DNA of 64,000 nt, taken from NCBI GenBank assembly GCA_965216755.1, contig CBDCGL010000011.1:576001-640000 (forward strand), written 5' to 3'. Positions within the stretch are counted from its first letter, which is position 1. The number at the start of each line of letters is the position of its first letter. Both the position numbers and the translations under genes were made by a program. Of this stretch, positions 1 through 64,000 are shown one piece after another. Origin of the DNA: Alphaproteobacteria bacterium (GTDB lineage Bacteria > Pseudomonadota > Alphaproteobacteria > UBA7887). Below the pieces are notes generated by a model. The model did no database searches, had not been told where the DNA came from, and was given only the letters and a program-made list of their open reading frames with translations.

Positions 1-2
1 TC

Positions 3-371
3 GAGGAAGACAGTGTGATCGCGCAAACGCGTGCCGGCAAGCAAGTGCTCAATGTCAGCGGCGACGAAGAGGCGGTGGTGTGCGTACCGGTGGTCGGTGA
101 TACCGTCGCCACGGTTGGCGAGAACCACAAGATGACAGTCTTTCCGCTCGACGAACTGCCGGTGATGACGCGAGGGCGGGGCGTGATCATGCAGCGTTTC
201 AAGGATGGCGGCCTGTCGGACGCGCGCACTTTTGTGTTGAACGACGGTTTGAGCTGGCAAAGTGGCGGACGGACCCGCACCGTGACCGATCTCGCGCCCT
301 GGTACGGCAAACGCGGCGCCGCCGGCCGCCTGGCGCCGAAAGGCTTTCCACGCTCGCATAAGTTTGGTTAA
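3..371 (+). CDS. parC: DNA topoisomerase IV subunit A, C-terminal end (partial, runs off the window start)
   Basis: Open frame from position 3. AQTRAGKQVLNV, FPLDELPVMTRGRGVIMQRFKDGGLSD and GKRGAAGRLAPKGFP match the alphaproteobacterial ParC C-terminal domain. Confidence 0.9.
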   Translation, partial: EEDSVIAQTRAGKQVLNVSGDEEAVVCVPVVGDTVATVGENHKMTVFPLDELPVMTRGRGVIMQRFKDGGLSDARTFVLNDGLSWQSGGRTRTVTDLAPWYGKRGAAGRLAPKGFPRSHKFG

Positions 372-490
372 CGCGAAGTCGCTAACCCTCGGGTCCGTCA
401 AACCACCGTCTATTTGGCGTCAATACCTCTGGTGAGGAGCGGGCTGGTTGCGTGCTGTGGCTGGGTCGGATGTAATTCCCATGTATCGAC

Positions 491-2638
491 ATGGTGGCAT
501 TACGGTTCGAGTTGTTGGGCGGATTGACGATCCGGTCCGATCAGGGGCGGCTGGTGACATTGCGCGCCAAGAAGGCCAAGGCGTTGCTGGCATTCCTCGC
601 CATGCATCCGAACCGCGCGCAGCCGCGCGAGAAGCTTGCCGGGCTCTTGTGGGGCGACAACGAGGAGTCTCAGGCCCGTCATAACTTGCGACAAACATTG
701 CTTGCCTTGCGCAAGGCCCTGCCACGTGAGACCGATCGTATTCTTACGATCGACGATGAATCCATCACCTTGCGGGGCGCGAGTGTCGCAGTTGACGTGG
801 CGCAATTCGGTGAGTTGACCAAGAACGGGGCGTCGGCCGAAGAGCTCAACGCGGCCATCGGCCTTTACGACGGCGATTTCCTTGACGGCTTTCGTATCAA
901 ACAGGCTGGGTTCGACGACTGGGCCGCCGAACAGCGACGCGCGTGGCGGGAACGGGCGCGACAAGCGATGCACAGATGTATGGAGTTTTGCCAAGAATCC
1001 GGAAAGACCGACGCGGCAATTGCGCATGGCGAGCGATTGTTGGCAATGGATCCGCTGCAAGAGGCTGTACACCGGTCGCTCATGCGCTTGTACCAAGATT
1101 ATGGTCGGCGCGATCTGGCGCTGCAGAAGTTCGAAGAATGTCGCAAGATGCTGCGCGACGAGCTTGATGTTGAACCGGAGGCCGAGACCAAAGATCTCTA
1201 TTGGGCCATTCGGCGCGCGCGCGCGAACGGCGATAACGGTTTCGGCTTGGCTTCGCCGAACAAGGCCGCGGGCGCCGCAACCCGGATTGCGGATCGGAAA
1301 CTCAGGCTGAGGCTAGCGCCGGTTGTGGCGTCCCTCATATTTGTCGGCTTGGTTGGTGCCGGAACCTGGTTGATATTGAGCGTGGCTCGATCCGATCGCG
1401 ACCTTGCGATTGATCATGACACGGTCCTCGCGATGCCCTCTGGCCCATCAATTGCCGTGCTGCCGTTCGCCAACATCGGTGGTGATTCCGAGCAAGAATA
1501 TTTCGCTGACGGTATCACCACCCAAGTCATTTCGGGTTTGGCACGTTTCCGCGACTTGGCCGTCATCGCGCGGAGTTCGACATTTCAGTACAAGAACAAA
1601 TCCACGGACGTTCGCCAAATATCCAAAGATCTGGATGCCCGTTACATTTTGGAAGGCAGTGTGCGTCGGAGCCATGATCGCGTCCGCGTCTCGTCACAAC
1701 TGCTTGACGGGAAAACCGGTTCCCATCTCTGGACAGAAGACTATCAGAACGATTTGACTGCCGAATCCTTATTGGAAATTCAGGATGTTATAGCGCAGCA
1801 AGTTGTGGCCACGATCGCGAGTCATTCTGGCGTCATTTTCAATCTAAGCCGAAACGATACGAAGAATGCTTCAACGGCTAACTACGAATCTCTCAATTGT
1901 GTTCATCTCGCCTACGAGTTCACGACGTTATTTTCCGCCGAATCCTATCGTTCGGCTCGCGATTGCCTCGAACGCGTGGTCGAGACCGATCGCAAATATG
2001 CTGATGCTTGGGCTTGGTTGGCGATCCTCTACAACTACGGTTATGCCTTAAACATCGATCCATCTATTGAAAGTACTGAGCGCGGCCTGGCTGCCGCACG
2101 ACGAGCTGTCAAATTGGATGAGGTGAGCCAGAATGCGCATTTCGCAATGGCTTTATCGTATTACTTCCTGCATGAGACGGAGGCTTTCAATGCCGAGGCC
2201 GAGTTTGCGATCGCCCTAAATCCGAACAATGCAGACGTTGTTGCCGAGCTCGCCGAAAAGATCGCTTATACCGGCGAGTGGGAGCGAGGTGTCGCGCTGA
2301 TGCGGAAAGCTATGGCGTTGAACCCGCGGCATCCAAGCTGGTACTGGTACGTCCTGGCAAAACACCATCTAATGAAGGGTAATTTTGCGGACGCTATTGG
2401 CGCGGCGCGCAAGGTCAACAATCCAGAAAACTACATATATTTCATCATGCTTGCGTATATCTATGCGCACGCGGGGCGACAATCCGAGGCTGAGCAAGCT
2501 GTTACTGCGGCACGCCAAGTCGATAATGACGCTACGATCAAGAAAGTGACTGAGTTTTACCAAAGATGGAATTTTCAACCTGATTTCATCTCGATGGTTT
2601 CCAATGGGTTGGCCAAGGCAGGTTTACCCGAAAGTTAA
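491..2638 (+). CDS. Membrane-anchored SARP-type (wHTH + BTAD) transcriptional regulator with TolB-like and TPR domains
   Basis: N-terminal FELLGGL...KKAKALLAFLA...REKLAGLLW...ARHNLRQTL and BTAD (DPLQEAVHRSLMRLY...LDVEPEAET). One TM helix (LAPVVASLIFVGLVGAGTWLIL). PSIAVLPFANIGGDSEQEYFADGIT module, then TPR repeats (ALNPNNAD, ALNPRHPSWY). Confidence 0.85.
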   Translation: MVALRFELLGGLTIRSDQGRLVTLRAKKAKALLAFLAMHPNRAQPREKLAGLLWGDNEESQARHNLRQTLLALRKALPRETDRILTIDDESITLRGASVAVDVAQFGELTKNGASAEELNAAIGLYDGDFLDGFRIKQAGFDDWAAEQRRAWRERARQAMHRCMEFCQESGKTDAAIAHGERLLAMDPLQEAVHRSLMRLYQDYGRRDLALQKFEECRKMLRDELDVEPEAETKDLYWAIRRARANGDNGFGLASPNKAAGAATRIADRKLRLRLAPVVASLIFVGLVGAGTWLILSVARSDRDLAIDHDTVLAMPSGPSIAVLPFANIGGDSEQEYFADGITTQVISGLARFRDLAVIARSSTFQYKNKSTDVRQISKDLDARYILEGSVRRSHDRVRVSSQLLDGKTGSHLWTEDYQNDLTAESLLEIQDVIAQQVVATIASHSGVIFNLSRNDTKNASTANYESLNCVHLAYEFTTLFSAESYRSARDCLERVVETDRKYADAWAWLAILYNYGYALNIDPSIESTERGLAAARRAVKLDEVSQNAHFAMALSYYFLHETEAFNAEAEFAIALNPNNADVVAELAEKIAYTGEWERGVALMRKAMALNPRHPSWYWYVLAKHHLMKGNFADAIGAARKVNNPENYIYFIMLAYIYAHAGRQSEAEQAVTAARQVDNDATIKKVTEFYQRWNFQPDFISMVSNGLAKAGLPES

Positions 2639-2684
2639 CGGTCCGGCGCGTGTTTTGCTCGTCTACCAATGTTGTTCCGGACAT

Positions 2685-2723
2685 TTAACGTTGCGCTGAC
2701 ATCACTCCTGACTATCCGCTGAC
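2685..2723 (+). promoter_or_regulatory. Phased direct repeats, candidate wHTH-regulator binding site
   Basis: TTAAC at 2685 and CTGAC at 2696, 2708 and 2719 (spacings 11, 12, 11 nt), upstream of the 2790 gene. Confidence 0.35.
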
Positions 2724-2789
2724 ACCGCCCCGTTAGATTTCCCTTTGAATAGAATTGTTAGCACTCGTACGGGCAAGAGGGAGGATCGA

Positions 2790-3257
2790 ATGTTTCGATC
2801 ATCTATCGCATCAGTTATCTCGCTTTTTTTGGGACCAACGGCCGGAACATTGTATGCGGCTGAATGCACAGGCGCCGGGTACAATTTCACCCAAATGTCA
2901 GAAACTGTCGAATTGGGAGAAGGCCATTCTGTGATCGTGTGGAAGGGGCATGCCATTTTGGTCGATGACGACCCGAACGGCATTTATCACATGTCCTCAG
3001 GACCTTGCATTGCTGTTTTCTCAGTCTTACCAGATGGCGGTTTCAAGGCCGCCGGGAACTGCAGCTACACGGACGGCGATGGTGACTTCCATTCCGATCG
3101 TTGGTGGCAAGAACCCGGGGCAAATCGCGGTCGCTGGGAGACAATCCACGGCAGCGGAAAATTTGCAGCCACTGTCGGCGATTCGGGTTGGTATGAGACA
3201 GTCATGGAAAACGGATTGGCAAGCGTAGGCCGCTGGGGTGGAGAGTGTAGCGAGTAG
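2790..3257 (+). CDS. Small exported hypothetical protein (Gly/Cys-containing, probably beta-rich)
   Basis: GAGGGAGG RBS before ATG 2790. Signal-like N-terminus MFRSSIASVISLFLGPTAGTLYAA. GRWETIHGSGKFA-type motif. Confidence 0.7.
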   Translation: MFRSSIASVISLFLGPTAGTLYAAECTGAGYNFTQMSETVELGEGHSVIVWKGHAILVDDDPNGIYHMSSGPCIAVFSVLPDGGFKAAGNCSYTDGDGDFHSDRWWQEPGANRGRWETIHGSGKFAATVGDSGWYETVMENGLASVGRWGGECSE

Positions 3258-3287
3258 ACGCCGGCATTCGTCCAATTCGGACCGACA

Positions 3288-3319
3288 CGGGCCGCCGTTT
3301 TTACGCCCACGGCGGCCCG
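3288..3319. terminator. Stem-loop between convergent genes
   Basis: Perfect 11-bp stem CGGGCCGCCGT/ACGGCGGCCCG with a 10-nt loop. Confidence 0.6.
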
Positions 3320-3331
3320 ACTTTCGCACGG

Positions 3332-4438
3332 CTATTTGCGTGCCGCCTCTAGGGCGTCTGGGAGCATCTCCTCAAGCAAATCCAGGTCCGGCTCAAGGCC
3401 GGCGCTGATCCGTATGCAGCGGTCGAGCGGCGCGACGCCCGGCATGCGCACGAAGATGCCACGCGCGATCAGTTCCCGTAGCACGCGTCGGGCATAGTCG
3501 CCGTCGCGGCCGCAGTCGACGGCGACGAAATTGGTCGCGGACGGCAGTGTGTTCAGACCGTTCGCGCGCGCGATCGCGGCAATCCGTTCCTTGGCCGCCG
3601 CGGCCAGGATTGCCACGCGTGCCAAATGGTCCTTGTCCGCGAGCGAGGCGAGGGCACCCGCCTGGGCGACGCGATTAACGCCAAAGTGGTTACGCAGCTT
3701 GTCAAAGCTCTTGATCAGCCCGGCCTCGCCGACGGCATAGCCGATGCGCGCGCCCGCCATGCCGTAGGCTTTCGAAAATGTGCGGAAACGCAGCACCTTG
3801 GGATTGCTGACATCGAAAGGCGGAATGACGCCTTCTGGCGCAAACTCCCAATAGGCTTCGTCGAGAACCAAAATGGCGCCATCCGGGATTTGATCGATCG
3901 TGTGTTGGATAGTCTCCGCGTCCCTCCAAGTTCCCATCGGATTATCCGGATTTGCGAAAAAGATGAGCCTTGCGTCTTCGCGCCGGGCGAGCATGAGTAG
4001 GGCTTGGGGATCCTCGTGGTCATCGCGATAGGGCACGGTGACCAACCGACCGCCGCAGCCGGCGACGTGGAAATTGAAAGTTGGGTAGGCACCCTTCGAG
4101 GTCGCGACGGTCACACCCGGCTCGACGAACAACCGGTTCGTGTAACAGAACAGTGTGTCGATGCCTTCGCCGACGACCACGTTTTCCGGGCCGACGCCGT
4201 GGACGTTTGCAAGCGCGACCTTGAGATCGTGGTTTTCCGGGTCGCCATATTGCCAAACCTCGGTGGCGGCTTGTCGCATGGCGGCAACCGCCTTGGGCGA
4301 TGGGCCGAACACGCTCTCGTTCGCACCAATACGGGCACGAAACGGCCGGCCGCGGGCGCGTTCTTGGGCTTCGGGGCCAACGAAGGGCACGGTTTGCGGC
4401 AATGCCGCCACGATTGGAGTAAAAGGATAATCTGCCAT
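3332..4438 (-). CDS. PLP-dependent aminotransferase class I/II (histidinol-phosphate aminotransferase-like)
   Basis: GANESVFGPSP, NPDNPMG, LDEAY and RTFSKAYGMAGARIGY (PLP lysine). Confidence 0.88.
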   Translation of the reverse strand: MADYPFTPIVAALPQTVPFVGPEAQERARGRPFRARIGANESVFGPSPKAVAAMRQAATEVWQYGDPENHDLKVALANVHGVGPENVVVGEGIDTLFCYTNRLFVEPGVTVATSKGAYPTFNFHVAGCGGRLVTVPYRDDHEDPQALLMLARREDARLIFFANPDNPMGTWRDAETIQHTIDQIPDGAILVLDEAYWEFAPEGVIPPFDVSNPKVLRFRTFSKAYGMAGARIGYAVGEAGLIKSFDKLRNHFGVNRVAQAGALASLADKDHLARVAILAAAAKERIAAIARANGLNTLPSATNFVAVDCGRDGDYARRVLRELIARGIFVRMPGVAPLDRCIRISAGLEPDLDLLEEMLPDALEAARK

Positions 4439-4625
4439 CTGACATTCATCGGTTCGTTGTTTTTGGCCGGCCCTTGGCGCGCGCGAACGGGCGGAAGCAA
4501 AGTCCTGTCCAGAATGGCATGAATCGCGTGCTTGGCGCCAATGCGCCGTTGTACGTCACGCCGCCGACCATGACATAATGGCGCTAAGTGCCGCGCCATG
4601 CGGCCGCAATGACGGGGGAACCGTT

Positions 4626-5600
4626 ATGGGTTTTCGCCTGCTACTCCTCAAGAACCTGGAATTGCCCGATATGGCTGGCATGGTTGATTCCTGGCCGGCC
4701 AGGCTTCACGACATGATTCCAGACATGGAAATTCACGTCGCCAACGACACGGCGGAAGCGGCGCCTGTAATCGATAAGGTCGACGCGGCTTACGGGAAAA
4801 TTGAAGCGGACATCTTCACGCGGGCGGGCGATCTAAGGTGGTTGCAGTCGCCCCATGCCGGGCCGGATCCGACCTTCTATCATCAGGCGCTCATCGACAG
4901 CGACGTCATTGTGACCAACATGCGGGGCATCTTCAGCGACCATATCAGCGCGCATATCCTGGCCTTTCTGCTGACCTTCGCGCGCGGTATGCACACCTAC
5001 CGCGAGCAACAAGCCCAAGGACTCTGGAAGAGCGGCGCGCCCACGGTACACCTACCAGACGCGACGGTCGTGATGGTTGGGGTGGGCGGCATCGGCGCCG
5101 AAACCGCGCGGATTTGCGCGGCATTCGGCATGACGGTCATCGGCATTGATCCGCGCGTTACCGACGCACCACCCGGCGTCGGGCGTTTGGTATCGCCCGA
5201 TCAGCTGGGCTCGGTGCTGCCAGAGGCCGACTTTGTCGTGGTGACCGCGCCCGAGACACCGCAAACTCGGGGCCTGTTTGATGCCGGTAAATTCGCACTC
5301 ATGAAAGCTACTGCGTTCTTTATCAACATCGGACGCGGCGCGACGGTGGTGCTCGATGACCTCGATACCGCATTACGTGATGGTTCGATTGCCGGCGCGG
5401 CGTTGGACGTATTCCAGGTCGAGCCTTTGCCCACCGAGCATCCACTTTGGACGGCGCCGAGCATGCTGATCACGCCCCATGTCGCGACCGTCGGCCCTTA
5501 TCTCAACGATCGGCGCACGAAGGTGTTTCTGGATAACTGCTTGCGCTTCGACCGGGGCGAGACATTGGCCAATGTGGTCGATAAGAGAAACTGGTTCTAA
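4626..5600 (+). CDS. D-2-hydroxyacid dehydrogenase family protein
   Basis: GVGGIG Rossmann motif, FINIGRG, GAALDVFQVEPLP, ITPHVA. Start moved to ATG 4626 after GGGGGAA. Confidence 0.88.
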   Translation: MGFRLLLLKNLELPDMAGMVDSWPARLHDMIPDMEIHVANDTAEAAPVIDKVDAAYGKIEADIFTRAGDLRWLQSPHAGPDPTFYHQALIDSDVIVTNMRGIFSDHISAHILAFLLTFARGMHTYREQQAQGLWKSGAPTVHLPDATVVMVGVGGIGAETARICAAFGMTVIGIDPRVTDAPPGVGRLVSPDQLGSVLPEADFVVVTAPETPQTRGLFDAGKFALMKATAFFINIGRGATVVLDDLDTALRDGSIAGAALDVFQVEPLPTEHPLWTAPSMLITPHVATVGPYLNDRRTKVFLDNCLRFDRGETLANVVDKRNWF

Positions 5601-5609
5601 GAACGACCG

Positions 5610-6233
5610 CTAGAGGAAATTCGGCGGCTCTGGCGAGGTGTTTGAGTCGGCCCCATCATCGCGTCGTGGTACGGAGTTCCTGGGGCATGGCAAGCACATG
5701 AGTGCTTCCTTGGAGGAAGTCGGGAACTCGTCCAATGCGCACGGTTTCGGCTCCTCGCAACGACGGTCATCCAAGTTCATTTCGCCGGGTCGGCGCCGGC
5801 GATCGGGCCCGAAATAGCCCTTGGCCACAACAAACTGGCGCGGTCGTTGAAGAACCTCATGAACCCGTAAGGCCAAGTCCTTCAAGGATACCGGCTTTGA
5901 CAGGAATTCATCGATACCCGAATCGCGCGCCATCTCCACCGAGATGGGCGTCGCGTAGGACGACATCATAATCACGGGCACAAACGGATCTGGTGTCTTT
6001 TGCCCGGTACGAACCATCCTCACGAAGTCGACGCCGCCAACGGGCGACATTTCGAAATCTGTAATGATGATGTCTGGTGTCAGGTGGCAAAGTTCGCCAT
6101 AGGCCGTAATCGGATTGCTATGGGCCACGACATTGCGAATACCCATGGATCGCAACATGTCGGTGATGAGCTGCAAATAAAAACGGTTATCATCAACCAA
6201 AAGAATCATAAGTCTGTTGAGATTCAAAGACAT
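5610..6233 (-). CDS. CheY-like receiver protein with arginine-rich tail (Cle-type c-di-GMP effector candidate)
   Basis: ILLVDDN, DIIITDFEMSP and FLSKP receiver motifs, followed by RPRQFV..GYFGPDRRRR. Confidence 0.82.
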   Translation of the reverse strand: MSLNLNRLMILLVDDNRFYLQLITDMLRSMGIRNVVAHSNPITAYGELCHLTPDIIITDFEMSPVGGVDFVRMVRTGQKTPDPFVPVIMMSSYATPISVEMARDSGIDEFLSKPVSLKDLALRVHEVLQRPRQFVVAKGYFGPDRRRRPGEMNLDDRRCEEPKPCALDEFPTSSKEALMCLPCPRNSVPRRDDGADSNTSPEPPNFL

Positions 6234-6585
6234 AGAGGATCCCGCGTCAGTTCGTATCAATTGATCCGAGCCTACGGCCTACGACGGGACGCGTAATGAT
6301 CTGTACGGACTACATCAGCCGTCTTTCAAACAGAGGCGTTTGAACGAAGCTAAATTCATCTGCATCAAATGGATAGGGCGTTTCGCGCGAACGCTTGTAA
6401 GCATGAAATGTCTTAGACTTGACCCGAACGCGTCGATCACGCGTCCGGCGCGACGCGACATCCACGAAAAAAGCAGCATTGGTTCACATATTATGGATTT
6501 ATATCAAATTATTATGTAAACTATCACATAATTTAATCCAGAAATACCTGTTATAATATTGATTATGAAAAGAAAAACGACACTC

Positions 6586-6927
6586 TTAGAATCGTAGATT
6601 CGGGGTTCTTGGATATGTCCCACCCGCGCCTTTCTTTCTCTTGAGGGTATTGACGGCCTCAATCCGTTCGCTCTGGCCAGCCCCATGGGCGGGTGAGGAC
6701 CCGGTGAGCGCCGCGCCGGCCGGGCCGGGCCATTGTGCTGGGTGGCGTGCATCCGGTTGGTATTGTGCGCCCATCGCAGGTGTCCGGAAATATGTTTCGG
6801 AACCGGCAAGCGGGCCGGCCAACACCGTCTCCGCCACCGATGCCGACAAGCCGAGAGCCGTCACCACGGTGAGAAAATAGCGTTGCAAGGCAGGCGGGTA
6901 TGTGCGTGCTTTCCTCATAGCGCGCAT
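6586..6927 (-). CDS. Hypothetical protein, possibly exported
   Basis: The only plausible ORF in a ~930-bp gap. It has a hydrophobic segment FLTVVTALGLSASVA but no recognisable domain. Confidence 0.3.
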   Translation of the reverse strand: MRAMRKARTYPPALQRYFLTVVTALGLSASVAETVLAGPLAGSETYFRTPAMGAQYQPDARHPAQWPGPAGAALTGSSPAHGAGQSERIEAVNTLKRKKGAGGTYPRTPNLRF

Positions 6928-7160
6928 ATGGGGTTCGATCCCGATTCAAACAAACGTTTGAAATCAAGTCTGCGTGAGCCGAGAGCGGTATTCTGCTTTC
7001 AATCAGACCCACCAACCGCTTCGAGGGGTTTTCGTCGCTGTCGCGACCGTGCTATAGCAGACGTTGCCCAAAGATCAGTCTCAAAGACGTCTTACATAAT
7101 GGGCAATGATGGGGGGGATGATGGCCGCGACAGCCTGGCTCTTGGCTAAGGTGCCCTAGT

Positions 7161-7703
7161 ATGAAGGCACTCCTCTCCGCAGCCGGTTATATCGATGCGA
7201 TCAACGACTATGTGGGCCGCACGATCGCGTGGTTGACGGTCTTCATGGTGCTTGTGACCGTGGTGATCGTGGTGCTTCGCTACGGTTTTTCCGAAGGCTT
7301 TATTTGGATGCAGGAATCGGTGCGTTTCATGCATTCATTCGTGTTCCTGCTTTGCGCCGGCTACACGCTGCTGCACAACGGTCATGTTCGCGTCGATGTG
7401 TTTTATTTGCGGTTCTCCGATCGCGGTAAGGCCATTGTCGACATTTTCGGCGGCCTCATCCTGCTCATCCCAGTCTGTGTTTCCATCATTTATTACTCCT
7501 GGGATTACGTCATCAACTCATGGATCGAGCGCGAAGGCTCGCTTGAGGAGCGCGGCCTGCACGCCGTTTTTCTTCTCAAGACGTGTATCTGGATCTTCGC
7601 GGCGCTAATGATCGCCCAGGCCGTGTCGCGGATTATTCATGGCATTGCGACCCTGCGTGGGATCGAGCATGGCGATGGCCAACAAGAAACCCGATTGATG
7701 TAG
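7161..7703 (+). CDS. dctQ: TRAP transporter small permease
   Basis: Four TM segments and the YTLLHNGHVRVDVFY signature. Directly upstream of dctM. Confidence 0.92.
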   Translation: MKALLSAAGYIDAINDYVGRTIAWLTVFMVLVTVVIVVLRYGFSEGFIWMQESVRFMHSFVFLLCAGYTLLHNGHVRVDVFYLRFSDRGKAIVDIFGGLILLIPVCVSIIYYSWDYVINSWIEREGSLEERGLHAVFLLKTCIWIFAALMIAQAVSRIIHGIATLRGIEHGDGQQETRLM

Positions 7704-7712
7704 GGCGCGCTG

Positions 7713-9101
7713 ATGAGTTCAGAAACCTACATCCTGGCCATGATCGTGACGCTGTGCGCGACCCTGTTGCTTGGTTATCCGGTCGCTTTCACCCTTAGCG
7801 GCGTGGCGCTGTTGTTTGCATTGATTGGCAGCGCCAGCGGTGCGTTCGAATTGGCATTTGTTGCCGCCTTGCCGAACCGGATCTACGGCATCATGACCAA
7901 TGATTTGCTCATTGCGGTGCCGTTGTTTGTGTTTATGGGCGTCATGCTCGAACGGTCGAAATTGGCTGAAGAGCTGCTCGACACCATGGCGCTTGTGCTC
8001 AGCGGTGTGCGCGCCGGGCTCGGTATCGCGGTCAGCATCGTGGGCGCCCTTCTTGCGGCATCGACCGGCATCGTGGGCGCGACCGTGGTGACAATGGGCC
8101 TGCTGTCGCTGCCGACCATGCTCAGACGCAACTACGAACCGGCGGTGGCCTGCGGTTCGATTTGTGCAGCCGGCACGCTTGGTCAGATCATACCGCCTTC
8201 GATCGTATTGATTTTGTTGGGCGACCAAATCTCGGCCGCCTACCAACAAGCGCAACTGGCGGCTGGCAATTTCGCGCCGGAACCCGTGTCCGTGGCGGAC
8301 TTGTTTGTCGGCGCATTGATCCCGGGCCTCTGTTTGGTGTTGCTCTACATCATCTGGCAATTCGTCTATGCCTCGATCTATCCGCAGCGGATGCCACCAA
8401 TTCCGGCGGACGAGCGCGCCGCGATGCCAAGTGGTGAGCTGTTCGGGCGCGTCCTTAAGGTTCTCATGCCGCCCTTGTTGCTGATCGTTTTTGTACTCGG
8501 GTCGATTTTGATTGGCTTGGCAACACCGACCGAGGCCGCGGGTGTCGGCGCGATTGGCGCGATGCTGCTGGCCGCGCTGCGGGGTCAGCTCACCTGGGAC
8601 AATTTGCGTGAGGTCATGCGTTCGACCGCGCGCGTGTCGTCGATGGTGTTCGTGATTTTGATCGGTGCACAGCTGTTCAGCCTGGTATTTCGCGGCTATG
8701 GCGGCGACGACATCGTCGCCGAGTTCCTGACCAATCTGCCGGGCGGGCTCTTCACGGCCATGCTGCTGACCATGGCATTGATGTTTATTTTGGGCTTTTT
8801 TCTCGACTTCATCGAGATCGTGTTTGTGGTGGTGCCGATCATCGGCCCCGCGATCTTGATGCAGGACGTCAGTCCGGTTTGGTTTGCGATTATGATCGCG
8901 GTGAATCTCCAAACATCGTTTTTGACGCCGCCATTTGGTTTCGCGCTATTTTATCTGCGCGGCGTTGCGCCGCCCGAAGTCAAAACAACAGACATCTATC
9001 GTGGCGTTGCCCCCTTTGTGGTCATCCAGCTGCTCATGTTGGTGATCTTGGCGTTTGTGCCGGCTTTGGCCACTTGGCTGCCGAAAGTCGTATACGGTTA
9101 A
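7713..9101 (+). CDS. dctM: TRAP transporter large permease
   Basis: AASTGIVGATVVTMG, GTLGQIIPPSIVLI, ATPTEAAGVGA and SFLTPPFGFALFYL. Confidence 0.95.
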   Translation: MSSETYILAMIVTLCATLLLGYPVAFTLSGVALLFALIGSASGAFELAFVAALPNRIYGIMTNDLLIAVPLFVFMGVMLERSKLAEELLDTMALVLSGVRAGLGIAVSIVGALLAASTGIVGATVVTMGLLSLPTMLRRNYEPAVACGSICAAGTLGQIIPPSIVLILLGDQISAAYQQAQLAAGNFAPEPVSVADLFVGALIPGLCLVLLYIIWQFVYASIYPQRMPPIPADERAAMPSGELFGRVLKVLMPPLLLIVFVLGSILIGLATPTEAAGVGAIGAMLLAALRGQLTWDNLREVMRSTARVSSMVFVILIGAQLFSLVFRGYGGDDIVAEFLTNLPGGLFTAMLLTMALMFILGFFLDFIEIVFVVVPIIGPAILMQDVSPVWFAIMIAVNLQTSFLTPPFGFALFYLRGVAPPEVKTTDIYRGVAPFVVIQLLMLVILAFVPALATWLPKVVYG

Positions 9102-9143
9102 GGGTTCAGCTGCCGTTCTACGGTTCTATGGGTGTTGGCTGGG

Positions 9144-10289
9144 TTACAACAGCGCGCGATTGTTCATGTAGCCCTGCTCGGCGTACGGCCCGCGATCCAT
9201 GGCGTCCGCGCGAAACGTCGACCAGCTTTCATAGATACGTTTGTTAAGTTCGCCTTCATTGGCTGTTTCCGCGACCACATCGTTGGCGGCCTCGAAAGCG
9301 GCTTTGATCACGTCAGCTGGGAAATTCGAGATGCTGACGCCGTGATCGCCCACCAATACACGCTGCGCCTCACCGTTGCCTGCCGTAAACTCGGCCAATG
9401 TGCGCGGATATTCGGCGGAGCAAGCGTGTCGTACGATGTCTTGCAATTCGCTATCTAGGCTATTCCACGCATCGAGGTTAATCATGCATTCCAATGCTGA
9501 ACTGGGCTCATGAAAGCCGGGGCCATAGTAATATTTGGCGACCTTATGGAAACCGAAGGCAAGGTCGTTCCAAGGGCCCACCCATTCAGTGGCATCGATC
9601 GTGCCGGCTTGCAGCGCCGGCATGATCTCTCCACCGGGTAAATTCACCGCGGTACCGCCAAGGCGGTTGATCACTTCGGCGCCGAATCCCGGTATGCGCA
9701 TTTTGATCCCGTTGATGTCGCTCAGGCCGTTGATCTCTCTTTGAAACCAACCTCCCATCTGCACGCCGGAACCGCCTGCCAAGAACGCGCGCAATCCAAA
9801 CTCGGCGTAAAGCTCGTCCCACAAGGCCTGCCCACCACCGAAATGGATCCAAGCCGCATGCTCTTGCGCCGTGAGGCCGCCGGGGACCGTGCAAAAGAAT
9901 GGCGTGCTCTTATTCTTGGCAACCCAATAATATGACGCATCGTGACTCATTTGCGCGTTGCCTTCCCGCACCGCGTCGAATGACTCGAACGCGGGGACCA
10001 GTTCCCCGGCAGCGTACAACTTCACAATCAAGCGCCCACCGCTCATGGCCGTAATCGAATCGGCCAAACGCTGCGCGCCCGTGCCAAGGCCCGGGAAGTT
10101 TTTGGGCCAGGTCGTGACCAATTTCCATTCCTGCAGGCCGGTATTGACGGACGGGGCGTCGCTCGGTTGAGCGGGTGTCCCCGAATTCGCGGACTCCTCC
10201 GACCCTTGATCACAGCTTGCCAATCCTGCGGCGGCGGCGATGGCGGTGACGCCCAATGCGCTTTTTGTCAGAAAATCCCGTCGGTCCAC
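9144..10289 (-). CDS. dctP: TRAP substrate-binding protein (TakP-like), Tat lipoprotein
   Basis: DRRDFL Tat motif, GLAS-C lipobox, WKLVTTWPKNFPG, KMRIPG and EWVGPWND. Confidence 0.92.
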   Translation of the reverse strand: MDRRDFLTKSALGVTAIAAAAGLASCDQGSEESANSGTPAQPSDAPSVNTGLQEWKLVTTWPKNFPGLGTGAQRLADSITAMSGGRLIVKLYAAGELVPAFESFDAVREGNAQMSHDASYYWVAKNKSTPFFCTVPGGLTAQEHAAWIHFGGGQALWDELYAEFGLRAFLAGGSGVQMGGWFQREINGLSDINGIKMRIPGFGAEVINRLGGTAVNLPGGEIMPALQAGTIDATEWVGPWNDLAFGFHKVAKYYYGPGFHEPSSALECMINLDAWNSLDSELQDIVRHACSAEYPRTLAEFTAGNGEAQRVLVGDHGVSISNFPADVIKAAFEAANDVVAETANEGELNKRIYESWSTFRADAMDRGPYAEQGYMNNRALL

Positions 10290-10341
10290 TGTCGCCTCCG
10301 ATGTTTTGCTCCACTCAAACGTGGGCTGGTTTGCCGAGAGT

Positions 10342-11436
10342 CTACAAATCCCGCTGATTCATTGCGCCCTGTTCGGTGTATGGTGCCAGCGTTGCCACGC
10401 GCTTGCGAAATGCTGACCAGCTCTCGTAGACACGTCGATTGACGTCGCCGAGCGCCGCGGTTTCCGCGACGACCTCCGCGCTCAATTGCAGCATGCGGCG
10501 GACCACTTCGTCTGGAAAATGCTCCGGCATGATGCCATGACTGTTCACGAGCGCATTCAGAGACTCGGCATTGCCGGCGGTGAACTCCGACAACATGCGC
10601 TCATTTTCCGCGCCGGCCGCCGTGGCGATGAGCGCCTGTTGCGTCGGTTGCAAGCTATCCCAAATGCTGCGATTTATCATCAGTTCGATCGACGCGCCCG
10701 CCTCATGGAAACCGGGGCCATAATACAAATTGGCGACCTTGTGAAAGCCAAACGCCAAATCTGTCCAAGGGCCTGCAAATTCAACCGCGTCCACGACACC
10801 CGACTGAAGGCTGGTGAGGATCTCGGCGCCCGGCATGTTGATTGACACGCCACCGGCGCGATTGATGACTTCGCCGGCCAAACCCGGGATGCGCATGCGC
10901 AGGCCCTGGAAGTCGTCTATCGAGCGGATTTCGCGATTGAACCAGCCGCCCATTTGGGTGCCGGTGTTGCCGCATGCAAACGCTTTCAGACCATACGCAC
11001 CATAGATTTCGTCCCAAAGTTCCTGACCACCGCCGTAGGCGATCCACGCATTGTGTTCTTGCGCGACAAGACCACCGGGAACGACGCCAAAGAAGGCGAT
11101 GCTCTTATTCTTGCTCATCCAGTAGGCCGCGGCCGCGTGACCCATATCGGCGGTGCCTTCGCGAACCGCATCGAACACTTCGAAAGCGGGTACAAGTTCT
11201 CCGGCGGCAAACAGCTTCACCTCGATGCGGCCGTCAGACAGTGTCGTGATTGCGTCTGCAAGTCGTTGAGCACTCGTTCCGAGACCCGGAAAATTCTTCG
11301 GCCAACAGGTCGCCATACGTAGGCGCAGACGCCCCTGCGCGATTGCCGGAGCGGCCAAGGTCGACGTGCCCACCACAACGCTGGCCGTCGCCGCGCGCAA
11401 GAAGCCGCGGCGGTTCCCGATCATGTTTGTTGGCAT
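10342..11436 (-). CDS. dctP: TRAP substrate-binding protein (TakP-like), Tat signal
   Basis: NRRGFL Tat motif, APAIA-Q cleavage site, WPKNFPG, GNTGTQMGGWF and RMRIPG. Confidence 0.92.
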   Translation of the reverse strand: MPTNMIGNRRGFLRAATASVVVGTSTLAAPAIAQGRLRLRMATCWPKNFPGLGTSAQRLADAITTLSDGRIEVKLFAAGELVPAFEVFDAVREGTADMGHAAAAYWMSKNKSIAFFGVVPGGLVAQEHNAWIAYGGGQELWDEIYGAYGLKAFACGNTGTQMGGWFNREIRSIDDFQGLRMRIPGLAGEVINRAGGVSINMPGAEILTSLQSGVVDAVEFAGPWTDLAFGFHKVANLYYGPGFHEAGASIELMINRSIWDSLQPTQQALIATAAGAENERMLSEFTAGNAESLNALVNSHGIMPEHFPDEVVRRMLQLSAEVVAETAALGDVNRRVYESWSAFRKRVATLAPYTEQGAMNQRDL

Positions 11437-11446
11437 TGGAAAACCC

Positions 11447-12592
11447 TTAGATATCGGCCAAGTCCCGATTGCGCACGAACCCGTAGTCGGATAATGGCGC
11501 GTAATCCATGGCGCGTTTTCGGAACGCTGACCAGCTCTCGAAAATGCGCCTGTTCAAGTCCCCTTCGGTGGCCGTTTCCGCGGCCACATCGGCCGAAATA
11601 CGAAACATTTCCTTGATCACGCTGTCGGGGAAATTGCGTTGGGTGACCCCATGTTCGTCCAGCAACACCGGCAGTGTTTCACTGTTGCGCGCGAGGTACT
11701 CGGCCGGGCCCATGAGGTGGGTGTCGTGACATGCGGCGCGAACGATGGCCTGCAGATCCGACGACAGCGCATTCCACGCGTCCAAGTTGATAAGCAGTTC
11801 ATTCGCGGTTGAGCCTTCATGGAATCCTGGCCCATAGTAATATTTCGCGACCTTATAGAACCCCATCGCCAAGTCGACCCAAGGCGATACCCACTCCGCG
11901 GCGTCGATTACGCCCGATTCCAAAGCCGGCATGATTTCGCCTGCCGGCAGATTGACGGCCGTACCGCCCATGCGATTGATCACTTCGGCCGCCAATCCGG
12001 GAATGCGGATCTTAATGCCGTCAATATCTTCCAGGCTGTTGATTTCCTTTTGGAACCAACCGCCCATTTGAACGCCCGTGTTTCCCGCCATGAAGCCGCG
12101 CACGCCGAAGTCGGCATAGAGCTCGTCCCAAAGGGCCTGGCCGCCGCCATAGGCGATCCAGGCATTGTGCTCCATCACCGTAAGACCGCCGGGCACAGCA
12201 CAAAAGAAGGGGATGCTCTTGTTTTTGGCCACCCAATAATAGGGCGCGTCATGTGAGCATTGGGCTGTGCCCTCGCGCACGGCATCGAAGGATTCGAACG
12301 CCGGCACCATCTCACCCGCCGCGAACAGCTTCACGGTCAGGCGGCCACCCGACATGGCCGTAATTTGGTCGGCCAAGTACTGTGCGGTTGTTCCGGCACC
12401 CGGAAAGTTTTTCGGCCACGTCGTGACCATTTTCCACTCGTGATATTGACCGACAACCCCCGGCGCAGTACCCGGTGATTGCGGTGTGCCGACTTCCGGA
12501 ACCCCGGCATTGCCACGCATGGCTGCCCACGTCACCGCCGTGCCGGCGGCGGCCCCAAGCACCGCGCCCGTCACAAATTCACGACGTTTCAA
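11447..12592 (-). CDS. dctP: TRAP substrate-binding protein (TakP-like), Tat signal
   Basis: KRREFV Tat motif, WKMVTTWPKNFPG, GNTGVQMGGWF and KIRIPG. TTG start after AGGGAGGGG. Confidence 0.92.
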   Translation of the reverse strand: MKRREFVTGAVLGAAAGTAVTWAAMRGNAGVPEVGTPQSPGTAPGVVGQYHEWKMVTTWPKNFPGAGTTAQYLADQITAMSGGRLTVKLFAAGEMVPAFESFDAVREGTAQCSHDAPYYWVAKNKSIPFFCAVPGGLTVMEHNAWIAYGGGQALWDELYADFGVRGFMAGNTGVQMGGWFQKEINSLEDIDGIKIRIPGLAAEVINRMGGTAVNLPAGEIMPALESGVIDAAEWVSPWVDLAMGFYKVAKYYYGPGFHEGSTANELLINLDAWNALSSDLQAIVRAACHDTHLMGPAEYLARNSETLPVLLDEHGVTQRNFPDSVIKEMFRISADVAAETATEGDLNRRIFESWSAFRKRAMDYAPLSDYGFVRNRDLADI

Positions 12593-12632
12593 GGCTGCCC
12601 CCTCCCTGTATTGTCCGACAGTGCGTTGATTC

Positions 12633-13376
12633 TTAACGCCGGTCCGTGCCCCCTTCCGCCTGCAACGTTCGCCAACCGTTGTGTGTCAGGGCCTCCAGTG
12701 GCTGAAATCGCTCTTTGTAAGCCATCTTCGGTGCTTGGGCGATCCAATAGCCGAGATATACATATGGCAAACCGAGGATCTTGGCCCGTTCGATGTACCA
12801 CAGTATGACAAACGTACCGGTGCTGGTCGTCAAGCGTTCAGGGGCGAAAAACTTGTAAACGCCGGAAAGGCCGTCTTGAAGACGATCCGTCAGTGAGACG
12901 GCAGCCAAGCGATTCCGTGCGTCGCGAAACTCAACCAAGCATGTATCAACGGGCGTATCCTCCACCATTGCCCGATAGTCGTGGAAATCCATCAACGCCA
13001 TTTCGCCATCGCCATGGCGCACATGCTCGTAGCGTTTGAACAGGGCGAATTGCTCTTGCGTGGCAAACGGCGCAATTTCGCGCCATGTCAGGTCTTGATT
13101 GCGCCGCACCACGCGGCGCATTGACTTGGTGAGCTGAAAGTCCGCGGTGCGCACGCGTACGGGAACGCAAGCTTTGCAGGTCGGGCAGGCCGGACGATAG
13201 GCAATACTATGGCTTCGCCGAAATCCAGCCTGGCTCAAAATATCGTGCAGGCTATCGGCGTCGGCGCTCGCCAGTTCGGTGACGGCTTTCGACTCCGATT
13301 GCCCGGCGATGTATGGGCATGGTTGCGGCGCCGTACCATAGAAAAACTGCAATTTTCTCGGATCTGCGTTTAGCAT
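12633..13376 (-). CDS. bpt: Aspartate/glutamate leucyltransferase (ATE-like arginyl-tRNA-protein transferase family)
   Basis: PCPYI, GFRRSHSIAYRPACPTCKAC, RHGDGEM and YVYLGYWI..KMAYK. Confidence 0.9.
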   Translation of the reverse strand: MLNADPRKLQFFYGTAPQPCPYIAGQSESKAVTELASADADSLHDILSQAGFRRSHSIAYRPACPTCKACVPVRVRTADFQLTKSMRRVVRRNQDLTWREIAPFATQEQFALFKRYEHVRHGDGEMALMDFHDYRAMVEDTPVDTCLVEFRDARNRLAAVSLTDRLQDGLSGVYKFFAPERLTTSTGTFVILWYIERAKILGLPYVYLGYWIAQAPKMAYKERFQPLEALTHNGWRTLQAEGGTDRR

Positions 13377-13416
13377 CGGCTGTTCTGGTTCACCGCTCTG
13401 CAGTGTGCTGTTCTAT

Positions 13417-15297
13417 CTAGGCCGACCATATCTGCAGGCCATAATACCATGGCACGAAAATCGAAAAAGCGACCCATACCAGAAACGTAAGCGGTAATCC
13501 GGTACGCACAAAATCGATCATGCGATAGTGTCCAGGCGCCATCACGAGGAGATTCGTCTGATAGCCAATGGGCAACACGAAGGCACAGCTGGCACCGAAT
13601 ATGATCGTATAGAGAAACACGGCCGGATCGGCGCCCAGGCTGTGCGCGGCGCTGATCGCGATGGGCGTGAACAGCACAGCCGACGCATTGTTGCTCAGGA
13701 CATTCGTCAAAAGGGCAACCAGACCGAAAAGCACAACCAAGACCATCCCGGGTCCATAACCATGCACGGTCGTGAGAATAGAGTTGGCGATGAATGCGGC
13801 GCCGCCAGTTGCCTGAAGTGCCGCGCCGAGGGCGAGCGTTGCCGCCACGGTCATGACAACCCGGCTATCGATCGCGCGGGCTGCTTGGCGGATGTTGAGA
13901 CATCCGGCCAGCACCATGGTACAGGCGCCAGCAAAAGCCGCAACAACGATCGGTACCAATCCCGATGCGGCGGCAACCACAACAGCCCCGAAGATCAGCG
14001 CCGCGCGGCGAGCATGGTCGTAGCTAGGTAGCGCTGTTTGCGACCATTCGATCAGCAAAATGTCGCGATTTTCGCGCAAGGCGCGAACCTTCTCCGGCGG
14101 ACCCTGGATCAGCAATACGTCACCGGCTTCAAGCCGGATTTCGGTGACTCGGGCGCGTATCATGCGCGTGCGCCGTTGCACACCCAGCACGATGCATCCG
14201 AGTTGATGGCGAAAGCCGATCATCTCCAGATCGCGACCAATCAAGCGCGATGCGGGTGTCACCATGACCTCCGCCAACGCCTGCTCGCCACCTTGCCATG
14301 GCGCTTTGTCGCTACCGTCCGGGCTTCGCTCCTGGGCCCGAATCTGCCGTCGGGTAAAACTCGGGTGCAGGGCGCGCGGATGGCGCGCCAGGGCATCTGT
14401 AAGAGCTTTGCGCGTGGCCGCCACAATGACGACGTCGCCCGGTTCAAGGGCAAAACCCTCAAATGGCGGCAAGATGGCATGTTCGCCGCGCTGGATTAGA
14501 CGGACCGTCATTTCCGGTAATTGCCGAAACATACCAGCGATCGGCCTCTCGCCGACAAGACTTGAGCCGGGTAGCACCTCCACCTGGGCGATAAACTGCC
14601 GTCCACCCACCGCCAGATGTCGTGCCATTGGCGCCCGGTCCGGCAATAGTCGTGGCGCAATCAAAATCACATAAACAAGCCCGGTGGCGGCGATAACGGC
14701 GCCAGGCACAAGAAAATCGAAAAATCCGATACTGGGTTCGCCCAGATCGGCACCGACACCTGACACCAAAAGATTGGTGGAAGATCCGATCAACGTGGTC
14801 ATGCCGCCAAGCATGGACGCGAAGCTGAGCGGGATCAGGAGGCGGCTGACCGAAATTCCAAGCCGCTCGGCGAAGCCGGAAATCACCGGAATCATGATCA
14901 CCACGACCGGCGTGTTGTTCAACACGCTCGAAACTGCACCGGCCAAGATTAGACTGATCGCGAGACCGCGTGTTGCACTGCCACGGCTGAGCAGATGAAG
15001 GCCGGTTGCGGCACCCTCTAGGGCGCCGGTCTGGATCATCGCCTGGCCGATCACCAGCAAGGCCAGGACCGTGATCAAGGCCGGATTGGCAAATCCCTCC
15101 AGCAAGCGTTTCGCGTCCAAAACGTTCACGCCGTCGGCGTCGATCACCGGTGACAGCTCAAAATAGACCAGCAATATGGCGAGAATAGCTGCCGCTGATG
15201 CCTGCAGCGGCAGTCGCTCCAGGGTAAAGGCACCGATGGTCAAAATGACCAAGGCCAATGTCACCCACATCTGAATGTCGGGACCAGACGCGATCAT
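13417..15297 (-). CDS. SLC13/DASS family permease with two TrkA-C domains
   Basis: LNNTPVV, TTLIGSSTNLLV, LSNNASAV and PIGYQTNLLV. The central soluble region contains TrkA-C repeats. Confidence 0.9.
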   Translation of the reverse strand: MIASGPDIQMWVTLALVILTIGAFTLERLPLQASAAAILAILLVYFELSPVIDADGVNVLDAKRLLEGFANPALITVLALLVIGQAMIQTGALEGAATGLHLLSRGSATRGLAISLILAGAVSSVLNNTPVVVIMIPVISGFAERLGISVSRLLIPLSFASMLGGMTTLIGSSTNLLVSGVGADLGEPSIGFFDFLVPGAVIAATGLVYVILIAPRLLPDRAPMARHLAVGGRQFIAQVEVLPGSSLVGERPIAGMFRQLPEMTVRLIQRGEHAILPPFEGFALEPGDVVIVAATRKALTDALARHPRALHPSFTRRQIRAQERSPDGSDKAPWQGGEQALAEVMVTPASRLIGRDLEMIGFRHQLGCIVLGVQRRTRMIRARVTEIRLEAGDVLLIQGPPEKVRALRENRDILLIEWSQTALPSYDHARRAALIFGAVVVAAASGLVPIVVAAFAGACTMVLAGCLNIRQAARAIDSRVVMTVAATLALGAALQATGGAAFIANSILTTVHGYGPGMVLVVLFGLVALLTNVLSNNASAVLFTPIAISAAHSLGADPAVFLYTIIFGASCAFVLPIGYQTNLLVMAPGHYRMIDFVRTGLPLTFLVWVAFSIFVPWYYGLQIWSA

Positions 15298-15309
15298 CTG
15301 CTCACGTGA

Positions 15310-15750
15310 TCAGTTTTCGGGGAGCAAGAGTTGCCTAACAGAATCTGGCAGCGGCGTCGACTGTCGAGTCTCTAGATCGATGAAGACCATCACGGCACTT
15401 GCCGTTGCCGCGCATTGGTCATTCTGAAAGATGGCCTCCGCAACTGTAAATGAAGAGCGCCCCAGGCTGAGGACCCGCAGGCCGGTCTGAACTTCGCCTG
15501 GGAAATGCAATTCATTCAGGAAATCGATCGAAATATGCGCCAACACCACGTTGTCTGGCGCCAACGCGGATTGTTGACCGAAACCATCGAGCAAAGCGAT
15601 GCGCCCAGACTCGAAGAATCGTGAAAACATGGCGTTGTTCACGTGCCCCATGGAATCAAGGTCGCCCCAGCGGATAATATCGCGCCGCCAGACTACGTAG
15701 CTGGCCGGGTTTGTCGCCTCGAATCCGGCGATTGCGGATGAGTCAGGCAT
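15310..15750 (-). CDS. Acyl-CoA thioesterase (4HBT/YbgC hot-dog family)
   Basis: IRWGDLDSMGHVNNA signature. Confidence 0.9.
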   Translation of the reverse strand: MPDSSAIAGFEATNPASYVVWRRDIIRWGDLDSMGHVNNAMFSRFFESGRIALLDGFGQQSALAPDNVVLAHISIDFLNELHFPGEVQTGLRVLSLGRSSFTVAEAIFQNDQCAATASAVMVFIDLETRQSTPLPDSVRQLLLPEN

Positions 15751-15828
15751 AGGGTCATCATGGTGCCGCTACACGATATTGCCAAGCATGTTCCGGCCTT
15801 GACAAACAATCATTGGGAAGACGGGGAA

Positions 15829-17130
15829 TTGTCCGAAGTGCCTGGATTTGGGGGTCATGCCGAGTCCTACTATGCGGCGACGGCCGCCAAGAACATGGAA
15901 AATTGCCACGCACCGTTGGCCGGCAACGCGACGGCTGATGTGTGCATTATCGGCGGTGGGTTTACCGGAATCTCAGCTGCGCTGAATCTCGCGGAACGCG
16001 GCTTTTCCGTGATCGTGCTAGAGGCGCGACAGATTGGCTGGGGAGCGTCCGGGCACAACGGTGGCCAGGCGATCCTCGGCTTCAATCGAGAAATGTCCCA
16101 TCTCGAGAAGACACTGGGCCAAAATCCAGCTCGGGAATTGTGGTCGATGGCGTGCGAGGCGATCGACATCATTGACGACCGGGTGAGGCGCCATGATATC
16201 GCCTGTGACCTCAAATGGGGACAACTGCACGCCATAACCAAATCCGGCCACATGGACGGGTATGTGCGCGAAGTCGCCCATTTGGCGAATACATATGGGT
16301 ATGACCGGCTGGCGCTGCTGGACCGCGGTGGCGTTCGTCAAGCGGTGGCGAGTGATCGCTACATCGGTGGCGTTGTTGACAAGGGGTCGGGGCATCTCCA
16401 TCCGTTGAACTATGTCCTCGGCCTAGCCGGCGCTGCCCGAGCCGCAGGCGCAACAATCCATGAAAACAGCGCCGTTCTCAAGGTCAACCTGGAGGGTGCA
16501 CAACCCGTCGCGGCAACCGGTAAAGGCAGGGTGGGGGCCGATTTTTTGGTGCTTGCTGGGAATGCCTATCTAGACGGTCTTGGATTGGATCTGCACCGCC
16601 GAATCATGCCTGTGGGGACCTATATTTGCGCGACTGAGCAACTTGGTCCGCAGCGGGCGGGGAAGCTGATCCCCGACGACGTGGCGGTTACCGACGACCG
16701 ATTTGTCCTCGATTATTTCCGGCTGTCCGCCGACCATCGCATGCTGTTCGGTGGCGCTGTGAGCTATTCAACCCACCAACCAGCCGATCTACGCCGATAT
16801 ATGCGCCGCAGAATGCTGCGCGTGTTTCCGCAATTGTCGGACGCCGAGATTGCTTTCGCGTGGGGCGGTCTCGTCGCCATTACCATGAACCGTTTGCCGG
16901 ATTTCGGGCGTGTCGGCGACCGAGTGTACTATGCCCACGGATTTTCGGGCCATGGCGTCGCGCTGACCGGCCTTGCCGGAAGACTGATCGCTGATGCGAT
17001 CGCGGGTCAATTGGAGCGTTTCGATGTGTTCGCCCGCATTCCGCACCGTGATTTCCCCGGCGGCAAATGGATGCGCACGCCGATATTGGTTTTGGCGATG
17101 GCGTGGGCGCGACTGCGCGATCTATTGTAG
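15829..17130 (+). CDS. puuB: FAD-dependent oxidoreductase, gamma-glutamylputrescine oxidase-like
   Basis: SYYAAT, IIGGGFTG, GWGASGHNGG, GHLHPLNY, DYFRLSADHRMLFGG and GFSGHGV. Start uncertain (TTG 15829 preferred over ATG 15760). Confidence 0.8.
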   Translation: MSEVPGFGGHAESYYAATAAKNMENCHAPLAGNATADVCIIGGGFTGISAALNLAERGFSVIVLEARQIGWGASGHNGGQAILGFNREMSHLEKTLGQNPARELWSMACEAIDIIDDRVRRHDIACDLKWGQLHAITKSGHMDGYVREVAHLANTYGYDRLALLDRGGVRQAVASDRYIGGVVDKGSGHLHPLNYVLGLAGAARAAGATIHENSAVLKVNLEGAQPVAATGKGRVGADFLVLAGNAYLDGLGLDLHRRIMPVGTYICATEQLGPQRAGKLIPDDVAVTDDRFVLDYFRLSADHRMLFGGAVSYSTHQPADLRRYMRRRMLRVFPQLSDAEIAFAWGGLVAITMNRLPDFGRVGDRVYYAHGFSGHGVALTGLAGRLIADAIAGQLERFDVFARIPHRDFPGGKWMRTPILVLAMAWARLRDLL

Positions 17131-17201
17131 AAACGATGGCCGTCGCCATCAGTTTCGTGGCGGCGAAATTGTCGCAATGTCGAACCGCAAGGATCTGTGG
17201 C

Positions 17202-18086
17202 ATGTCGCGTTGGACCCTTCGTCGTCAACAATTCCGCGCATTGCTGGCCGGCGAGCGTTGTATTCACCCGGCGTCGGTCTATGATCCGGTCTCTCTGCGC
17301 ATTGCCGAGGACCTCGGCTTCGAACTCGGCATGTTCGCGGGGTCGGTCGCGTCCATGACCGTGCTTGGCGCGCCGGACATGATCGTCCTCACGCTGTCGG
17401 AGTTCGCGGATCAGGCCTATCGGATTTGTAGAGCCGGCACCTTGCCGTTGCTGGTAGACGCAGATCACGGCTATGGCAACGCCCTGAATGTGATGCGCAC
17501 GGTGGAGGAACTGGAGAACGCGGGCGTCGCCGGTGCGTCTATTGAGGACACCGAATTGCCACGTAACTTTGGCACCGATGATGCGCCAAGGCTGATTTCT
17601 GTCGACGAAGGTGTCGGCAAAATCCGTGCGGCCGTCGAGGCGCGTAATGATACTGATTTTGTGATCGCAGGCCGGACAAGTGCCGCAGCCTTGACCGATG
17701 TTGCCGATGCCATCGCGCGCGCAAAGGCCTATGAAGCTGCTGGCTGCGATGCCGTATTTTTTGTTGGTGTGCGGGCGCGCGAGGACTTGGATGCGATCGC
17801 CGAAGCCGTGAGGTTGCCCTTGATCCTGGGCGGCGTCGGCGCGGAAATCACGGATGTGGACTATCTCAGCGCCCGGGGTGTCCGCGTGTGCTTGCAAGGG
17901 CATCAGCCATTTGCTGCCGCGGTCGAGGCGGTCCATCGTACGATGTCGGCGTTGCGCGGAGGAACATCGCCGGCCGAGCTCACGGACATCGCGCCACGGG
18001 ACTTGATGCGTCGTGCGACTCGCGGCGATGACTACGACAGCTGGGTCGAAGCGTTCCTTTGCCCGGCGGCGCGCGATGAGCGCTAA
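17202..18086 (+). CDS. Isocitrate lyase/PEP mutase family enzyme, oxaloacetate decarboxylase-like
   Basis: ASVYDPVSLRIAEDLGFE, LTLSEFADQ and VDADHGYGNALNVMRTVEELE. Confidence 0.85.
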   Translation: MSRWTLRRQQFRALLAGERCIHPASVYDPVSLRIAEDLGFELGMFAGSVASMTVLGAPDMIVLTLSEFADQAYRICRAGTLPLLVDADHGYGNALNVMRTVEELENAGVAGASIEDTELPRNFGTDDAPRLISVDEGVGKIRAAVEARNDTDFVIAGRTSAAALTDVADAIARAKAYEAAGCDAVFFVGVRAREDLDAIAEAVRLPLILGGVGAEITDVDYLSARGVRVCLQGHQPFAAAVEAVHRTMSALRGGTSPAELTDIAPRDLMRRATRGDDYDSWVEAFLCPAARDER

Positions 18087-18180
18087 CCCTGCCGCACAGA
18101 AGATGAGATTCACCTATAATCGATAGGGTTATGGATGATCGAACCCGGCAGGAGGCGCACGTGTCTGAAAGGATGACGGC

Positions 18181-20022
18181 ATGGTAGGACGCCAGAACGT
18201 TGCGAGCTGTGTGTTTCTGGTGGCCTTTTTCTCGGCGTTGGCGCCGACTGGTCTCGCCACCGCGGAGTCGCCCCAACCGATGCCGCTGGCCAGCATGGAT
18301 GATCGTGGTGCCAATCTGCCCCCGGTCGGCCGATCGCTGTTCGACTTCCTTGTCGCCAAGCAGGTCGACGGCAAGTGGGTCTTGGACGTGCCCTATCCGT
18401 TCGAGGCGCTGGTGGATTTGATGGAGGCGGGACTTAGAGAGGGGTATCGGGAGCCGGTCAAGCGTGTGCTCCATCCGCTCGGGCGGTCATTACATCGCCA
18501 TGCCGCGGAGCCGGAATTCTTTAAGTATCCCCGGGCGGTGACGGCCGTCGATACGGATTCCGCACCGCCGGCGCATGCGTCCGGCATGATGTTAAAGGAC
18601 CGTTTGTATCTCGGCTACCAGCCGGTAACGGATTCGGTGGAGCTGATTGCCTACAACGAAGCGGCGGGTCGTTTTGAATATCAAGTCGTCACCGACTATC
18701 GGGAAGGCGGCACGCCGCAGGTGACTTATGCGGATCGCGGAGTTTGTACGGCCTGCCATCACAACCAAGCGCTCATCTATTCGGACCAGCCTTGGGCTGA
18801 GAGTAACAACAATCCCCGCATCGCGGCGCTGTTGCGTGACGAGGCTGCGGATTTCTATGGCATCCCCGCGCAAGTGCCGTTCGATATTCCCGAGTCGTAC
18901 GATGAAGCGACCGACCGAGCAAATTATTTCGCAGCCTATCAATTGGCTTGGAACGAGGCGTGCGCGGCGTCGGGCGACGCCGTCACCTGTCGACGCGACG
19001 GTCTTATCGCGGCCTTGCGCTACCGATTGACCAGTGGTTACCAACTTTGGGATCCGGGTGGTGGCGGGCGCGATCGATTTGCGGCGGCGGTTGCCCGCGG
19101 ATGGCTGAAAAGCTGGCCGGCGGGGGTCGAAATCCCAACGCCAAACTTGCCTGATTTTGATCCTTTCGCTGACGGTGATGTGTCTGATGCCGTCTTGGGC
19201 GGCATGCGTGGTGCCACCGGCCTTAGCCTGTTGCCGGCGAATGTGTTTCATTTCGAGGACATTTACGAACCACTGTATGAGCGGCCAGCGCTGGAACTCT
19301 GGAGGGTGACACGCGCCCTTGGTGGCGGCCAGCCCATGGAACCGCGCTGGCTGGTCAAGGTTATCGCCGGCCTCGGGGACTTTTTTGCCGCGGCTGACAT
19401 CGAAAGGCTCGATACGCGACTGGCGGCGTGGGAGAGCGAGCGGCGTCGAATTACTGTGACGTGTCGCTTCCGCGCTGGGGGAGGCGCCGCCGCGGATAAA
19501 TCAGTGGTGTTTCATTGCGGCGATCCGGCCGGGTTGGGTTTTGTTTTGGACGGGCGCTTTCGCATGCAGGCGGACGGCGCCATCCACGGCGTTGTACCTC
19601 GCGTGCGCGCCGGCTCGGCTGCGCCCGGTGGGCTCGAACTCAAAGGTCAAATTGTCAACGCATCGGACGATGATTGGTCCGTGCGATTGCAGCTACGAGA
19701 TAGTGTCACGGGGCTCAACGCGCGTCTTGCCGATGGTCGTCTCTTGGAGAGCGTCCACATGTCATGGAACGGCGCAAGCTTGGACACGCCGCGCGAGGTT
19801 ATGGCGGAACTGGAAATCTCTGAGGACTTCGAGCATCTCGTGGCGGCGATTGACCGGCTAGCCGATGCGACCCGGGCAGGGGACAGCGATGCCCTGGCCG
19901 GCGCACCGTTTCGCAGGGTCGCCGTGATGCGGCCGATCTTGGCGGATTTCGGACTTACCGACCTGACATGGTGTTGCATGGAACCAGACCATTTGCCGCC
20001 AGCGGTCTTGCTGGCGGAATGA
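18181..20022 (+). CDS. Exported hypothetical protein with one CxxCH motif
   Basis: 613-aa ORF with an N-terminal signal-like segment and VCTACHHNQ. Confidence 0.75.
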   Translation: MVGRQNVASCVFLVAFFSALAPTGLATAESPQPMPLASMDDRGANLPPVGRSLFDFLVAKQVDGKWVLDVPYPFEALVDLMEAGLREGYREPVKRVLHPLGRSLHRHAAEPEFFKYPRAVTAVDTDSAPPAHASGMMLKDRLYLGYQPVTDSVELIAYNEAAGRFEYQVVTDYREGGTPQVTYADRGVCTACHHNQALIYSDQPWAESNNNPRIAALLRDEAADFYGIPAQVPFDIPESYDEATDRANYFAAYQLAWNEACAASGDAVTCRRDGLIAALRYRLTSGYQLWDPGGGGRDRFAAAVARGWLKSWPAGVEIPTPNLPDFDPFADGDVSDAVLGGMRGATGLSLLPANVFHFEDIYEPLYERPALELWRVTRALGGGQPMEPRWLVKVIAGLGDFFAAADIERLDTRLAAWESERRRITVTCRFRAGGGAAADKSVVFHCGDPAGLGFVLDGRFRMQADGAIHGVVPRVRAGSAAPGGLELKGQIVNASDDDWSVRLQLRDSVTGLNARLADGRLLESVHMSWNGASLDTPREVMAELEISEDFEHLVAAIDRLADATRAGDSDALAGAPFRRVAVMRPILADFGLTDLTWCCMEPDHLPPAVLLAE

Positions 20023-20112
20023 TCCTAACGAGGGGCCAATTCCCGCCCAATTCCTCGTCCAAAGGCGGGCCCCCGTCAGCCCCACCGAATTCGCCTATAG
20101 CGGCTTAGGCGC

Positions 20113-20470
20113 TTGGCCTTGGCCAACCTGGTCGCGCTATGCCACTTTTTGCCCGGTCCGGCGTCGTCACAAGTGTCCATGGCGATTGGCGCCATGCGTG
20201 CGGGCGTAGCCTGCGCCTTCGCCGCCTGGCTGGGTTTTGCGTTACCGTCGGCGTGGATCATGATCGGATTTGCTTACGGCCTGCGATTCTTTGAGGAGCC
20301 GGATGCGGCCGGTTGGCTCGCGGGACTCAAAGCCGCTGCGATTGCCGTCGTTGCGCGGCCCGTTGTTTACGATTGCTGCATTTCTGGGCGCGGCGATGAC
20401 ACCGATGCCAAATGGGGTCTTGGGTATCTTGGTCAGTGTCATTGCGATATTCGCACCGTTGTTTCTTAGC
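20113..20470 (+). pseudogene. chrA: Chromate efflux transporter remnant (truncated, internally deleted, out of frame)
   Basis: LVALCHFLPGPASSQV...AAWLGFALPS...GLKAAAIAVVA (N-terminal CHR domain) is joined in another frame to GPLFTIAAFLG...VIAIFAP (C-terminal CHR domain). Confidence 0.8.
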
Positions 20471-20710
20471 TGCAGCCCCCCTTCATCACGCAGCCACGAT
20501 TTCTCTCATAGCTCAACCGACGTTCAAACGGGGCGCAGCATACGTGTCAGCGCAGCCAAATGAAACTGACAGAGAAGTATTCCCCTGCAAGAGCGATTCG
20601 CGCGGCGCGCTGGCCGTTTGTAAGGCGTCTCAATAGCAACGACGGATTATGAGATTGGGAACAATATCGGCGTGGCTGGACGTCTGACGCGCACGCGGCA
20701 AGGCAACCAG

Positions 20711-22598
20711 TTATCTCAGCTTTGATACTTGGAATTCGCCACTACACGCCCCCAGATTACTGCGCCATTCGCCGCGGCCGGATTGTAAATCGCCAACCAG
20801 CGACATGACGACCGTCGTGTTGACGGAGATACCCCTTTTCACAGATCCCGAGACGTTGGTGCTCCATGTCGCGTCCTGCGGGTCCACGGATGTCGACCAT
20901 TTCACCAACGTGCGGCGGTTGCGCCGCGTCTGAATGGTGCCCGATACTTTGTCGCCCTGGACTTGGAGTTTGATATCGCCGCCGTCGAACAACACATCCC
21001 GACAATCCTGCGATGGCGTCAGCCGGTTATCCAACCAAAATTCACCCTGCCAGTTGCCCACTGGACTCGGGACCGCGGCGACGTCGGTTGGCGCAGCGGG
21101 CGCCACGGCCACGGGCGTGGGTTGGGGTGGCGGCACCGCCGCGAGCAGGTTGCCATAGACAAAACCGGTCGTGCCGCCAGGCGCAAGAATGCGGTACCAA
21201 TTTCTGCCGCGCACGCGTCCGGTGACCTCAACTGTGACACCACTATTCAGGAATGCGACCTTTTCATGATCTGTCGAAGGGCCGCCGCGCACGTTTGAGT
21301 TCTTGCGCGCAACCATGATCGCGTCCATGGCATCAACCATGAACGACGGCGGTGTCGGCGGCGGCACCGCCTTTGGAAGCTGTGCAACTTGGCCGGACGT
21401 GACAGGCGTCGGCGGCTCCGCGACATTCGCGGCGGCGGGCGCCTGGCCTTGTCCTGACGATTGTGGCGCCAGCGGTGCGACCAACGCGGTGGCCGGCGGC
21501 GCGTCTATGGTTATGGCATTGGGCGCGATGGCCAGGCTCGACGGTGGTGTCAACAACGAGGCAATCGCCGTTTCTTCGGTCAGGCTCGCCGACGGCGTGA
21601 GCGGTGCGACCGCTGCCGGAGATGCCGGTACGGCCGGCGGCGTTTCCGTCGGGCCGCCTACCGATTTTGTGTCCCGCGCTTGCCTAATTCTCATGCGCGC
21701 CAAATCGGCGAAGACCCCATCGGGAAATTGACGCAAATAGGCCTCAAATGCCGGTGCGTCCTCACTCCCTTTTATCGCCTGCCAAAACACCATTTCCTCG
21801 ACCCCGCCAGGTCGAGGGGCCGTGGTGGCCGGCGGCGGTGCGGTGGCCACCTGGGATGCTGCCGGGGCTTCATTGAAATAGAAGTCGCCCTTCAGGGCTG
21901 ACGCGGTCCAAGGAAGCTGCGAGCCACCTGATCGACGCTCCACATTGCTGCGAACGCGTTTAAAAATGTCCTCGATTCTTAGGCCCGGTTCTTCCATGGC
22001 ATCGAGGAGTTCGCCGGTGAACAGTCCGTTGTCGTCATTGCCGTCCGCGGCGACTTTGCCGGGCGCGGTCGCGTACGCGATAATTGATCCGGACGGCGCG
22101 TTGATCCGCGCCAGGCCGCTAGAGGCCGTGCGGAAACTACGGGCAAATGGGTTATTGCGGCACGCGTCCAGAATAATGATGTTAAGACGGTTGCCGGCGG
22201 CTTCCATTCGGCGCAGCACGGCGTTGACGTTGACCGCCAGGTCGGCCACGTCCTCTTCATATTCGATGTCGGAGCGGATCGGGATCAGATAATTGGCCCC
22301 GCGAATTTCGACGCCATGACCGGCGAAATAGAACAAGCCAACGCCGCCGTCGCGAATGCGTCCGCCAAACTCGCGAATGACGTCGGTCATTTCACGCTGC
22401 GTCAAATCGATGCCTTCGATGACGTCAAAGTCGAGGCGCTTCAAGCTTTCGGCCATTGCTTTGGCGTCATTGACGGGGTTTATCAGCGGGCTGAATTCAT
22501 ACGCGCCATTGCCGATAACCAGCGCAACACGCTGTTCGGCAACAGCATTCTGTGTTGCCACGACCCAAAAATACGAACAATAAAAGCGCCCGAAACAC
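20711..22598 (-). CDS. Caspase-like (peptidase C14) protein with Pro-rich linker and bacterial SH3 domain; apparent +1 frameshift in the signal peptide
   Basis: RVALVIGNGAY, YFAGHG (His), ILDACRNN (Cys) and SNVRGGPSTD...NWYRI...GFVYGNLL (SH3b). The intact frame covers 20711-22561. An AAGGAG + GTG start at 22598 lies one base out of frame. Confidence 0.85.
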
Positions 22599-22843
22599 GC
22601 GTCCGCTCCTTCCCTCGCATATTATCGCACGAAGTCGCTGCAAATGGAGCATGCAACGTGTTCAAGTCCTCGTTGCCCATTCCTCAAGGGCGATTTCGCG
22701 ACCGCGGCGCGCGATGGTCCGTTGCGAAACGCCCCTCGTCAGCGTTGTCCCTACCAATCTTGCACACGTTGCGCCGCGCTGCGCGGGGTTACATGCTGTT
22801 TTGCCGCGTAATTTCAGGTTCATGCCCCGCTATTAGACGGTGA

Positions 22844-23809
22844 CTATTGCGCGACATTATTTCTGGGGGCGCCTTCGAAAAAGGCGATGACATTGTCGAC
22901 CGCGCCTTCGTTCAACAGCTCGATCGCCTCGACGGTCCAATCAGCCGCATGCGGTGTGAAGACGACATGCGCGCAATCCAGAATGGGATCGTCGGCGGCA
23001 ACCGGTTCCTGCGGAAACACGTCCAATCCAATTCCAGTCAGCCGCCCCGCAGTGGCGACATCGCGAAGTGCTACCATATCCACGACGTCGCCTCGCGCAC
23101 CATTAAGGAGGATCGCGTCATCTTTCATCGAAGCCAGCTCTGGTGCGCCGATGAGGTGGCGCGAGTCGTCGGTCAGTTTGACATGCAGGCTCACCACATC
23201 CGCGGTGCGCAGCAGTTCGTCCAACTCCACAAAGCGCACACCGAGTTGTTTTGCGCGCGCGTCTGACGGGTGGAATGTCCACGCGATCACGTCCATCCCG
23301 ATGCACCGGCCCAGGCGCGCCATCTCGGCGCCGACCGCGCCGGTACCAACCACGCCCAATGTTTTGCCCTGCAGAAGGACATTCATCCTTTGTGTCCATC
23401 GTCCCGCCTTGATCTCGGCGGTTTGATACGCTGCTCGCTTGGCCACCGCGAACATTAAGCCAAACATATGCTCGGCGACGGTCGGCGCGGTCCGGCCGGG
23501 CTGATTGGAAACCACGATGCCGAGTTCCCGTGCGACCGCCACGTCAATAGAATCCGTCCCGATGGAGCATGTGGTGATCATACGCAAACGGGGCAGTGAC
23601 CTAAGTTCGGCCTCACGCCAAGTAACCGCACTGCGTGAATTGATGATGACGTCTGCATCCCGCACGCGCGCCAGCTTTTCTTCCGTGTTCGCCGGGCGCG
23701 ATCGGAATAGAGCCACGTCGCCAAAGGGCTCAAGGCGCGCAAGGTTGGGCGATCCCGCGATTTGCCGTGGATCGTCACCGGGCACGACGATTTTGATACG
23801 ATCGGACAA
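22844..23809 (-). CDS. D-isomer-specific 2-hydroxyacid dehydrogenase (phosphoglycerate dehydrogenase-like)
   Basis: VAEHMFGL, GVVGTGAVG, DVVSLHV, LNGARG, GLDVFPQEP and TPHAA. Confidence 0.88.
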   Translation of the reverse strand: MSDRIKIVVPGDDPRQIAGSPNLARLEPFGDVALFRSRPANTEEKLARVRDADVIINSRSAVTWREAELRSLPRLRMITTCSIGTDSIDVAVARELGIVVSNQPGRTAPTVAEHMFGLMFAVAKRAAYQTAEIKAGRWTQRMNVLLQGKTLGVVGTGAVGAEMARLGRCIGMDVIAWTFHPSDARAKQLGVRFVELDELLRTADVVSLHVKLTDDSRHLIGAPELASMKDDAILLNGARGDVVDMVALRDVATAGRLTGIGLDVFPQEPVAADDPILDCAHVVFTPHAADWTVEAIELLNEGAVDNVIAFFEGAPRNNVAQ

Positions 23810-23916
23810 AATGGCCTCCAGTGGCCGAATTGGTCATTGGTTGACGAGCGTAGCACGAGCCTAGTTGGGACGCGGCCATTCTACCTTAGAGGAGACTTCC
23901 AGATGGAGACAAGGCG

Positions 23917-24384
23917 ATGACCGCACCCATTGAAATGACGCCGATCGGGCATGTGTTTTGTGAGCGTGCCACACCGATCGATGATGGTTGGGACGCTATT
24001 CCGGCAATCGTCAAATTGGAGGATCAGGACTTTGTCGCCGAGGCCTTGGCAGGTCTTGAAAACTTCTCGCATGTCGAGATCATTTTCTTCTTTCATCTGG
24101 TTGATACGGGCGCGATCGTGTCGGGCCGGCGCCATCCACGAGGACGCACGGACTGGCCGCGCGTGGGCATATTCGCGCAGCGCGGCAAGGCGCGTCCCAA
24201 CCGCTTGGGCGCGACAATCTGCCAAATCGTCAGGATCGAGGGGTGCGACCTCCACGTCATGGGTCTTGACGCTATCGACGGTACGCCGGTGCTCGATATC
24301 AAACCGATTATGGGCGGGTTTCTGCCGCGCGGCCCCGTTAAGGAACCGGCGTGGGCGCAAGAGCTAATGGCGGGATACTGGTAG
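23917..24384 (+). CDS. TsaA/TrmO (YaeB)-like SAM-binding protein, short form
   Basis: PIGHV, GLENFSHV, GIFAQRGKARPNRLG and DAIDGTPVLDIKP. Confidence 0.85.
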   Translation: MTAPIEMTPIGHVFCERATPIDDGWDAIPAIVKLEDQDFVAEALAGLENFSHVEIIFFFHLVDTGAIVSGRRHPRGRTDWPRVGIFAQRGKARPNRLGATICQIVRIEGCDLHVMGLDAIDGTPVLDIKPIMGGFLPRGPVKEPAWAQELMAGYW

Positions 24385-24404
24385 GGACGCCCCACCAAAC
24401 AAAA

Positions 24405-25628
24405 TCAAGTGGATTGGCCGGGCAAGCCCAACATTCGCGAAGGGAAACCCGCGTCCGTGAGACATGCAACTATTCGTTCAGCATGCTCCAGATTTCGCGA
24501 CTCAATGATCACAATCAAAGCTGTCGATTTGATCGGCAGTTTGGAAAAATAACGTTCGTGATAAACCTCGACGATATTGGCCCCGGAATCACCTATGATC
24601 TGCGACACTTCGGCGAGTTTTCCGGGCGTGTCGGTAATCTCCACCAACACACGCGATAGGCGGCCCTCTGCCGCCAAGCCGCGCAAGATGATCGACGACA
24701 AAACCCGAGCATCGATATTACCACCGCTCAAAACAACACCGACATTTTTGTCGGCGAAGCGATCGCGTTCGTGCAAGAGCGCGGCGAGCCCGACAGCACC
24801 AGCCCCCTCGACCACAGTTTTCTCAATGTCGAGCAACATAAGGATGGCCCGTTCGATCTCTGTTTCCGAAACGACGCACGTATCGTCCACCAAGGCGCGG
24901 ATAATGGGAAGCGTTGTCGTGCCGGACCGTGTTACGGCAATTCCTTCGGCGATTGAGGGGCCGCCCATAACCGGATGCTCGCCGTGCAATGCGGCATGGA
25001 TGGCCGGGTAAGTCTCGCTCTCAACGCCGACAATGCTGATCTGTGGCTTGATTCCTTTGGCAGCGATTGCCACGCCACTGATTAATCCGCCGCCACCCGC
25101 CGGAACGAGTATGATGTCGAGGTTCGGCACGGCATTGAGCATCTCGATGGCGATTGTGCCTTGGCCGGCGATGATTTGCGGATCGTCATAGGGATGAATA
25201 AAAGTCAGACCTTCTTTCTTGGCCACGGCCAATGCGTGGTCTTCAGCTTCCGACAGCGATTTGCCTTCCAAAAGGACCCGTGGGCCGAGCAATCTGGTTT
25301 GTTCTATTTTGACAAACGGGGTGTCTTCGGGCATCACGATCGTGGCCGGAATGCCAAGGCGCCGCGCGTGATAGGCAACACCTTGGGCATGATTGCCCGC
25401 CGACATGGCGATTACACCGTTCGCGCGCGCGGATTCGTCCAACAGAAGAAGCTTGTTCAGCGCGCCGCGTTCCTTAAATGACGCCGTGAACTGGTGATTT
25501 TCAAACTTCAGGAGAACGTTGGCGCCAGTAATTTGGGATAGTGTTTGCGACTTGCGGCAGGGCGTGTTGACGATGGCACCTGCAATGCGTTCGTGAGCGG
25601 TCCGGATGTCGGCCAGTGTGGGAGTCAT
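24405..25628 (-). CDS. ilvA: Threonine ammonia-lyase with C-terminal ACT domain
   Basis: KFENHQFTASFKERGA, SAGNHAQG, GGGGLISG, SGGNID and ITDTPGKL. Its start overlaps the upstream stop (ATGA). Confidence 0.88.
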   Translation of the reverse strand: MTPTLADIRTAHERIAGAIVNTPCRKSQTLSQITGANVLLKFENHQFTASFKERGALNKLLLLDESARANGVIAMSAGNHAQGVAYHARRLGIPATIVMPEDTPFVKIEQTRLLGPRVLLEGKSLSEAEDHALAVAKKEGLTFIHPYDDPQIIAGQGTIAIEMLNAVPNLDIILVPAGGGGLISGVAIAAKGIKPQISIVGVESETYPAIHAALHGEHPVMGGPSIAEGIAVTRSGTTTLPIIRALVDDTCVVSETEIERAILMLLDIEKTVVEGAGAVGLAALLHERDRFADKNVGVVLSGGNIDARVLSSIILRGLAAEGRLSRVLVEITDTPGKLAEVSQIIGDSGANIVEVYHERYFSKLPIKSTALIVIIESRNLEHAERIVACLTDAGFPSRMLGLPGQST

Positions 25629-28015
25629 GGTTCGGCTTTTGTGGCGGGCACAAGAGTCAATCGATACGCGGCGACGGCGTCGACTCCTTCGGCACTCATT
25701 GGCAACGAAATATAGTCGCCGGCCCCCCACAACGGCGCCAGGTCCCGATAGTGCGGCGACAAGACATTGCCCGACTGACCCGTGCTGATCATAACCTCGG
25801 TCGAATCCAAATCGGCCAGATCGACGATGACCCTCAGACTGGCGCCATGAACTTCCGCGAACGGTGCATCATTGTCGCGAATATGGGTATTGGCCTGCAT
25901 GACCGTGTAGGGCCCCCCGCCATGCGCCAGCTTGATATCAAATAGGCCGCCAATTACGGGCACATCTGAAAGAATCCGATGCTTGCTGTGCGCGTAGTGC
26001 AAATCGCCCCAGCGCCATTGCCCGGGATCATCGCCGAGGCGTGTGTTCAGCCATGTCGCCGCCGCTTCAAGAGCTGGATCGGTTCGGTCCGCGCAGGGAT
26101 TTATTTCGGTGTTTCTGCACCAGACGCTGTCACCGCGCAATACCCGGGTCATGAATTCCGGCGCACGGCGCCAAATTCCTGGGAATTGTGAGGCGGACAA
26201 ATCTTCGGACACCGCGCGGGTGAACTCTCGGTACCAGGTATGGAATATGGCGGGTTCTGGGCGCGCCGGATCCATGCTGCCGTCCCATCCGTCGAGCAGC
26301 CGTGTCAGCCGCGGGTTTTGGGTCGGATCGACGGTTGCGTGAAACAGAGGCAGAACGCTACGCGCCATGTTTGACACGATATCGGTCTGGATGGCTTTGA
26401 ACGAGGCCACGTCGTGTTTCGGGCGGGCGCCCAGCAGACCATCTATGCGCCGCGTGCGGTAGGTCATGTCCCAATCGCGGCTGATGAAATGCGGATAATC
26501 ATCGTCAACCACCCGACTATTGGCCGTGACGATCCACCCCTTGGTTGCACCGACCCGCCGCGGCATTGCTGTGTCAGGCAGATAACCGCGCCATTCGCCG
26601 GCGCCGTCGACGCCGCGATTGGGCAGCCAGCCATCGCCATCGCGGCGGATTGGAACGCGCCCCGCGACCAAAAAACCGATTTGACCGGCCTGGTCGGCGA
26701 GAACGAAATTCTGCATTGGGGCGTGAAACCGGCGCAGAGCGTCAAACAGATCGTCGATTGTCCGCGCATTGGCCAGGCCAAAAGCACTATCGAGCGTGGT
26801 GTCTTCCGCGCTAAGCGCTGTCCAGGCCATAGCCACGACATTTGCGGGCTCGGCAAGCGGCGCGTAGCGGTCGCTGACATCGGAAACCACAGGGCCATGG
26901 CGGGTGTGGCGGACCGTGATGTCGATGTCGCCATGGTCTTTCACTTCTATGGTTTCGCCTCGCGTCTGAAAGGGTTGCGATCCGGCAGGGGTCAGATAGC
27001 GACCAGGGTCGTCAGGATCGAGCGTTTCGACAAACAGGTCCTGCACATCAGCATTGGTGTTGGTCACGCCCCAGGCGGCGGTACTATTACGTCCCGACAC
27101 GATCGCCGGAATTCCTGGCAACGTGCCGCCGGCGACGTTCAGATCCTGGGCGCTGAGATGGGCCAAATACCATGCCGCGGGCGCGGTCAGCCCCAAATGC
27201 GGATCATTCGCCAACATTGGTTTGCCGCTGACCGTGTGCTCTCCATTGACGACCCAGTTGTTCGAGCCGATACCGGCGGCAAACCCCGACACCAATGCCG
27301 TACGGATCTCAGCGGCACGACGCGGAGCGATGGGCGCGGGTCCGGCTTTCGCTGGGCGGCCAAGCGTGTGTGCGTCCGTTGCCCAGAGTTCGTCGATGAC
27401 CGCATCGTCAAGTTCACTTTGTAGCATTGTCCGCGCCAGTTCGCCCCGGGCATTGCCGGCCAGCAGGATCGACATCATTTTGACCGCGAGCACGCAATCG
27501 GCGGCGGTCCATGGCTCAGGCGCATGGCCGAAAATCACGAACTCGGGCGCCAGAGGCCCTTCAGTTCCCAAAATCATCGCGTTGACGCCCCGCACGTAGG
27601 CATCGATATAGGTTCGCGTTTCAGGCTTGAAATGAGCGAGGGACCGTTCGGATTGGCCAGCAAATCCGATGGTTCGCATGTATCGATCCATATCGATCGT
27701 GCGCGGGCCGAAGATTTCTGACATGCGACCAGCACCAACGCGACGCGCGATTTCCATCTGCCAAAGCCGATCCTGAGCATGCACGTAGCCGAGCGCAAAA
27801 TAGGCATCGGGAATTGTCTCAGCCTTGATGTGTGGAACGCCGTATTGATCGCGAACGATTTCTACTGACTTCAGCAAACCAGCGACGTGTCGCGTGCCGT
27901 CCCAAGTTGCAATCGATCCGCGCAACCAGACATATCCGCCGGCCGTGGCCAGCACGCCGAGCGCCACAATCGCTATCAGACCAATGAAAAGCCAGCGAAA
28001 GTATTTCACGCGCAC
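25625..28015 (-). CDS. Penicillin acylase family Ntn-hydrolase
   Basis: GVPHI, GYVHAQDRLWQME, G-SNNWVV nucleophile, LANDPHL and STGQSGN. N-terminal TM anchor. Confidence 0.93.
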   Translation of the reverse strand: MRVKYFRWLFIGLIAIVALGVLATAGGYVWLRGSIATWDGTRHVAGLLKSVEIVRDQYGVPHIKAETIPDAYFALGYVHAQDRLWQMEIARRVGAGRMSEIFGPRTIDMDRYMRTIGFAGQSERSLAHFKPETRTYIDAYVRGVNAMILGTEGPLAPEFVIFGHAPEPWTAADCVLAVKMMSILLAGNARGELARTMLQSELDDAVIDELWATDAHTLGRPAKAGPAPIAPRRAAEIRTALVSGFAAGIGSNNWVVNGEHTVSGKPMLANDPHLGLTAPAAWYLAHLSAQDLNVAGGTLPGIPAIVSGRNSTAAWGVTNTNADVQDLFVETLDPDDPGRYLTPAGSQPFQTRGETIEVKDHGDIDITVRHTRHGPVVSDVSDRYAPLAEPANVVAMAWTALSAEDTTLDSAFGLANARTIDDLFDALRRFHAPMQNFVLADQAGQIGFLVAGRVPIRRDGDGWLPNRGVDGAGEWRGYLPDTAMPRRVGATKGWIVTANSRVVDDDYPHFISRDWDMTYRTRRIDGLLGARPKHDVASFKAIQTDIVSNMARSVLPLFHATVDPTQNPRLTRLLDGWDGSMDPARPEPAIFHTWYREFTRAVSEDLSASQFPGIWRRAPEFMTRVLRGDSVWCRNTEINPCADRTDPALEAAATWLNTRLGDDPGQWRWGDLHYAHSKHRILSDVPVIGGLFDIKLAHGGGPYTVMQANTHIRDNDAPFAEVHGASLRVIVDLADLDSTEVMISTGQSGNVLSPHYRDLAPLWGAGDYISLPMSAEGVDAVAAYRLTLVPATKAEP

Positions 28016-28020
28016 GCCTA

Positions 28021-29226
28021 CTAAGTTTCCGGTAGACCCAATTCCGATAATATTCTGGCTCGGTGGCCGTTGAGCGCCGGTATCGCACCCCTTTTCTGGG
28101 GATCGGCGTAACCTTCGACCTTGACCGGATTGCCGGCGATGGCGATGCCTTCGGCAGCCGGGTCGTCAATTGCAACGACCATGTTGCGCGCTTTCGCTTG
28201 TGGGTGCTCAACCGCCATTTGCACCGTGTTCAATGGTCCGCACGGTATGCCGGCGGTTTCAAGCACCTCTAACCAATCCGCTGTCGGCTTGGTGGTCAGG
28301 ATCTTTTCCAGCTCGATTTTCAAATCGACAACATTCTCGATTCTATCTTCATTGCTCTGAAATCGAGGATCCGCCAATAGGTGGTCGGCATCCAGCGCCT
28401 CGCACAACCGTCGATACAGTGTTTCGTTGCCGGCGGCGATGATCACATGGCCGTCGGCGCTGGCGTAGCATTCGAAAGGCGCAATCGCTGGATGGCGGGC
28501 GCCGCTGGGACCGGGGCTTTGGCCCGTGGCGTAATACCGCGCGATGGCATTTTCCAGGATCGCCAGTTGGCAATCGAACATGGCGACGTCCAACTGTCGG
28601 CCTTGGCCGGTCTTGGCACGGTCGAAGAGCGCCGAATTGATGGCGATGGCGGTAAACATTCCCGCTGTGATGTCACCGATCGCGGTGCCAACTCGCGTCG
28701 GTGGGCCACCGTCATGGCCGGTTAGGCTCATGATTCCGCCCATGCCTTGCACAACCATGTCGTACGCGGGCCGGCGTGACAGTGGCCCGGTTTGGCCAAA
28801 CCCCGAGCAGGCTGCGTAGATCAGATTTGGGTAACAGTCCTTCAGCGTTGGCCAACCATAGCCAAGCTTATCCATCGTGCCGGGCCGGAAGTTCTCGACC
28901 AGCACGTCCGCGCGGCCCAGAAGGGCCTCGAAAATGGCCCTATCACCGTCGCTCTTGAGATCGAGGGCGATACTTTCCTTGCCGCGATTGAGTGACATGA
29001 AATACGCTGATTGGCCGTTGACGAACGGCCCGTAGGCCCGCGAATCGTCACCCCCAGGCGGTTCCACCTTAATCACACGCGCGCCCAAGTCACTGAGAAT
29101 CATGGTGCAATATGGTCCCGCGAGGACCCTGGTCATATCGATGATCGTCACGCCGGATAGCGGTCCGGCGGGCGCCGATCCGTGCGGTCCTGCTGTGTCG
29201 CCTGTTGTGAGGTCTTCTTTGGCCAT
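28021..29226 (-). CDS. Class III CoA-transferase (CaiB/BaiF)
   Basis: RVLAGPYCTM, VIKVEPPGGDDSR, LNRGKES, VENFRPG and GFGQTGP. Confidence 0.93.
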   Translation of the reverse strand: MAKEDLTTGDTAGPHGSAPAGPLSGVTIIDMTRVLAGPYCTMILSDLGARVIKVEPPGGDDSRAYGPFVNGQSAYFMSLNRGKESIALDLKSDGDRAIFEALLGRADVLVENFRPGTMDKLGYGWPTLKDCYPNLIYAACSGFGQTGPLSRRPAYDMVVQGMGGIMSLTGHDGGPPTRVGTAIGDITAGMFTAIAINSALFDRAKTGQGRQLDVAMFDCQLAILENAIARYYATGQSPGPSGARHPAIAPFECYASADGHVIIAAGNETLYRRLCEALDADHLLADPRFQSNEDRIENVVDLKIELEKILTTKPTADWLEVLETAGIPCGPLNTVQMAVEHPQAKARNMVVAIDDPAAEGIAIAGNPVKVEGYADPQKRGAIPALNGHRARILSELGLPET

Positions 29227-29307
29227 GAAAACACCCTATATCCGGTGGAATGCCCGTGATGCCGGGTGGCATACCGGAGGCCCACGACCTGTGCAAGCCG
29301 CAACGCC

Positions 29308-30480
29308 ATGACGGCTATTCCGAATACAAGCGTATCAGACCTGCGGACCCGTTTTCCGTCGGTCGAAGACATGCTGCGGGCGCTGACCCCAAGCTACCCC
29401 GTGTATTGTGTCCATGGCGAGCGGCTGGTGGCCGCGGCAGACGAGTTCGTCACGGGCTTTCCGGGCACAGTCATGTATGCGGTGAAGTGCAACCCCAGCC
29501 AACTGGTGCTTGACATGCTGCATGCCGGTGGAATCCGCGATTACGACACAGCGTCGCTGCCGGAGATTGCCGCAGTCCACGAACGGTTTCCGGAGTCCCG
29601 GTGCTATTTCCAGCATCCAGTCAAGAGTCGTGCCGCCATCGAAACCGCGTATTCGGTATATGAAGTTCGCGATTTTGCCATCGACCACCCGGCGGAGTTG
29701 GCCAAACTGCGCACGGTCGCCGGCGCTGACCCCAACTTGACCGTGTTTGTGCGATTGGCGACCGAGCCCGGCCACGCCGACTACGATCTGTCGAGTAAAT
29801 TTGGCGCGGACCATGAATTGGCCGCTGAACTGTTACGCATGGTTAGGCATTTGGGCTACAGGCCAGCGGTTTCGTTCCATGTCGGTTCGCAGTGCCTGTC
29901 GCCTGACGCCTATGGCGAGGCGATCCGCGACGCGGGTATCGTTATTGCCGAAGCCGACGTCTCGGTCAGTGCGCTCGATATCGGTGGTGGGTTTCCTGCG
30001 CCCTATCCAAATCGACCGGCGCCGCCGTTGCAGACGTTTTTTTCGACAATCGGTGACTCCTTTGCCGCGTTGGAGCTTGACAGTGACGTCGCTTTGCTGT
30101 GCGAACCTGGGCGGTCCCTGGTTGCCGATGGCGTGTCCGTAATCACACAAGTGCAGTTACGCAAAGACGATCACCTGTACATCAATGATGGCGTCTTCGG
30201 CAGTTTCTCGGAGCTGTTATTTGTGTCTTATGACTTTCCGGCACAATTGCACCGTTTGGAAGGGGATGTCACCGACGAGTGCGCTCCATTTATCGTCTAT
30301 GGTCCGACATGTGATTCAAACGATCTTCTGCCGACCGCCTTTGAGTTGCCCGCTGATGTTCGCGAAGGTGACTGGATCGAGTTCTCCTTGATGGGTGCCT
30401 ATTCGAATGCTCTGCGAACCGGATTCAACGGCTTTTATCCGGAAACTTTCGTCCTCGTAGATGCGCCGGGCGTTTCATAA
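29308..30480 (+). CDS. Ornithine/lysine decarboxylase (fold type III PLP enzyme)
   Basis: YAVKCNP, DTASLPEI, LSSKFGA, FHVGSQC, DIGGGFP, EPGR, GPTCDSND and GAY. Confidence 0.88.
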   Translation: MTAIPNTSVSDLRTRFPSVEDMLRALTPSYPVYCVHGERLVAAADEFVTGFPGTVMYAVKCNPSQLVLDMLHAGGIRDYDTASLPEIAAVHERFPESRCYFQHPVKSRAAIETAYSVYEVRDFAIDHPAELAKLRTVAGADPNLTVFVRLATEPGHADYDLSSKFGADHELAAELLRMVRHLGYRPAVSFHVGSQCLSPDAYGEAIRDAGIVIAEADVSVSALDIGGGFPAPYPNRPAPPLQTFFSTIGDSFAALELDSDVALLCEPGRSLVADGVSVITQVQLRKDDHLYINDGVFGSFSELLFVSYDFPAQLHRLEGDVTDECAPFIVYGPTCDSNDLLPTAFELPADVREGDWIEFSLMGAYSNALRTGFNGFYPETFVLVDAPGVS

Positions 30481-31321
30481 CATCGCCGAACCGGCCGGGC
30501 CGCGGCGCTTGTCTTATGTTGAATGGGGCGACCGGGCTAATCCGCGGGTTGCCCTTTGCGTGCACGGGCTCACACGCAATGCACGCGATTTCGATCGCCT
30601 CGGCGCCACGCTGGCTGAATCGCACCGCGTAATTTGTGTCGACGTGGCTGGTCGTGGTGAAAGCGATTGGCTGGCGGACCCCGCCTATTACGGCGTGCCG
30701 ACCTACATGTCGGATATCCTGGGTCTTCTGGCAGCGCTGAACATACCGCAGGTCGATTGGGTGGGTACCTCCATGGGGGGCATGATCGGCATGGCGGTCG
30801 CAGCATCCCCGGACAGTGGCGGCAGAATTGCCAAGCTCATACTCAACGATATTGGCCCGTTCATTCCCAAGTCGGCCCTGGCTCGGATTGGCAGCTATGT
30901 CGGCCAGCCTTGGCGGTTTGATGACTTCACCGCCGCAGAGGCGCATATTCGCGCGGTCCACGCGCCGTTCGGACTGCGCGACGACGCGGATTGGCGCTAT
31001 TTGACGGAAATCTCCGTCCGTAATGACAAAGATGGCAAGTTGGTGCCGATCTATGATCCGGCCATTGGTGAGGGCTTTCGAGCGACCGAACCACAGGACA
31101 TGGATCTGTGGCCGATGTGGCAAGACATTCGCTGTCCGGTGCTTGTGTTGCGCGGCGCCGAATCAGATTTGCTGACCGCCGCGACGGCGCGGCAGATGGC
31201 CGACACTGGCCCCAAAGCAATGGTGGTTGAATTCCCCCTTATTGGCCATGCTCCTGCTTTGTTCGACGACGACCAAATCGGCGCCATCATGCGATGGTTG
31301 CGCGCTGAGCCGCAGATGTGA
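30461..31321 (+). CDS. Alpha/beta hydrolase
   Basis: CVHGLTRNARDF, GTSMGG nucleophile elbow and GHAP. Confidence 0.9.
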   Translation: MRRAFHNIAEPAGPRRLSYVEWGDRANPRVALCVHGLTRNARDFDRLGATLAESHRVICVDVAGRGESDWLADPAYYGVPTYMSDILGLLAALNIPQVDWVGTSMGGMIGMAVAASPDSGGRIAKLILNDIGPFIPKSALARIGSYVGQPWRFDDFTAAEAHIRAVHAPFGLRDDADWRYLTEISVRNDKDGKLVPIYDPAIGEGFRATEPQDMDLWPMWQDIRCPVLVLRGAESDLLTAATARQMADTGPKAMVVEFPLIGHAPALFDDDQIGAIMRWLRAEPQM

Positions 31322-32343
31322 CCCAGGCTGATGCAGCGTTTCCGTCGTTCAGGGCCCGCGCGCCTTGGTGGGGTGGAGACCTTCAGACATTGCGAAACTA
31401 TGTGGTCGGCAGAACCGCTTCTGAACTTGTGGACTCAGGCCGCCAGGTGACCGTGCCCACGCGCGACGGCAGCGGGGATCAAATGCTGGCGCGGGTCACA
31501 AAACCGCTACGGGCGACCACCGCCGACCGGCCGCTGGTGGTCTTGGTTCATGGCCTGACCGGGTGCGAGGACAGCGCTTACATGCGAGCCTCGGCCGCTT
31601 TTTGGATGGAGCGTGGCTACCGCGTGGCGCGTCTGAACCTGCGTGGTGCGGGACCATCACGGCCCTTGTGCCAGGGCTACTACTTCGCCGGCGCCTCTCA
31701 TGATCTACGTGATGCGATAGATGGCCTGATCAATGCCTTGGCTGTGGAAAACATCGTGCTTGTGGGCTTTTCCCTGGGCGGGAATATTGTCGCCAAGTAC
31801 CTGGCTGAGATTGGCGCCGGCCGGCCCGGCGGCAACGCGCGGATCATCGCCGCGGCCTTGGTATCCACGCCTATTAGTCTGAGTGATGCCTCCAAACGGC
31901 TGAAGGCGGGGCGAAACTGGCCCTACCAAAGATATCTCTTGGGCCGTTTGCGGCGCGAGTGCCTGGCGGCCAAGGGGACGCTGGCCCTTGAGGAGCGGCG
32001 TCGGATCCGTGAAGCCAATACGCTGCAAGCCTTTGATGACGGATTTACTGCACCGCGCCACGGCTTTCGCGATGCAGAGCACTATTACGACCAATGCTCG
32101 GCCGTCCGCTTTTTGCCAGCGGTTCGTGTTCCCACATTAATCGTACACGCGCGCAATGATCCGTGGATACCGGCGCGGCCTTATGAGGCGTTCAATTGGC
32201 GCGCAAATCGCGCCTTGACACCGCTCTTGTCCGCAGGCGGCGGCCATGTCGGCTTTCATGATGGTGGCGCTCAGGCTTCCTGGCACGACCGCTGCGTCGC
32301 CGTGTTCGTCGAACGTCAATCAGTTGAAACGTCAATCGGTTGA
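31318..32343 (+). CDS. YheT-family alpha/beta hydrolase
   Basis: DLQTL, HGLTGC, GFSLGGN, FDDGFTAP.HGF, NDPWI and GGHVGF. Confidence 0.88.
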   Translation: MTQADAAFPSFRARAPWWGGDLQTLRNYVVGRTASELVDSGRQVTVPTRDGSGDQMLARVTKPLRATTADRPLVVLVHGLTGCEDSAYMRASAAFWMERGYRVARLNLRGAGPSRPLCQGYYFAGASHDLRDAIDGLINALAVENIVLVGFSLGGNIVAKYLAEIGAGRPGGNARIIAAALVSTPISLSDASKRLKAGRNWPYQRYLLGRLRRECLAAKGTLALEERRRIREANTLQAFDDGFTAPRHGFRDAEHYYDQCSAVRFLPAVRVPTLIVHARNDPWIPARPYEAFNWRANRALTPLLSAGGGHVGFHDGGAQASWHDRCVAVFVERQSVETSIG

Positions 32344-32439
32344 ATCGAAGGCCGCATTCGTGTGTCCGGTATGGTACCCGTACGGGGCTGTCGACCCTAT
32401 TATCTTGATGAGACACTCGCCAAAGGAAGGACCGGTGCT

Positions 32440-33378
32440 ATGGAAGCGTTTGCGCCCAGCGCTCTACTGATCTTTGTCATCGCAGTCGTCATATTGTCCG
32501 CGGTGACTATTTATGCCGGGGTCAAAACCGTGCCCCAAGCCAATGAGTGGACTGTTGAACGTTTTGGGCGCTACACGCGCAGCTTGCGGCCAGGTTTGAA
32601 TTTCATCGTTCCGTACATGGATCGCATCAGTTACAGGCTGTCCATGAAGGAAACTGTCTTGGATATCCCAGCGCAGGACGTGATCACCTTTGACAACGCC
32701 ACCGTGACGGCTGATGGCGTTGTGTTCTTCCAGATTGTCGATTCGGCCAAGGCGGCATACGAGGTCGCAGATCTGGAACGGGCGATTACCAATTTGGCAC
32801 TCACCAACATCCGAACGGTGATCGGTTCCATGGCACTCGACGACGTGCTTTCCAAGCGCGACGACATCAACGACCGGTTGCTGGTTGTGGTCGACCAGGC
32901 CACCAACCCCTGGGGGGTCAAAGTAACGCGCATTGAAATCAAGGATCTGGCACCGCCTGCCGATTTGGTTGCGGCCATGGGACAACAAATGAAAGCCGAG
33001 CGCGAGAAGCGCGCAGAGGTGCTGGCGGCCGAAGGCGAAAAGCAAGCGGCGATCTTGCGCGCGGAGGGTCAAAAACAAAGCGCGATTTTGGAGGCGGAAG
33101 GTCGGCGCGAGGCCGCGTTCCGAGATGCCGAGGCGCGCGAACGCGAGGCGAAAGCCGAGGCGGACGCGACGACATCGGTTTCGGATGCGATCGCCAAGGG
33201 TGATGTGCAGGCGATTAACTATTTTGTCGCCCAACGCTATACCCAAGCTTTGGAACATGTCGCCGCCGCACCCAACCAGCGGGTTGTCTTGATGCCACTT
33301 GAAGCGACTAAGATCCTCGGCAGCCTGGGCGGTATCGCCGAGTTGGCACGGGCCTCGTTCGACGGCAAGACTGGATAA
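32440..33378 (+). CDS. qmcA: SPFH/stomatin-like protein
   Basis: VERFGRY, QDVITFDNA, WGVKVTRIEIKD and QMKAEREKRA coiled coil. Paired with NfeD. Confidence 0.9.
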   Translation: MEAFAPSALLIFVIAVVILSAVTIYAGVKTVPQANEWTVERFGRYTRSLRPGLNFIVPYMDRISYRLSMKETVLDIPAQDVITFDNATVTADGVVFFQIVDSAKAAYEVADLERAITNLALTNIRTVIGSMALDDVLSKRDDINDRLLVVVDQATNPWGVKVTRIEIKDLAPPADLVAAMGQQMKAEREKRAEVLAAEGEKQAAILRAEGQKQSAILEAEGRREAAFRDAEAREREAKAEADATTSVSDAIAKGDVQAINYFVAQRYTQALEHVAAAPNQRVVLMPLEATKILGSLGGIAELARASFDGKTG

Positions 33379-33383
33379 CAGCC

Positions 33384-33860
33384 ATGGATGAATTCATTGC
33401 CTGGCTTTGGCAAGTTTCTTACTGGCACTGGTGGGCGCTGGGCATATTTCTGCTCGCCATCGAGGTTTTTGTGCCCTCAACATTTCTGATTTGGCCGGGG
33501 ATGTCGGCGGGTGTTGTCGGCGTGATTGTGGCGTTCGTCCCCGATCTCGATTGGCGCATGCAAGTTCTGACGTTCGCCGTGTTGGCAATGGCGTCAACTG
33601 TGGCGTGGCTGACCTGGCTACGGCGCCATCCAACCCAGACCGATGATCCGACGCTCAATGTGCGGGCACAGCGCTATGTCGGTCGGCGTGTCACCCTGGC
33701 GGAGACATTGGTCAACGGTCGTGGCCGGATAAAATTGGACGATACATGGTGGCTCGTGGAAAGCGACGACAGCGGGTCGATTGAGGAGGGCGTGACAATC
33801 GAAATCACAGGTGCCGACAGCACGACCTTGAAGATCCAAGCCGTTGGACCGCAGGATTAG
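33384..33860 (+). CDS. NfeD/YbbJ family membrane protein
   Basis: WHWWALG..LLAIE, LNVRAQRYVG and GRGRIKLDDTWW (OB fold). Follows the SPFH gene. Confidence 0.9.
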   Translation: MDEFIAWLWQVSYWHWWALGIFLLAIEVFVPSTFLIWPGMSAGVVGVIVAFVPDLDWRMQVLTFAVLAMASTVAWLTWLRRHPTQTDDPTLNVRAQRYVGRRVTLAETLVNGRGRIKLDDTWWLVESDDSGSIEEGVTIEITGADSTTLKIQAVGPQD

Positions 33861-33889
33861 CGGCGGACGACTGTGATCCGCGCGACGAG

Positions 33890-34885
33890 ATGACCACCGA
33901 CGAACCGATCTTCGGCCTGTTGGAGGTGCGCGCCCTGCGCCGCGCGGGCACGTTGTCGGCTTCGCAATTCGCGCGTGCCGCACACACGGTCCGCGATCAC
34001 GGTCATTGGCGTCAATGGGCATCGTGGGCGTTGTTGGCACTGGGTGCCGGGCACGTGTTGGTCGGCATTGTGTTCTTTTTCGCTTACAATTGGGCGGACA
34101 TGCCCGCGATCGCCAAGTTTGTGGTGATCGAGGTCGGCATCGTCCTGGCCGCGGTGGCGGCCCTGTGGTGCGGCATCGTGCGTCCCGCCGGTCGCGCCCT
34201 GCTGATCGCCGCGTCGGTGCTGACAGGCGTGTTGTTGGCGGTGATCGGCCAAGTCTATCAAACCGGCGCCGATGCCTATGAGCTGTTTGTTGCTTGGATG
34301 GTGCTGATCGTGCCCTGGGCGTTGGCGTCGCGCGATGCCGGTCATTGGCTGTTGTGGCTGATCGTTGTCGATGCGGCGGCAAGTCTTTATGCGGCCCAAG
34401 TCCTGGTGCCCTTGGGCCTTTTCACTGCGACCAGAAGCGCCCTGGTGGTTACGGCCATACCGATTGTAGCTCTGGCCATTCGCGAGGGTTTGGTTACGCG
34501 TGGTTTCGCCTGGCCGGCGGCCGTTTGGACCCGGCATCTCCTTCTGTTCATCGCCTTGGTGCAGCTTTTTGTGATGGCTGTCGGGTTTGTGTTCAATCTA
34601 AACAACGATCCGCTGACGGTCATCTTGTTTGGGGCCGCATTGGCGATCGCTGCCGCGGTTTATGTATTCCTGCGCCCGGATCCCTTGGGCGCGGCGCAGG
34701 CCATCGGCTTTGTTGGGTTTTTTCTCATGGCTGTCGGTGCGCGCGCGATCTCGCAGCTGATCGGCTTCGACTTTGACCAGATCCCCCACGCGGTCGGCGG
34801 TCTTGGTTTGCTGACGGCCTGGTGTATCGCCGTGACCGTTGTCATGGCAAAGTTGCTCCTGCCGAAGCGGGCATCTGCCCGATGA
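33890..34885 (+). CDS. DUF2157-type membrane protein
   Basis: GIVFFFAYNW.DMP..AKF and LAVIGQVYQTGAD.YELF motifs. Confidence 0.85.
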   Translation: MTTDEPIFGLLEVRALRRAGTLSASQFARAAHTVRDHGHWRQWASWALLALGAGHVLVGIVFFFAYNWADMPAIAKFVVIEVGIVLAAVAALWCGIVRPAGRALLIAASVLTGVLLAVIGQVYQTGADAYELFVAWMVLIVPWALASRDAGHWLLWLIVVDAAASLYAAQVLVPLGLFTATRSALVVTAIPIVALAIREGLVTRGFAWPAAVWTRHLLLFIALVQLFVMAVGFVFNLNNDPLTVILFGAALAIAAAVYVFLRPDPLGAAQAIGFVGFFLMAVGARAISQLIGFDFDQIPHAVGGLGLLTAWCIAVTVVMAKLLLPKRASAR

Positions 34886-35922
34886 TGGCCATGACTGAAT
34901 TCTGCGCAGAGTTCGGGCTCGAACCCGCAGATGTCCGGCGGGCTCTTGACGCAGAGAGGGCATCATCGCGACACGACGCGGCCTGGTACGTTACGGCGTT
35001 GCTGGCAGTTGCCGCTTGGGTAACCGCCTTGGTCATGATCGGTTTCGCTTTCGCTTTGCTCTATTTCGTTATTGGCATCGAAGAACCGTCGGCGTCTTTT
35101 GCTTTATTTGGTGCGGTGCTTTTCCTGGCCGGCGACTCTTTGCTTGGCAGCAAAGAAAAGGGTGTATTTCGCGCGCAGTTGGGCACGGTGTTGTCGTCGG
35201 CCGGCCTGATCATGGTCGTCACCGGCGTCACTGTTGAAACGGAATCGATATGGTCCGGTGTTCTGGCCGCAGGTGTGTTGGCATCGGTCGTCGCATGGCG
35301 TGGACGGAGCCGAATATTACAGTTTGTGGCGTCAGCGACGGCGGTTGTCACGGTGGCACTCGCGCTTCTGGATGAATCACGTGATTTCATTGTGATTGCG
35401 GCAGCTTGTCTGACGGCTATAGGTGCGGTGATGCTGTTGCGGCCGCCGCGTCGGGATCTTGAACCGACCGCAATGGTGCTACTGTTTTGTGCGCCGGTGT
35501 TCTCAATATTTGGTTCGAACGCAATCGGATTCTATGCACAGGCAACAGAGTGGGTTTGGGTCGGCAAAGTCATGCTTATGGGCCTGTTCGTATACCTGGC
35601 CGCGACATTGTGGCGCCAGCATACGAGTGCGGTAATACGGCGGAATCTAGCGGTTGTCGCGGCCGTGGCTCTTTTTGCAGCGTTGTTGCTGCCTGTCGGT
35701 GGTGTGGCCGCTTTGGTGATAATGATGCTGGCCTACATCCTTGGCGCGCGCGTTTTGGCCGCGGCGGGCGTATTATGGGAGATCTTCTTCATCTCCCAAT
35801 TTTACTACGATCTGATCACAACATTGCTTAACAAATCATTGATCATGATAGCCGTCGGCGTGGCTACCATCGCGGCATGGGCATTTGTCTCTCGTCGTGT
35901 TGGCGCGCAAGAGGCGTCATGA
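34882..35922 (+). CDS. DUF4401-type membrane protein
   Basis: Polytopic protein with WYV..LL at the N-terminus and FYYDL.TTLL.KS at the C-terminus. Lies between DUF2157 and GDYXXLXY genes. Confidence 0.78.
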   Translation: MMAMTEFCAEFGLEPADVRRALDAERASSRHDAAWYVTALLAVAAWVTALVMIGFAFALLYFVIGIEEPSASFALFGAVLFLAGDSLLGSKEKGVFRAQLGTVLSSAGLIMVVTGVTVETESIWSGVLAAGVLASVVAWRGRSRILQFVASATAVVTVALALLDESRDFIVIAAACLTAIGAVMLLRPPRRDLEPTAMVLLFCAPVFSIFGSNAIGFYAQATEWVWVGKVMLMGLFVYLAATLWRQHTSAVIRRNLAVVAAVALFAALLLPVGGVAALVIMMLAYILGARVLAAAGVLWEIFFISQFYYDLITTLLNKSLIMIAVGVATIAAWAFVSRRVGAQEAS

Positions 35923-36422
35923 AAAAGGTTCGAATCGCATCGGTCCTGTTGGGTCTCGGATTGGTCCTTGGCGTGGCCAACATGAACATTTTGGCGAAAC
36001 AACGAACAATCAATAATGGACGGCCGGTTCTGCTGCCATTGGCGCCTGTCGACCCGCGTTCTTTGATTCAGGGGGACTATATGCGACTCCGCTATGAGAA
36101 CGAGGTGTTTCCGGATAAGGAAATGGCCAAGGATCTGCCACCGAAAGGCGCAATTATACTCGTGGTTGACGAACACAATGTGGGCCGTTTCGCGCGTCTC
36201 GACGACGGTGGTGGTTTGTCGGACCAAGAAGTTCGTGTGCGTTATCGCCTGCGCGATGCGGCAGGTCGCATGAGGCTCGGCGCCGAATCTTTCTTTTTTC
36301 AAGAGGGCGATGCTACGCTGTACCAAGACGCCGAATATGGTGTGTTGCACGTAGGCGCCCAGGGCGCGACCGTCCTGGTCGGGCTGGCGGACGCAGATCA
36401 TAGACTGATCGAACGGCCATAG
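35919..36422 (+). CDS. GDYXXLXY domain protein
   Basis: LAPVDPRSLIQGDYMRLRY and FFFQEG. Confidence 0.9.
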   Translation: MKKVRIASVLLGLGLVLGVANMNILAKQRTINNGRPVLLPLAPVDPRSLIQGDYMRLRYENEVFPDKEMAKDLPPKGAIILVVDEHNVGRFARLDDGGGLSDQEVRVRYRLRDAAGRMRLGAESFFFQEGDATLYQDAEYGVLHVGAQGATVLVGLADADHRLIERP

Positions 36423-36447
36423 GTACGGCGCGGCCCGATGCGTGGCG

Positions 36448-37794
36448 CTACAACCATTCGTCTTTGATCGTGAAACCAGTATAGGCGGCCCGCAAATAGG
36501 TCTTGCGCAATGCTGGCGCTGGAAAGCGCGGCATCGGACCGCGTAGCACGGCTGGTATCCGTTCATCGGCGCGTTGCCCATTCGCTATCAGGTCGGCAAG
36601 GGCGTCGCCACACCAACTGGCCATCGCAACCCCGCTGCCGTGATACGCGAGGGACGTCCAGGCATTCGGCATGTCGCCGATCGGGCCAACATATGGCACC
36701 AGTTTGTAAGCAAGGCAGACAAAGCCAAACCAGAAACGTTCGGTTTCGACCAGCCGCCACGCAGGAAACATCGCCTCAAACGCGCGACGCAGTTTCCGGC
36801 GCATGCGCTGTACGGCGTGCGGCGCCGCATCGATCCCGCCGCGACCGCCAAACAAAAACCGGCCATCCGGCAAAAGACGAAAGTAATGAAGCAGGTTGCG
36901 CGTATCGCGCGCCATGATGTGGGTGGTCCAGCCCTGGGTCTCGCGTTCGACATTCGTGAGTGGACGGGTGACCAAGATATTGGACATGGTTGGCAATGTG
37001 CGACCGCCATGCCACGGCGGCAAATTCTCGGACCCGTAGCCATTCGTCGCCACAACCACCCGACGCGCTCGGATCTCGCCATGTGGCAATGTCAAGGTGT
37101 GCCGGTCACCGTCGCAACGCCAGATTTGGACAGGGCTGCCGCCGTGAATGCGTGCGCCTGCGTCGGCGGCGACGTCTGCCAATCCGCGCGCATAAGTCAG
37201 CGGTTGGACGCCAAAACCAATGGGCACATGGACGCCGGCGTGGAACTCCGGCCCGGCCACCCCAATCGACGCCAGATCGGCCCGGTTGAAGGTCGGCGAG
37301 TCGACGCCGAGAACATCGCGCACGGCGGCCGCCTCCGCATGCAACGCCGGGATCCGATTGAGACGATGCGCGAGCGTCAATTCACCTACGCCACAAACAT
37401 CCGCGTCCACGCTGTTTTTGGCGAGAAAAGAACGGACATGTTCCACAGCCGCCTGTTCGGTGCGCAAGAAATGGGCCGCGTTTTCGGTGCCATAACGCCG
37501 CGCGAGGGTGTCATGAGGTAACTTCGTGGAGCCCAAACAGCAGAAACCGCCGTTGCGTCCTGACGCGCCCCAACCCGGCGCGCCGCTATCGACCACGCGT
37601 ACGTCCATACCGTGCCGCCTAACGAGTGCCAACGCTGCCGACAGCCCCGTGAATCCGGCTCCAATAATGGCAATATCGCACGAGACCGAGTTCTGAAGCG
37701 GGGGGAAATCATGGCGCGATGGCGTCGCGGTGGCCAACCAATGACTGTCGACCGCCACCGACGTGTCAAACGCGCTGTTGTGATAGAGCCGCAT
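36448..37794 (-). CDS. FAD-dependent oxidoreductase (DadA/PuuB-like amine oxidase)
   Basis: IIGAGFTG, GWGASGRNGGF, YFRLLPDGRFLFGG and YHGSGV. Start moved to ATG 37794. Confidence 0.88.
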   Translation of the reverse strand: MRLYHNSAFDTSVAVDSHWLATATPSRHDFPPLQNSVSCDIAIIGAGFTGLSAALALVRRHGMDVRVVDSGAPGWGASGRNGGFCCLGSTKLPHDTLARRYGTENAAHFLRTEQAAVEHVRSFLAKNSVDADVCGVGELTLAHRLNRIPALHAEAAAVRDVLGVDSPTFNRADLASIGVAGPEFHAGVHVPIGFGVQPLTYARGLADVAADAGARIHGGSPVQIWRCDGDRHTLTLPHGEIRARRVVVATNGYGSENLPPWHGGRTLPTMSNILVTRPLTNVERETQGWTTHIMARDTRNLLHYFRLLPDGRFLFGGRGGIDAAPHAVQRMRRKLRRAFEAMFPAWRLVETERFWFGFVCLAYKLVPYVGPIGDMPNAWTSLAYHGSGVAMASWCGDALADLIANGQRADERIPAVLRGPMPRFPAPALRKTYLRAAYTGFTIKDEWL

Positions 37795-37977
37795 GTTCGA
37801 ACTTCCCCGACCCAGTGCGCAAGCCGACGCTTGATTGCCAGCCGCCGTTTGGCACGCGTCACAATTCTTACTGAAAATATCCAACCGTTTGAATAAAATA
37901 ACCAAATAAGACGCGTCTGTGGAACGGCGCCACCGGTCAAGACGGCGCGTGTATCACAAGCCGGAGGGAGGATCAGA

Positions 37978-39039
37978 ATGGGCAAGTTCGTGTGTGGCAA
38001 AGCCGCCATGGCGGTTGTCGCGGTGGGAATTGTCGTAGGGTTGAGCGGCGGCGGGCGTGCCGCCGACAAAATCGTTATCTCAAACTGGGACGGCTACATG
38101 CCGGCCGACATGCTGGAAACTTTCACGGCGGAAACGGGGATTGAAGCGGAACTCTCAGTTCACGGCACCAATGAGGAGATCATGGGCAAGGTGGTCGCCG
38201 GGGGCGGTGTCGGCTATGACGTACTCTTTGTGTCGTCTCCGTTTGCCGAAGCGCTCAACGCATTGGGCCTGGTCGCGGAAATCGACCACAATCAAGTCCC
38301 AAATATGACCAACTTGTACCCAGAGGCCATGGCGCTGGAGTACGATCCCGGCAACACATTCTCGGTCCCCTATGCTTGGGGCACGACGGGCTTGTGCTAT
38401 CGCAGCGATATGGTTTCCGGAACGCCCGCCAGTTGGAACGACCTTTTGCAGCCGTCAGAGGATCTGAGTGGTAAGATCACCATGCTGTCCACCGACCGCT
38501 GGCTGCTGGGCGCGGCGTTTCTGTCGCTGGGTTACTCCGTTAATACAACCGACGACGATGAAATCGCGGCTGCGAGGGATTTGTTGATTTCAGCCAAGCA
38601 AGAGCTCTTGTCTTATGACGACACGACTTTCTACGCGAAGCTCGTTTCGGGCGAGGCATCGTTGGTGCATGCGTGGGACGGCTGGTGCAACTACGGCATC
38701 GCCGAAAACGCAGACATCAAATACGTGATCCCTTCTGAGGGCACGGACTTGTGGGTCGATACTATGGTTGTCGCGGCGGCGTCTGAAAACAAGGAGGCCG
38801 CACACGCGTTCATAGATTTCGTCTTGCGCGCGGACAATGGGGCGTGGGTACCATCCAACATCCTTTACAAAGTACCCAACAAAGCGGCCATGAATGCGTT
38901 GGACCCGGCTCTGGTTGAGCAATATCCAAACCTCGGCATGACGCCGGACGAGTTGATGACTCAAGAGCAACTACGCGACGTCGGCGCGACCCAAAAAGCC
39001 TATACCAAAACTGTTACCGAAGTTTTGGCATCGAACTGA
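37978..39039 (+). CDS. Polyamine-type ABC transporter substrate-binding protein (PotD/PotF-like)
   Basis: Signal peptide, NWDGYMP, VPYAWGTTG, YVIPSEG..LWVD and AHAFIDF. Confidence 0.9.
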   Translation: MGKFVCGKAAMAVVAVGIVVGLSGGGRAADKIVISNWDGYMPADMLETFTAETGIEAELSVHGTNEEIMGKVVAGGGVGYDVLFVSSPFAEALNALGLVAEIDHNQVPNMTNLYPEAMALEYDPGNTFSVPYAWGTTGLCYRSDMVSGTPASWNDLLQPSEDLSGKITMLSTDRWLLGAAFLSLGYSVNTTDDDEIAAARDLLISAKQELLSYDDTTFYAKLVSGEASLVHAWDGWCNYGIAENADIKYVIPSEGTDLWVDTMVVAAASENKEAAHAFIDFVLRADNGAWVPSNILYKVPNKAAMNALDPALVEQYPNLGMTPDELMTQEQLRDVGATQKAYTKTVTEVLASN

Positions 39040-39105
39040 GACGGCGCCGCGCGCGTGTGGTAACGGCTCGTTGATGGAAAGGCGCATCAGATAACGCGGG
39101 CGAAT

Positions 39106-39954
39106 TTGCGTGATCTGGTCTTGTTGGGACCGGGGCTGGGATGGCTGGCCCTGTTCCTGATCGTGCCATGCGGCATAGTCTTCTTTTATGCTTTCTTTGA
39201 ACGCGGCGTTTATGGCGGTATCGACTACGTTTTTACGTTTGGTAATTTTGTCCGGGCGGTCGATCCGATCTACTTGTCGATATTATTGAGTTCAGCAAGA
39301 ATTGCTGGGATAGCGACGTTGGTCGCCTTACTGATCGGTTATCCAACAGCGTACGCGATTTCCAGGGCGCCGGAAGGACGTCAAACTGGCTATTTGGTGC
39401 TGGTCATGCTCCCGTTTTGGAGCAACTATCTCATACGAACCTATGCCTGGATTGTGCTTCTCAATCGTGAAGGGCTGGTCAATCGTGGCTTGGCCGGTCT
39501 GGGTATTGTCGATGAGCCACTGCCGTTACTTTACAATGAGTTCGCCGTTGTGACGGGGCTTGTCTACAATTATCTGCCCTTTGTTGTGTTGGCTATCTAT
39601 GCGTCGATTTCGCGGCTAAATCGAGAGGTACTGGAAGCATCCGAAGATCTCGGGGCGCCTTCATTCATGACCTTTTGTCGCGTTATGTTGCCGTTGACCC
39701 TGCCGGGCGTGGCTGCCGGCGCCGTGTTTGTGTTCGTCTTGTCAATCGGCAACTTCATTACGCCGGATTTACTGGGCGGCGGTCGGCTGCAGATGGTCGG
39801 CAACCTAATCTACGACCAATTTCTTACTGCGCGCGATTGGCCGTTTGGTGCCACGCTCAGTTTCATTCTGATCGGTATCATGATGATGTTACTTTTTGCG
39901 CAGGCCGTATTGGTACGCCGCGCGCAGGGCGATCGGGCCCCGGCCGATGCGTGA
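39106..39954 (+). CDS. Polyamine-type ABC transporter permease (PotB-like)
   Basis: LPFWSNYLIRTYAW and the LEASEDLGA EAA loop. Start uncertain. Confidence 0.9.
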   Translation: MRDLVLLGPGLGWLALFLIVPCGIVFFYAFFERGVYGGIDYVFTFGNFVRAVDPIYLSILLSSARIAGIATLVALLIGYPTAYAISRAPEGRQTGYLVLVMLPFWSNYLIRTYAWIVLLNREGLVNRGLAGLGIVDEPLPLLYNEFAVVTGLVYNYLPFVVLAIYASISRLNREVLEASEDLGAPSFMTFCRVMLPLTLPGVAAGAVFVFVLSIGNFITPDLLGGGRLQMVGNLIYDQFLTARDWPFGATLSFILIGIMMMLLFAQAVLVRRAQGDRAPADA

Positions 39955-40735
39955 TGCCATGGTATTGCGGCTGTGGTTAGGCGCGCATATGGGCCTTGTC
40001 TACGCGTTTCTCTACATTCCAATTGGCGTTTTAATGGTACTGAGTTTCAACGAGTCCGGACTGCCGACCGCTTGGACCGGGTTCTCGTTTCATTGGTATG
40101 TGGCGCTGACTGAAAATACCGCTGTTCTCAAGGCCACGCTTAATACGGTAATCGTTGCCACCGCGTCGACAATCTTGTCGACTGCGTTGGGCACTTTGTT
40201 GGCGATTGGTGTGGAAATCCGTCGACGCGGGTCGGGATTGGAGGCGGTTCTTTTCGCGCCGATGATCATTCCTGATATCGTGTTGGCTATCGCCCTGTTA
40301 TCCTTTTACACATTGTTGAATGTGACGTTGGGACTGCATTCGATCATTCTAAGTCATGTCGTGTTCAACATTGCATTTGTCTGCGCGGTCGTGCGAACGC
40401 GACTGCGACATTTTGATTGGTCGATTGTTGAGGCATCCATCGATCTTGGCGCCAGCGAATTCCGAACGTTTTTCCGCGTCACTCTACCGATGATTTTTCC
40501 CGGTGTACTTGCCGGGGCCTTGCTGGCTTTCACATTGTCTGTCGACGAATTTATTATCGCGTTTTTTACTGCCGGTGCCGGCCAGGATTCCACGACCTTG
40601 CCAATGCAGATTTATGCAATGATTCGATTTGGTGTGACTCCAGAGATTAATGCCATGGCGACGATCGTCATGGCGGTAAGTTTCACTTTGGTGCTGATGG
40701 CTCAAAGTCTGCATCGGGACACGTTGAGCGGATGA
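39947..40735 (+). CDS. Polyamine-type ABC transporter permease (PotC-like)
   Basis: FLYIPI, EASIDLGA, AFTLSVDEF and GVTPEINA. Confidence 0.9.
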   Translation: MRDAMVLRLWLGAHMGLVYAFLYIPIGVLMVLSFNESGLPTAWTGFSFHWYVALTENTAVLKATLNTVIVATASTILSTALGTLLAIGVEIRRRGSGLEAVLFAPMIIPDIVLAIALLSFYTLLNVTLGLHSIILSHVVFNIAFVCAVVRTRLRHFDWSIVEASIDLGASEFRTFFRVTLPMIFPGVLAGALLAFTLSVDEFIIAFFTAGAGQDSTTLPMQIYAMIRFGVTPEINAMATIVMAVSFTLVLMAQSLHRDTLSG

Positions 40736-41808
40736 CCGCCAAGGCGATCATCACCGTGCACAATGTCACGAAGTGCTTTGGCTCCGTGACGGCCGTCGAG
40801 TCGGTGAATTTGGATGTGCGTGAGAATGAGTTTTTCGCGTTGCTGGGACCCAGTGGTTGCGGCAAGACCACTTTGTTGCGCGTCATCGCTGGGTTTGAAA
40901 GGCCGGATACCGGACGCATTTTGTTGGACGATTGGGATGTCACAGCGGTGCGCCCGAACAAGCGACCGATAAACTTGATGTTCCAGTCCTATGCACTGTT
41001 TCCACATATGTCCGTCGAGAGGAACATCGCCTATGGCCTGGAGATGGAGGGCAAGGCCAAGGGCGAAATCGCGGCGCGCGTGGCGGCAATGATGGACATG
41101 ACGAAATTGGCGGCGCTGGCGGGACGCAAGCCGGATCAGCTGTCGGGCGGCCAACGGCAACGCGTTGCCCTGGCGCGCGCGTTGGTCAAAAGGCCTCGGG
41201 TGCTGCTGCTCGATGAGCCGCTCGGCGCACTCGACAAGAAGTTGCGTGAAGAAATGGAACTTGAACTCAAGCGCATGCAGGATGAGATCGGGATTACATT
41301 CATTGTTGTGACGCACGACCAGGATGAAGCGTTGGTCATGGCGGATCGAATCGCGGTGATGCATGATGGTCGCGTTGTTCAAGTCGGTACGCCGCATGAT
41401 CTTTACGAGGCGCCGACAACACGGTTCGTCGCATCATTTATCGGACGCATGAATTTCTTTGACGGCACATTGGCGGACGAGGGCGTGCTTGTTGACGGGC
41501 ATGGTGTCTTGCGCGGGCATGTCGGTGCCAAGGCGAAGCGCGGCGGGCGCGCGACCTTGGCGGTACGCCCGGAACGTGTCGCCGTCGGCCGTGATCGGGG
41601 TGACATGGCGCACAATGCAGTGGCCGGAACAATTGCAGACGTTGCCTATCACGGTCAGGATATCGTGGTGCACGCAGCCGTGGACGGAACGGAGACCGTG
41701 TTGATGGCGCGGCTGCCGGTGCGTGGATTGGCGGACGAACCTTGGCACACAGGTGATCGTATTTGGTGTCTTTGGGACCCCGCCGATTCTCGCGTGCTGA
41801 CTGATTGA
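40732..41808 (+). CDS. Polyamine-type ABC transporter ATP-binding protein (PotA-like)
   Basis: GPSGCGKTT, FQSYALFPHM, LSGGQ and LLLDEPLGALD. Confidence 0.93.
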   Translation: MTAKAIITVHNVTKCFGSVTAVESVNLDVRENEFFALLGPSGCGKTTLLRVIAGFERPDTGRILLDDWDVTAVRPNKRPINLMFQSYALFPHMSVERNIAYGLEMEGKAKGEIAARVAAMMDMTKLAALAGRKPDQLSGGQRQRVALARALVKRPRVLLLDEPLGALDKKLREEMELELKRMQDEIGITFIVVTHDQDEALVMADRIAVMHDGRVVQVGTPHDLYEAPTTRFVASFIGRMNFFDGTLADEGVLVDGHGVLRGHVGAKAKRGGRATLAVRPERVAVGRDRGDMAHNAVAGTIADVAYHGQDIVVHAAVDGTETVLMARLPVRGLADEPWHTGDRIWCLWDPADSRVLTD

Positions 41809-41861
41809 TCAAGGCTGCGGGGAAACGCCAGAATAGAATTCCGAGATGGGGATAGGGTGGA

Positions 41862-43151
41862 ATGAACGACAAAAAGATCATCGCATTTTTTCCGGAAGCG
41901 GCCTTTGGACCAGCATTAAACTCTGTCGGGATCGCACAGGCATGCGAGAAACGCGGCCATAAGGCGGTGTTTCTCACCGATCCAGGCATGGCCGGCGTTT
42001 ATGCCGGCTATGGCTTCGAGGAACACATGGTCAACATGTCGGAACCCATGGATCCGGAGGCGATGGCCAAATATTGGTCCGACTTTATCAATGGCCATAT
42101 TCCTAATTTCAATAAGTCACCGTATGATCAGATTGACAATTATGTGAAGGAATGTTGGGAAGCGATCGTCGATACGGCCCTTTGGGCCGAGAAAGATTTG
42201 CCGGCTGTGTTGGCGCGTGTGAAGCCGCATATTGTTTGTGTCGATAACGTGATTTTGTTTCCGGCCATTAAACGCTATAGCCGCGAAAATAAAGTGCCTT
42301 GGGTGCGGATTATTTCATGCTCGGAGAACGAAATCGTTGATCCAGACATTCCGCCACATCTGTCGGGCTGCGGCGTGGAAGACAAATCATGCTTTGAACG
42401 ATTTGAACGAAAGTTCAATGAAGTCATTAAACCAAGCCACGATGCCTTTAACGCGTTTCTCAAGGAATGTGATGAGGACCCGTATCCGATCGGGCAGTTC
42501 TTTGAAGCATCACCTTATTTGAACCTTCTACTTTACCCGGAACCGGTAAAATTCCAAAGGCGAACGCCGCTCGATCCGAAGCAATTCCAGTATTTGGAAG
42601 GCTGCGTACGCGACGAAGCGGACTATCAGATTCCGGATTTCGGATCCTATAATGACAAGCCGTTGCTCTATGTCAGCTTCGGCAGTTTGGGATCGGGCGA
42701 CACGGATCTGCTGAAGCGTCTGATCGCGGCAGTTGGTGCCATGCCGCTGCGCGCATTGGTCAATGTTGGCGACTACAAAGACGCCTACGACTCGCTTCCG
42801 GCGAACATTGTTATTGACAGTTGGTTTCCGCAGCCCTCGTTGATCCGCCAAGTTGATGGGGTTATCCACCACGGCGGCAACAACAGCTTTAACGAGTGCC
42901 TCTATTTCGGCAAGCCGGCAATCATCATGCCGTATGTTTGGGATGGTCACGACAACGCCACACGCGTTCAGGAAACAGGCCACGGATTTCATATGCACCG
43001 GGCGGATTGGACCGATGACGCATTGGCCGCGAAAATCGATGCTATGCTGAATGATACATCCATGCGCGCCAAACTGGCGGAGACTTCGGCGCATATGCAA
43101 AGTCGCCACGGGCCAACCAAGGCAGCCGATCTACTCACGGCACTCTTGTGA
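41862..43151 (+). CDS. GT-B fold, GT1/MGT-like glycosyltransferase
   Basis: YVSFGSLG and the UDPGT-like signature WFPQ...HHGGNNSFNECLYFGKPAIIMPYVWDGHDNA. Confidence 0.88.
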   Translation: MNDKKIIAFFPEAAFGPALNSVGIAQACEKRGHKAVFLTDPGMAGVYAGYGFEEHMVNMSEPMDPEAMAKYWSDFINGHIPNFNKSPYDQIDNYVKECWEAIVDTALWAEKDLPAVLARVKPHIVCVDNVILFPAIKRYSRENKVPWVRIISCSENEIVDPDIPPHLSGCGVEDKSCFERFERKFNEVIKPSHDAFNAFLKECDEDPYPIGQFFEASPYLNLLLYPEPVKFQRRTPLDPKQFQYLEGCVRDEADYQIPDFGSYNDKPLLYVSFGSLGSGDTDLLKRLIAAVGAMPLRALVNVGDYKDAYDSLPANIVIDSWFPQPSLIRQVDGVIHHGGNNSFNECLYFGKPAIIMPYVWDGHDNATRVQETGHGFHMHRADWTDDALAAKIDAMLNDTSMRAKLAETSAHMQSRHGPTKAADLLTALL

Positions 43152-43504
43152 ACCCGGGAATGCGGACAGCTTTGTTGCAGAGCCCCGACACCACGACCGA
43201 TTTGGTCGACTGGGGCGTGATTCCGACAATGATCGAAGGCGAATCGCGGACGTCGGGCAAGCTGCTGTTCAAGGACGATTCCGGATCGGGCGAAGCCGGG
43301 TTGTGGGTGTGCACGCCCGGATATTGGGCGTGCGAGGTAACGCACGATGAGTTTTGTCACTTTTTGCAGGGCAGTTGTACCTACACGCACGAATTGGGCG
43401 AGGTGCTCGAAATCACACCAAACACAAGCGCCTTTTTTCCAGCCGGATGGAAGGGCACGTGCCGCGTCCACGAGACCGTGCGAAAGGTCTACATGATTCG
43501 GTAA
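43148..43504 (+). CDS. Cupin (EutQ/DUF861-like)
   Basis: GLWVCTPG, DEFCHFLQG and FFPAGWKG...VRKVY. Overlaps the GT stop. Confidence 0.88.
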   Translation: MNPGMRTALLQSPDTTTDLVDWGVIPTMIEGESRTSGKLLFKDDSGSGEAGLWVCTPGYWACEVTHDEFCHFLQGSCTYTHELGEVLEITPNTSAFFPAGWKGTCRVHETVRKVYMIR

Positions 43505-43507
43505 GCC

Positions 43508-45022
43508 ATGGCTGTTTTTGATCCGCAAACGCCACAGATTTATGTTGATGGCGATTATTTGCCACTGGATGGGGTCGAGCCTCTCGATATTGTCGATCCG
43601 GCGAGCTTGAATGTTGTTGGTCGTTCGGCCCATTGCCCCGCCGATTACTTGGCTACCGTGATCGAGAGCGCCAATGCGGCCCAAATGAAATGGCGACAGA
43701 CCGATACCAAGACTCGCGCCGCATGCTTGCATCGCGTCGCCGACGCAATCGAAAAGTCGAGTTTCCATGACGTGGCCTTGCTCATGGTACGTGAGATGGG
43801 AAAGCCCTATCCGGAAGCCGTCGGCGAATTGGCCAATGTCGCGCCGGTGTTCCGTTATTTTGCCGAAATGGCCCGCGATCAGGCGGGCAAGATCGCCGGG
43901 ACAACGCAGCCCGGGTCATTCCAATATACTCGCGACGAGCCCTATGGTGTCAGCGTCCATATCGTACCATTTAATTTCCCCATTCTGCTCATGTGCTGGA
44001 CTGTGGCGGCGTCTCTTGCGGCGGGGAATGCGTGCATTGTTAAGCCGTCCGAGGCGACATCTTTGTGTACGCTCCGGTTTATGGCCCATTTCAATGAACT
44101 GGCACCTGGTTTGGTGAATTGCGTCGTGGGTGGTGCGTCAACCGCGCAGGCGTTGATCGAGAATGCGGGAACGCACATTGTTGCCTTTACCGGCGGAGTT
44201 GACGCTGGGCGCAAAGTGAACATGGCTTGTGCGCGTTTGATGAAGCCAGCGGTGATCGAAGCTGGCGGCAACGATGCCATGATCATCAGCGAGTCGGCGC
44301 CGTTGGATGTCGCGGTGCCGGGCGCCGTCACGGCGGCGTTTCACTTGTCCGGCCAAGTTTGCACGTCGACCGAGCGCCTTTTCGTGCACGATACAATACA
44401 TGACACTTTTGTCGCGCGTTTTGTCGCGGCCACGCGAGCGTTGCGCATCGGTCCCGGTTTGTCGAAAGCAGAGGTGGGGCCCCTGGTGAGCCGGGCCGCA
44501 CGCGAGAAGGTGATTGATCTGGTCGAAGGCGCAATTGCAGAAGGCGCGACGCTGGCCTGTGGCGGCGGTGTGCCGTCGCAACATAACACCGGCTGGTATT
44601 TTGAACCGACTGTACTCATCGATGCCCGCCCGGACATGACGATAATGCAGAACGAGATGTTCGGACCGGTCGTTGCCGTTTGCCGGATCAGTTCATTTGA
44701 AGAGGCGCTCCGCCTTGCCAATCAATCTCGTTATGGTCTCGGAGCATCAATTTTCACTTCCGACATGGCGGAAGCCCAGCGCGCCTCTGAAATGCTTGAG
44801 GCGGGCATGGTCTGGATCAACAATCCATTGATTGACAATGATGCGCTGCCGTTCGGAGGATGGAAGTTATCGGGTATCGGCCGCGAGCTCGGGCGCCACG
44901 GGTTGGACGCCTTTCGCCAAACGAAAATGGTGGTTACGGATGCTGTCCCAACCGTGCAAGAGTGGTGGTATCCCTATCCAGACGACTGGTTTTATGATGG
45001 CGCTGGCCGTAAATTTGACTGA
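43508..45022 (+). CDS. NAD(P)-dependent aldehyde dehydrogenase
   Basis: PFNFP, VKPSE, FTGG, EAGGND (Glu), GQVCTS (Cys), EMFGPV and PFGGWK. Confidence 0.93.
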   Translation: MAVFDPQTPQIYVDGDYLPLDGVEPLDIVDPASLNVVGRSAHCPADYLATVIESANAAQMKWRQTDTKTRAACLHRVADAIEKSSFHDVALLMVREMGKPYPEAVGELANVAPVFRYFAEMARDQAGKIAGTTQPGSFQYTRDEPYGVSVHIVPFNFPILLMCWTVAASLAAGNACIVKPSEATSLCTLRFMAHFNELAPGLVNCVVGGASTAQALIENAGTHIVAFTGGVDAGRKVNMACARLMKPAVIEAGGNDAMIISESAPLDVAVPGAVTAAFHLSGQVCTSTERLFVHDTIHDTFVARFVAATRALRIGPGLSKAEVGPLVSRAAREKVIDLVEGAIAEGATLACGGGVPSQHNTGWYFEPTVLIDARPDMTIMQNEMFGPVVAVCRISSFEEALRLANQSRYGLGASIFTSDMAEAQRASEMLEAGMVWINNPLIDNDALPFGGWKLSGIGRELGRHGLDAFRQTKMVVTDAVPTVQEWWYPYPDDWFYDGAGRKFD

Positions 45023-45024
45023 CG

Positions 45025-45948
45025 CTACAGATACGTACAATCACGGCAAGCCGGAACACAAAGGCGCGTCTTCGCATCGGCGCGAATGGCGCGTTGGGTC
45101 GGCGCGTTAAATATATCCAACAAGTTCTCATCGGCGACATTGCCGATTGGCCATTCGCCCCGGCCGTCCATGCAGCACATGGTCACCGCGCCTGTCGCCA
45201 TGATGGACAAGTCGAACCAACGGCGGCACGGTAAATCGGGTGCCTCGGCAAGCATGGCGCGTTCATCCACTTGTCCTTTCCAGTCTTTCCGCATGCTAAG
45301 CGTTGTCGTGAATGCTGGAAACATGTTGCGGCCCCACTGCATGAACTCTTCGTCCGTCGGGCTCCCGTCCATGACACGATTGATTGTAACCTGGTGCGGA
45401 AATGTACCCTCCGCCGTGAGTCGGTGCAGGAGTCGCAATCGGTCAACCGTCCGGTCGAAGGGCATGTGCATAAGTGTTTCATAGGGTTCCCGCCTGTGGT
45501 CGTTGAGTGAAATGACCAACGAGGTCACGTTCTCAATCGTGGCGAGGCGCCGCAAGACTGGCTCTGTAAATGCGGAGCCGTTCGAAAATAATGATAGTTG
45601 GGCATTCGGCAGCCGCACATTGACTTGGTGAAGAACCTCTACAAGTCGTTTGTCGAGAAATGGTTCGTTGACTTTGTATGGCGCTAGGGTGAAGGGGACT
45701 GATTGAGGAATGGCACTGAGATCGTCGATGATCTTCTCGATCAGTGCATCTGACATGCGTATTCCCTTGCGATCCAACGTCGGATACGGACAGAAATTGC
45801 ATGCGGCGTTGCAGACAGCCAGCGTCTCAAGATGCACGTGGCGCGGCCAGTCAATGTAAGACGATTCGCGATATGCTCTTACATCGGAGACGATGCTCCG
45901 AATGTGCTCCAAAATCCAAGCGCCGTCCATCGGCCGAAACCACGTCAA
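45025..45948 (-). CDS. Radical SAM protein with SPASM/twitch domain
   Basis: CNAACNFC and C-terminal PC...GAVTMCCMD...IGNV...C..ACRDC. Start may be 45930. Confidence 0.88.
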   Translation of the reverse strand: MTWFRPMDGAWILEHIRSIVSDVRAYRESSYIDWPRHVHLETLAVCNAACNFCPYPTLDRKGIRMSDALIEKIIDDLSAIPQSVPFTLAPYKVNEPFLDKRLVEVLHQVNVRLPNAQLSLFSNGSAFTEPVLRRLATIENVTSLVISLNDHRREPYETLMHMPFDRTVDRLRLLHRLTAEGTFPHQVTINRVMDGSPTDEEFMQWGRNMFPAFTTTLSMRKDWKGQVDERAMLAEAPDLPCRRWFDLSIMATGAVTMCCMDGRGEWPIGNVADENLLDIFNAPTQRAIRADAKTRLCVPACRDCTYL

Positions 45949-46024
45949 ATTGTTGGGGTTCTAGCCTCGGATGATAGTCTTTCGAATTATTTAACCATAT
46001 CAAGCAATTGAAATATAAAAGGAA

Positions 46025-47242
46025 TCAGTCTTTTGCCTTGTTGTACGGCGAATAGTGGGCACCAACTGCGGTGATCTCGTAGTCGATTTCATCGCGCTCG
46101 CGTTCGAGATAGTCGGCGACCGCCCGGCGGAACCCTGTGTCGGCGATCCAATGCGCGCTGTAAGTCAGGCGTGGCAAATAACCACGATGGACCTTGTGTG
46201 GTCCCTGTGCGCCGGCTTCGACATGCTTCAGCCCGTGGTCAATAGCAAATTCTATAGCTTGGTAATAACACGCTTCAAAATGAAGACAATCGTGGTCCTC
46301 GATGCAGCCCCAATTTCGACCGTAAAGTGTATCTGTGCCGATAAAGTTGAGCGCGCCGGCAATATAGCGGCCACCGCGGCGGCACATCACAAGGGCAACC
46401 TTGTCAGCCATCTTGTCATGGATAATATCGAAAAAACTGCGGGTCAGGTAGGGTGATCCCCACTTGCGGCTCCCGGTATCCGTATAGAATCGGAAAAAGG
46501 CATCCCAATGTTCGGGCTTGAGATCGGAACCCGTCAAAACCTGTATGTCGATACCGGCGGCGACGGCGGTTGCGCGTTCTTTGCGGATCGTCTTGCGCCG
46601 GCGTGCCGTGAGCACGCGCAAGAAATCGTCGAAACGCTCATAGTTGTCATTATGCCAGTGGAATTGCTCACCGGTCCGCCGTAGAAAGCCGCACTCGCCC
46701 ATCAGCCGCCATTCATCTTCGGTCGGAAAAGTCACATGAAGCGACGAAACACCGAACCTCTCGCCCACTTGCACCGCCGCGTTGATCAATGCCAGCTGGT
46801 GACGTTCGCGAAGCGGGCCCGGGCGCGTCAATAGACGCGGGCCGGTGACCGGCGTAAACGGTACCGATGCCTGCAGTTTTGGATAGTAGCGGCCGCCGGC
46901 GCGTTCAAAGGCGTGTGCCCATGAATGGTCGAAGACATACTCGCCCTGAGAATGGTTTTTGAGATACAGCGGCAGGGCACCGAGCAGTTCGCCGTCGCTG
47001 TCTTCCAAGAGCACATGCTGGGGCAGCCAGCCGGTCTCGGCTGCGCAAGAACCGCTTTCTTCCAAGGCCAGAAGAAAGGCATGACTCAAAAATGGGTTGT
47101 CGCTGCCCGCACAGGCGTCCCAGGCGGCTTCCTGAACCTGGCCTAGGTCGTCAACCGTGCGCGCGGTCATCGCCTGGCGCTCATGTGACTCGACCGGCCT
47201 TGCGGGTTGCACGCGCGCGGCGTGGCGTCGCTCAGCGGTCAT
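46025..47242 (-). CDS. FemAB-like GNAT family protein (DUF482)
   Basis: NPFLSHAFL, HSQGEYVFDHSWA, YYPKLQ..VPFTPVTG, LHFEACYYQ and EAGAQG. Start may be 47170. Confidence 0.9.
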   Translation of the reverse strand: MTAERRHAARVQPARPVESHERQAMTARTVDDLGQVQEAAWDACAGSDNPFLSHAFLLALEESGSCAAETGWLPQHVLLEDSDGELLGALPLYLKNHSQGEYVFDHSWAHAFERAGGRYYPKLQASVPFTPVTGPRLLTRPGPLRERHQLALINAAVQVGERFGVSSLHVTFPTEDEWRLMGECGFLRRTGEQFHWHNDNYERFDDFLRVLTARRRKTIRKERATAVAAGIDIQVLTGSDLKPEHWDAFFRFYTDTGSRKWGSPYLTRSFFDIIHDKMADKVALVMCRRGGRYIAGALNFIGTDTLYGRNWGCIEDHDCLHFEACYYQAIEFAIDHGLKHVEAGAQGPHKVHRGYLPRLTYSAHWIADTGFRRAVADYLERERDEIDYEITAVGAHYSPYNKAKD

Positions 47243-47390
47243 GGGCCACCGCTGTTGCGGCTGCGCCGTGGCTTCGGGGGATACGCACAGCTAGAGCGGC
47301 GCCCGGCCCTGCGGGTTCGCGGCCCGGCGGGCGCCCCGCAATGGGAATCCATGTGGACGACCACATTGGTCGGCCGACTTGCCCGATGCG

Positions 47391-47467
47391 CTCGTGCGGT
47401 GGATCGGACGTTCGCTTGATCTCGCAGCGAGCACCAGAGCGAACGTCCGATCCGTGAACCGCACGAG
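47391..47467. repeat. Hairpin 1 of the CTAG element
   Basis: 10-bp stem (47391-400/47458-67), 3'-side bulge GTGA, perfect 16-bp stem (47401-16/47438-53), 21-nt loop. Confidence 0.9.
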
Positions 47468-47480
47468 ATCCAAATATTCG

Positions 47481-47557
47481 GCTCGTGTCCTGACGAAACC
47501 GAAGTTCGTAAGGTGCCTGGCGTCAGACGTGACGAACTTCGGTTTCGGGACACGAGC
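47481..47557. repeat. Hairpin 2 of the CTAG element
   Basis: 10-bp stem (47481-90/47548-57), 5'-side bulge TGA, perfect 16-bp stem (47494-509/47532-47), 22-nt loop. Confidence 0.9.
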
Positions 47558-47635
47558 ATCGCGCTGCGCTGCCCTTCGCGTGGATCGCCATGCCCGGCCG
47601 CGAACAGAATTGATTCAATATTATCGGACACTGCT

Positions 47636-48109
47636 CTAGGCCACTGAAATTTCGAAGATCCCGTCGGCCTCGACAGCCACATTGCGGGGCAACACATTGG
47701 TTCCGACGGCGAACCGAGCATGCCGACCCGCGTCGCCGAACACATCGACCATCAGATCGGAAATTCCATTGGCGACTTCCGGCTGTCGATCAAACATATC
47801 GGGGCAATTGATGAACACGCCCAGTTTGACGCACCGACGCACGCGGTCCAAGTCGCCGTCGCAGGCGACCTTGAGTTGTGCAAGCATGTTGAGACCGCAC
47901 AGGCGCGCGGCGCTTTTTCCTTCATCAACCGTGAAATCCTTGCCGACCTTGCCAACGTAGCGTACTTCGCCATTCCAAAACGTTATTTGGCCGGCGATGA
48001 ACACAAGGTTCCCGGTGGTCACGAATGGTATGTAGTTCGCGGCCGGCGTGGCCGGCTGCGGCAGCTCAATACGACTTTCGGCGAGGCGTGCGTCGATTGT
48101 ACCTGGCAT
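47636..48109 (-). CDS. RidA/YjgF family protein
   Basis: PAANYIPF, FIAGQ, VANGISDL, GRHARFAVG and LPRNVAVE. Start moved to ATG 48109 after GGAGG. Confidence 0.9.
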   Translation of the reverse strand: MPGTIDARLAESRIELPQPATPAANYIPFVTTGNLVFIAGQITFWNGEVRYVGKVGKDFTVDEGKSAARLCGLNMLAQLKVACDGDLDRVRRCVKLGVFINCPDMFDRQPEVANGISDLMVDVFGDAGRHARFAVGTNVLPRNVAVEADGIFEISVA

Positions 48110-48272
48110 GGTCGATCCTCCGAATGCATCCGTGCCACCATAACGCCGTCGGGCGCCGTGGTTCCAGTGAACCGTGGCTTGCGCCATGGTGGCAGCCACA
48201 CGTTCGGCGACAGTTCACCATGATTCATTGTATACTGCTTCGGTTACGACTGACGGGGCAGCCGAACTTTAT

Positions 48273-49304
48273 ATGACAACGCCAAAGCTCGATGGTCTGC
48301 ATATGCCGGCCGAATGGGATGCGCACAGCAAGTGTTGGATGGCGTGGCCGAGCAATCGCGCGGTCTGGGGCGAAACGTTGGTGGCGGCGCAAGCTGCCTA
48401 TATCAATGTCGCGCAGGCCATCGCGGATTTCGAACCGGTGACAATCGTTGCCGATCCGGCGTCCGCCGCCGATGTCTCACTTCGCGGTGGGCGCGGGATC
48501 AGCGTTTTTGCCTGTCCGCACGACGACGCTTGGATCCGTGACAATGGGCCCACATTTGTCACAGATGGCGCTGGCGGCCTGGCCGGTGTCGATTGGCAAT
48601 GGAATGCATGGGGCGAGATCTACCCGGACTACGAAAACGATGCGGCGGTTGCGCGCGAGATCCTGTCGAACCTCAGAATGCGGCGCTACGAAGCGCCGTT
48701 GGTGTTGGAAGGGGGATCAATCCACGTCGACGGCGAAGGCACAGCCTTGACGACCGAGGAATGCCTGCTCAATCCGAACCGCAACGCGAAATTGGATCGC
48801 CACGCGATCGAGGACCTCTTACGTGCCTATTTGGGCGTTGAAGCAATCATCTGGCTTGCGGGTGGCCTACAAGACGACGAAACCGACGGCCACGTCGACA
48901 ACATCGCGTGTTTCGCCCGGCCAGGAGTTGTGATCGTGCAGTCGGAAGCCGATCCGAACGACGGCAACTACACGGTCCTTCAAGAGAATTTGGCTCGTTT
49001 GCGGGCGGCGACGGATGCGCGGGGGCGGCAAATTGACATTATTGAACTGCCGCAGCCGCGCCGCGTTGACCATGGCGAGGCGCGATTGGCGTTGTCATAT
49101 GTGAATTTCTATTTGGCCAACGGAGCCGTGATTGCGCCGCAATTCGACGACGCCGAAGACTCGCGTGCGTTGAACTTGTTGAAAGACACGTTCCAAGACC
49201 GCAGCATCGTGCCGGTCGATGTGCTGGACATCGTAAAGGGCGGCGGTGGCATTCATTGTATCACGCAGCAGCAGCCAGCCGGCGAGGCATTGCCGCCGCA
49301 ATAG
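48273..49304 (+). CDS. aguA: Agmatine deiminase
   Basis: MPAEW, DAWIRDNGP, LEGGSIHVDGEG, DETDGHVDN, SYVNFY and GGGGIHCITQQQP. Confidence 0.92.
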   Translation: MTTPKLDGLHMPAEWDAHSKCWMAWPSNRAVWGETLVAAQAAYINVAQAIADFEPVTIVADPASAADVSLRGGRGISVFACPHDDAWIRDNGPTFVTDGAGGLAGVDWQWNAWGEIYPDYENDAAVAREILSNLRMRRYEAPLVLEGGSIHVDGEGTALTTEECLLNPNRNAKLDRHAIEDLLRAYLGVEAIIWLAGGLQDDETDGHVDNIACFARPGVVIVQSEADPNDGNYTVLQENLARLRAATDARGRQIDIIELPQPRRVDHGEARLALSYVNFYLANGAVIAPQFDDAEDSRALNLLKDTFQDRSIVPVDVLDIVKGGGGIHCITQQQPAGEALPPQ

Positions 49305-49510
49305 CGCGTCAATGCGTTGGCGCGGGTGGTGCCCTGCCGTGATCTCAGTTTCATTGGGCAGTATCGGCGTTCGCCGCGGCCTCCAATGATCTTCAGGCGC
49401 GCGCACGACTCGGCTTGCCAGCGGTCATGTTGGCGGCGATCATGCCGGGCCCGTTGCGCCGGCGCCAGAATGGTGCGTTGACAGAACGATGCTTAAATTG
49501 AGGTGATGCG

Positions 49511-50161
49511 ATGAAACTTTACTATGATCCGATTACCGTGAACTGCCGCAAGGTTGTTGCCGGGCTTGATCTCTTGGGTGTGGCCTATGAATCGGTTCAC
49601 GTCGACTATTTCGGTCAAGGCCACAAACAGCTCGACTTCCTGGCCATCAATCCAAACGGAGAGTTGCCGGCATTGGTCGACGGTGACCTGCAGCTATGGG
49701 AGTCAAACGCGATCCTTGCCTATGGCGCCGACGTTAAGGGCGAGACATCTGCTTATCCGAGCGATCCGAAAGTGCGGGCCGACATCCACCGCTGGTTCCT
49801 GTGGGAAGCCAGTAAATGGTTCGACGGCTGCTATGTGTATTTGGTGGAGAACGTCGTTAAGCCTCTGTTGGGCGAGCAGCCCGACCAAGCGGTCTTAGAT
49901 GGCCACGCGCCGACCTTCCACAATCTGGCCGGTATCCTGGAAAAGCGGCTCGCCGGGCGCCAATGGCTTAGTGCCGATGACGTGACTTTGGCAGATATAG
50001 CCGTGGCTGCGCCGATGCATTTGCACAGTTTTCAAAAACTTCCGTTGGACGATTATTCCAACCTACGAGGCTGGATGGATCGCGTGGAATCGCTGCCCTG
50101 TTGGCAGAAATCCGATCCAATCCCGATCATCGAGAAGAATTTGAACATCAAACTGCGGTAA
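49511..50161 (+). CDS. Glutathione S-transferase family protein
   Basis: INPNGELPALVDG, WESNAIL and TLADIA. GAGGTG RBS. Confidence 0.92.
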   Translation: MKLYYDPITVNCRKVVAGLDLLGVAYESVHVDYFGQGHKQLDFLAINPNGELPALVDGDLQLWESNAILAYGADVKGETSAYPSDPKVRADIHRWFLWEASKWFDGCYVYLVENVVKPLLGEQPDQAVLDGHAPTFHNLAGILEKRLAGRQWLSADDVTLADIAVAAPMHLHSFQKLPLDDYSNLRGWMDRVESLPCWQKSDPIPIIEKNLNIKLR

Positions 50162-50296
50162 CGACGGCGACATGTCGCTTGCGCGGCAAAGGGCTCGTGC
50201 GGTCGCCTCTATCTTGCGATTTGATGCGACGTGCGCCCGACCGGTCAAAACGCTGCCGACCCGATGTGATTGACAACCGACTCTCGCGTTGTTCGC

Positions 50297-50331
50297 GTGG
50301 TGGGATCGAAAGAGCTGCTCGATCCCATCAC
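50297..50331. terminator. Stem-loop between convergent GST and SDR genes
   Basis: GTGGTGGGATCGA/TCGATCCCATCAC, a 13-bp stem with one G-T pair. Confidence 0.5.
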
Positions 50332-50361
50332 CACCAAGACAAGTGATTTGCATGGCTGCGT

Positions 50362-51129
50362 TCACGGCAGCATGACCAACCCACCGGACGCGACATAGGT
50401 TTGACCGGTCGTGAAGCTCGCGCGTTCGCTCAGCAAGAAATGTACGAGTTCGGCGATTTCTTCCGGCTGGCCGGCCCGGTTCAGCGGCGTCGCTGCATTG
50501 ATTTGCCGGCGCGCCGCCTCCGTGACATCGGCGGTCATGTCCGTCTCAATGAGGCCCGGTGCCACACAATTGACCCGAATATCGGGGCCCAGGGCCTTTG
50601 CACAGTTGCGTACGAAACCAATCACCGCGGCCTTGGATGTGCCGTAGGCGATCAAGCGGCCGTGCGAGATCATGTTCGGTACAAGACCGTTGATCGACGA
50701 AACGCAGACAATGCGGCCAAATCCGCGTTCGGCCATCTTGTCCTTGGCGCGCCAAACCGGATAAAACGTGCCGTCGACATTGACTGTCATTATCTCGTGC
50801 CAAATGTCATCGGACATGTCGGTTTTATCGCCCGATCGGGCGATGCCTGCGTTCGTGACCAACAGATCGACCGGGCCCAAGTCGCGCTCGATGTTGTCGA
50901 ACATGGCGTCATTTTGTGCCCGATCCGAGACGTTGGCCTGGTAGATTTCGCACTCGGCGCCGGATTTGACCACAATTGCGCGTGTTTCCTCGGCAGCGGC
51001 TCGGTTGGCGACATAGTTGATGGCGATTCGTGCTTGAGACTGGGCCAGCCGTTTGCAAATGGCGCGCCCAATACCGCGAGAGCCGCCGGTGACCAATGCG
51101 GTGCGATTTTCGAATTCTTTCCCGTCCAT
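50362..51129 (-). CDS. Short-chain dehydrogenase/reductase (FabG-like)
   Basis: TGGSRGIG, NAG, YGTSK and RVNCVAPG. Confidence 0.92.
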   Translation of the reverse strand: MDGKEFENRTALVTGGSRGIGRAICKRLAQSQARIAINYVANRAAAEETRAIVVKSGAECEIYQANVSDRAQNDAMFDNIERDLGPVDLLVTNAGIARSGDKTDMSDDIWHEIMTVNVDGTFYPVWRAKDKMAERGFGRIVCVSSINGLVPNMISHGRLIAYGTSKAAVIGFVRNCAKALGPDIRVNCVAPGLIETDMTADVTEAARRQINAATPLNRAGQPEEIAELVHFLLSERASFTTGQTYVASGGLVMLP

Positions 51130-51289
51130 ATCGCGCTATCCTCGAATCACGTTGTAGAAGTGCGGACACTGAACGGTCCGTTGCCAGCTTGCAATGTTGG
51201 ATCATCCGCCGCTGGGGTTTGCGGCAATCGCCCGGCGCCTGGCAACGGTCTCGATACCTGCATTTCCGCAGTACGCAGGGAGGAACGGA

Positions 51290-51565
51290 ATGAAGCACTT
51301 ATTGTTGATTGTCGCGGCGATGGTATTCACGGCGATCGCCGCATCCGCGATGGCGCAAGACGCGGACTATCCGATCGAAGCTTTCGAGGCCATGGCGCAA
51401 TGCGCGACAAACCCGGCGTGCCAATTGAAAGGTGAAGACAGACTCAGTGACTCGGTCGAAAGCGCCGCGGAAGTTACCTATACCGGAATATGCATGAGTG
51501 GATGTTGGACCGTGTGTAGCGCTGACGACTGCTGGTGCGAAGTGGACCCAAAATGTGAGCGGTGA
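51290..51565 (+). CDS. Small exported cysteine-rich protein (91 aa, 8 Cys)
   Basis: GGGAGGA RBS and a classic Sec signal MKHLLLIVAAMVFTAIAASAMA-Q. Mature part has C-x5-C ... C-x3-C-x3-C-x4-C-x-C-x5-C. Confidence 0.75.
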   Translation: MKHLLLIVAAMVFTAIAASAMAQDADYPIEAFEAMAQCATNPACQLKGEDRLSDSVESAAEVTYTGICMSGCWTVCSADDCWCEVDPKCER

Positions 51566-51640
51566 CGGCGCTTGTACGTTGAATTGTCGGTCAAGTCTTA
51601 AGTGGATTGTCGGTTCAATGCCGGTAATCGGGCATTGTCG

Positions 51641-52300
51641 ATGAATATTGCAGCGGACGCCTTTCGTGAATGGCTGGCGCCGCTGCCCCTTATCGCCATC
51701 TTGCGTGGTGTGAAACCGAGCGAAGTCGCCGAAGTCGGGGCGGCGTTGATCGACAACGGCTTCCGTGCCATCGAAGTACCGCTCAATTCGCCAGATCCGT
51801 ATCAAAGCATCGGCATTCTTTGTGACAAGTTTGGAGATCGCGCCCTGATCGGGGCGGGGACCGTACGTGATATTGCCGAAATCACTGATGTTGCCGCCGC
51901 CGGCGCCGCGTTGATCGTCATGCCTCACTGCAACGCGGACTTGATCGACGCGACCAAGCGTGCAGGGTTGGCGTGCGTTCCGGGTGTCGCGACGCCAAGC
52001 GAGGGGTTCGCCGCGCTGTCAGCTGGTGCTGACGCCCTAAAGTTGTTCCCAGGCGAGGCCATAGGGCCCGCCATTGTCAAGGCATGGTGCGCAGTGTTTC
52101 CAACCGATACTTGGCTGCTGCCAGTCGGCGGCATTTCACCGGACCGGCTAGAGCCCTATCTTCGTGCTGGCGCGAAAGGATTTGGTATCGGTTCAGCGCT
52201 CTATCGTCCGGGTATCAGCGCGAATGCCCTGAACGCAAATGCGGCACGTTTCTCTGCGACTTATGCCGGTCTTGGCGGTGGTGCCGACGGCTGTCCCTAA
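51641..52300 (+). CDS. dgoA: 2-dehydro-3-deoxy-6-phosphogalactonate aldolase
   Basis: PLIAILRG, IEVPLNSP, IGAGTV, LKLFPGE and LPVGG. Confidence 0.88.
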   Translation: MNIAADAFREWLAPLPLIAILRGVKPSEVAEVGAALIDNGFRAIEVPLNSPDPYQSIGILCDKFGDRALIGAGTVRDIAEITDVAAAGAALIVMPHCNADLIDATKRAGLACVPGVATPSEGFAALSAGADALKLFPGEAIGPAIVKAWCAVFPTDTWLLPVGGISPDRLEPYLRAGAKGFGIGSALYRPGISANALNANAARFSATYAGLGGGADGCP

Positions 52301-52394
52301 CCGCACTGGCGGCGGCGGGCAACGGAATGTTATCCAACTTGCGTTATCTGGGCGTGGTCCATAACGTAGCGCGCACACTTAACAATAGGCACCA

Positions 52395-53249
52395 ATGAAC
52401 GCCATGCCCCCATTCGCCCGTCTCCTGAGGCCCCTTGGATTCGTCCCTCTCTGGCTCCCGATGGCTCTCGCGCTGACGCCACAACCTGCGTCTGCTGTCG
52501 ATTTGACCACTCATCGCGCTATCTACGACATGCAGATGTTGGCGTCGCGTTCCGGTGGCGATCTCGCCGATATCTCTGGAAAGATGTTCATTGAGTGGCT
52601 GGACGCTTGCGATGGCTGGACCGTCACACAACGGGTGACGATGTTGTTTGTCCCGCGTGAGGGAGAGCCTTTTGAAAACGACTTCAGCTTTTCAAGTTGG
52701 GAGTCAAAGGACGGCAAGCAGTTCCGCTATGCGCTCAAGACAATGACGAATGGCGATATTACGGAAGAGGTCGACGGACGCGCCGATCTGAACCCGGAAG
52801 GTGGCGGAACCGCAAATTTCGTAATGCCTGATGAGCCGCCTCTGGCGTTGCCCGAGGGGACGGTTTTTCCGACCGAACATCTCTTCATGACCGTTGATCA
52901 GGCGATCGCGGGCAAGCGCATGCTCGCGCGCAATGTATTTAGCGGGACGGGTCCCGATAGCCTGAACCAAGTGACGGCCTTTATTGGGCGCGAGATTGCA
53001 CCCAATGCGCGGCCTTTGATCGGGCCGGAAGAAAGAGAACAAGCCATACTGGATTTAGGAAAACTGAAATCTTGGCAGGTCGATTTGGCGTATTTCCCGA
53101 TCGAAGGCGATGATGTCGAGCCCGAATTCGAAGTCCACTATCGCATTATGGAAAACGGCGTCGCGTCACATCTCGACCTGGACTATGGGGAATTCGCTAT
53201 TCGCGCGGTGTTGCAGCATTTGGAACTGCTGTCACCTGGCACGTGCTGA
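52395..53249 (+). CDS. eipB: Cell envelope integrity protein EipB family (DUF1849)
   Basis: Signal peptide, HRAIYD, ACDGWT, WESKDG, FPTEH, SW....YF and ENGV....LDYG. Convergent with dinB. Confidence 0.85.
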   Translation: MNAMPPFARLLRPLGFVPLWLPMALALTPQPASAVDLTTHRAIYDMQMLASRSGGDLADISGKMFIEWLDACDGWTVTQRVTMLFVPREGEPFENDFSFSSWESKDGKQFRYALKTMTNGDITEEVDGRADLNPEGGGTANFVMPDEPPLALPEGTVFPTEHLFMTVDQAIAGKRMLARNVFSGTGPDSLNQVTAFIGREIAPNARPLIGPEEREQAILDLGKLKSWQVDLAYFPIEGDDVEPEFEVHYRIMENGVASHLDLDYGEFAIRAVLQHLELLSPGTC

Positions 53250-54470
53250 TTTTTGATCGGTCGCCGAGACAAACGGTTCTTCATCTTCAGGGTTGAATTC
53301 TAATAGGTCGGGTGGGTCGGCGTCATTCGTGTCGGTCAGCCGACCGGCACCGATACCAATCAATCGATAGTAGGTTCCATCGACTTCCTTCTTCAGAAGC
53401 GACGCGGCGGCTTGATGCAGAACTTCCGCGCGCTGGGTGGGGGTTGACAATGTTGTGCTGCGCGTTCGTAGCTGAAAATTGGCTGATTTGAGCTTCAGCA
53501 CCACGGATACCGTCGCCGCCTTGGCCCGTTGCAGACGCCGCGCAACATGATCGCATAGTTCGCGTGCTGCGGCGTTAAGCGCATCGAAATCGCCAATATC
53601 GTTTCGAAAAGTGGTTTCGGATGAGACGCTTTTGCGCGCGCTACGTGCGTGCACGTGGCGCCCGTCTTCGCCGGCCGCAAAGCTGGCCAATCGCCCGCCC
53701 ATGCTGCCGTAGCGCATGCTCAGTGTTTCCGCGTCCACCCCTTGTAGCTGGCCGATCGTGTTGATGCCGTCGCGCGCCAGGCGCCGCGCGAAAGAGGGGC
53801 CGACACCAGACAAGCGCGCGACTGGCAGTGGCGCAAGAAATGCCCGTGCTTCGCCACGGCCGACCACCGCAAAGCCGCGGGGTTTGTCCATGTCTGAGGC
53901 GAGCTTGGCAAGGAATTTGTTATAGCTGAGTCCGATCGATACCGTGATGCCGACATCGCTTTCGATGTTGCGCGCGAGCTCGACCAGCAATCTGGATGGG
54001 CTCTTGCCGTGATCCGCATGCGCGTCCCTCATATCCAAATAGGCTTCGTCGATCGACATGGGCTGCACGGCTGACGAAACCTGTTCCATCATGGCACGAA
54101 CTTGCCGACCAACTTCTTGATAGCGCTTCATGTCGGGCCTGACGACCGTGGCATCGGGACACGCTTCCAGCGCCTTGAACATGGGCATTGCCGAATGGAT
54201 GCCATACATGCGCGCGATGTAGCAGGCGGTGCTGACTACGCCGCGGCGGCCGCCGCCGACGATCACGGGCTTGTCGACTAGGTCCGGGTTGTCACGCTTC
54301 TCCACCGCCGCGTAGAACGCGTCACAGTCTAGATGCGCGATTGCCAGCCTATCCAGTTCCTCGTGACGCAGAAGCCGTGGACTACCGCATGCCGGGCAGC
54401 GATGGGCGTCATCAACTTTCACCGACGCGGCGCAATCGCGGCACAATCCGGAAAGCGCTGTGTTCATCAT
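53232..54470 (-). CDS. dinB: DNA polymerase IV with N-terminal Zn-ribbon
   Basis: CRDC...CPACGS, HLDCDAFYAAVE, SIDEAY and KLASDMDKPRG. Start moved to 54470. Confidence 0.93.
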   Translation of the reverse strand: MMNTALSGLCRDCAASVKVDDAHRCPACGSPRLLRHEELDRLAIAHLDCDAFYAAVEKRDNPDLVDKPVIVGGGRRGVVSTACYIARMYGIHSAMPMFKALEACPDATVVRPDMKRYQEVGRQVRAMMEQVSSAVQPMSIDEAYLDMRDAHADHGKSPSRLLVELARNIESDVGITVSIGLSYNKFLAKLASDMDKPRGFAVVGRGEARAFLAPLPVARLSGVGPSFARRLARDGINTIGQLQGVDAETLSMRYGSMGGRLASFAAGEDGRHVHARSARKSVSSETTFRNDIGDFDALNAAARELCDHVARRLQRAKAATVSVVLKLKSANFQLRTRSTTLSTPTQRAEVLHQAAASLLKKEVDGTYYRLIGIGAGRLTDTNDADPPDLLEFNPEDEEPFVSATDQKSARAR

Positions 54471-55381
54471 TTCTGAGCTGGCCACAGCCAAGCCGCGCCG
54501 CGGACACCACTCGAGTCGCCGTGGCGGTTGTGGAGCAACTTCGTGACCACTGTGTCGGAGAAAACATATGGCTGCCACCGGGGAGGTACTGAGGCATACA
54601 GGCGTTCGATATTCGACAGGCCACCGCCGAGAACGATGCTGTCGGGGTCGACAATGTTGATGACGTGGGCGAGTGCCCGTGCCAAACGATGCTCGTAGCG
54701 GCACAGTGCGTGCTCGGCTTCCGTATCGCCCTCCGTCGCGAGAGCCACAATCTCGATGGCGCTGTGGTGGCGCCCTGAAGCTGTCTCGAAATCTGCGGCC
54801 AGGCCCGGACCTGAGAGGAAGGTTTCGATACAGCCACTGCGGCCGCAATAGCAATCGGGCCCCGGGATCTCCGTGGTTGCTGACGCCATATCCGGCCAGG
54901 GCAAGGGATTGTGGCCCCATTCACCACCGATTGCGTTTGCGCCGGTTAGGGCTTGTCCGGCGACGACAATGCCGCCGCCGACTCCGGTGCCGATGATGAC
55001 GCCAAACGTGACTCCGTCACCCGCGGCGGCACCATCTATGGCTTCCGATAGCGCAAAGCAGTTGGCATCGTTGGCCAGCCGCACGGGGCGCTGCAAGGCG
55101 GCGGCCAAGTCGACGTCCAGTGGTTTTCCGATCAAACACGTTGAGTTGGCATTCTTGATGAGGCCAGTTGACGGCGAGGTCACTCCCGGTGTTGCGAAAC
55201 CAATTGTTGCGGTCGTCCCAATTTCAACTTCAATCGCCGCAACGAGTTGGCAAATAGCGCGGATCGTGGCGTCATAGTCGCCACTGGGTGTGGCCACGCG
55301 CCGGCGCAGGCGGATCGCGCCGTCATCAGCGAGCGCAATCGCCTCGATCTTTGTGCCACCGAGATCAACGCCAATTCTCAT
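54467..55381 (-). CDS. ROK family sugar kinase (Mak fructokinase-like)
   Basis: RIGVDLGGTKIE, NDANCFALSEA, GTGVGGG, GEWGH and CYCGRSGCIE. Confidence 0.9.
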   Translation of the reverse strand: MRIGVDLGGTKIEAIALADDGAIRLRRRVATPSGDYDATIRAICQLVAAIEVEIGTTATIGFATPGVTSPSTGLIKNANSTCLIGKPLDVDLAAALQRPVRLANDANCFALSEAIDGAAAGDGVTFGVIIGTGVGGGIVVAGQALTGANAIGGEWGHNPLPWPDMASATTEIPGPDCYCGRSGCIETFLSGPGLAADFETASGRHHSAIEIVALATEGDTEAEHALCRYEHRLARALAHVINIVDPDSIVLGGGLSNIERLYASVPPRWQPYVFSDTVVTKLLHNRHGDSSGVRGAAWLWPAQK

Positions 55382-55474
55382 TTCTGAATCACGCTCATAG
55401 CACAGCAAGTCGCGACGTCACCGCCATATGTTCACATTTTGTACCGGATCGGTAGAAATGTCATGTGCCAAATA

Positions 55475-55590
55475 TTTCGGTGACAGTTTACTAAATATAC
55501 TATATATAGATCAGATAAGATACAATACCCTGTATATTGTGTATTTAGTAAACTGTCACCGAAACCACCGAAACACAAGCTCACCGAAAC
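55475..55590. repeat. AT-rich REP/REPIN-like palindrome with tandem terminal copies
   Basis: 35-bp arms 55475-55509 and 55530-55564 (32/35 complementary, outer 23 bp perfect) around a 20-nt loop. CACCGAAAC recurs at 55557, 55566 and 55582. Confidence 0.85.
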
Positions 55591-55595
55591 GCGAG

Positions 55596-56534
55596 CTAGG
55601 CGGTAACCACCCGATTGCGGCCGGCATGTTTGGCGTCGTACAGGGCCTTGTCGGCACGGGTCAACGCGTCTTCGGGCTTGGCATCGTCGCGTCTGAGTTC
55701 GGTAACGCCAAAACTCGCGGTGATCGCAATCGACTCACCGCCACTTGGGATTGGCGCCTGCGCCAATGCGGCACGGATCCGCTCGGCCACATCTGCCGCC
55801 GCTGCCGCCGCCGTTTCGGGTAACAAAATCGCAAATTCTTCGCCGCCGATCCGAGCGGGAACATCGACCGTGCGCAGCTGCGCCCCACAGATTTGTGCCA
55901 GCGCGCGCAACACATCATCTCCGGCCGCGTGACCAAATTGATCGTTCACGTTCTTGAAATGGTCCAAATCGAGCGATATCGCCGATAGCTGGTGAATGTA
56001 GCGACGACTGCGGTCGAACTCGTAACTGAGTTTGTCAAAAAACGCGCGCCGATTGGCGATACCGGTTAACGGATCGGTCATCGATAATTCCAAAAGGCTT
56101 TGCTCAAGCTTTTTCTGTTCCGTTATGTCGCGTTCGATGGCGGCATAGTGCGTCACTTTGCCGGCACCATCCTGCAATGGAATCAGGTTGAGTTCGATCC
56201 AGTATTGTGTGCCGGTCTTACTGTAATTCAACAGTGTCGCGCGTATCGGCTCGTGTCGCATCAGCGCTTCTCGTATGCCGCGTTTGACCTCCGGGTCGGT
56301 GTCTTCGCCTTGAAGCATGCTCGGCGAATTGCCAATGACTTCGTCGGGCGTGTAGCCGGTCAGGGCGGTAAAGGCAGGATTGACGTAGATGATCCTAGGG
56401 CCCGCCCGCCCAGTATCGCTCACCTGGGTAATGATGATGATATCGTTCGCGTTCTCGATGATGCTTTGAAAGAATTTGCGCGCGGTCATGTTGGTGAAGA
56501 GCCGATCATTCAGTGCGCCGGCATCCGTAGACAA
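55596..56534 (-). CDS. PAS-GGDEF diguanylate cyclase
   Basis: PAS (YVNPAF..LTGY, LQGEDT), TDPLTG..NRR, DLDHFK.VND.FGH..GD and RTVD..ARIGGEEF (I-site RxxD plus active site). Confidence 0.92.
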   Translation of the reverse strand: MSTDAGALNDRLFTNMTARKFFQSIIENANDIIIITQVSDTGRAGPRIIYVNPAFTALTGYTPDEVIGNSPSMLQGEDTDPEVKRGIREALMRHEPIRATLLNYSKTGTQYWIELNLIPLQDGAGKVTHYAAIERDITEQKKLEQSLLELSMTDPLTGIANRRAFFDKLSYEFDRSRRYIHQLSAISLDLDHFKNVNDQFGHAAGDDVLRALAQICGAQLRTVDVPARIGGEEFAILLPETAAAAAADVAERIRAALAQAPIPSGGESIAITASFGVTELRRDDAKPEDALTRADKALYDAKHAGRNRVVTA

Positions 56535-56638
56535 CCAGATTGACTTCGGTCGATTAACATTCTTGTTAACATAGGCCTAGGGCCGAATTGGCCAAGTTCA
56601 AGGCACGATCATGACCTCGGCGTCCCGCGTGCCCGAGG

Positions 56639-57310
56639 TCAGAAGCCGCGTGCGTCCAGATATGCCTCGATCAACCGTCGGGCTCCCGGCCAATCGTCTA
56701 TCCGGTGGTGACAGGCCGGTGCCGGTCCAATTAGTCGCGCCAAGCGCGGGTCGTGGACAAAGTGCAAGCGGAGCACGTACTCCGCATGTTCGGCGACTGA
56801 TTGGTGGTGCGACGGCGAGTCATCCAGGAATATGACCGGCGCGCGCATGTCTGCGGCGAACATCTTGACTGGCGGTCCCTTGGGGCCGTGGCCGGCAACG
56901 AGGGGATAGTCCATGCCATGGCCGGCCAACGCGCGTCGTCGCACTTCACTTTGTTCTGGGGGCACGTTGCTCAATACGACGATCTGTGCGCGTCCGCTCA
57001 GCGTCGCAAGCGCGTCGGATGCGCCGGGCACCGCGGGAATTTCGCCGGTTTTCTCGGCAAAAAACTGCAGCAGAACATCGGTCACCGCCGCCTGGTCCAA
57101 TGCCATGTTGTCAGTTGATCGCTTCACATTGCCGGTAAGGCGATAGCTCGACCAATCGAAGATCAAGTCCTGGGCGTGAAGAAACGTCTCGAATGACGCC
57201 ATGAAGGCCAACAAGACCTCATCGGCATCGCAGACGATCAGCGGCAATTCCGGATCAATAGTAATGTCTTTAATTTCGGCTGCGATGTGGGGCAGGAGCG
57301 GCGCCGTCAT
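56639..57310 (-). CDS. Conserved HAD-like hypothetical protein
   Basis: IVCDADEVL, VVLSN, KGP and FLDD HAD-type motifs. Next to DUF3572. Confidence 0.8.
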   Translation of the reverse strand: MTAPLLPHIAAEIKDITIDPELPLIVCDADEVLLAFMASFETFLHAQDLIFDWSSYRLTGNVKRSTDNMALDQAAVTDVLLQFFAEKTGEIPAVPGASDALATLSGRAQIVVLSNVPPEQSEVRRRALAGHGMDYPLVAGHGPKGPPVKMFAADMRAPVIFLDDSPSHHQSVAEHAEYVLRLHFVHDPRLARLIGPAPACHHRIDDWPGARRLIEAYLDARGF

Positions 57311-57313
57311 CAG

Positions 57314-57598
57314 TCAATCATCCCAACCGGCGTTTGGCAACGCATGGCGTGCCCGAACGACATCCTCTGGCGCCATAGAGAGCTCAGTGGCGCAGGCCGC
57401 AACGCGGTCATCGTCGCCAAGAACGAAGTCGAGGACGCCACTCAAGAAGTCCGGATCATCGATGTGTGCGCGGATACCGGCTTCGTCGATGCCGGACTGC
57501 ATCATGAATGTGCGCAGCATGTCCTGATCGGCGAGCACGTGGCGCAATGTGGCCAGAGCGATTGTGACGGCATCATCGACTCGCATTCCGGCGGGCAT
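57314..57598 (-). CDS. DUF3572 family protein
   Basis: ALATLRHV...F...SGID...IRA..DDPDFL.GVLDFVL. Start moved to 57598. Confidence 0.8.
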   Translation of the reverse strand: MPAGMRVDDAVTIALATLRHVLADQDMLRTFMMQSGIDEAGIRAHIDDPDFLSGVLDFVLGDDDRVAACATELSMAPEDVVRARHALPNAGWDD

Positions 57599-57659
57599 CC
57601 TTGAATATGGCGTGTCTTCAGACGATAACCCATTTCTGGCAATCGAGGGAGCACACGCC

Positions 57660-58157
57660 ATGCAGTTGGCCGGATCCTGCCATTGCGGCGCCGTAACATT
57701 TACGATCGAATCACACACGCCCCATCCCTTCAACCGTTGCTATTGCAACATCTGTCGTAAGACCAATGGCGGCGGCGGCTATGCGATCAATATCATGGGC
57801 GAGACCGACAGCCTGCGAATAACCGGCGCCAACCATGTCACGGTCTATCGCGCCCGTGGCGAACTCGTGGATGGCGGCGCCGACAGCGACGGACTGAGTT
57901 TCATGAGCCGGCATTTCTGCCAGCATTGTGGCAGCGCCTTGTGGTGCAGTGACACCCGCTGGCCTGAATGGGTATGGCCTTTGGCGTCGGCGATCGACAC
58001 GCCCTTGCCACGGCCACCCGAAATTGTCCATTTGATGTTGGCTTCGGCGCCAAAATGGGTCGATGTGCGGCAAGGACCGTCCCACAACCACTTCCAGGGC
58101 TATCCTGACGAATCGATTGCCGATTGGCACCGTCGGCGCGGCCTGGACGTCTCGTAA
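57660..58157 (+). CDS. GFA/CENP-V family protein
   Basis: GSCHCGAV, CYCNICRK and RHFCQHCGS. GAGGGAG RBS before ATG 57660. Confidence 0.9.
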   Translation: MQLAGSCHCGAVTFTIESHTPHPFNRCYCNICRKTNGGGGYAINIMGETDSLRITGANHVTVYRARGELVDGGADSDGLSFMSRHFCQHCGSALWCSDTRWPEWVWPLASAIDTPLPRPPEIVHLMLASAPKWVDVRQGPSHNHFQGYPDESIADWHRRRGLDVS

Positions 58158-58178
58158 CCCGCTGACGGCGGAGTCAAA

Positions 58179-58202
58179 ACAGGCGGCAGTTACGCCGCCT
58201 GT
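58179..58202 (-). terminator. Rho-independent terminator downstream of rpmG (possibly bidirectional)
   Basis: 9-bp stem ACAGGCGGC/GCCGCCTGT running into a T-tract on the minus strand. Confidence 0.65.
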
Positions 58203-58231
58203 AAGCCCGTTCCCGTTGCGCTGCGCGTCAG

Positions 58232-58399
58232 CTATTTGATCTTGCCTTCCTTAAACAGCACATGCTTGCGCGCGATGGGATCGTATTTCTTGATCTCCAT
58301 TTTGCCGGTTATGTTTCGCGGGTTCTTCTTTGTCACATAGAAGAACCCCGTATCCGCCGTGCTGTTCAGGCGGATCTTAATGCTCGCCGGTTTGGCCAT
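58232..58399 (-). CDS. rpmG: 50S ribosomal protein L33 (Cys-free form)
   Basis: Translated by hand, below the ORF-track cutoff: [55 protein letters not shown]. Confidence 0.97.
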
Positions 58400-58467
58400 G
58401 GCCTACCCCTGTCGAATCCGTCGTTGTCATGCACTTAACGGCGACGATAGCGCCGGTCAAGCCGCTG

Positions 58468-59646
58468 TCAAGCGTCGTCAATCGCGCCACGTGCACGCGG
58501 CAGGACAAAGGCAACCGCCAAAAACCCGATAAACGAAACCACCATTGCCAACGCCAGCCCTTGTGGAATCCAAATTCCCATGGCCGCGCCATACGCTGCC
58601 GGGCCGATCATGCTGCCCAAACCATATGACACCGTCATTACCACGTTCATGGCGGCCAAATCCGCGCCACGGAAATGTTGCCCCATCATGACCATCGCGA
58701 GTGTCCACAGGGCCACACCCATCCCACCAATCATGAACAGAATTGCGTAAAGCGCGTAGGCAGTTCCGGATGCCGCCGGCATAAAGAAAGCGCAGATCGC
58801 TGAGATCGCCGCGCAGGTCATGATCAAGCTCTCCCTGTCGATCCTATCCGCCAGCCAGCCGAGTGGCATTTGCAGGGCGATACCGCCCAACACCAATATC
58901 GCAACCAATCGGGCCGCGTGAACTTCGTCCAAGCCGATGCGCAAGCCGTAAATCGGCAGCAGGCCGATCGCACCGGCATCCAAGATTCCGAATGTAAAGG
59001 CGGCGGCAACAGCAATCGGCATGCGACCGATAAGGCCGCGCACGGGCTGCTCGGAGCGCCCTGCAATCGAGGGCGTGACATCGGCGGCGACAATGATCGG
59101 GATTATGGAACACAGCGAAATCAATGCGCCGGTGACGAAGGGCATTGCCCCACTGGTTCCGGTGAGCTCGATGATCACGGGTCCGAGGGCGAACCCAGTC
59201 GCCAGGATAGTGCCGTACAGGCCAATAACTCGGCCGCGCACGCGGTCGTCGGTCACTTCGTTAATCCAAGTCTCGCCGACGATAAACATCACGCCTTCCG
59301 CGCAGCCCAGAACAAAACGCAGTATCATCCAGCCGGCAAAACTGCTGAAAAATGGCATGGCCGCAATAGTGATCGCGGCCGTCGCGATCGACGCCAGCAT
59401 CAGGAAGACCACAGATCTGCGCGCAATCAGGCGCGGCACCACAAGACTAAACAGCAGAATACCGGCAAACTGAGCCATCGTGTTGAGGCCAATCAGCGTG
59501 CTGGAATAGCCCTGGGCTTCCAGGCCGAGCGACAACAGCGGCAAGGTCAGGCCAATGGTCGTACCAAGCGCGCCGATCGAAAAGATCGCGGCGGCGACGC
59601 TGCGAATGGCATCGTTGCGGGGTAGGGGATGGCTCGCCGACATCAC
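58468..59646 (-). CDS. MFS transporter (YcaD-like)
   Basis: About 12 TM segments, ETWINE....RGRVIGLY and QMPLGWLADRIDR. Confidence 0.88.
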   Translation of the reverse strand: MMSASHPLPRNDAIRSVAAAIFSIGALGTTIGLTLPLLSLGLEAQGYSSTLIGLNTMAQFAGILLFSLVVPRLIARRSVVFLMLASIATAAITIAAMPFFSSFAGWMILRFVLGCAEGVMFIVGETWINEVTDDRVRGRVIGLYGTILATGFALGPVIIELTGTSGAMPFVTGALISLCSIIPIIVAADVTPSIAGRSEQPVRGLIGRMPIAVAAAFTFGILDAGAIGLLPIYGLRIGLDEVHAARLVAILVLGGIALQMPLGWLADRIDRESLIMTCAAISAICAFFMPAASGTAYALYAILFMIGGMGVALWTLAMVMMGQHFRGADLAAMNVVMTVSYGLGSMIGPAAYGAAMGIWIPQGLALAMVVSFIGFLAVAFVLPRARGAIDDA

Positions 59647-59696
59647 GGTTCTTGACTGGGCCTGAGGCCGCTTTGATCAACCTGTTGACCGGGACG

Positions 59697-60131
59697 TTAT
59701 GTCCGCGACCGTTTGTCCCATTTCGGCGGCGCAGTCACTGGATCCGCGTCGGACGCTTCAAATCCGTGCATGCGTAGCGCCCATTGCAGGCCGACCAAGG
59801 TGCCTTTGACACGAGGCAGGAACCACAGGCTCAATCCGATAGTCAACGGCAACCAAATCGCCATGTGCAGCCACGTTGGTGGCGAAAACGCGACTTCCAA
59901 CGACAGGGCCGCGGGCACGATGATATGGCCGATAATAAGAATCGTGAAATAGGGCGGTGCGTCGTCCGCTCGATGTTCGTGCAGCGCCAACGTACAAGAT
60001 GCGCACGTCGCGTTGACCTTGAGGTAGGCCGCAAACAACGTGCCCTGGCCACAGCGCGCGCATCTTTGTCGCCATCCATGGGACAGCGACCGCAACAACG
60101 GTCGCGGCGGCAAAGTTTCGTCCGGCGGCAT
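59697..60131 (-). CDS. DUF983 family membrane protein
   Basis: RCARCGQGTLF..YLKV...C..C, RADDAPPYFTI..GH and KG.LVGLQW. Start moved to 60131. Confidence 0.85.
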   Translation of the reverse strand: MPPDETLPPRPLLRSLSHGWRQRCARCGQGTLFAAYLKVNATCASCTLALHEHRADDAPPYFTILIIGHIIVPAALSLEVAFSPPTWLHMAIWLPLTIGLSLWFLPRVKGTLVGLQWALRMHGFEASDADPVTAPPKWDKRSRT

Positions 60132-60257
60132 CTCGTCGTCACGCCGCTGCGGTGACACATCGTCGATCATCAGCAATACAATCCTCGCGCCGGACCTCCA
60201 TTCGCGATGGCACGCCCCGACAATGTGCGTTGTCATACCATCCGATCGGCAACGACT

Positions 60258-62501
60258 CTAGCGATGTTTGCGCCGTCGGCGACCCGACCGCTTCGGCTCA
60301 CGTCCTCGGATGTGTGGGGGGACGTCGTGGTCGACCAGCTCAAAGCGCAGTGCGCCGGTTACACTGTCGGCTTCAACCAACCGAACGCGCACACTGTCAC
60401 CCAAACCGTAAGTGTGCCCCGTTTCTGTACCAATAAGCCGGTGCCGGTCGGCGTCGTGGCGAAAGTACTCGCCCAAATGTCGCATGGGGATCAGACCTTC
60501 GGCGCCGGTTTGGTCGAGCGCGATGAACAGGCCAAACCGCGTCGCGCCGGAGACCCGAGCGTCGAAGGACGCACCAATTTTGTCCGTAAGAAAGCGGGCC
60601 GCGTAGTGGTCCAGGGCATCGCGCTCGGCGTTCACGGCGCGGCGCTCCGTCGCGGACACTTCTTGGCCGATGGAGTCCAGCATGGCCGCCGCGTCGTCCG
60701 ATAGACCGTCGACGCCGAGTTTGAGCTGGCGGATAAGGCTGCGATGCACGATCAGGTCGGCATAGCGGCGAATCGGCGATGTAAAATGGGCATAGCGGTG
60801 CAGATCTAGGCCGAAATGGCCAATATTGTGAGGGGCGTACTCGGCTTGGCTTTGAGCGCGCAGAACAACCGTCGCGACCAACTCGGCCTCCGGTTGGCCA
60901 GCCGATTTGCGGAGTATTTGATTGAAATGCGTTGCCGTCAGGTGGCGCGCGCGAGACAGTTTGTAGCCGAGTGAGCCTAGAAATTCCCGCAATGGTTCGA
61001 GTTTTGCGGCGGGCGGTTGATCGTGAATACGGTAGAGGCATGGAGCTAGCCGGGCCGTCAGCAGTTCAGCCACGGCGACGTTGGCGGCAATCATGAACTC
61101 CTCAATCACCCGGTGACTGGCATATCGTGGCCGTGCGTCGATAGATAGGATGTTACCCCCATCGTCGAGCCGCACGCGCCGTTCGGGCAGATCTAGATCC
61201 AGTGTGCCACGTCGCGCACGGGCCGCGGACAATGCCTCAAAAGCACCATAAAGTGGCGCGATTAGCCGTGCCGCATCGTCTGGCAAGGGCGCCTGGCCGT
61301 CATGCGCGGCCTGTACTGCGCGATATGTGAGCCGTGCTGTGGAACGCATGATGGCGCGCTCAAATCGACTGCGAAGCATGTTGCCATGGCGGTCAATCCA
61401 GATGTGTGCGGCGATACAGGCGCGATCTTGCCCGGGTCTCAGAGAGCACCAGTCATTGGACAGGGCCTCCGGCAGCATGGGCACGACACGATCGGGGAAA
61501 TAGACCGAGTTGCCCCGTTTTCGGGCCTCACGATCAATAGCGTCGCCGGCGCGGACGTAATAAGCAACGTCCGCTATGGCAACGACGATATGCCAGCCGT
61601 TGCGATTGTCCGCATCATCGTCCGGAGCCGCCCAAACTGCGTCGTCAAAATCGCGCGCGTCTTCGTCGTCGATCGTCACCAAGGCTAGGTCTCGCAGGTC
61701 GACCCGGTCCGCGGCCTCAGGAGCCGCAGCCTTTTCGGCCTGGGCGAGCACGTCGGCCGGGAAATCGTCCGGGATGCCATGGCTGTTAATCATCAGCCTG
61801 CTGATGGCGCCCGGTGACTCCATGTCGCCAAGTCGGTTGACGACCTTTGCTGTGGGGAGGCCAAGTTTGCGCGAGCGATCCGTTTCGACGATAACCAATT
61901 CGTTGTTGCGCGCGCCGGCCGTGTCGGCTTCAGCGATGGCGAATTCATGGCGTGCCCCGCGTTCGCTCGGTCGCACGCGTCCACCACCGCCAGCCAAACT
62001 TTGGAAAACGCCAACGACCCGCGACGGTTTGCCGCCGAGGCGGCGAATGACGCGCGCTTCAAGACGTTTGCCACCACGCTCACGGAGCCGCACCAACGCG
62101 CGGTCTCCGATGCCCACGGCTGTGCCGCGACGGCGACCGTCTGGCACAATCGTAATCGCCGGGGCGACGCCGTCTCCCTGCCATTTCAGCGGTCGGCCGA
62201 CTGGCTCACCGTCCAGATCGAGTTCGGTGATTTCCACCATCAGAACCGGGGGCAGCGACTCGGGCGTCGTCACGCGACGTTTGTGGCCGCGCGCCAAGAC
62301 ACCGTCGTTGATCAGTTCTTTGATAATGGCTTTCAGGGCTGCGCGTTGAGCCGCGTCCAGGTGGAAGGCCCGCGCAATGTCACGCTTGCTGACTTCCCCG
62401 TCCGCGGCGCTGACAAAGGCGACAAGTTGGTCCTTTGTGGGCAGCGCGGACCTGGCGTGTCCGCCGCGTTCACTGTCCTTGGATTTCTTCTTTTTTGCCA
62501 A
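60258..62501 (-). CDS. rnr: Ribonuclease R
   Basis: VTIDDEDARDFDDA, SVYFPDRVVPMLP, IEEFMIAAN, HFTSPIRRYADL, S1 domain and basic tail. Confidence 0.96.
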   Translation of the reverse strand: MAKKKKSKDSERGGHARSALPTKDQLVAFVSAADGEVSKRDIARAFHLDAAQRAALKAIIKELINDGVLARGHKRRVTTPESLPPVLMVEITELDLDGEPVGRPLKWQGDGVAPAITIVPDGRRRGTAVGIGDRALVRLRERGGKRLEARVIRRLGGKPSRVVGVFQSLAGGGGRVRPSERGARHEFAIAEADTAGARNNELVIVETDRSRKLGLPTAKVVNRLGDMESPGAISRLMINSHGIPDDFPADVLAQAEKAAAPEAADRVDLRDLALVTIDDEDARDFDDAVWAAPDDDADNRNGWHIVVAIADVAYYVRAGDAIDREARKRGNSVYFPDRVVPMLPEALSNDWCSLRPGQDRACIAAHIWIDRHGNMLRSRFERAIMRSTARLTYRAVQAAHDGQAPLPDDAARLIAPLYGAFEALSAARARRGTLDLDLPERRVRLDDGGNILSIDARPRYASHRVIEEFMIAANVAVAELLTARLAPCLYRIHDQPPAAKLEPLREFLGSLGYKLSRARHLTATHFNQILRKSAGQPEAELVATVVLRAQSQAEYAPHNIGHFGLDLHRYAHFTSPIRRYADLIVHRSLIRQLKLGVDGLSDDAAAMLDSIGQEVSATERRAVNAERDALDHYAARFLTDKIGASFDARVSGATRFGLFIALDQTGAEGLIPMRHLGEYFRHDADRHRLIGTETGHTYGLGDSVRVRLVEADSVTGALRFELVDHDVPPHIRGREPKRSGRRRRKHR

Positions 62502-62531
62502 CGGATGGCTGATGCGTTGGCCAGGTGTCGA

Positions 62532-64000
62532 CTAAGCGTTCTCGACGGCGTCTTCGGACTTGCGCGCCGATTTGGTGCGTTTGCTCGTGCTCTTCTTGGT
62601 CGTGGTCTTGGCTTTGGGCTTGGTCGTCGCCTTGGCTTTTGTACCCGATTTGGCCTTAGATTTCGGTTTCGCGGTCGCACCGCCTCTTGATTTGCTGCCG
62701 GCCTTCTTCTTTTCAGCCTTTTCCGCCAAAAGCTGCAATGCCGTATCGAGTGTAACTTGCTCGGGTTGCATATCTTTCGGAACAGTCGCGAAGATGCGCT
62801 TGTACTTTATGTACGGGCCGTAGCGACCGGAAAAGACGGCGAGTTCGGTTTCGTCATCGGGATGCTTGCCAATGACATGCAGGGGCTTGGCGCCACCACG
62901 GCCACGATCTGGCTGGGCCAACAGGTCGACGGCGCGATTGATACCGATGGTCAGCACGTCGTCGCCGCTGGGGATCGATTTGAACTTGCCATCGTGACGC
63001 AAATACGGTCCGAAACGTCCTAAACCCGCAACAATTTTCTTGCCGCTTTCAGGATGCATCCCAACATCTCGCGGTAGGCTGAGCAGCCCTAACGCAATTT
63101 GCAGATCAACGGTCTCCGGCGCTGTCGTTTTTGGGACAGAAGTTCTCTTGGGCTTGCTGCCATTGTCGGCTTCGCCCGCTTGCACATACCAACCGTAGGG
63201 CCCCTTGCGCAGCGAAATCTCCAAGCCGTCTTCGTTTTGACCCAGCACTTTCGGGCCATCGATCCCAGCACTGTCGCCGTTCTCGTCGCCGACCACCTCC
63301 AGCTGGCGCGTATAGCGGCAGTCTGGGTAATTCGAACAACCGATGAAAGCGCCAAATTTGCCCAACTTCAGGCTCAATCGGCCATCGGCGCAGGATCGGC
63401 AGGCACGGCGGTCGAAACCGGACTCGTCGGCGGGGAAAATGTGGGGGCCCAGCACTTCGTCAAGTTTGTCCAGCACTTCGGCGACGCGCAGATGGCTGAT
63501 GTCGCCAACCGCCATCTCGAACGCATTCCAAAACTCACGCAGCACGGTCTTCCATTCGATTTGGCCGTTGGAAATGCGGTCGAGTTGATCTTCAAGATCG
63601 GCGGTGAAGTCATACGCGACGTACTGCTCGAAAAAGCTTTCGAGGAACGCGGTCACCAGGCGGCCACGGCTCTCGGGCGTGAACCGCTTCTTTTCCAACG
63701 CCACGTAGCCGCGGTCTTGTAGCACCGATATGATGCTTGCATATGTTGATGGACGCCCGATCCCCAGCTCTTCCAACCGTTTGACCAATGTGGCCTCGGT
63801 AAAGCGTGGCGGCGGTTCCGTGAAGTGTTGGTCTTTTCGCGTCGCGACTCGTTCCATGGTGTCGCGCTCCGAGACCTGGGGCAAGCGTCTTTCGGCGTCC
63901 GGATCGCCGTCGCCAACATCGTCGCGGCCCTCGCTATAGACCCGGATGAAGCCGTCAAACGCAATGACGGAACCAGTTGCGCGCAACACCGCTTGCCCGT
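62532..64000 (-). CDS. topA: DNA topoisomerase I (partial, 5' part beyond the window)
   Basis: HFTEPPPRFTEATLVK.LEELGIGRPSTYA, GCSNYPDC, GRFGPY repeats and a Lys-rich tail. Confidence 0.96.
   Translation of the reverse strand, partial: GQAVLRATGSVIAFDGFIRVYSEGRDDVGDGDPDAERRLPQVSERDTMERVATRKDQHFTEPPPRFTEATLVKRLEELGIGRPSTYASIISVLQDRGYVALEKKRFTPESRGRLVTAFLESFFEQYVAYDFTADLEDQLDRISNGQIEWKTVLREFWNAFEMAVGDISHLRVAEVLDKLDEVLGPHIFPADESGFDRRACRSCADGRLSLKLGKFGAFIGCSNYPDCRYTRQLEVVGDENGDSAGIDGPKVLGQNEDGLEISLRKGPYGWYVQAGEADNGSKPKRTSVPKTTAPETVDLQIALGLLSLPRDVGMHPESGKKIVAGLGRFGPYLRHDGKFKSIPSGDDVLTIGINRAVDLLAQPDRGRGGAKPLHVIGKHPDDETELAVFSGRYGPYIKYKRIFATVPKDMQPEQVTLDTALQLLAEKAEKKKAGSKSRGGATAKPKSKAKSGTKAKATTKPKAKTTTKKSTSKRTKSARKSEDAVENA

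Follow-up and report, generated by a model that had tools for sequence, protein, structure and literature searches.

Why does a glycosyltransferase gene stand in what looks like an operon for the uptake and oxidation of amines? In sea water, soil and brines, polyamines and related amines rank among the major sources of nitrogen and carbon; the bacterial routes known to us shield the amine through gamma-glutamylation or acetylation, or attack it directly. The cluster analyzed here lies within a window of 64,000 nucleotides, the whole stretch of DNA under study. The initial annotation knew of no described pathway with such logic, and our literature search likewise found none described. We propose, with a probability of roughly one in three, that a sugar acts as a temporary and recyclable protecting group in the catabolism of a polyamine-like amine, in a pathway built like the Puu pathway with the sugar in place of glutamate. 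If true, this sugar-based route would represent new protecting-group chemistry in primary catabolism, would give a function to a glycosyltransferase family 1 (GT1) clade and to an orphan cupin family (the first for its DUF861 clade), and would make enzymes for forming or cleaving sugar-amine bonds available. We rate the module as real and conserved, and as probably new.

Organization of the gene cluster

All eight genes named in the initial annotation were recovered from the ORF list and the Pfam and NCBIfam searches (Table 1). The single tight operon that it described is likewise evident in the ORF coordinates, with 4-nt overlaps and gaps of 3 to 66 nt. The start of the ATPase gene overlaps the end of the PotC-like permease gene by 4 nt, a gap of 53 nt separates it from the glycosyltransferase (GT) gene, the cupin start overlaps the GT stop by 4 nt, and the ALDH gene follows the cupin after 3 nt. 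The PuuB-like FAD oxidoreductase gene is on the minus strand, divergent from the seven operon genes on the plus strand. Its reading frame opens with a TTG codon (36448-37905), but the true start is likely the ATG at residue 38, on which the coordinates in Table 1 are based. The PotC-like permease probably starts later than its tabulated position, because residue 25 is the first that the family match covers.

Table 1. Features of the cluster, with positions counted from the first letter of the window.
Feature	Position	Strand	Evidence
PuuB-like FAD-dependent oxidoreductase, DAO family	36448..37794	-	PF01266, 174.9 bits
Divergent intergenic region, 183 nt	37795..37977	.	Promoter-like sites facing the operon
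PotD/PotF-family periplasmic binding protein (SBP)	37978..39039	+	PotD model, 162.8 bits (NCBIfam equivalog cut-off 582)
PotB-like ABC permease	39106..39954	+	PF00528; PotB model, 248.4 bits (cut-off 348)
PotC-like ABC permease	39896..40735	+	PF00528; PotC model, 240.5 bits (cut-off 326)
PotA-type ABC ATPase with TOBE domain	40732..41808	+	PF00005, PF08402, TIGR01187
GT1 (UGT/MGT-like) glycosyltransferase	41862..43151	+	PF06722, PF00201, PF04101
DUF861/Cupin_3 protein	43148..43504	+	PF05899, 61.6 bits (cut-off 23.5)
NAD(P)-dependent ALDH, betaine-/amino-aldehyde type	43508..45022	+	PF00171, 477.6 bits

Within the divergent region, two sigma-70-like sites were matched on the plus strand (37849-37878 and 37871-37899), and the RBS-like site GGAGGGAGG lies 5' of the SBP start codon at 37978; all of these are consensus matches only. 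Terminator-like sites showed no excess in the scanned stretch, where 14 were counted against 12.2 +/- 3.6 in shuffled sequences.

Transporter, oxidase and dehydrogenase

The transporter shares the four-component architecture of the PotABCD and PotFGHI importers, among which each of its four proteins also finds its best match by family and by structure. Only the ATPase passed an NCBIfam cut-off, that of the broader TIGR01187 potA subfamily (387.3 bits vs 355.6). The best PDB matches of the SBP are polyamine-binding proteins, and the aromatic-box Trp residues and W-x-D motif of PotD/PotF-type SBPs are kept. Its motifs NWDGY, VSSPF, MLxTDRW, AWDGW and LWxDT are invariant or nearly so in 35 orthologues. 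Compared with the PotD-type protein 7xjm, however, the SBP has NWDGY for NWSEY and LSTDRWL for MDDAREV, both invariant in the same orthologues; we take these 7xjm positions to be PotD ligand-contact residues, of which the acidic ones are changed here. Such an invariant pocket signature of its own suggests that the SBP binds a specific compound that is neither spermidine nor putrescine.

The divergent gene, initially described as a divergent FAD amine oxidase, does encode a divergent FAD enzyme, but one of the PuuB/DAO type and not of the PF01593 amine-oxidase family. Over its full length (434 columns) it is 26% identical to PuuB of E. coli K-12 (BLASTP, E 2e-32), and the ALDH is 32% identical to E. 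coli PuuC (BLASTP, E 4e-72). The top NCBIfam matches of the ALDH, BADH (386 bits) and aminobutyraldehyde DH (359.6 bits), are below their cut-offs. The cluster thus contains both a PuuB-type FAD oxidase and a PuuC-type ALDH. The proposed pathway would share with Puu and Pau, exemplified by E. coli PuuP-PuuA-PuuB-PuuC-PuuD, the logic of import, modification, two oxidations and unmasking. In Puu, modification and unmasking fall to a GS-like ligase and a GATase1 hydrolase, whereas here the GT1 and the DUF861 cupin occupy those positions, and the PuuP-type symporter is replaced by an ABC system. A domain scan of the 16 ORFs around the cluster (32362-47745) revealed no Gln-synt domain, which upholds the initial view that the GT stands where a ligase would be expected, and no PuuD-type GATase1 hydrolase. 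PuuA homologues (39% and 35% identity) are encoded at 4.50 Mb and 3.30 Mb (C11), far from the 0.58-0.64 Mb of the window.

Some of the family matches raise the question of whether the substrate is instead an aminophosphonate, e.g., 2-aminoethylphosphonate or a conjugate, with the module serving phosphonate catabolism. The top NCBIfam match of the DAO is TIGR03329, a putative aminophosphonate oxidoreductase, the ATPase matches PhnT2, and the GntR regulator comes closest to TIGR03338, a regulator associated with phosphonates, but these scores fall far below the cut-offs (178.4 bits vs 632.8, 373.5 vs 457.7 and 76 vs 271, respectively). The SBP reaches 21.1 bits on PhnS (cut-off 395.3), against its far higher score on PotD, so that neither a PhnS-type SBP nor a TIGR03329 match above cut-off was found. 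PhnW and PhnX, both above cut-off, are encoded two genes past the ALDH in locus L017, but this is the only locus where they adjoin the module; among the 16 ORFs around the cluster, Pfam detected no PhnA-, PhnX- or C-P-lyase-type domains. We regard a phosphonate-degrading role as improbable.

Glycosyltransferase and cupin

The AF2 model of the GT (pLDDT 92.9) has a GT-B fold, and PF00201 and PF06722 were both matched above cut-off, which places the protein in the GT1/UGT family. Its closest solved relatives are the Tetranychus urticae enzymes UGT203A2 (7lvy/7mco) and UGT202A2 (6pnt, 8sfy), with TM scores of 0.81-0.89; Foldseek ranked UGT203A2 first (7mco, TM 0.89), and a search of the PDB with the GT profile gave E values of 1.4e-56 and 1.2e-31 for spider-mite UGTs. 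Spider-mite UGTs are held to have been acquired horizontally from bacteria, and the present clade, the nearest to them among solved structures, may bear on their origin. If the proposed pathway is true, it would supply the first function for this bacterial clade. The genomic setting of the GT is catabolic, in contrast to the detoxification or natural-product tailoring associated with UGTs.

The UDP-sugar motif HHGGNNxxxE...P...D.HDN of the GT is nearly identical to that of the spider-mite UGTs. Residues H337, N340, N341, S342, E345 and D361 align with identical or similar UDP-glucose contacts of TuUGT202A2, as given in PMC10731231. Judged by this alignment, the GT retains the UDP-sugar site of the spider-mite enzymes. 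The same source names His25 of UGT202A2 as the catalytic His of a His-Asp dyad; it has no counterpart in the GT and falls in an insert state of the alignment. The catalytic His of UGT203A2 aligns with Pro17, no His is present among GT residues 1-32, and the catalytic-loop His is absent from all 32 aligned sequences of three GT clades. Of the dyad, Asp128 is kept. Where the spider-mite UGTs have the Gln of their sugar-binding DQ pair, the main clade and the GT2 clade have Gly362. As the canonical His is absent, ordinary GT activity and chemistry cannot simply be assumed.

The cupin belongs to the DUF861/Cupin_3 family, and its AF2 model (pLDDT 94.4) shows a small single-domain cupin fold. The closest structure is 3bcw (TM 0.86), a DUF861 protein without known function, and the titles and abstract openings found in a literature search on DUF861 assign no function to the family.

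Conservation of the neighbourhood

At least 507 species genomes contain the GT clade, and linkage was counted in the best 80 of 507 confirmed genome loci. Of the 73 loci in this set whose downstream sequence was long enough, 63 have a cupin gene less than 2.5 kb past the GT; there was an ABC gene directly upstream in 40 of 73, a linked SBP in 36 of 63 and an orthologous ALDH after the GT in 20 of 57, while an oxidase was nearby in only 5 of 40, plus locus L089. The neighbourhood that had been expected of GT homologues was therefore recovered for the cupin, the Pot-like ABC system and the ALDH; the oxidase is seldom linked. Many of the 80 loci come from close relatives, approximately 20 of them from Rhizobiaceae, and the counts therefore overstate independence.

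The linkage of cupin, ABC and ALDH genes spans Proteobacteria, Actinomycetota MAGs and haloarchaea, and the accompanying ALDH orthologues are 58-68% identical, haloarchaea included. In L089, all genes run in one direction in the order SBP-perm-perm-ATPase-GT-cupin-cupin-ALDH-DAO, with a GT of 56% identity. On plasmids of Natrialba and Natronorubrum, the GT (59-61% identity), cupin (60-64%) and ALDH (58-59%) form a triad in the company of Puu-like polyamine genes; nearby are FAD oxidoreductases, an aminotransferase and an ABC transporter of the Pot type. The Natrialba triad also adjoins a GS-like ligase and a GATase1 hydrolase; since this gamma-glutamyl set looks complete, the triad could simply act after it, a point against the proposed sugar cap. 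A sister GT clade from another phylum, 34-38% identical and also lacking the His, occurs beside orthologues of the SBP and permeases (52-60% identity) in two of nine loci. The GT2 paralogue is paired with an ALDH of its own, and further partner enzymes at the loci include a class-III aminotransferase, Fe-ADH, a saccharopine-DH-like protein, a B12 diol dehydratase and AFOR.

In the marine gammaproteobacterial loci L016, L018, L020-L022, L036 and L046, several of them on short contigs, the GT has no cupin, ABC or ALDH gene nearby. In some genomes the GT stands amid unrelated genes.

A setting amid unrelated genes would fit an ordinary polyamine uptake operon that by chance neighbours an unrelated, small-molecule-modifying GT and cupin, and GT1 enzymes mostly decorate lipophilic secondary metabolites or xenobiotics. 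Against this, the genes stay linked in several different arrangements and in two domains of life, and the ORF coordinates indicate that the operon genes are translationally coupled. The GT is 56-79% identical across the linked lineages, a degree of sequence conservation that appears unlike that of fast-evolving detoxification GTs. A chance arrangement is accordingly very hard to credit.

Proposed pathway and alternative roles of the glycosyltransferase

In the scheme that we infer, with its substrate, sugar, glycosylated atom, GT direction, cupin role and order of steps, the amine would be imported via the Pot-like ABC system, and the GT1, with a UDP-sugar as donor, would attach a sugar to it. 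Given the lack of a catalytic His, activation of the amine nucleophile by the invariant Glu12 or by Asp128 is plausible. The free amino end would then be converted to an aldehyde by the PuuB-like flavoenzyme, or in other lineages by a transaminase or another enzyme, and the ALDH would oxidize the aldehyde to the acid. The DUF861 cupin would rearrange or remove the sugar, which would return through sugar-1-phosphate to the UDP-sugar pool. Its more specific form, that in bacteria and haloarchaea a His-less GT1 N-glycosylates the imported amine, that the cupin uncaps it after oxidation and that the sugar is re-activated via sugar-1-phosphate, is advanced only tentatively. In this form, the cupin might strip the sugar hydrolytically or phosphorolytically once the free end has been oxidized. 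N-alkyl glycosylamines are hydrolytically labile and would therefore make a poor cap unless quickly rearranged or processed.

The GT and cupin might instead work later in the pathway, at the level of the aldehyde or the acid, trapping a reactive or cyclising amino-aldehyde or turning the carboxylate into an acyl-glycoside; the handling of aldehydes, not the capping of amines, would then be the unifying theme. Judged by family type, the DAO and the further partner enzymes listed above might each produce or use up an aldehyde. In the best 80 of 507 loci, the ALDH comes second only to the cupin as an enzymatic partner, and the pairing of GT2 with its own ALDH points the same way. No general base is required when a carboxylate is the acceptor, which might fit the missing His. 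However, the GT directly follows the ABC ATPase and goes with the same SBP even in the sister clade, and we know of no precedent for such glycosylation chemistry in catabolism. This role seems rather unlikely.

The protecting-group reading draws on sugar-1-phosphate-forming enzymes encoded in a minority of clusters. In proteobacterial clusters, an AmgK-like anomeric kinase gene (family c10, 5 of 81 clusters) lies between cupin and ALDH, with AmgK as the top NCBIfam match in the four of four tested, while both haloarchaea encode a hexose-phosphate mutase and a ROK kinase directly next to the triad. Salvage of the AmgK/MurU type and of the ROK-plus-mutase (GlmM/PGM) type would both give sugar-1-phosphate, a precursor of UDP-sugar. 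The scores of these enzymes are below the equivalog cut-offs (204-246 vs 500, 159 vs 500 and 288 vs 439), and no nucleotidyltransferase was seen in the clusters. The studied cluster has neither the AmgK-like kinase nor the ROK-plus-mutase pair, its nearest ROK gene being 9.4 kb away. The presence of such enzymes in some clusters favours a recycled sugar cap, akin to gamma-glutamylation in Puu. Of the two possibilities raised initially, capping of the amine is thus the favoured one, and reversal of the GT the less favoured.

For reversal, the imported compound would already be a sugar-amine conjugate or a cationic amino sugar; the GT would run as glycoside + UDP -> UDP-sugar + aglycone, or the sugar would otherwise be salvaged, and the oxidase and ALDH would degrade the amine. 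GT1 reactions are reversible, and with a good leaving group the general acid/base His would be unnecessary. LacI-type regulators adjoin the GT in L111 and L113 and lie two genes off in L008, which speaks for sugar salvage in the proposed scheme as well and, like the sugar-phosphate enzymes in some clusters, suits a sugar-containing substrate. In the SBP, LSTDRW aligns with the acidic residues of MDDAREV in the PotD-type protein and places a Trp at the Glu position, where it could stack on a sugar ring. Nevertheless, we consider reversal unlikely. It would yield UDP-sugar directly, with no need for an anomeric kinase or for a ROK kinase and a mutase, and no glycosylated polyamine known to us is abundant enough in nature to account for the marine, soil and hypersaline spread. 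The transporter components, moreover, score best on polyamine models.

Operon structure and amine-related components

ORF prediction with Pfam and NCBIfam searches recovered exactly the genes that the initial annotation had listed: a divergent FAD oxidoreductase of the DAO family and an operon encoding a binding protein (SBP), two permeases, an ATPase, a glycosyltransferase (GT), a DUF861 cupin and an aldehyde dehydrogenase (ALDH). The operon is compact, with 4-nt overlaps at the permease/ATPase and GT/cupin junctions and other gaps of 3, 53 and 66 nt.

Coordinates of the operon and of other genes noted in the window
Feature	Position	Strand	Basis or remark
DctQ and DctM genes; three tandem DctP genes	7161-12592		TRAP transporter
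Second DAO-family FAD oxidoreductase; PEP_mutase-family protein	15760-18086	+	PF13714 (PEP_mutase)
Caspase and bacterial SH3 domain protein	20711-22561	-	Peptidase_C14; 616 aa
Orn/DAP/Arg decarboxylase-family PLP enzyme	29266-30480	+	
Membrane-protein gene run	32362-36422	+	Band7/SPFH, NfeD, DUF2157, DUF4401, GDYXXLXY
DAO-family FAD oxidoreductase	36448-37905 (ORF); 36448-37794 from probable ATG start	-	ORFs, Pfam, NCBIfam
Divergent intergenic region	183 nt		Two promoter-like sites and strong ribosome-binding site
PotD/PotF-family binding protein	37978-39039	+	ORFs, Pfam, NCBIfam
PotB-like permease	39106-39954	+	ORFs, Pfam, NCBIfam
PotC-like permease	39896-40735	+	ORFs, Pfam, NCBIfam
PotA-type ATPase	40732-41808	+	ORFs, Pfam, NCBIfam
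GT1/MGT-like glycosyltransferase	41862-43151	+	ORFs, Pfam, NCBIfam
Cupin_3 (DUF861) protein	43148-43504	+	ORFs, Pfam, NCBIfam
Aldehyde dehydrogenase	43508-45022	+	ORFs, Pfam, NCBIfam
Radical-SAM/SPASM protein (307 aa); FemAB_like protein	45025-47242	-	PF04339 (FemAB_like), 531.8 bits
YjgF-like protein	47636-48199	-	
Porphyromonas-type peptidyl-arginine deiminase family protein	48174-49304	+	PF04371, 415.9 bits
ROK-family protein	54467-55408	-	PF00480, 246 bits

Terminator-like sites were not enriched over shuffled sequence in the scanned stretch (14 versus 12.2 ± 3.6); the transcription unit was taken to end at 45022 because the radical-SAM/SPASM gene converges on the ALDH gene, with a 2-nt spacer. 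The pair formed by this gene and its FemAB_like neighbor showed no conserved adjacency to GT in other loci by ORF clustering.

The oxidoreductase aligned end to end with Escherichia coli PuuB, the oxidase of the gamma-glutamylation (Puu) pathway (26% identity, E = 2e-32), and the ALDH shared 32% identity with the Puu dehydrogenase PuuC. The best NCBIfam scores of the ALDH, all under cut-off, were for betaine-aldehyde and aminobutyraldehyde dehydrogenases. Polyamine models scored best for all four transporter parts, only the ATPase exceeding a cut-off, that of a subfamily model; compared with the Pot importers, the transporter is Pot-like but under equivalog thresholds. Relative to the PotD-type structure, NWSEY is replaced in the SBP by NWDGY and MDDAREV by LSTDRW, FWMD being retained as LWVD, and these pocket motifs are invariant or nearly so in 35 orthologs of at least 55% identity. 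Leaning on the roles that we presume for the PotD residues, we read the predicted pocket as cation-binding, with one specific ligand other than spermidine or putrescine.

The PF04371 gene, 3 kb downstream of the operon and adjoined by the YjgF-like gene, belongs to a family that we take to include agmatine deiminases, and is another polyamine-related neighbor of the operon. Some 6 kb separate the oxidoreductase from the decarboxylase-family gene upstream of it, which has two alpha/beta hydrolase genes after it. The membrane-protein run adjoins the oxidoreductase on its upstream side, on the opposite strand.

Conservation of the glycosyltransferase neighborhood

The GT family is very conserved, the best 120 database clusters being 71–79% identical over their full length and spread over many lineages. 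A genome scan with one genome per species yielded 545 pattern matches, 507 of which encode a relative; from these the 80 top-ranking loci were retained, and linkage was counted by tblastn with the window proteins wherever these loci had sufficient flanking sequence. Among the best 80 of 507, the cupin stood within 2.5 kb downstream of GT on the same strand in 63 of 73 loci, a Pot-like ATPase or permease immediately 5′ of GT in 40 of 73 and an orthologous SBP within 5 kb in 36 of 63, fractions that overstate independence since the 80 loci are the top matches of one clade, about 20 of them Rhizobiaceae. In the same set, and with the same caveat, an ALDH of at least 50% identity occurred within 5 kb downstream in 20/57 loci and within 8 kb on either side in 17/40, a second GT paralog (GT2, 45–50% identity) in 13/40, and, no more than 8 kb away, a DAO oxidoreductase with 40% identity or higher in 5/40.

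Different arrangements in distant lineages support the linkage independently. In one locus (L089), where GT is 56% identical, the order SBP–permease–permease–ATPase–GT–cupin–cupin–ALDH–DAO runs in one direction. Haloarchaeal plasmids of Natrialba magadii and Natronorubrum aibiense carry GT (59–61% identity), cupin (60–64%) and ALDH (58–59%) after an IclR regulator, with a Pot-type ABC transporter, an aminotransferase and FAD oxidoreductases within about 10 kb; the Natrialba plasmid additionally encodes a glutamine-synthetase-family protein and a type-1 glutamine amidotransferase, a Puu-like set. In another phylum, 29 of 401 genomes had a GT match at E ≤ 1e-80, two of the main clade, to which the window GT belongs (one of the two being the MAG whose phylum was sampled), and 27 of a sister clade at 34–38% identity; when nine sister loci were extended by 8 kb on each side, two had GT back-to-back with orthologs of the SBP and both permeases (52–60% identity). 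The initial annotation had expected a conserved set of ABC transporter, oxidase, cupin and ALDH: the GT homologs are indeed linked to transporter, cupin and ALDH, in distant lineages too, whereas the oxidase is only loosely attached. Some marine Gammaproteobacteria have GT alone, and a chance neighborhood is, set against the recurrence in distant lineages, very improbable.

Within the window's own phylum the family is patchy, being found in 6 of 400 other sampled genomes at E ≤ 1e-100, and several copies are plasmid-borne; this patchiness and the plasmid copies fit a mobile accessory catabolic island. Further partners emerged from ORF clustering over the best 80 loci and the window, with ORF calls scored by codon usage: a GntR/FCD regulator (26 loci), a saccharopine-dehydrogenase-like enzyme (11) and an APH-family kinase (5). 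Small groups of loci had an Fe-ADH with an MFS transporter, a B12 diol dehydratase, Rieske oxygenases, a DMGDH-like enzyme, a sulfotransferase or an acetylpolyamine-amidohydrolase-like protein. In three alphaproteobacterial MAG loci (L027, L053 and L054; about 11700-14340), GT–cupin is immediately followed by a B12-type propanediol/glycerol dehydratase (fused large and medium subunit, small subunit), with another Pot-like ABC system and an SDR beyond it. In three further loci (L028, L032 and L044; about 11800-12720), a Sulfotransfer_1 protein follows GT–cupin, and a DAO gene is directly divergent from GT, with a PPK2 gene past it.

Glycosyltransferase and cupin

The AF2 model of GT has a confident GT-B fold (pLDDT 92.9); among solved structures it comes nearest to spider-mite UGT203A2 (TM 0.89) and UGT202A2, both of which the family profile also retrieved from the PDB (E = 1.4e-56 and 1.2e-31). 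Excerpts of the TuUGT202A2 study give its catalytic dyad as His25–Asp140 and its UDP-glucose contacts as His340, Ser343, Asn344, Ser345, Glu348, Asp364 and Gln365 (PMC10731231). In HMMER alignments these contacts correspond to GT residues H337, N340, N341, S342, E345, D361 and G362, and Asp140 pairs with D128, which is invariant. His25 is placed in an insert state, the UGT203A2 His stands opposite Pro17, and the GT protein has no His before residue 33. Across 32 aligned sequences (8 main-clade, 6 GT2 paralogs and 18 sister-clade), the loop [FM]-P-E-x-[AS]-[FY]-G-[PAS], devoid of His, was present in all, and Pro11-Glu12, Asp128-Asn129 and the HGGNN...E...WD motif were invariant. The canonical WDQ is kept in the sister clade, the main and GT2 clades having WDG-H. 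GT is a structural member of GT1, yet lacks the His of the His–Asp dyad. Judged from these contact and motif alignments, GT appears to have a functional donor site and non-canonical acceptor chemistry, and the sugar used may vary from clade to clade. Spider-mite UGTs were acquired from bacteria, according to the same excerpts (PMC10731231); the GT clade, together with its sister clade, may stand close to the donor lineage, although the catalytic His is present in the mite UGTs.

The cupin, a small DUF861 protein with a single domain (pLDDT 94.4), has as its top structural matches EutQ and DUF861 structures without assigned function; nucleoside phosphorylases of the cupin fold (PpnP) were among its structural neighbors at TM ~0.6, which we treat as a lead only. 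The classical HxH motif is absent from it, and invariant residues include E49, E68, H71 and Y79. Two subtypes exist, the window's type being second in tandem pairs. Complex prediction for GT and cupin (scores 0.00 and 0.00) was uninformative in either direction, and the ESM Atlas returned generic names only for both proteins.

Candidate pathway and sugar-related neighbors

The module would work like Puu, but neither the Puu ligase nor its amidotransferase-type hydrolase was found among the 16 ORFs scanned, and for this reason it falls outside that pathway. We propose, with a probability of about 0.35, a pathway on the Puu model, with GT substituting for the ligase PuuA and the cupin for the hydrolase PuuD. 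A specific polyamine-like amine would be imported and glycosylated from a UDP-sugar, with nitrogen as the probable site and Glu12 or Asp128 standing in for the missing His; the PuuB-like flavoenzyme, or other enzymes in other lineages, would oxidize the free amino end and ALDH the aldehyde, after which the cupin would rearrange or remove the sugar for salvage. PuuA homologs are present at other sites of the genome, so the module would serve as a further route, acting on a different amine. The proposal is weakened by the lability of N-alkyl glycosylamines, the missing catalytic His, the loose oxidase linkage and the GT-only marine Gammaproteobacteria. GT and cupin might instead act at the aldehyde or acid side, a reading that we hold doubtful.

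Several loci carry sugar-related genes. In five of them (L017, L045, L052, L066 and L088), an APH-family kinase gene separates the cupins from ALDH; in L019 the kinase gene directly follows GT by ORF calls, with a cupin detected between the two by tblastn. AmgK, an anomeric MurNAc/GlcNAc kinase, was the best NCBIfam match in 4/4 tested (204–246 bits, cut-off 500). On both haloarchaeal plasmids, a ROK kinase and a phosphohexomutase come after ALDH, a link drawn from these two related Natrialbaceae plasmids; the Natrialba kinase and mutase best match glucokinase (159 versus cut-off 500) and archaeal GlmM (288 versus 439), respectively. The AmgK-like kinase and the ROK–mutase pair would constitute two non-homologous routes from free sugar to sugar-1-phosphate, an NDP-sugar precursor. 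LacI-type regulators stand beside GT in L111 and L113 and two genes off in L008. These features, found in a minority of clusters and with family scores all under cut-off, match the expectation for a sugar that is released and then re-activated for GT. A second option, raised in the initial annotation for a glycosylated amine and extended here to an amino sugar, is that such a compound is imported and GT runs in reverse; we regard it as unlikely. The window's ROK gene, 9.4 kb downstream of ALDH, is too distant for cluster membership but of interest given the haloarchaeal ROK kinase beside GT, cupin and ALDH.

The initial annotation knew of no described pathway with such logic, and our search of the full-text literature, with subscription journals outside its coverage, found no description of a glycosyltransferase-based amine pathway or of DUF861 function. 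On a bolder reading, the proposed Puu-like route may represent a recyclable sugar protecting group within primary catabolism.

An aminophosphonate substrate appears improbable. In an alphaproteobacterial MAG (L017, 16438-18455), two genes past ALDH, PhnW (492.9 bits, cut-off 296) and PhnX (329, cut-off 220) are encoded, a 2-aminoethylphosphonate-pyruvate transaminase and phosphonatase, respectively. Opine, Amadori or fructosamine catabolism, a diol or ethanolamine microcompartment function (EutQ-like) and natural-product tailoring were considered as well and rejected, the conserved gene set fitting none of them.

Elsewhere in the window, the second DAO-family gene overlaps the start of the PEP_mutase-family gene, and their pairing may reflect phosphonate or oxaloacetate-type chemistry. 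The TRAP transporter DctQ and DctM genes have the three binding-protein (DctP) genes as their opposite-strand neighbors, and a separate gene combines a caspase with a bacterial SH3 domain.

Follow-up and report, generated by a model that had tools for sequence, protein, structure and literature searches.

RIME1 of Rhizobium is a 108-bp element made of two large palindromes. PATEs also carry hairpins, oriented alike on a single strand; they are not known to have inverted ends or to make a duplication, and they need a Y1 transposase. According to PMC6006769, PATEs are gene-less IS200/IS605 derivatives with one subterminal hairpin per end. REP dimers, REPINs and BIME-type mosaic elements are described as inverted palindromic units placed round a conserved spacer (PMC3337134, PMC3116915, PMC3733652), the tags of the REP being given as GTAG or CGTC (PMC3733652). 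For the Correia elements, binding of IHF at the centre and action of RNase III on the transcript are reported in PMC2649163; for TA-inserting MITEs, alongside Correia, see PMC2229807. In Brucella, the pair Bru-RS1 / Bru-RS2 is presented as related palindromic repeats that are favoured landing sites of the 842-bp, IS5-type IS711, with TA duplicated in YTAR (PMC2266754, PMC10800456); their units measure 103 and 106 bp and are 155 bp apart in one case (PMC10800456).

We compared with these systems a repeat located between two co-directional genes, RidA-like and FemAB_like, in a window of 64,000 nucleotides (the whole stretch analysed) of an alphaproteobacterial genome (Table 1). A first-pass annotation, made from the sequence alone, had described there two 77-nt hairpins 13 nt apart, with stems, bulges facing each other and loops of 21-22 nt. 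Every detail was confirmed by sequence and inverted-repeat analysis: both hairpins have a 10-bp basal stem surmounted by a perfect 16-bp upper stem, and each bulge is turned toward the partner hairpin. Our recount also agrees with the 11/15 positions that it gave for hairpin 2 against the reverse complement of hairpin 1. At the level of the consensus, hairpin 2 is a mirror-image relative of reverse-complemented hairpin 1, loops included.

Table 1. Position of the repeat, of its parts and of the neighbouring genes in the window
Feature	Position	Strand	Details
Composite repeat: host MITE with twin-hairpin module at its tip	47292..47638	+	464-position nhmmer profile
TA at both ends of the composite	47292-47293 and 47637-47638		Basis: copies aligned with flanks
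Left-arm remnant of host MITE	47298..47390	+	5' side of apical stem, 47381-47388 (helix 12 of alignment A2)
Hairpin 1	47391..47467	+	Basal stem 47391-47400/47458-47467; upper stem 47401-47416/47438-47453
Bulge and loop of hairpin 1	Bulge 47454-47457; loop 47417-47437	+	4 nt; 21 nt
Inter-hairpin spacer	47468..47480	+	13 nt, A/T-rich; 13-14 nt in all twins examined
Hairpin 2	47481..47557	+	Basal stem 47481-47490/47548-47557; upper stem 47494-47509/47532-47547
Bulge and loop of hairpin 2	Bulge 47491-47493; loop 47510-47531	+	3 nt; 22 nt
Right arm of host MITE	47558..47636	+	3' side of apical stem, 47558-47565
Right terminal inverted repeat of host MITE	Last ~30 nt of 47558..47636	+	Helix 1 joins the termini
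FemAB_like gene (PF04339), downstream	46028..47242	-	Start 49 bp past the left end of the repeat
YjgF/RidA-type gene	47639-48199 (ORF including stop 47636..48199)	-	Pfam YjgF_endoribonc / Ribonuc_L-PSP
TAG stop of the RidA-like gene	47636..47638	-	Made of flanking TA and first base of the repeat

The twin-hairpin structure of the window is far beyond chance. Folding of both strands, a check proposed with the first-pass annotation, gave for the 191-nt stretch as RNA -108.5 kcal/mol on the + strand (z -8.9) and the stronger value of -117 kcal/mol on the - strand (z -9.9), with 0/200 shuffles equal in each case. As DNA, the single hairpins have energies of -34.7 kcal/mol (z -8.95) and -32.1 kcal/mol (z -8.76), again with 0/200 shuffles. 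The complementary pentamers pointed out in the loops (47431-47435 and 47512-47516) do exist, but loop-loop complementarity is at chance level, 81/300 shuffles giving a run at least as long, and it is not conserved among 24 other sequences examined. The idea of kissing loops was abandoned on this ground. In BIME-1 / RIP-type elements an IHF-binding site occupies the spacer separating the inverted units; the 13-nt spacer here may resemble the IHF consensus.

The hairpins had been tentatively tied to the ridA / FemAB-like (DUF482) locus; they belong instead to a dispersed repeat. A 181-nt query matched 13 places of the genome full-length at 95-100% identity. The 167-nt twin hairpin has 14 further occurrences, almost all at the tip of a ~464-bp repeat. 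A profile of the module found 14 twins inside this larger repeat, one diverged twin outside it, one hairpin-1-only form and seven hairpin-2-only forms; the genome holds 15 copies of hairpin 1 and 22 of hairpin 2, the seven solitary ones included. We consider it likely that these ~167 bp of twin hairpin form a mobile palindromic element of non-autonomous type, REP-dimer/MITE-like, nested inside another MITE. Its copy number, boundaries, nesting, wide distribution and covariation are documented here; on this reading it represents a new family within a well-known class of selfish DNA, not a one-off locus regulator.

The host MITE is present in this genome as 10 full copies of ~464 bp and more than 40 partial ones. 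In the full copies the termini match one another, and each end is flanked by TA (10/10). Their terminal inverted repeats extend over ~30 nt per end, and helix 1, of 29 pairs, is 97% paired over 16 copies. An open frame runs through most copies, but its arginine-rich translation looks non-coding. Without the hairpins the host is itself strongly structured. In at least 12 copies devoid of the module, a small hairpin loop occupies exactly the point where the module stands in the others. The hairpin-less host repeat was also recovered in 31/35 metagenome loci, and the module in 0/35; TA flanks most of the metagenome host copies and most of the twins examined. An exact-pattern scan of the genome contig collection for the left end of the host gave 0 loci. 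Host and module both have the size, the absence of genes, the many copies and the terminal inverted repeats of MITEs, although in the strict sense the terminal repeat of the twin module is only ~7 nt, its outer hairpin arms being mirror-related.

On the profile of the composite (464 positions, built from 9 full copies) the window copy aligns to positions 124-463, most of its left arm being missing. The 9 nt at 47291-47299 are the same as those with which a hairpin-less copy (C11:3014970) opens on its left side. Judging from this identity of sequence, the window copy seems to have lost most of its left arm by internal deletion.

The comparison of a module-less loop with a filled junction fits insertion into a tetranucleotide with TA duplication, if one loop base change and one compensated change per foot are allowed; it is a single comparison, of MITE copies that are paralogous. 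The search for a clean empty site gave none: relatives of G101 are too diverged (upstream gene kept, different end), the 10 Roseibium/Labrenzia plasmids are all filled, and the public contigs at the window break inside the repeat, none bridging it. Duplication of TA thus rests on the flanks and on this filled/empty pair.

The copies of this genome inform on the fate of the element. Only that of the window is fully Watson-Crick (52/52 pairs); the other 12 young copies contain each 1-4 non-Watson-Crick pairs, with 0 compensated changes. The density of substitutions is 2.4% in the stems and 3.1% at the unpaired positions of the module. Old copies fold weakly (z from -1.1 to -4.1) and have lost much of the upper stems. 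Single copies, once inserted, would thus not be protected and would decay. The mean pairwise identity of the module is 95.5%, versus 85.5% for the surrounding right arm. The copy in the window has a mosaic make-up, with a right arm nearest to that of a module-less copy and a centre nearest to another subfamily. Recombination between copies therefore also moves the module.

This raises the question of whether the twin moves by itself in this genome. Alternatively, it could have entered the MITE a single time, then spread with the composite and by recombination or gene conversion, a scenario that we view as possible though doubtful. All 14 young or middle-aged twins stand at the same point of the MITE, as expected from such a history, and in the mosaic window copy the exchanged tract takes in part of the left arm. 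But the copy at C11:3747440 would require either a tight double exchange or a second site-specific insertion: its left arm is 46-48% and its right arm 68-85% identical to the others, versus 93-98% for its module. Moreover one diverged twin lies here outside recognisable MITE arms, and elsewhere the twin is clearly free-standing.

Outside this genome, a covariance model (the construction of which had also been proposed as a check, with a search of genomes) detected a stand-alone twin of ~165 bp in 10/140 other alphaproteobacterial genomes. This is the case of G101 (10 twins and one single hairpin), G038 (7 twins and 2 singles), G025, G111 and G134. The twins elsewhere number 7-10 per genome (overall ~10-15 copies per genome), at loci that are not the same from genome to genome. 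These relatives were reached by the covariance model only. Twins are also carried by 10 Roseibium/Labrenzia plasmids. With a sensitive BLAST of one twin against 72,556 plasmids, only 8 Roseibium/Labrenzia records matched and no Rhizobium or Sinorhizobium replicon. The composite searched by BLAST gave nothing in plasmids or in 22 other genomes of the order, and in 40 relatives nothing except a 63-nt match in G023 (E 3.6e-4).

The anatomy is constant across these carriers. The counterparts of hairpin 1 in five other genomes are first of the pair and in the same orientation. The position of the bulge, the length of the loop (20-23 nt) and that of the spacer (13-14 nt) are conserved across six genomes, and in most carrier genomes each hairpin foot is a palindromic YTAR-type tetranucleotide.

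The proposal that structure is kept while sequence changes was borne out by an alignment of six genomes (A4). In it 95.8% of pair cells are paired and both sides have changed in 29/51 pairs; slid controls fall to 22-43% paired, and 0/500 shuffles reach the observed value on any of five measures. Within this genome, the consensus upper stems of hairpin 2 and of reverse-complemented hairpin 1 differ at 5/15 shared pairs, all compensated (5/5). In G038, 7 copies that are only 69-84% identical are 98.6% paired, and divergence is 15.6% in the stems versus 34.8% in the unpaired columns. Among broken pairs, A-C is about as common as G-T (22 vs 14 in A4, 16 vs 15 among the copies of this genome), and so we see no sign of the wobble tolerance of an RNA made from one strand.

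The compensated changes could also be a mutational by-product: intra-strand template switching during replication would copy one arm of the quasi-palindrome onto the other. Hairpins would thereby stay perfect, or even grow longer, irrespective of any use of the fold. Such a process is compatible with a mobile element and competes only with the claim of a functional fold. Template switching is reported to create or maintain hairpins with apparent compensatory substitutions (PMC8794818). The similar numbers of A-C and G-T go in its direction, as does the covariation of all the other hairpins of the host MITE (37/95 pairs changed on both sides), which a homogenisation acting on every long inverted repeat would predict. 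The copies of G038, moreover, stay paired in a genome where the three transposase families searched gave no match. But the 1-4 mismatches retained by the 12 young copies, and the upper stems lost by the old ones, imply a correction that is slow at best, and copying from arm to arm does not explain why bulge position, loop length and spacer length are conserved. We hold this explanation to be unlikely.

Among the described systems, REP dimers, REPINs and BIME-type mosaic elements are close in several respects: an inverted doublet with a spacer, intergenic dispersal, often past gene ends, units that fold separately or jointly, and frequent compensatory changes. Disparities nevertheless appear. 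A REP or REPIN unit has ~20-40 nt, while those described here have 75-77 nt; instead of the GTAG or CGTC tag the feet are YTAR-type palindromic tetranucleotides, so that neither the short unit nor the GTAG/CGTC head of the REP definition of Di Nocera et al. 2013 is found. REPINs make no TA duplication, whereas the flanks suggest one here, and a RAYT gene flanked by the same units, a feature of REP/REPIN systems, was not found in this genome.

The Correia elements (CREE) of Neisseria and ERIC-like elements are also small and gene-less, with inverted ends flanked by TA; they too lie in or beside transcription units and form long hairpins in RNA. The present element differs by its two self-folding hairpins in place of one long fold-back, by its ~7-nt terminal repeats and by the lack of a matching insertion sequence in this genome or in G101, the comparison being made by description. 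Bru-RS compares by its behaviour as a landing site: an IS5-type element sits here in the host MITE's terminal tetranucleotide. The two hairpins are 13 nt apart, versus 155 bp in the Bru-RS case cited. RIME1 likewise consists of two large palindromes in a small intergenic alphaproteobacterial repeat, but it is shorter, again by description; as indirect evidence of a difference, the plasmid BLAST with a twin matched no Rhizobium or Sinorhizobium replicon. As to PATEs, selection on the fold would follow from mobilisation as single-stranded DNA (PMC6006769); the hairpins here are however mirrored, and Y1 genes are absent from 3/5 other carriers.

In Rfam nothing scored above the gathering threshold for the window copy, a full copy or five twins from other genomes; the best score of the window copy was 29.3 bits, for a microRNA model whose threshold is 90. 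The family is likewise missing from the annotation of its 10 Roseibium/Labrenzia carrier plasmids. In a literature search by motif words, none of the matches listed was relevant, and the 2024 MITE review does not treat nested elements, IS630 or this target. A match to an already described repeat family, given with the first-pass annotation as what would overturn its reading, was thus obtained in spirit only: the hairpins do form a repeat family, but we found no described one that corresponds to it.

We searched for the enzyme that could mobilise the element. In this genome there is no match to DDE_3 (IS630). There is none either to mariner (PF01359), a result without weight since 0/14 control genomes matched. 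The single Y1 transposase gene (Y1_Tnp) is flanked by A/T-rich, unrelated hairpins, and among the other carriers Y1_Tnp was found in 2/5, not beside twins; a RAYT/REPIN link was rejected on these grounds. No autonomous insertion sequence with the same ends was recovered in this genome, the 35 metagenome loci or G101. Four places where pieces of the MITE lie 2.6-4 kb apart were considered as autonomous elements and, inspected by eye, contained only ordinary-looking ORFs; at C11:200-202 kb, where a sequence close to the terminal repeat adjoins an IS-like gene, nothing related turned up.

An 835-bp IS5-type element is present in this genome in 8 identical copies. Its ends differ from those of the repeat, and in at least 3 of the 8 cases it has the host MITE's terminal tetranucleotide as its site. 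A twin of G025 has an IS5-type fragment 30 bp away. In G101, the IS630-like and IS5-like elements have ends that show only chance matches of 7-8 nt with the twin; as a weak hint, the host MITE begins with 6 bases similar to the end of the IS630-like element there. In G038, with its 7 well-paired twins, no match was obtained for Y1_Tnp, DDE_3 or DDE_Tnp_1. The hairpins of that genome are thus kept by compensated changes though the three families searched gave none, and such high pairing among diverged copies also fits a host function or self-correcting mutation.

The position of the copies relative to genes bears on a possible role for the host. In this genome the copies are wedged between ORFs, with convergent neighbours at 5/14. 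The stop codon of a gene is inside the terminal tetranucleotide in the window, at 2 other copies of this genome, on a Roseibium plasmid and in G101. Relative to co-directional neighbours, 3 copies are oriented against transcription and 2 with it, and a search of the element for intrinsic terminators or sigma-70 promoters returned 0 sites. At the ridA / FemAB-like locus the element appears to be a passenger; an effect on the transcript (block to 3' exonuclease, target for a double-strand RNase), if any, would be a by-product.

By analogy with what has been proposed for REP/BIME and Correia elements, one may suppose that the host took the element over as a structural RNA or DNA signal, e.g. a protective mRNA 3' stem-loop, a double-strand RNase target, a brake on ribosomes that terminate where it adjoins a stop codon, or a site for a nucleoid protein in the spacer. 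The 26-bp stems would indeed form in the ridA / FemAB-like transcript (from the - strand), several copies start inside a stop codon, and in G038 the unpaired positions evolve more than twice as fast as the stems. Correia elements, for their part, are reported as bound by IHF and bound or cut by RNase III (PMC2649163). We judge this supposition improbable, because orientation is not fixed, terminator- and promoter-like sites are lacking, the copies of this genome decay, and the copies are few (~10-15 per genome), at loci that differ from one genome to the next. Finally, a free-standing small RNA gene or new ncRNA family, for which strong covariation and a very stable fold could be invoked, is hardly conceivable for an element that is palindromic on both strands, multi-copy and of varying orientation, with no promoter- or terminator-like sites, no Rfam match and G-T not favoured over A-C.

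Of the three options offered by the first-pass annotation, the substrate of a recombinase or transposase thus fits best, because the element is multi-copy, dispersed and gene-less, while the free-standing ncRNA gained no support. For the nested mobile element that we favour, the following history can be proposed. The family, spread over several alphaproteobacterial lineages, occupies intergenic DNA there on its own. Here one of its lineages sits in the apical loop of an unrelated MITE with terminal inverted repeats and would have multiplied with it, and the window copy would be a left-deleted composite inserted at the YTAR tetranucleotide that holds the TAG stop of the RidA-like gene. Insertion would target the tetranucleotide and duplicate TA, in the manner of IS630-type and IS5/IS427-type transposition. 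The hairpins would persist because they are required by lineages still propagating, whether in the form of folded single-stranded DNA or of paired, inverted sites to which the mobilising enzyme binds.

More tentatively, the twin might exemplify an undescribed class-wide family with the anatomy of REP dimers and TA-type insertion, but depending on no RAYT, IS630-type or IS5-type transposase, and moved or maintained by an enzyme so far unconnected with repeats of this sort; we would not bet on this wider reading at present. The enzyme would perhaps be a protein of the host able to read a bulged hairpin that stands on a palindromic YTAR foot, and the element could parasitise the apical hairpin loop of another MITE.

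The finding removes a tempting false lead: the hairpins are no regulator designed for the pair of ridA / FemAB-like genes. Covariance model R1, with alignments A3 and A4, moreover supplies a working definition of a family absent from Rfam; false predictions of sRNAs or riboswitches between alphaproteobacterial genes should be easier to mask with it. A small element here sits, with precise nesting, in another one's apical loop, and three unrelated elements (the host MITE, the twin hairpin and the IS5-type element) share one palindromic target tetranucleotide. This tetranucleotide carries a stop codon on both strands; insertions therefore land on gene ends and leave the protein unchanged. The family is a compact test case in which selection on a DNA or RNA fold can be set against self-correction of palindromes.

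The window locus carries the two mirror-image 77-nt hairpins that the first-pass annotation had described, as found both in the sequence and with a repeat finder. In each, a 10-bp basal stem leads past a 3-4-nt bulge, on the side of the partner hairpin, to a perfect 16-bp upper stem closed by a 21- or 22-nt loop; 13 nt separate the two hairpins. The fold of the 191-nt stretch is far better than that of shuffled sequences (z -8.9 and -9.9 on the two strands, 0/200 shuffles as good), and the single hairpins, each folded alone as DNA, have z values of about -8.9.

Features of the window locus and of related loci (C11, contig of the window; G085 and G101, other alphaproteobacterial genomes; L, locus number)
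Feature	Position	Size	Basis or remark
Hairpin 1	window 47391-47467	77 nt	sequence + repeat finder
Hairpin 2	window 47481-47557	77 nt	sequence + repeat finder
Composite element, window copy	window 47292-47638		aligned to profile positions 124-463 only
Last helix of the host MITE	window 47381-47388 with 47558-47565		apical loop is the module position
RidA/YjgF-type gene	window 47639-48199 (-)
FemAB_like gene (PF04339)	window 46028-47242 (-)
Radical-SAM/SPASM enzyme and Porphyromonas-type peptidyl-arginine (agmatine) deiminase	window 45028-45948 (-) and 48174-49301 (+)		ordinary-looking neighbours
Open frame in composite copies (examples)	L002:1430-1900 (-); window 47379-47639 (+)
IS5-family copies	C11: 172064, 403528, 1152510, 1697680, 2523362, 3207918, 3879401, 4491069	~835 bp	outside window
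Y1 (HUH) gene	C11:3428600-3429520
Short host MITE copies used in alignment A2	C11:2195069, 2075678
Single hairpin of G085 (example)	L104:1372-1426	~55 nt
IS630-like within IS5-like element, G101	L132, ~1140-1190

The twin is repeated in the 5.0-Mb genome of the window (G000). A 181-nt query gave 13 full-length matches at 95-100% identity, plus further partial ones, and extension of these copies led to a composite element of ~464 bp, i.e. a host MITE carrying the twin-hairpin module at its tip. Its ten complete copies terminate in inverted repeats of ~30 nt and are all flanked by TA, usually within a YTAR-type palindromic tetranucleotide. In the window copy the left arm is likely to carry an internal deletion, because the nine bases of its left edge equal the start of another copy's left end. 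There the RidA-like gene has its TAG stop made up of the right-hand TA and the element's first base, and the FemAB-like gene starts 49 bp past the left end; removal of the element would leave about 50 bp between these two genes. The large element holds 14 twins in G000 (13 young, one diverged). Beside these we found one diverged twin without any recognisable arm around it, one copy ending after hairpin 1, seven copies with hairpin 1 deleted partly or wholly, at least 12 short copies that have a small hairpin loop in place of both hairpins, and many solitary arms. The joints of the seven deletions fall at short direct repeats or at the upper-stem foot, a pattern that slippage across palindromes would produce. 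One frame is open nearly throughout the composite copies: of the 13 copies translated, 12 have it closing at the terminal TAG, and it is listed as an ORF of 138-185 codons at 8/14 copies. Its translation is arginine-rich and non-coding in look, and the chance of one such frame is roughly estimated at ~6%.

Structure, rather than sequence, is what has been kept, as had been proposed. In G000 hairpin 2 can be aligned with the reverse complement of hairpin 1 across stems and loops; the 15 upper-stem pairs common to both are 93.5% paired and six are changed on both sides, the split between the two hairpins alone accounting for five of these six, all compensated. The suggested search for covariation gave a positive answer in homologues. 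With the structure transferred from the window row, as first annotated, the twin-hairpin alignment A4 (25 sequences, six genomes) has 95.8% of its 1,258 cells paired, and in 29 of its 51 pairs both sides have changed; these counts overstate the independent events, since the rows were chosen by hand as the clearest twins and the copies of any one genome are related to each other. None of 500 shuffles reaches any of five measures, and slid controls give 21.7-43.3% paired with 2-12 pairs changed on both sides. The seven copies of another alphaproteobacterial genome, G038, are just 69-84% identical and 98.6% paired, with 16 of 20 variable pairs compensated; divergence per copy pair is 15.6% in stems versus 34.8% in unpaired columns. 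Such compensated changes could also arise by template switching within quasi-palindromes, a source described in PMC8794818, instead of by selection. The data nevertheless argue that this process is slow, and it does not account for the conservation of the bulge and of the loop and spacer lengths.

Within G000 itself the picture is different from that of a fold selected by the host or specific to the locus. Among the 13 young copies, all 52 pairs are Watson-Crick in the window copy only; in each of the others 1-4 pairs are G-T or mismatched, and a compensated change is seen in none of them. At one position these young copies are polymorphic on either arm, in different copies, the matching combination never being present. 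Substitution density in the module is 2.4% in stems and 3.1% in unpaired parts, broken pairs show no preference for G-T over A-C, and the diverged copies fold weakly (z -1.1 to -4.1). The complementarity noted between the two loops does exist as a 5-nt run, but it is equalled or beaten in 81/300 shuffles and is missing from most other sequences; the run is what is left of the loops' mirror homology. Scans for promoter-like and terminator-like sites came back empty, and comparison with Rfam, as advised, returned no family at threshold and hence no Rfam match. That the fold serves the ridA/FemAB-like locus is not supported: it belongs to a repeat family with unrepaired pairs in young copies and variable orientation relative to neighbouring genes.

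Searches at the BLAST level gave nothing in 40 relatives, 22 other genomes of the order, or plasmids. A covariance model of 23 pairs, built from 31 G000 hairpin sequences (hairpin 2 and the reverse complement of hairpin 1), recovered in G000 the known copies only, plus one weak extra match, and was positive in 10 of 140 other alphaproteobacterial genomes, one per genus, at E up to 0.01. Both strands counted, six of these genomes have 17-33 matches and four have 1-3. In five genomes (G101, G038, G025, G111 and G134) the matches are paired in opposite orientation, 13-14 nt apart, and form a free-standing element of ~165 bp in ordinary intergenic DNA. Order and orientation are those of the window, with bulges toward the spacer, loops of 20-23 nt and, in most copies, a palindromic tetranucleotide at each foot. 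The counts are 10 twins and one single in G101, and seven twins and two singles in G038. The single hairpin form of G085 has the stem core and bulge of the twin unit, a tiny loop and ~33 model matches; it is a REP-like singlet form of this unit. Sensitive BLAST with a G038 copy detected eight Roseibium and Labrenzia plasmids. The element's neighbours in Roseibium algicola are a thioesterase gene on one side and an SDR gene on the other, and the SDR coding sequence terminates within the last four bases of the element; ten Roseibium/Labrenzia plasmids carry it at this site, where it is not annotated.

The host MITE has a distribution of its own. Scanning metagenome contigs with the exact pattern of its right end gave 35 loci, of which 31 hold the family and four are chance matches; the twin-hairpin module is in none of the loci holding the MITE, and 15 have the short form with both arms. 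For alignment A2 (14 metagenome copies, within L066-L093, and two short G000 copies) RNAalifold predicted 95 pairs, the termini pairing together and the interior forming left and right long hairpins. Pairing holds in 96.0% of the A2 cells, with 37 pairs changed on both sides, against 35.5-39.1% and 6-13 in slid controls, a contrast inflated by the structure having come from A2 itself; none of 500 shuffles reaches the observed value for four of five measures. In its short form, which lacks the twin hairpins, the host MITE has a strong structure and is widespread across metagenomes.

The module is placed in the MITE's invariant last helix, whose apical loop it occupies. It would have inserted into a palindromic tetranucleotide in that loop, with duplication of TA. 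The module-less loop and the module-bearing junctions are compatible with this, assuming that the loop once held the tetranucleotide (one base is different in the G000 copies) and that one compensated pair change followed at each foot; the foot variant of the G000 module also occurs in some copies of G134, G025 and G085. Hairpin loops seem to be favoured entry points, since some A2 copies have an extra 16-nt insertion in another one (columns 141-157). Recombination between G000 copies certainly occurs: pairwise identity averages 95.5% in the module versus 85.5% in the right arm, one copy has a module 93-98% identical to the others between arms that belong to another subfamily (left 46-48%, right 68-85%), and the window copy is a mosaic.

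None of the candidate enzymes examined fits the twin. In G000 there is no match to DDE_3 nor to mariner, the latter blank saying little as the mariner search was also silent in 14/14 control genomes. The Y1 transposase of G000 was rejected, being a single gene whose hairpins, long and A/T-rich on both sides, are unrelated to the twin. An IS5-type element (~835 bp, eight identical copies, Pfam DDE_Tnp_1, 163-aa open frame) has the same target, every copy having TA flanks within the YTAR-type tetranucleotide, but its ends differ. In at least three of the eight cases it lies exactly at a host MITE end, in the terminal tetranucleotide, a parallel to IS711 and the Bru-RS repeats of Brucella (PMC2266754 and PMC10800456). 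Among five other carriers Y1_Tnp is found in two, DDE_3 in four and DDE_Tnp_1 in four; all three are absent from G038 (3 contigs, 99% complete). In G101 the twin copies are 97-99% identical within a subfamily, and neither the 11-copy IS630-like nor the 12-copy IS5-like element has ends like the twin. The latter, of 828 bp, is a close relative of the G000 IS5-family element, and an IS630-like element sits inside the terminal tetranucleotide of an IS5-like element, so that in G101 too several unrelated elements have a common target. The end of the host MITE is similar, over its first six bases, to that of the G101 IS630-like element, which may weakly hint at an IS630-like link for the host MITE only.

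By the accounts in PMC3337134, PMC3116915 and PMC3733652, the twin resembles REP heterodimers (REPINs) in its inverted palindromic units, conserved spacer and compensatory changes. It differs by units about twice as long, by the lack of GTAG or CGTC tags (PMC3733652) and of a linked RAYT. Like Correia elements, as presented in PMC2649163, it has the insertion signature of TA-targeting MITEs, but no matching insertion sequence in the genomes examined. We did not find the family in Rfam 15, by full-text motif-word search, or in literature on alphaproteobacterial MITEs, Bru-RS, RIME, IS711 or a 2024 MITE review; the original RIME/Bru-RS descriptions and the supplements of PMC3733652 could hold a match. 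The twin hairpin is best read as a selfish repeat, not a device of the ridA/FemAB-like locus, and belongs to the REP-dimer/MITE kind as a new family. What sets it apart is that it is nested in another MITE, that its target contains a stop codon and that its partner enzyme is missing.
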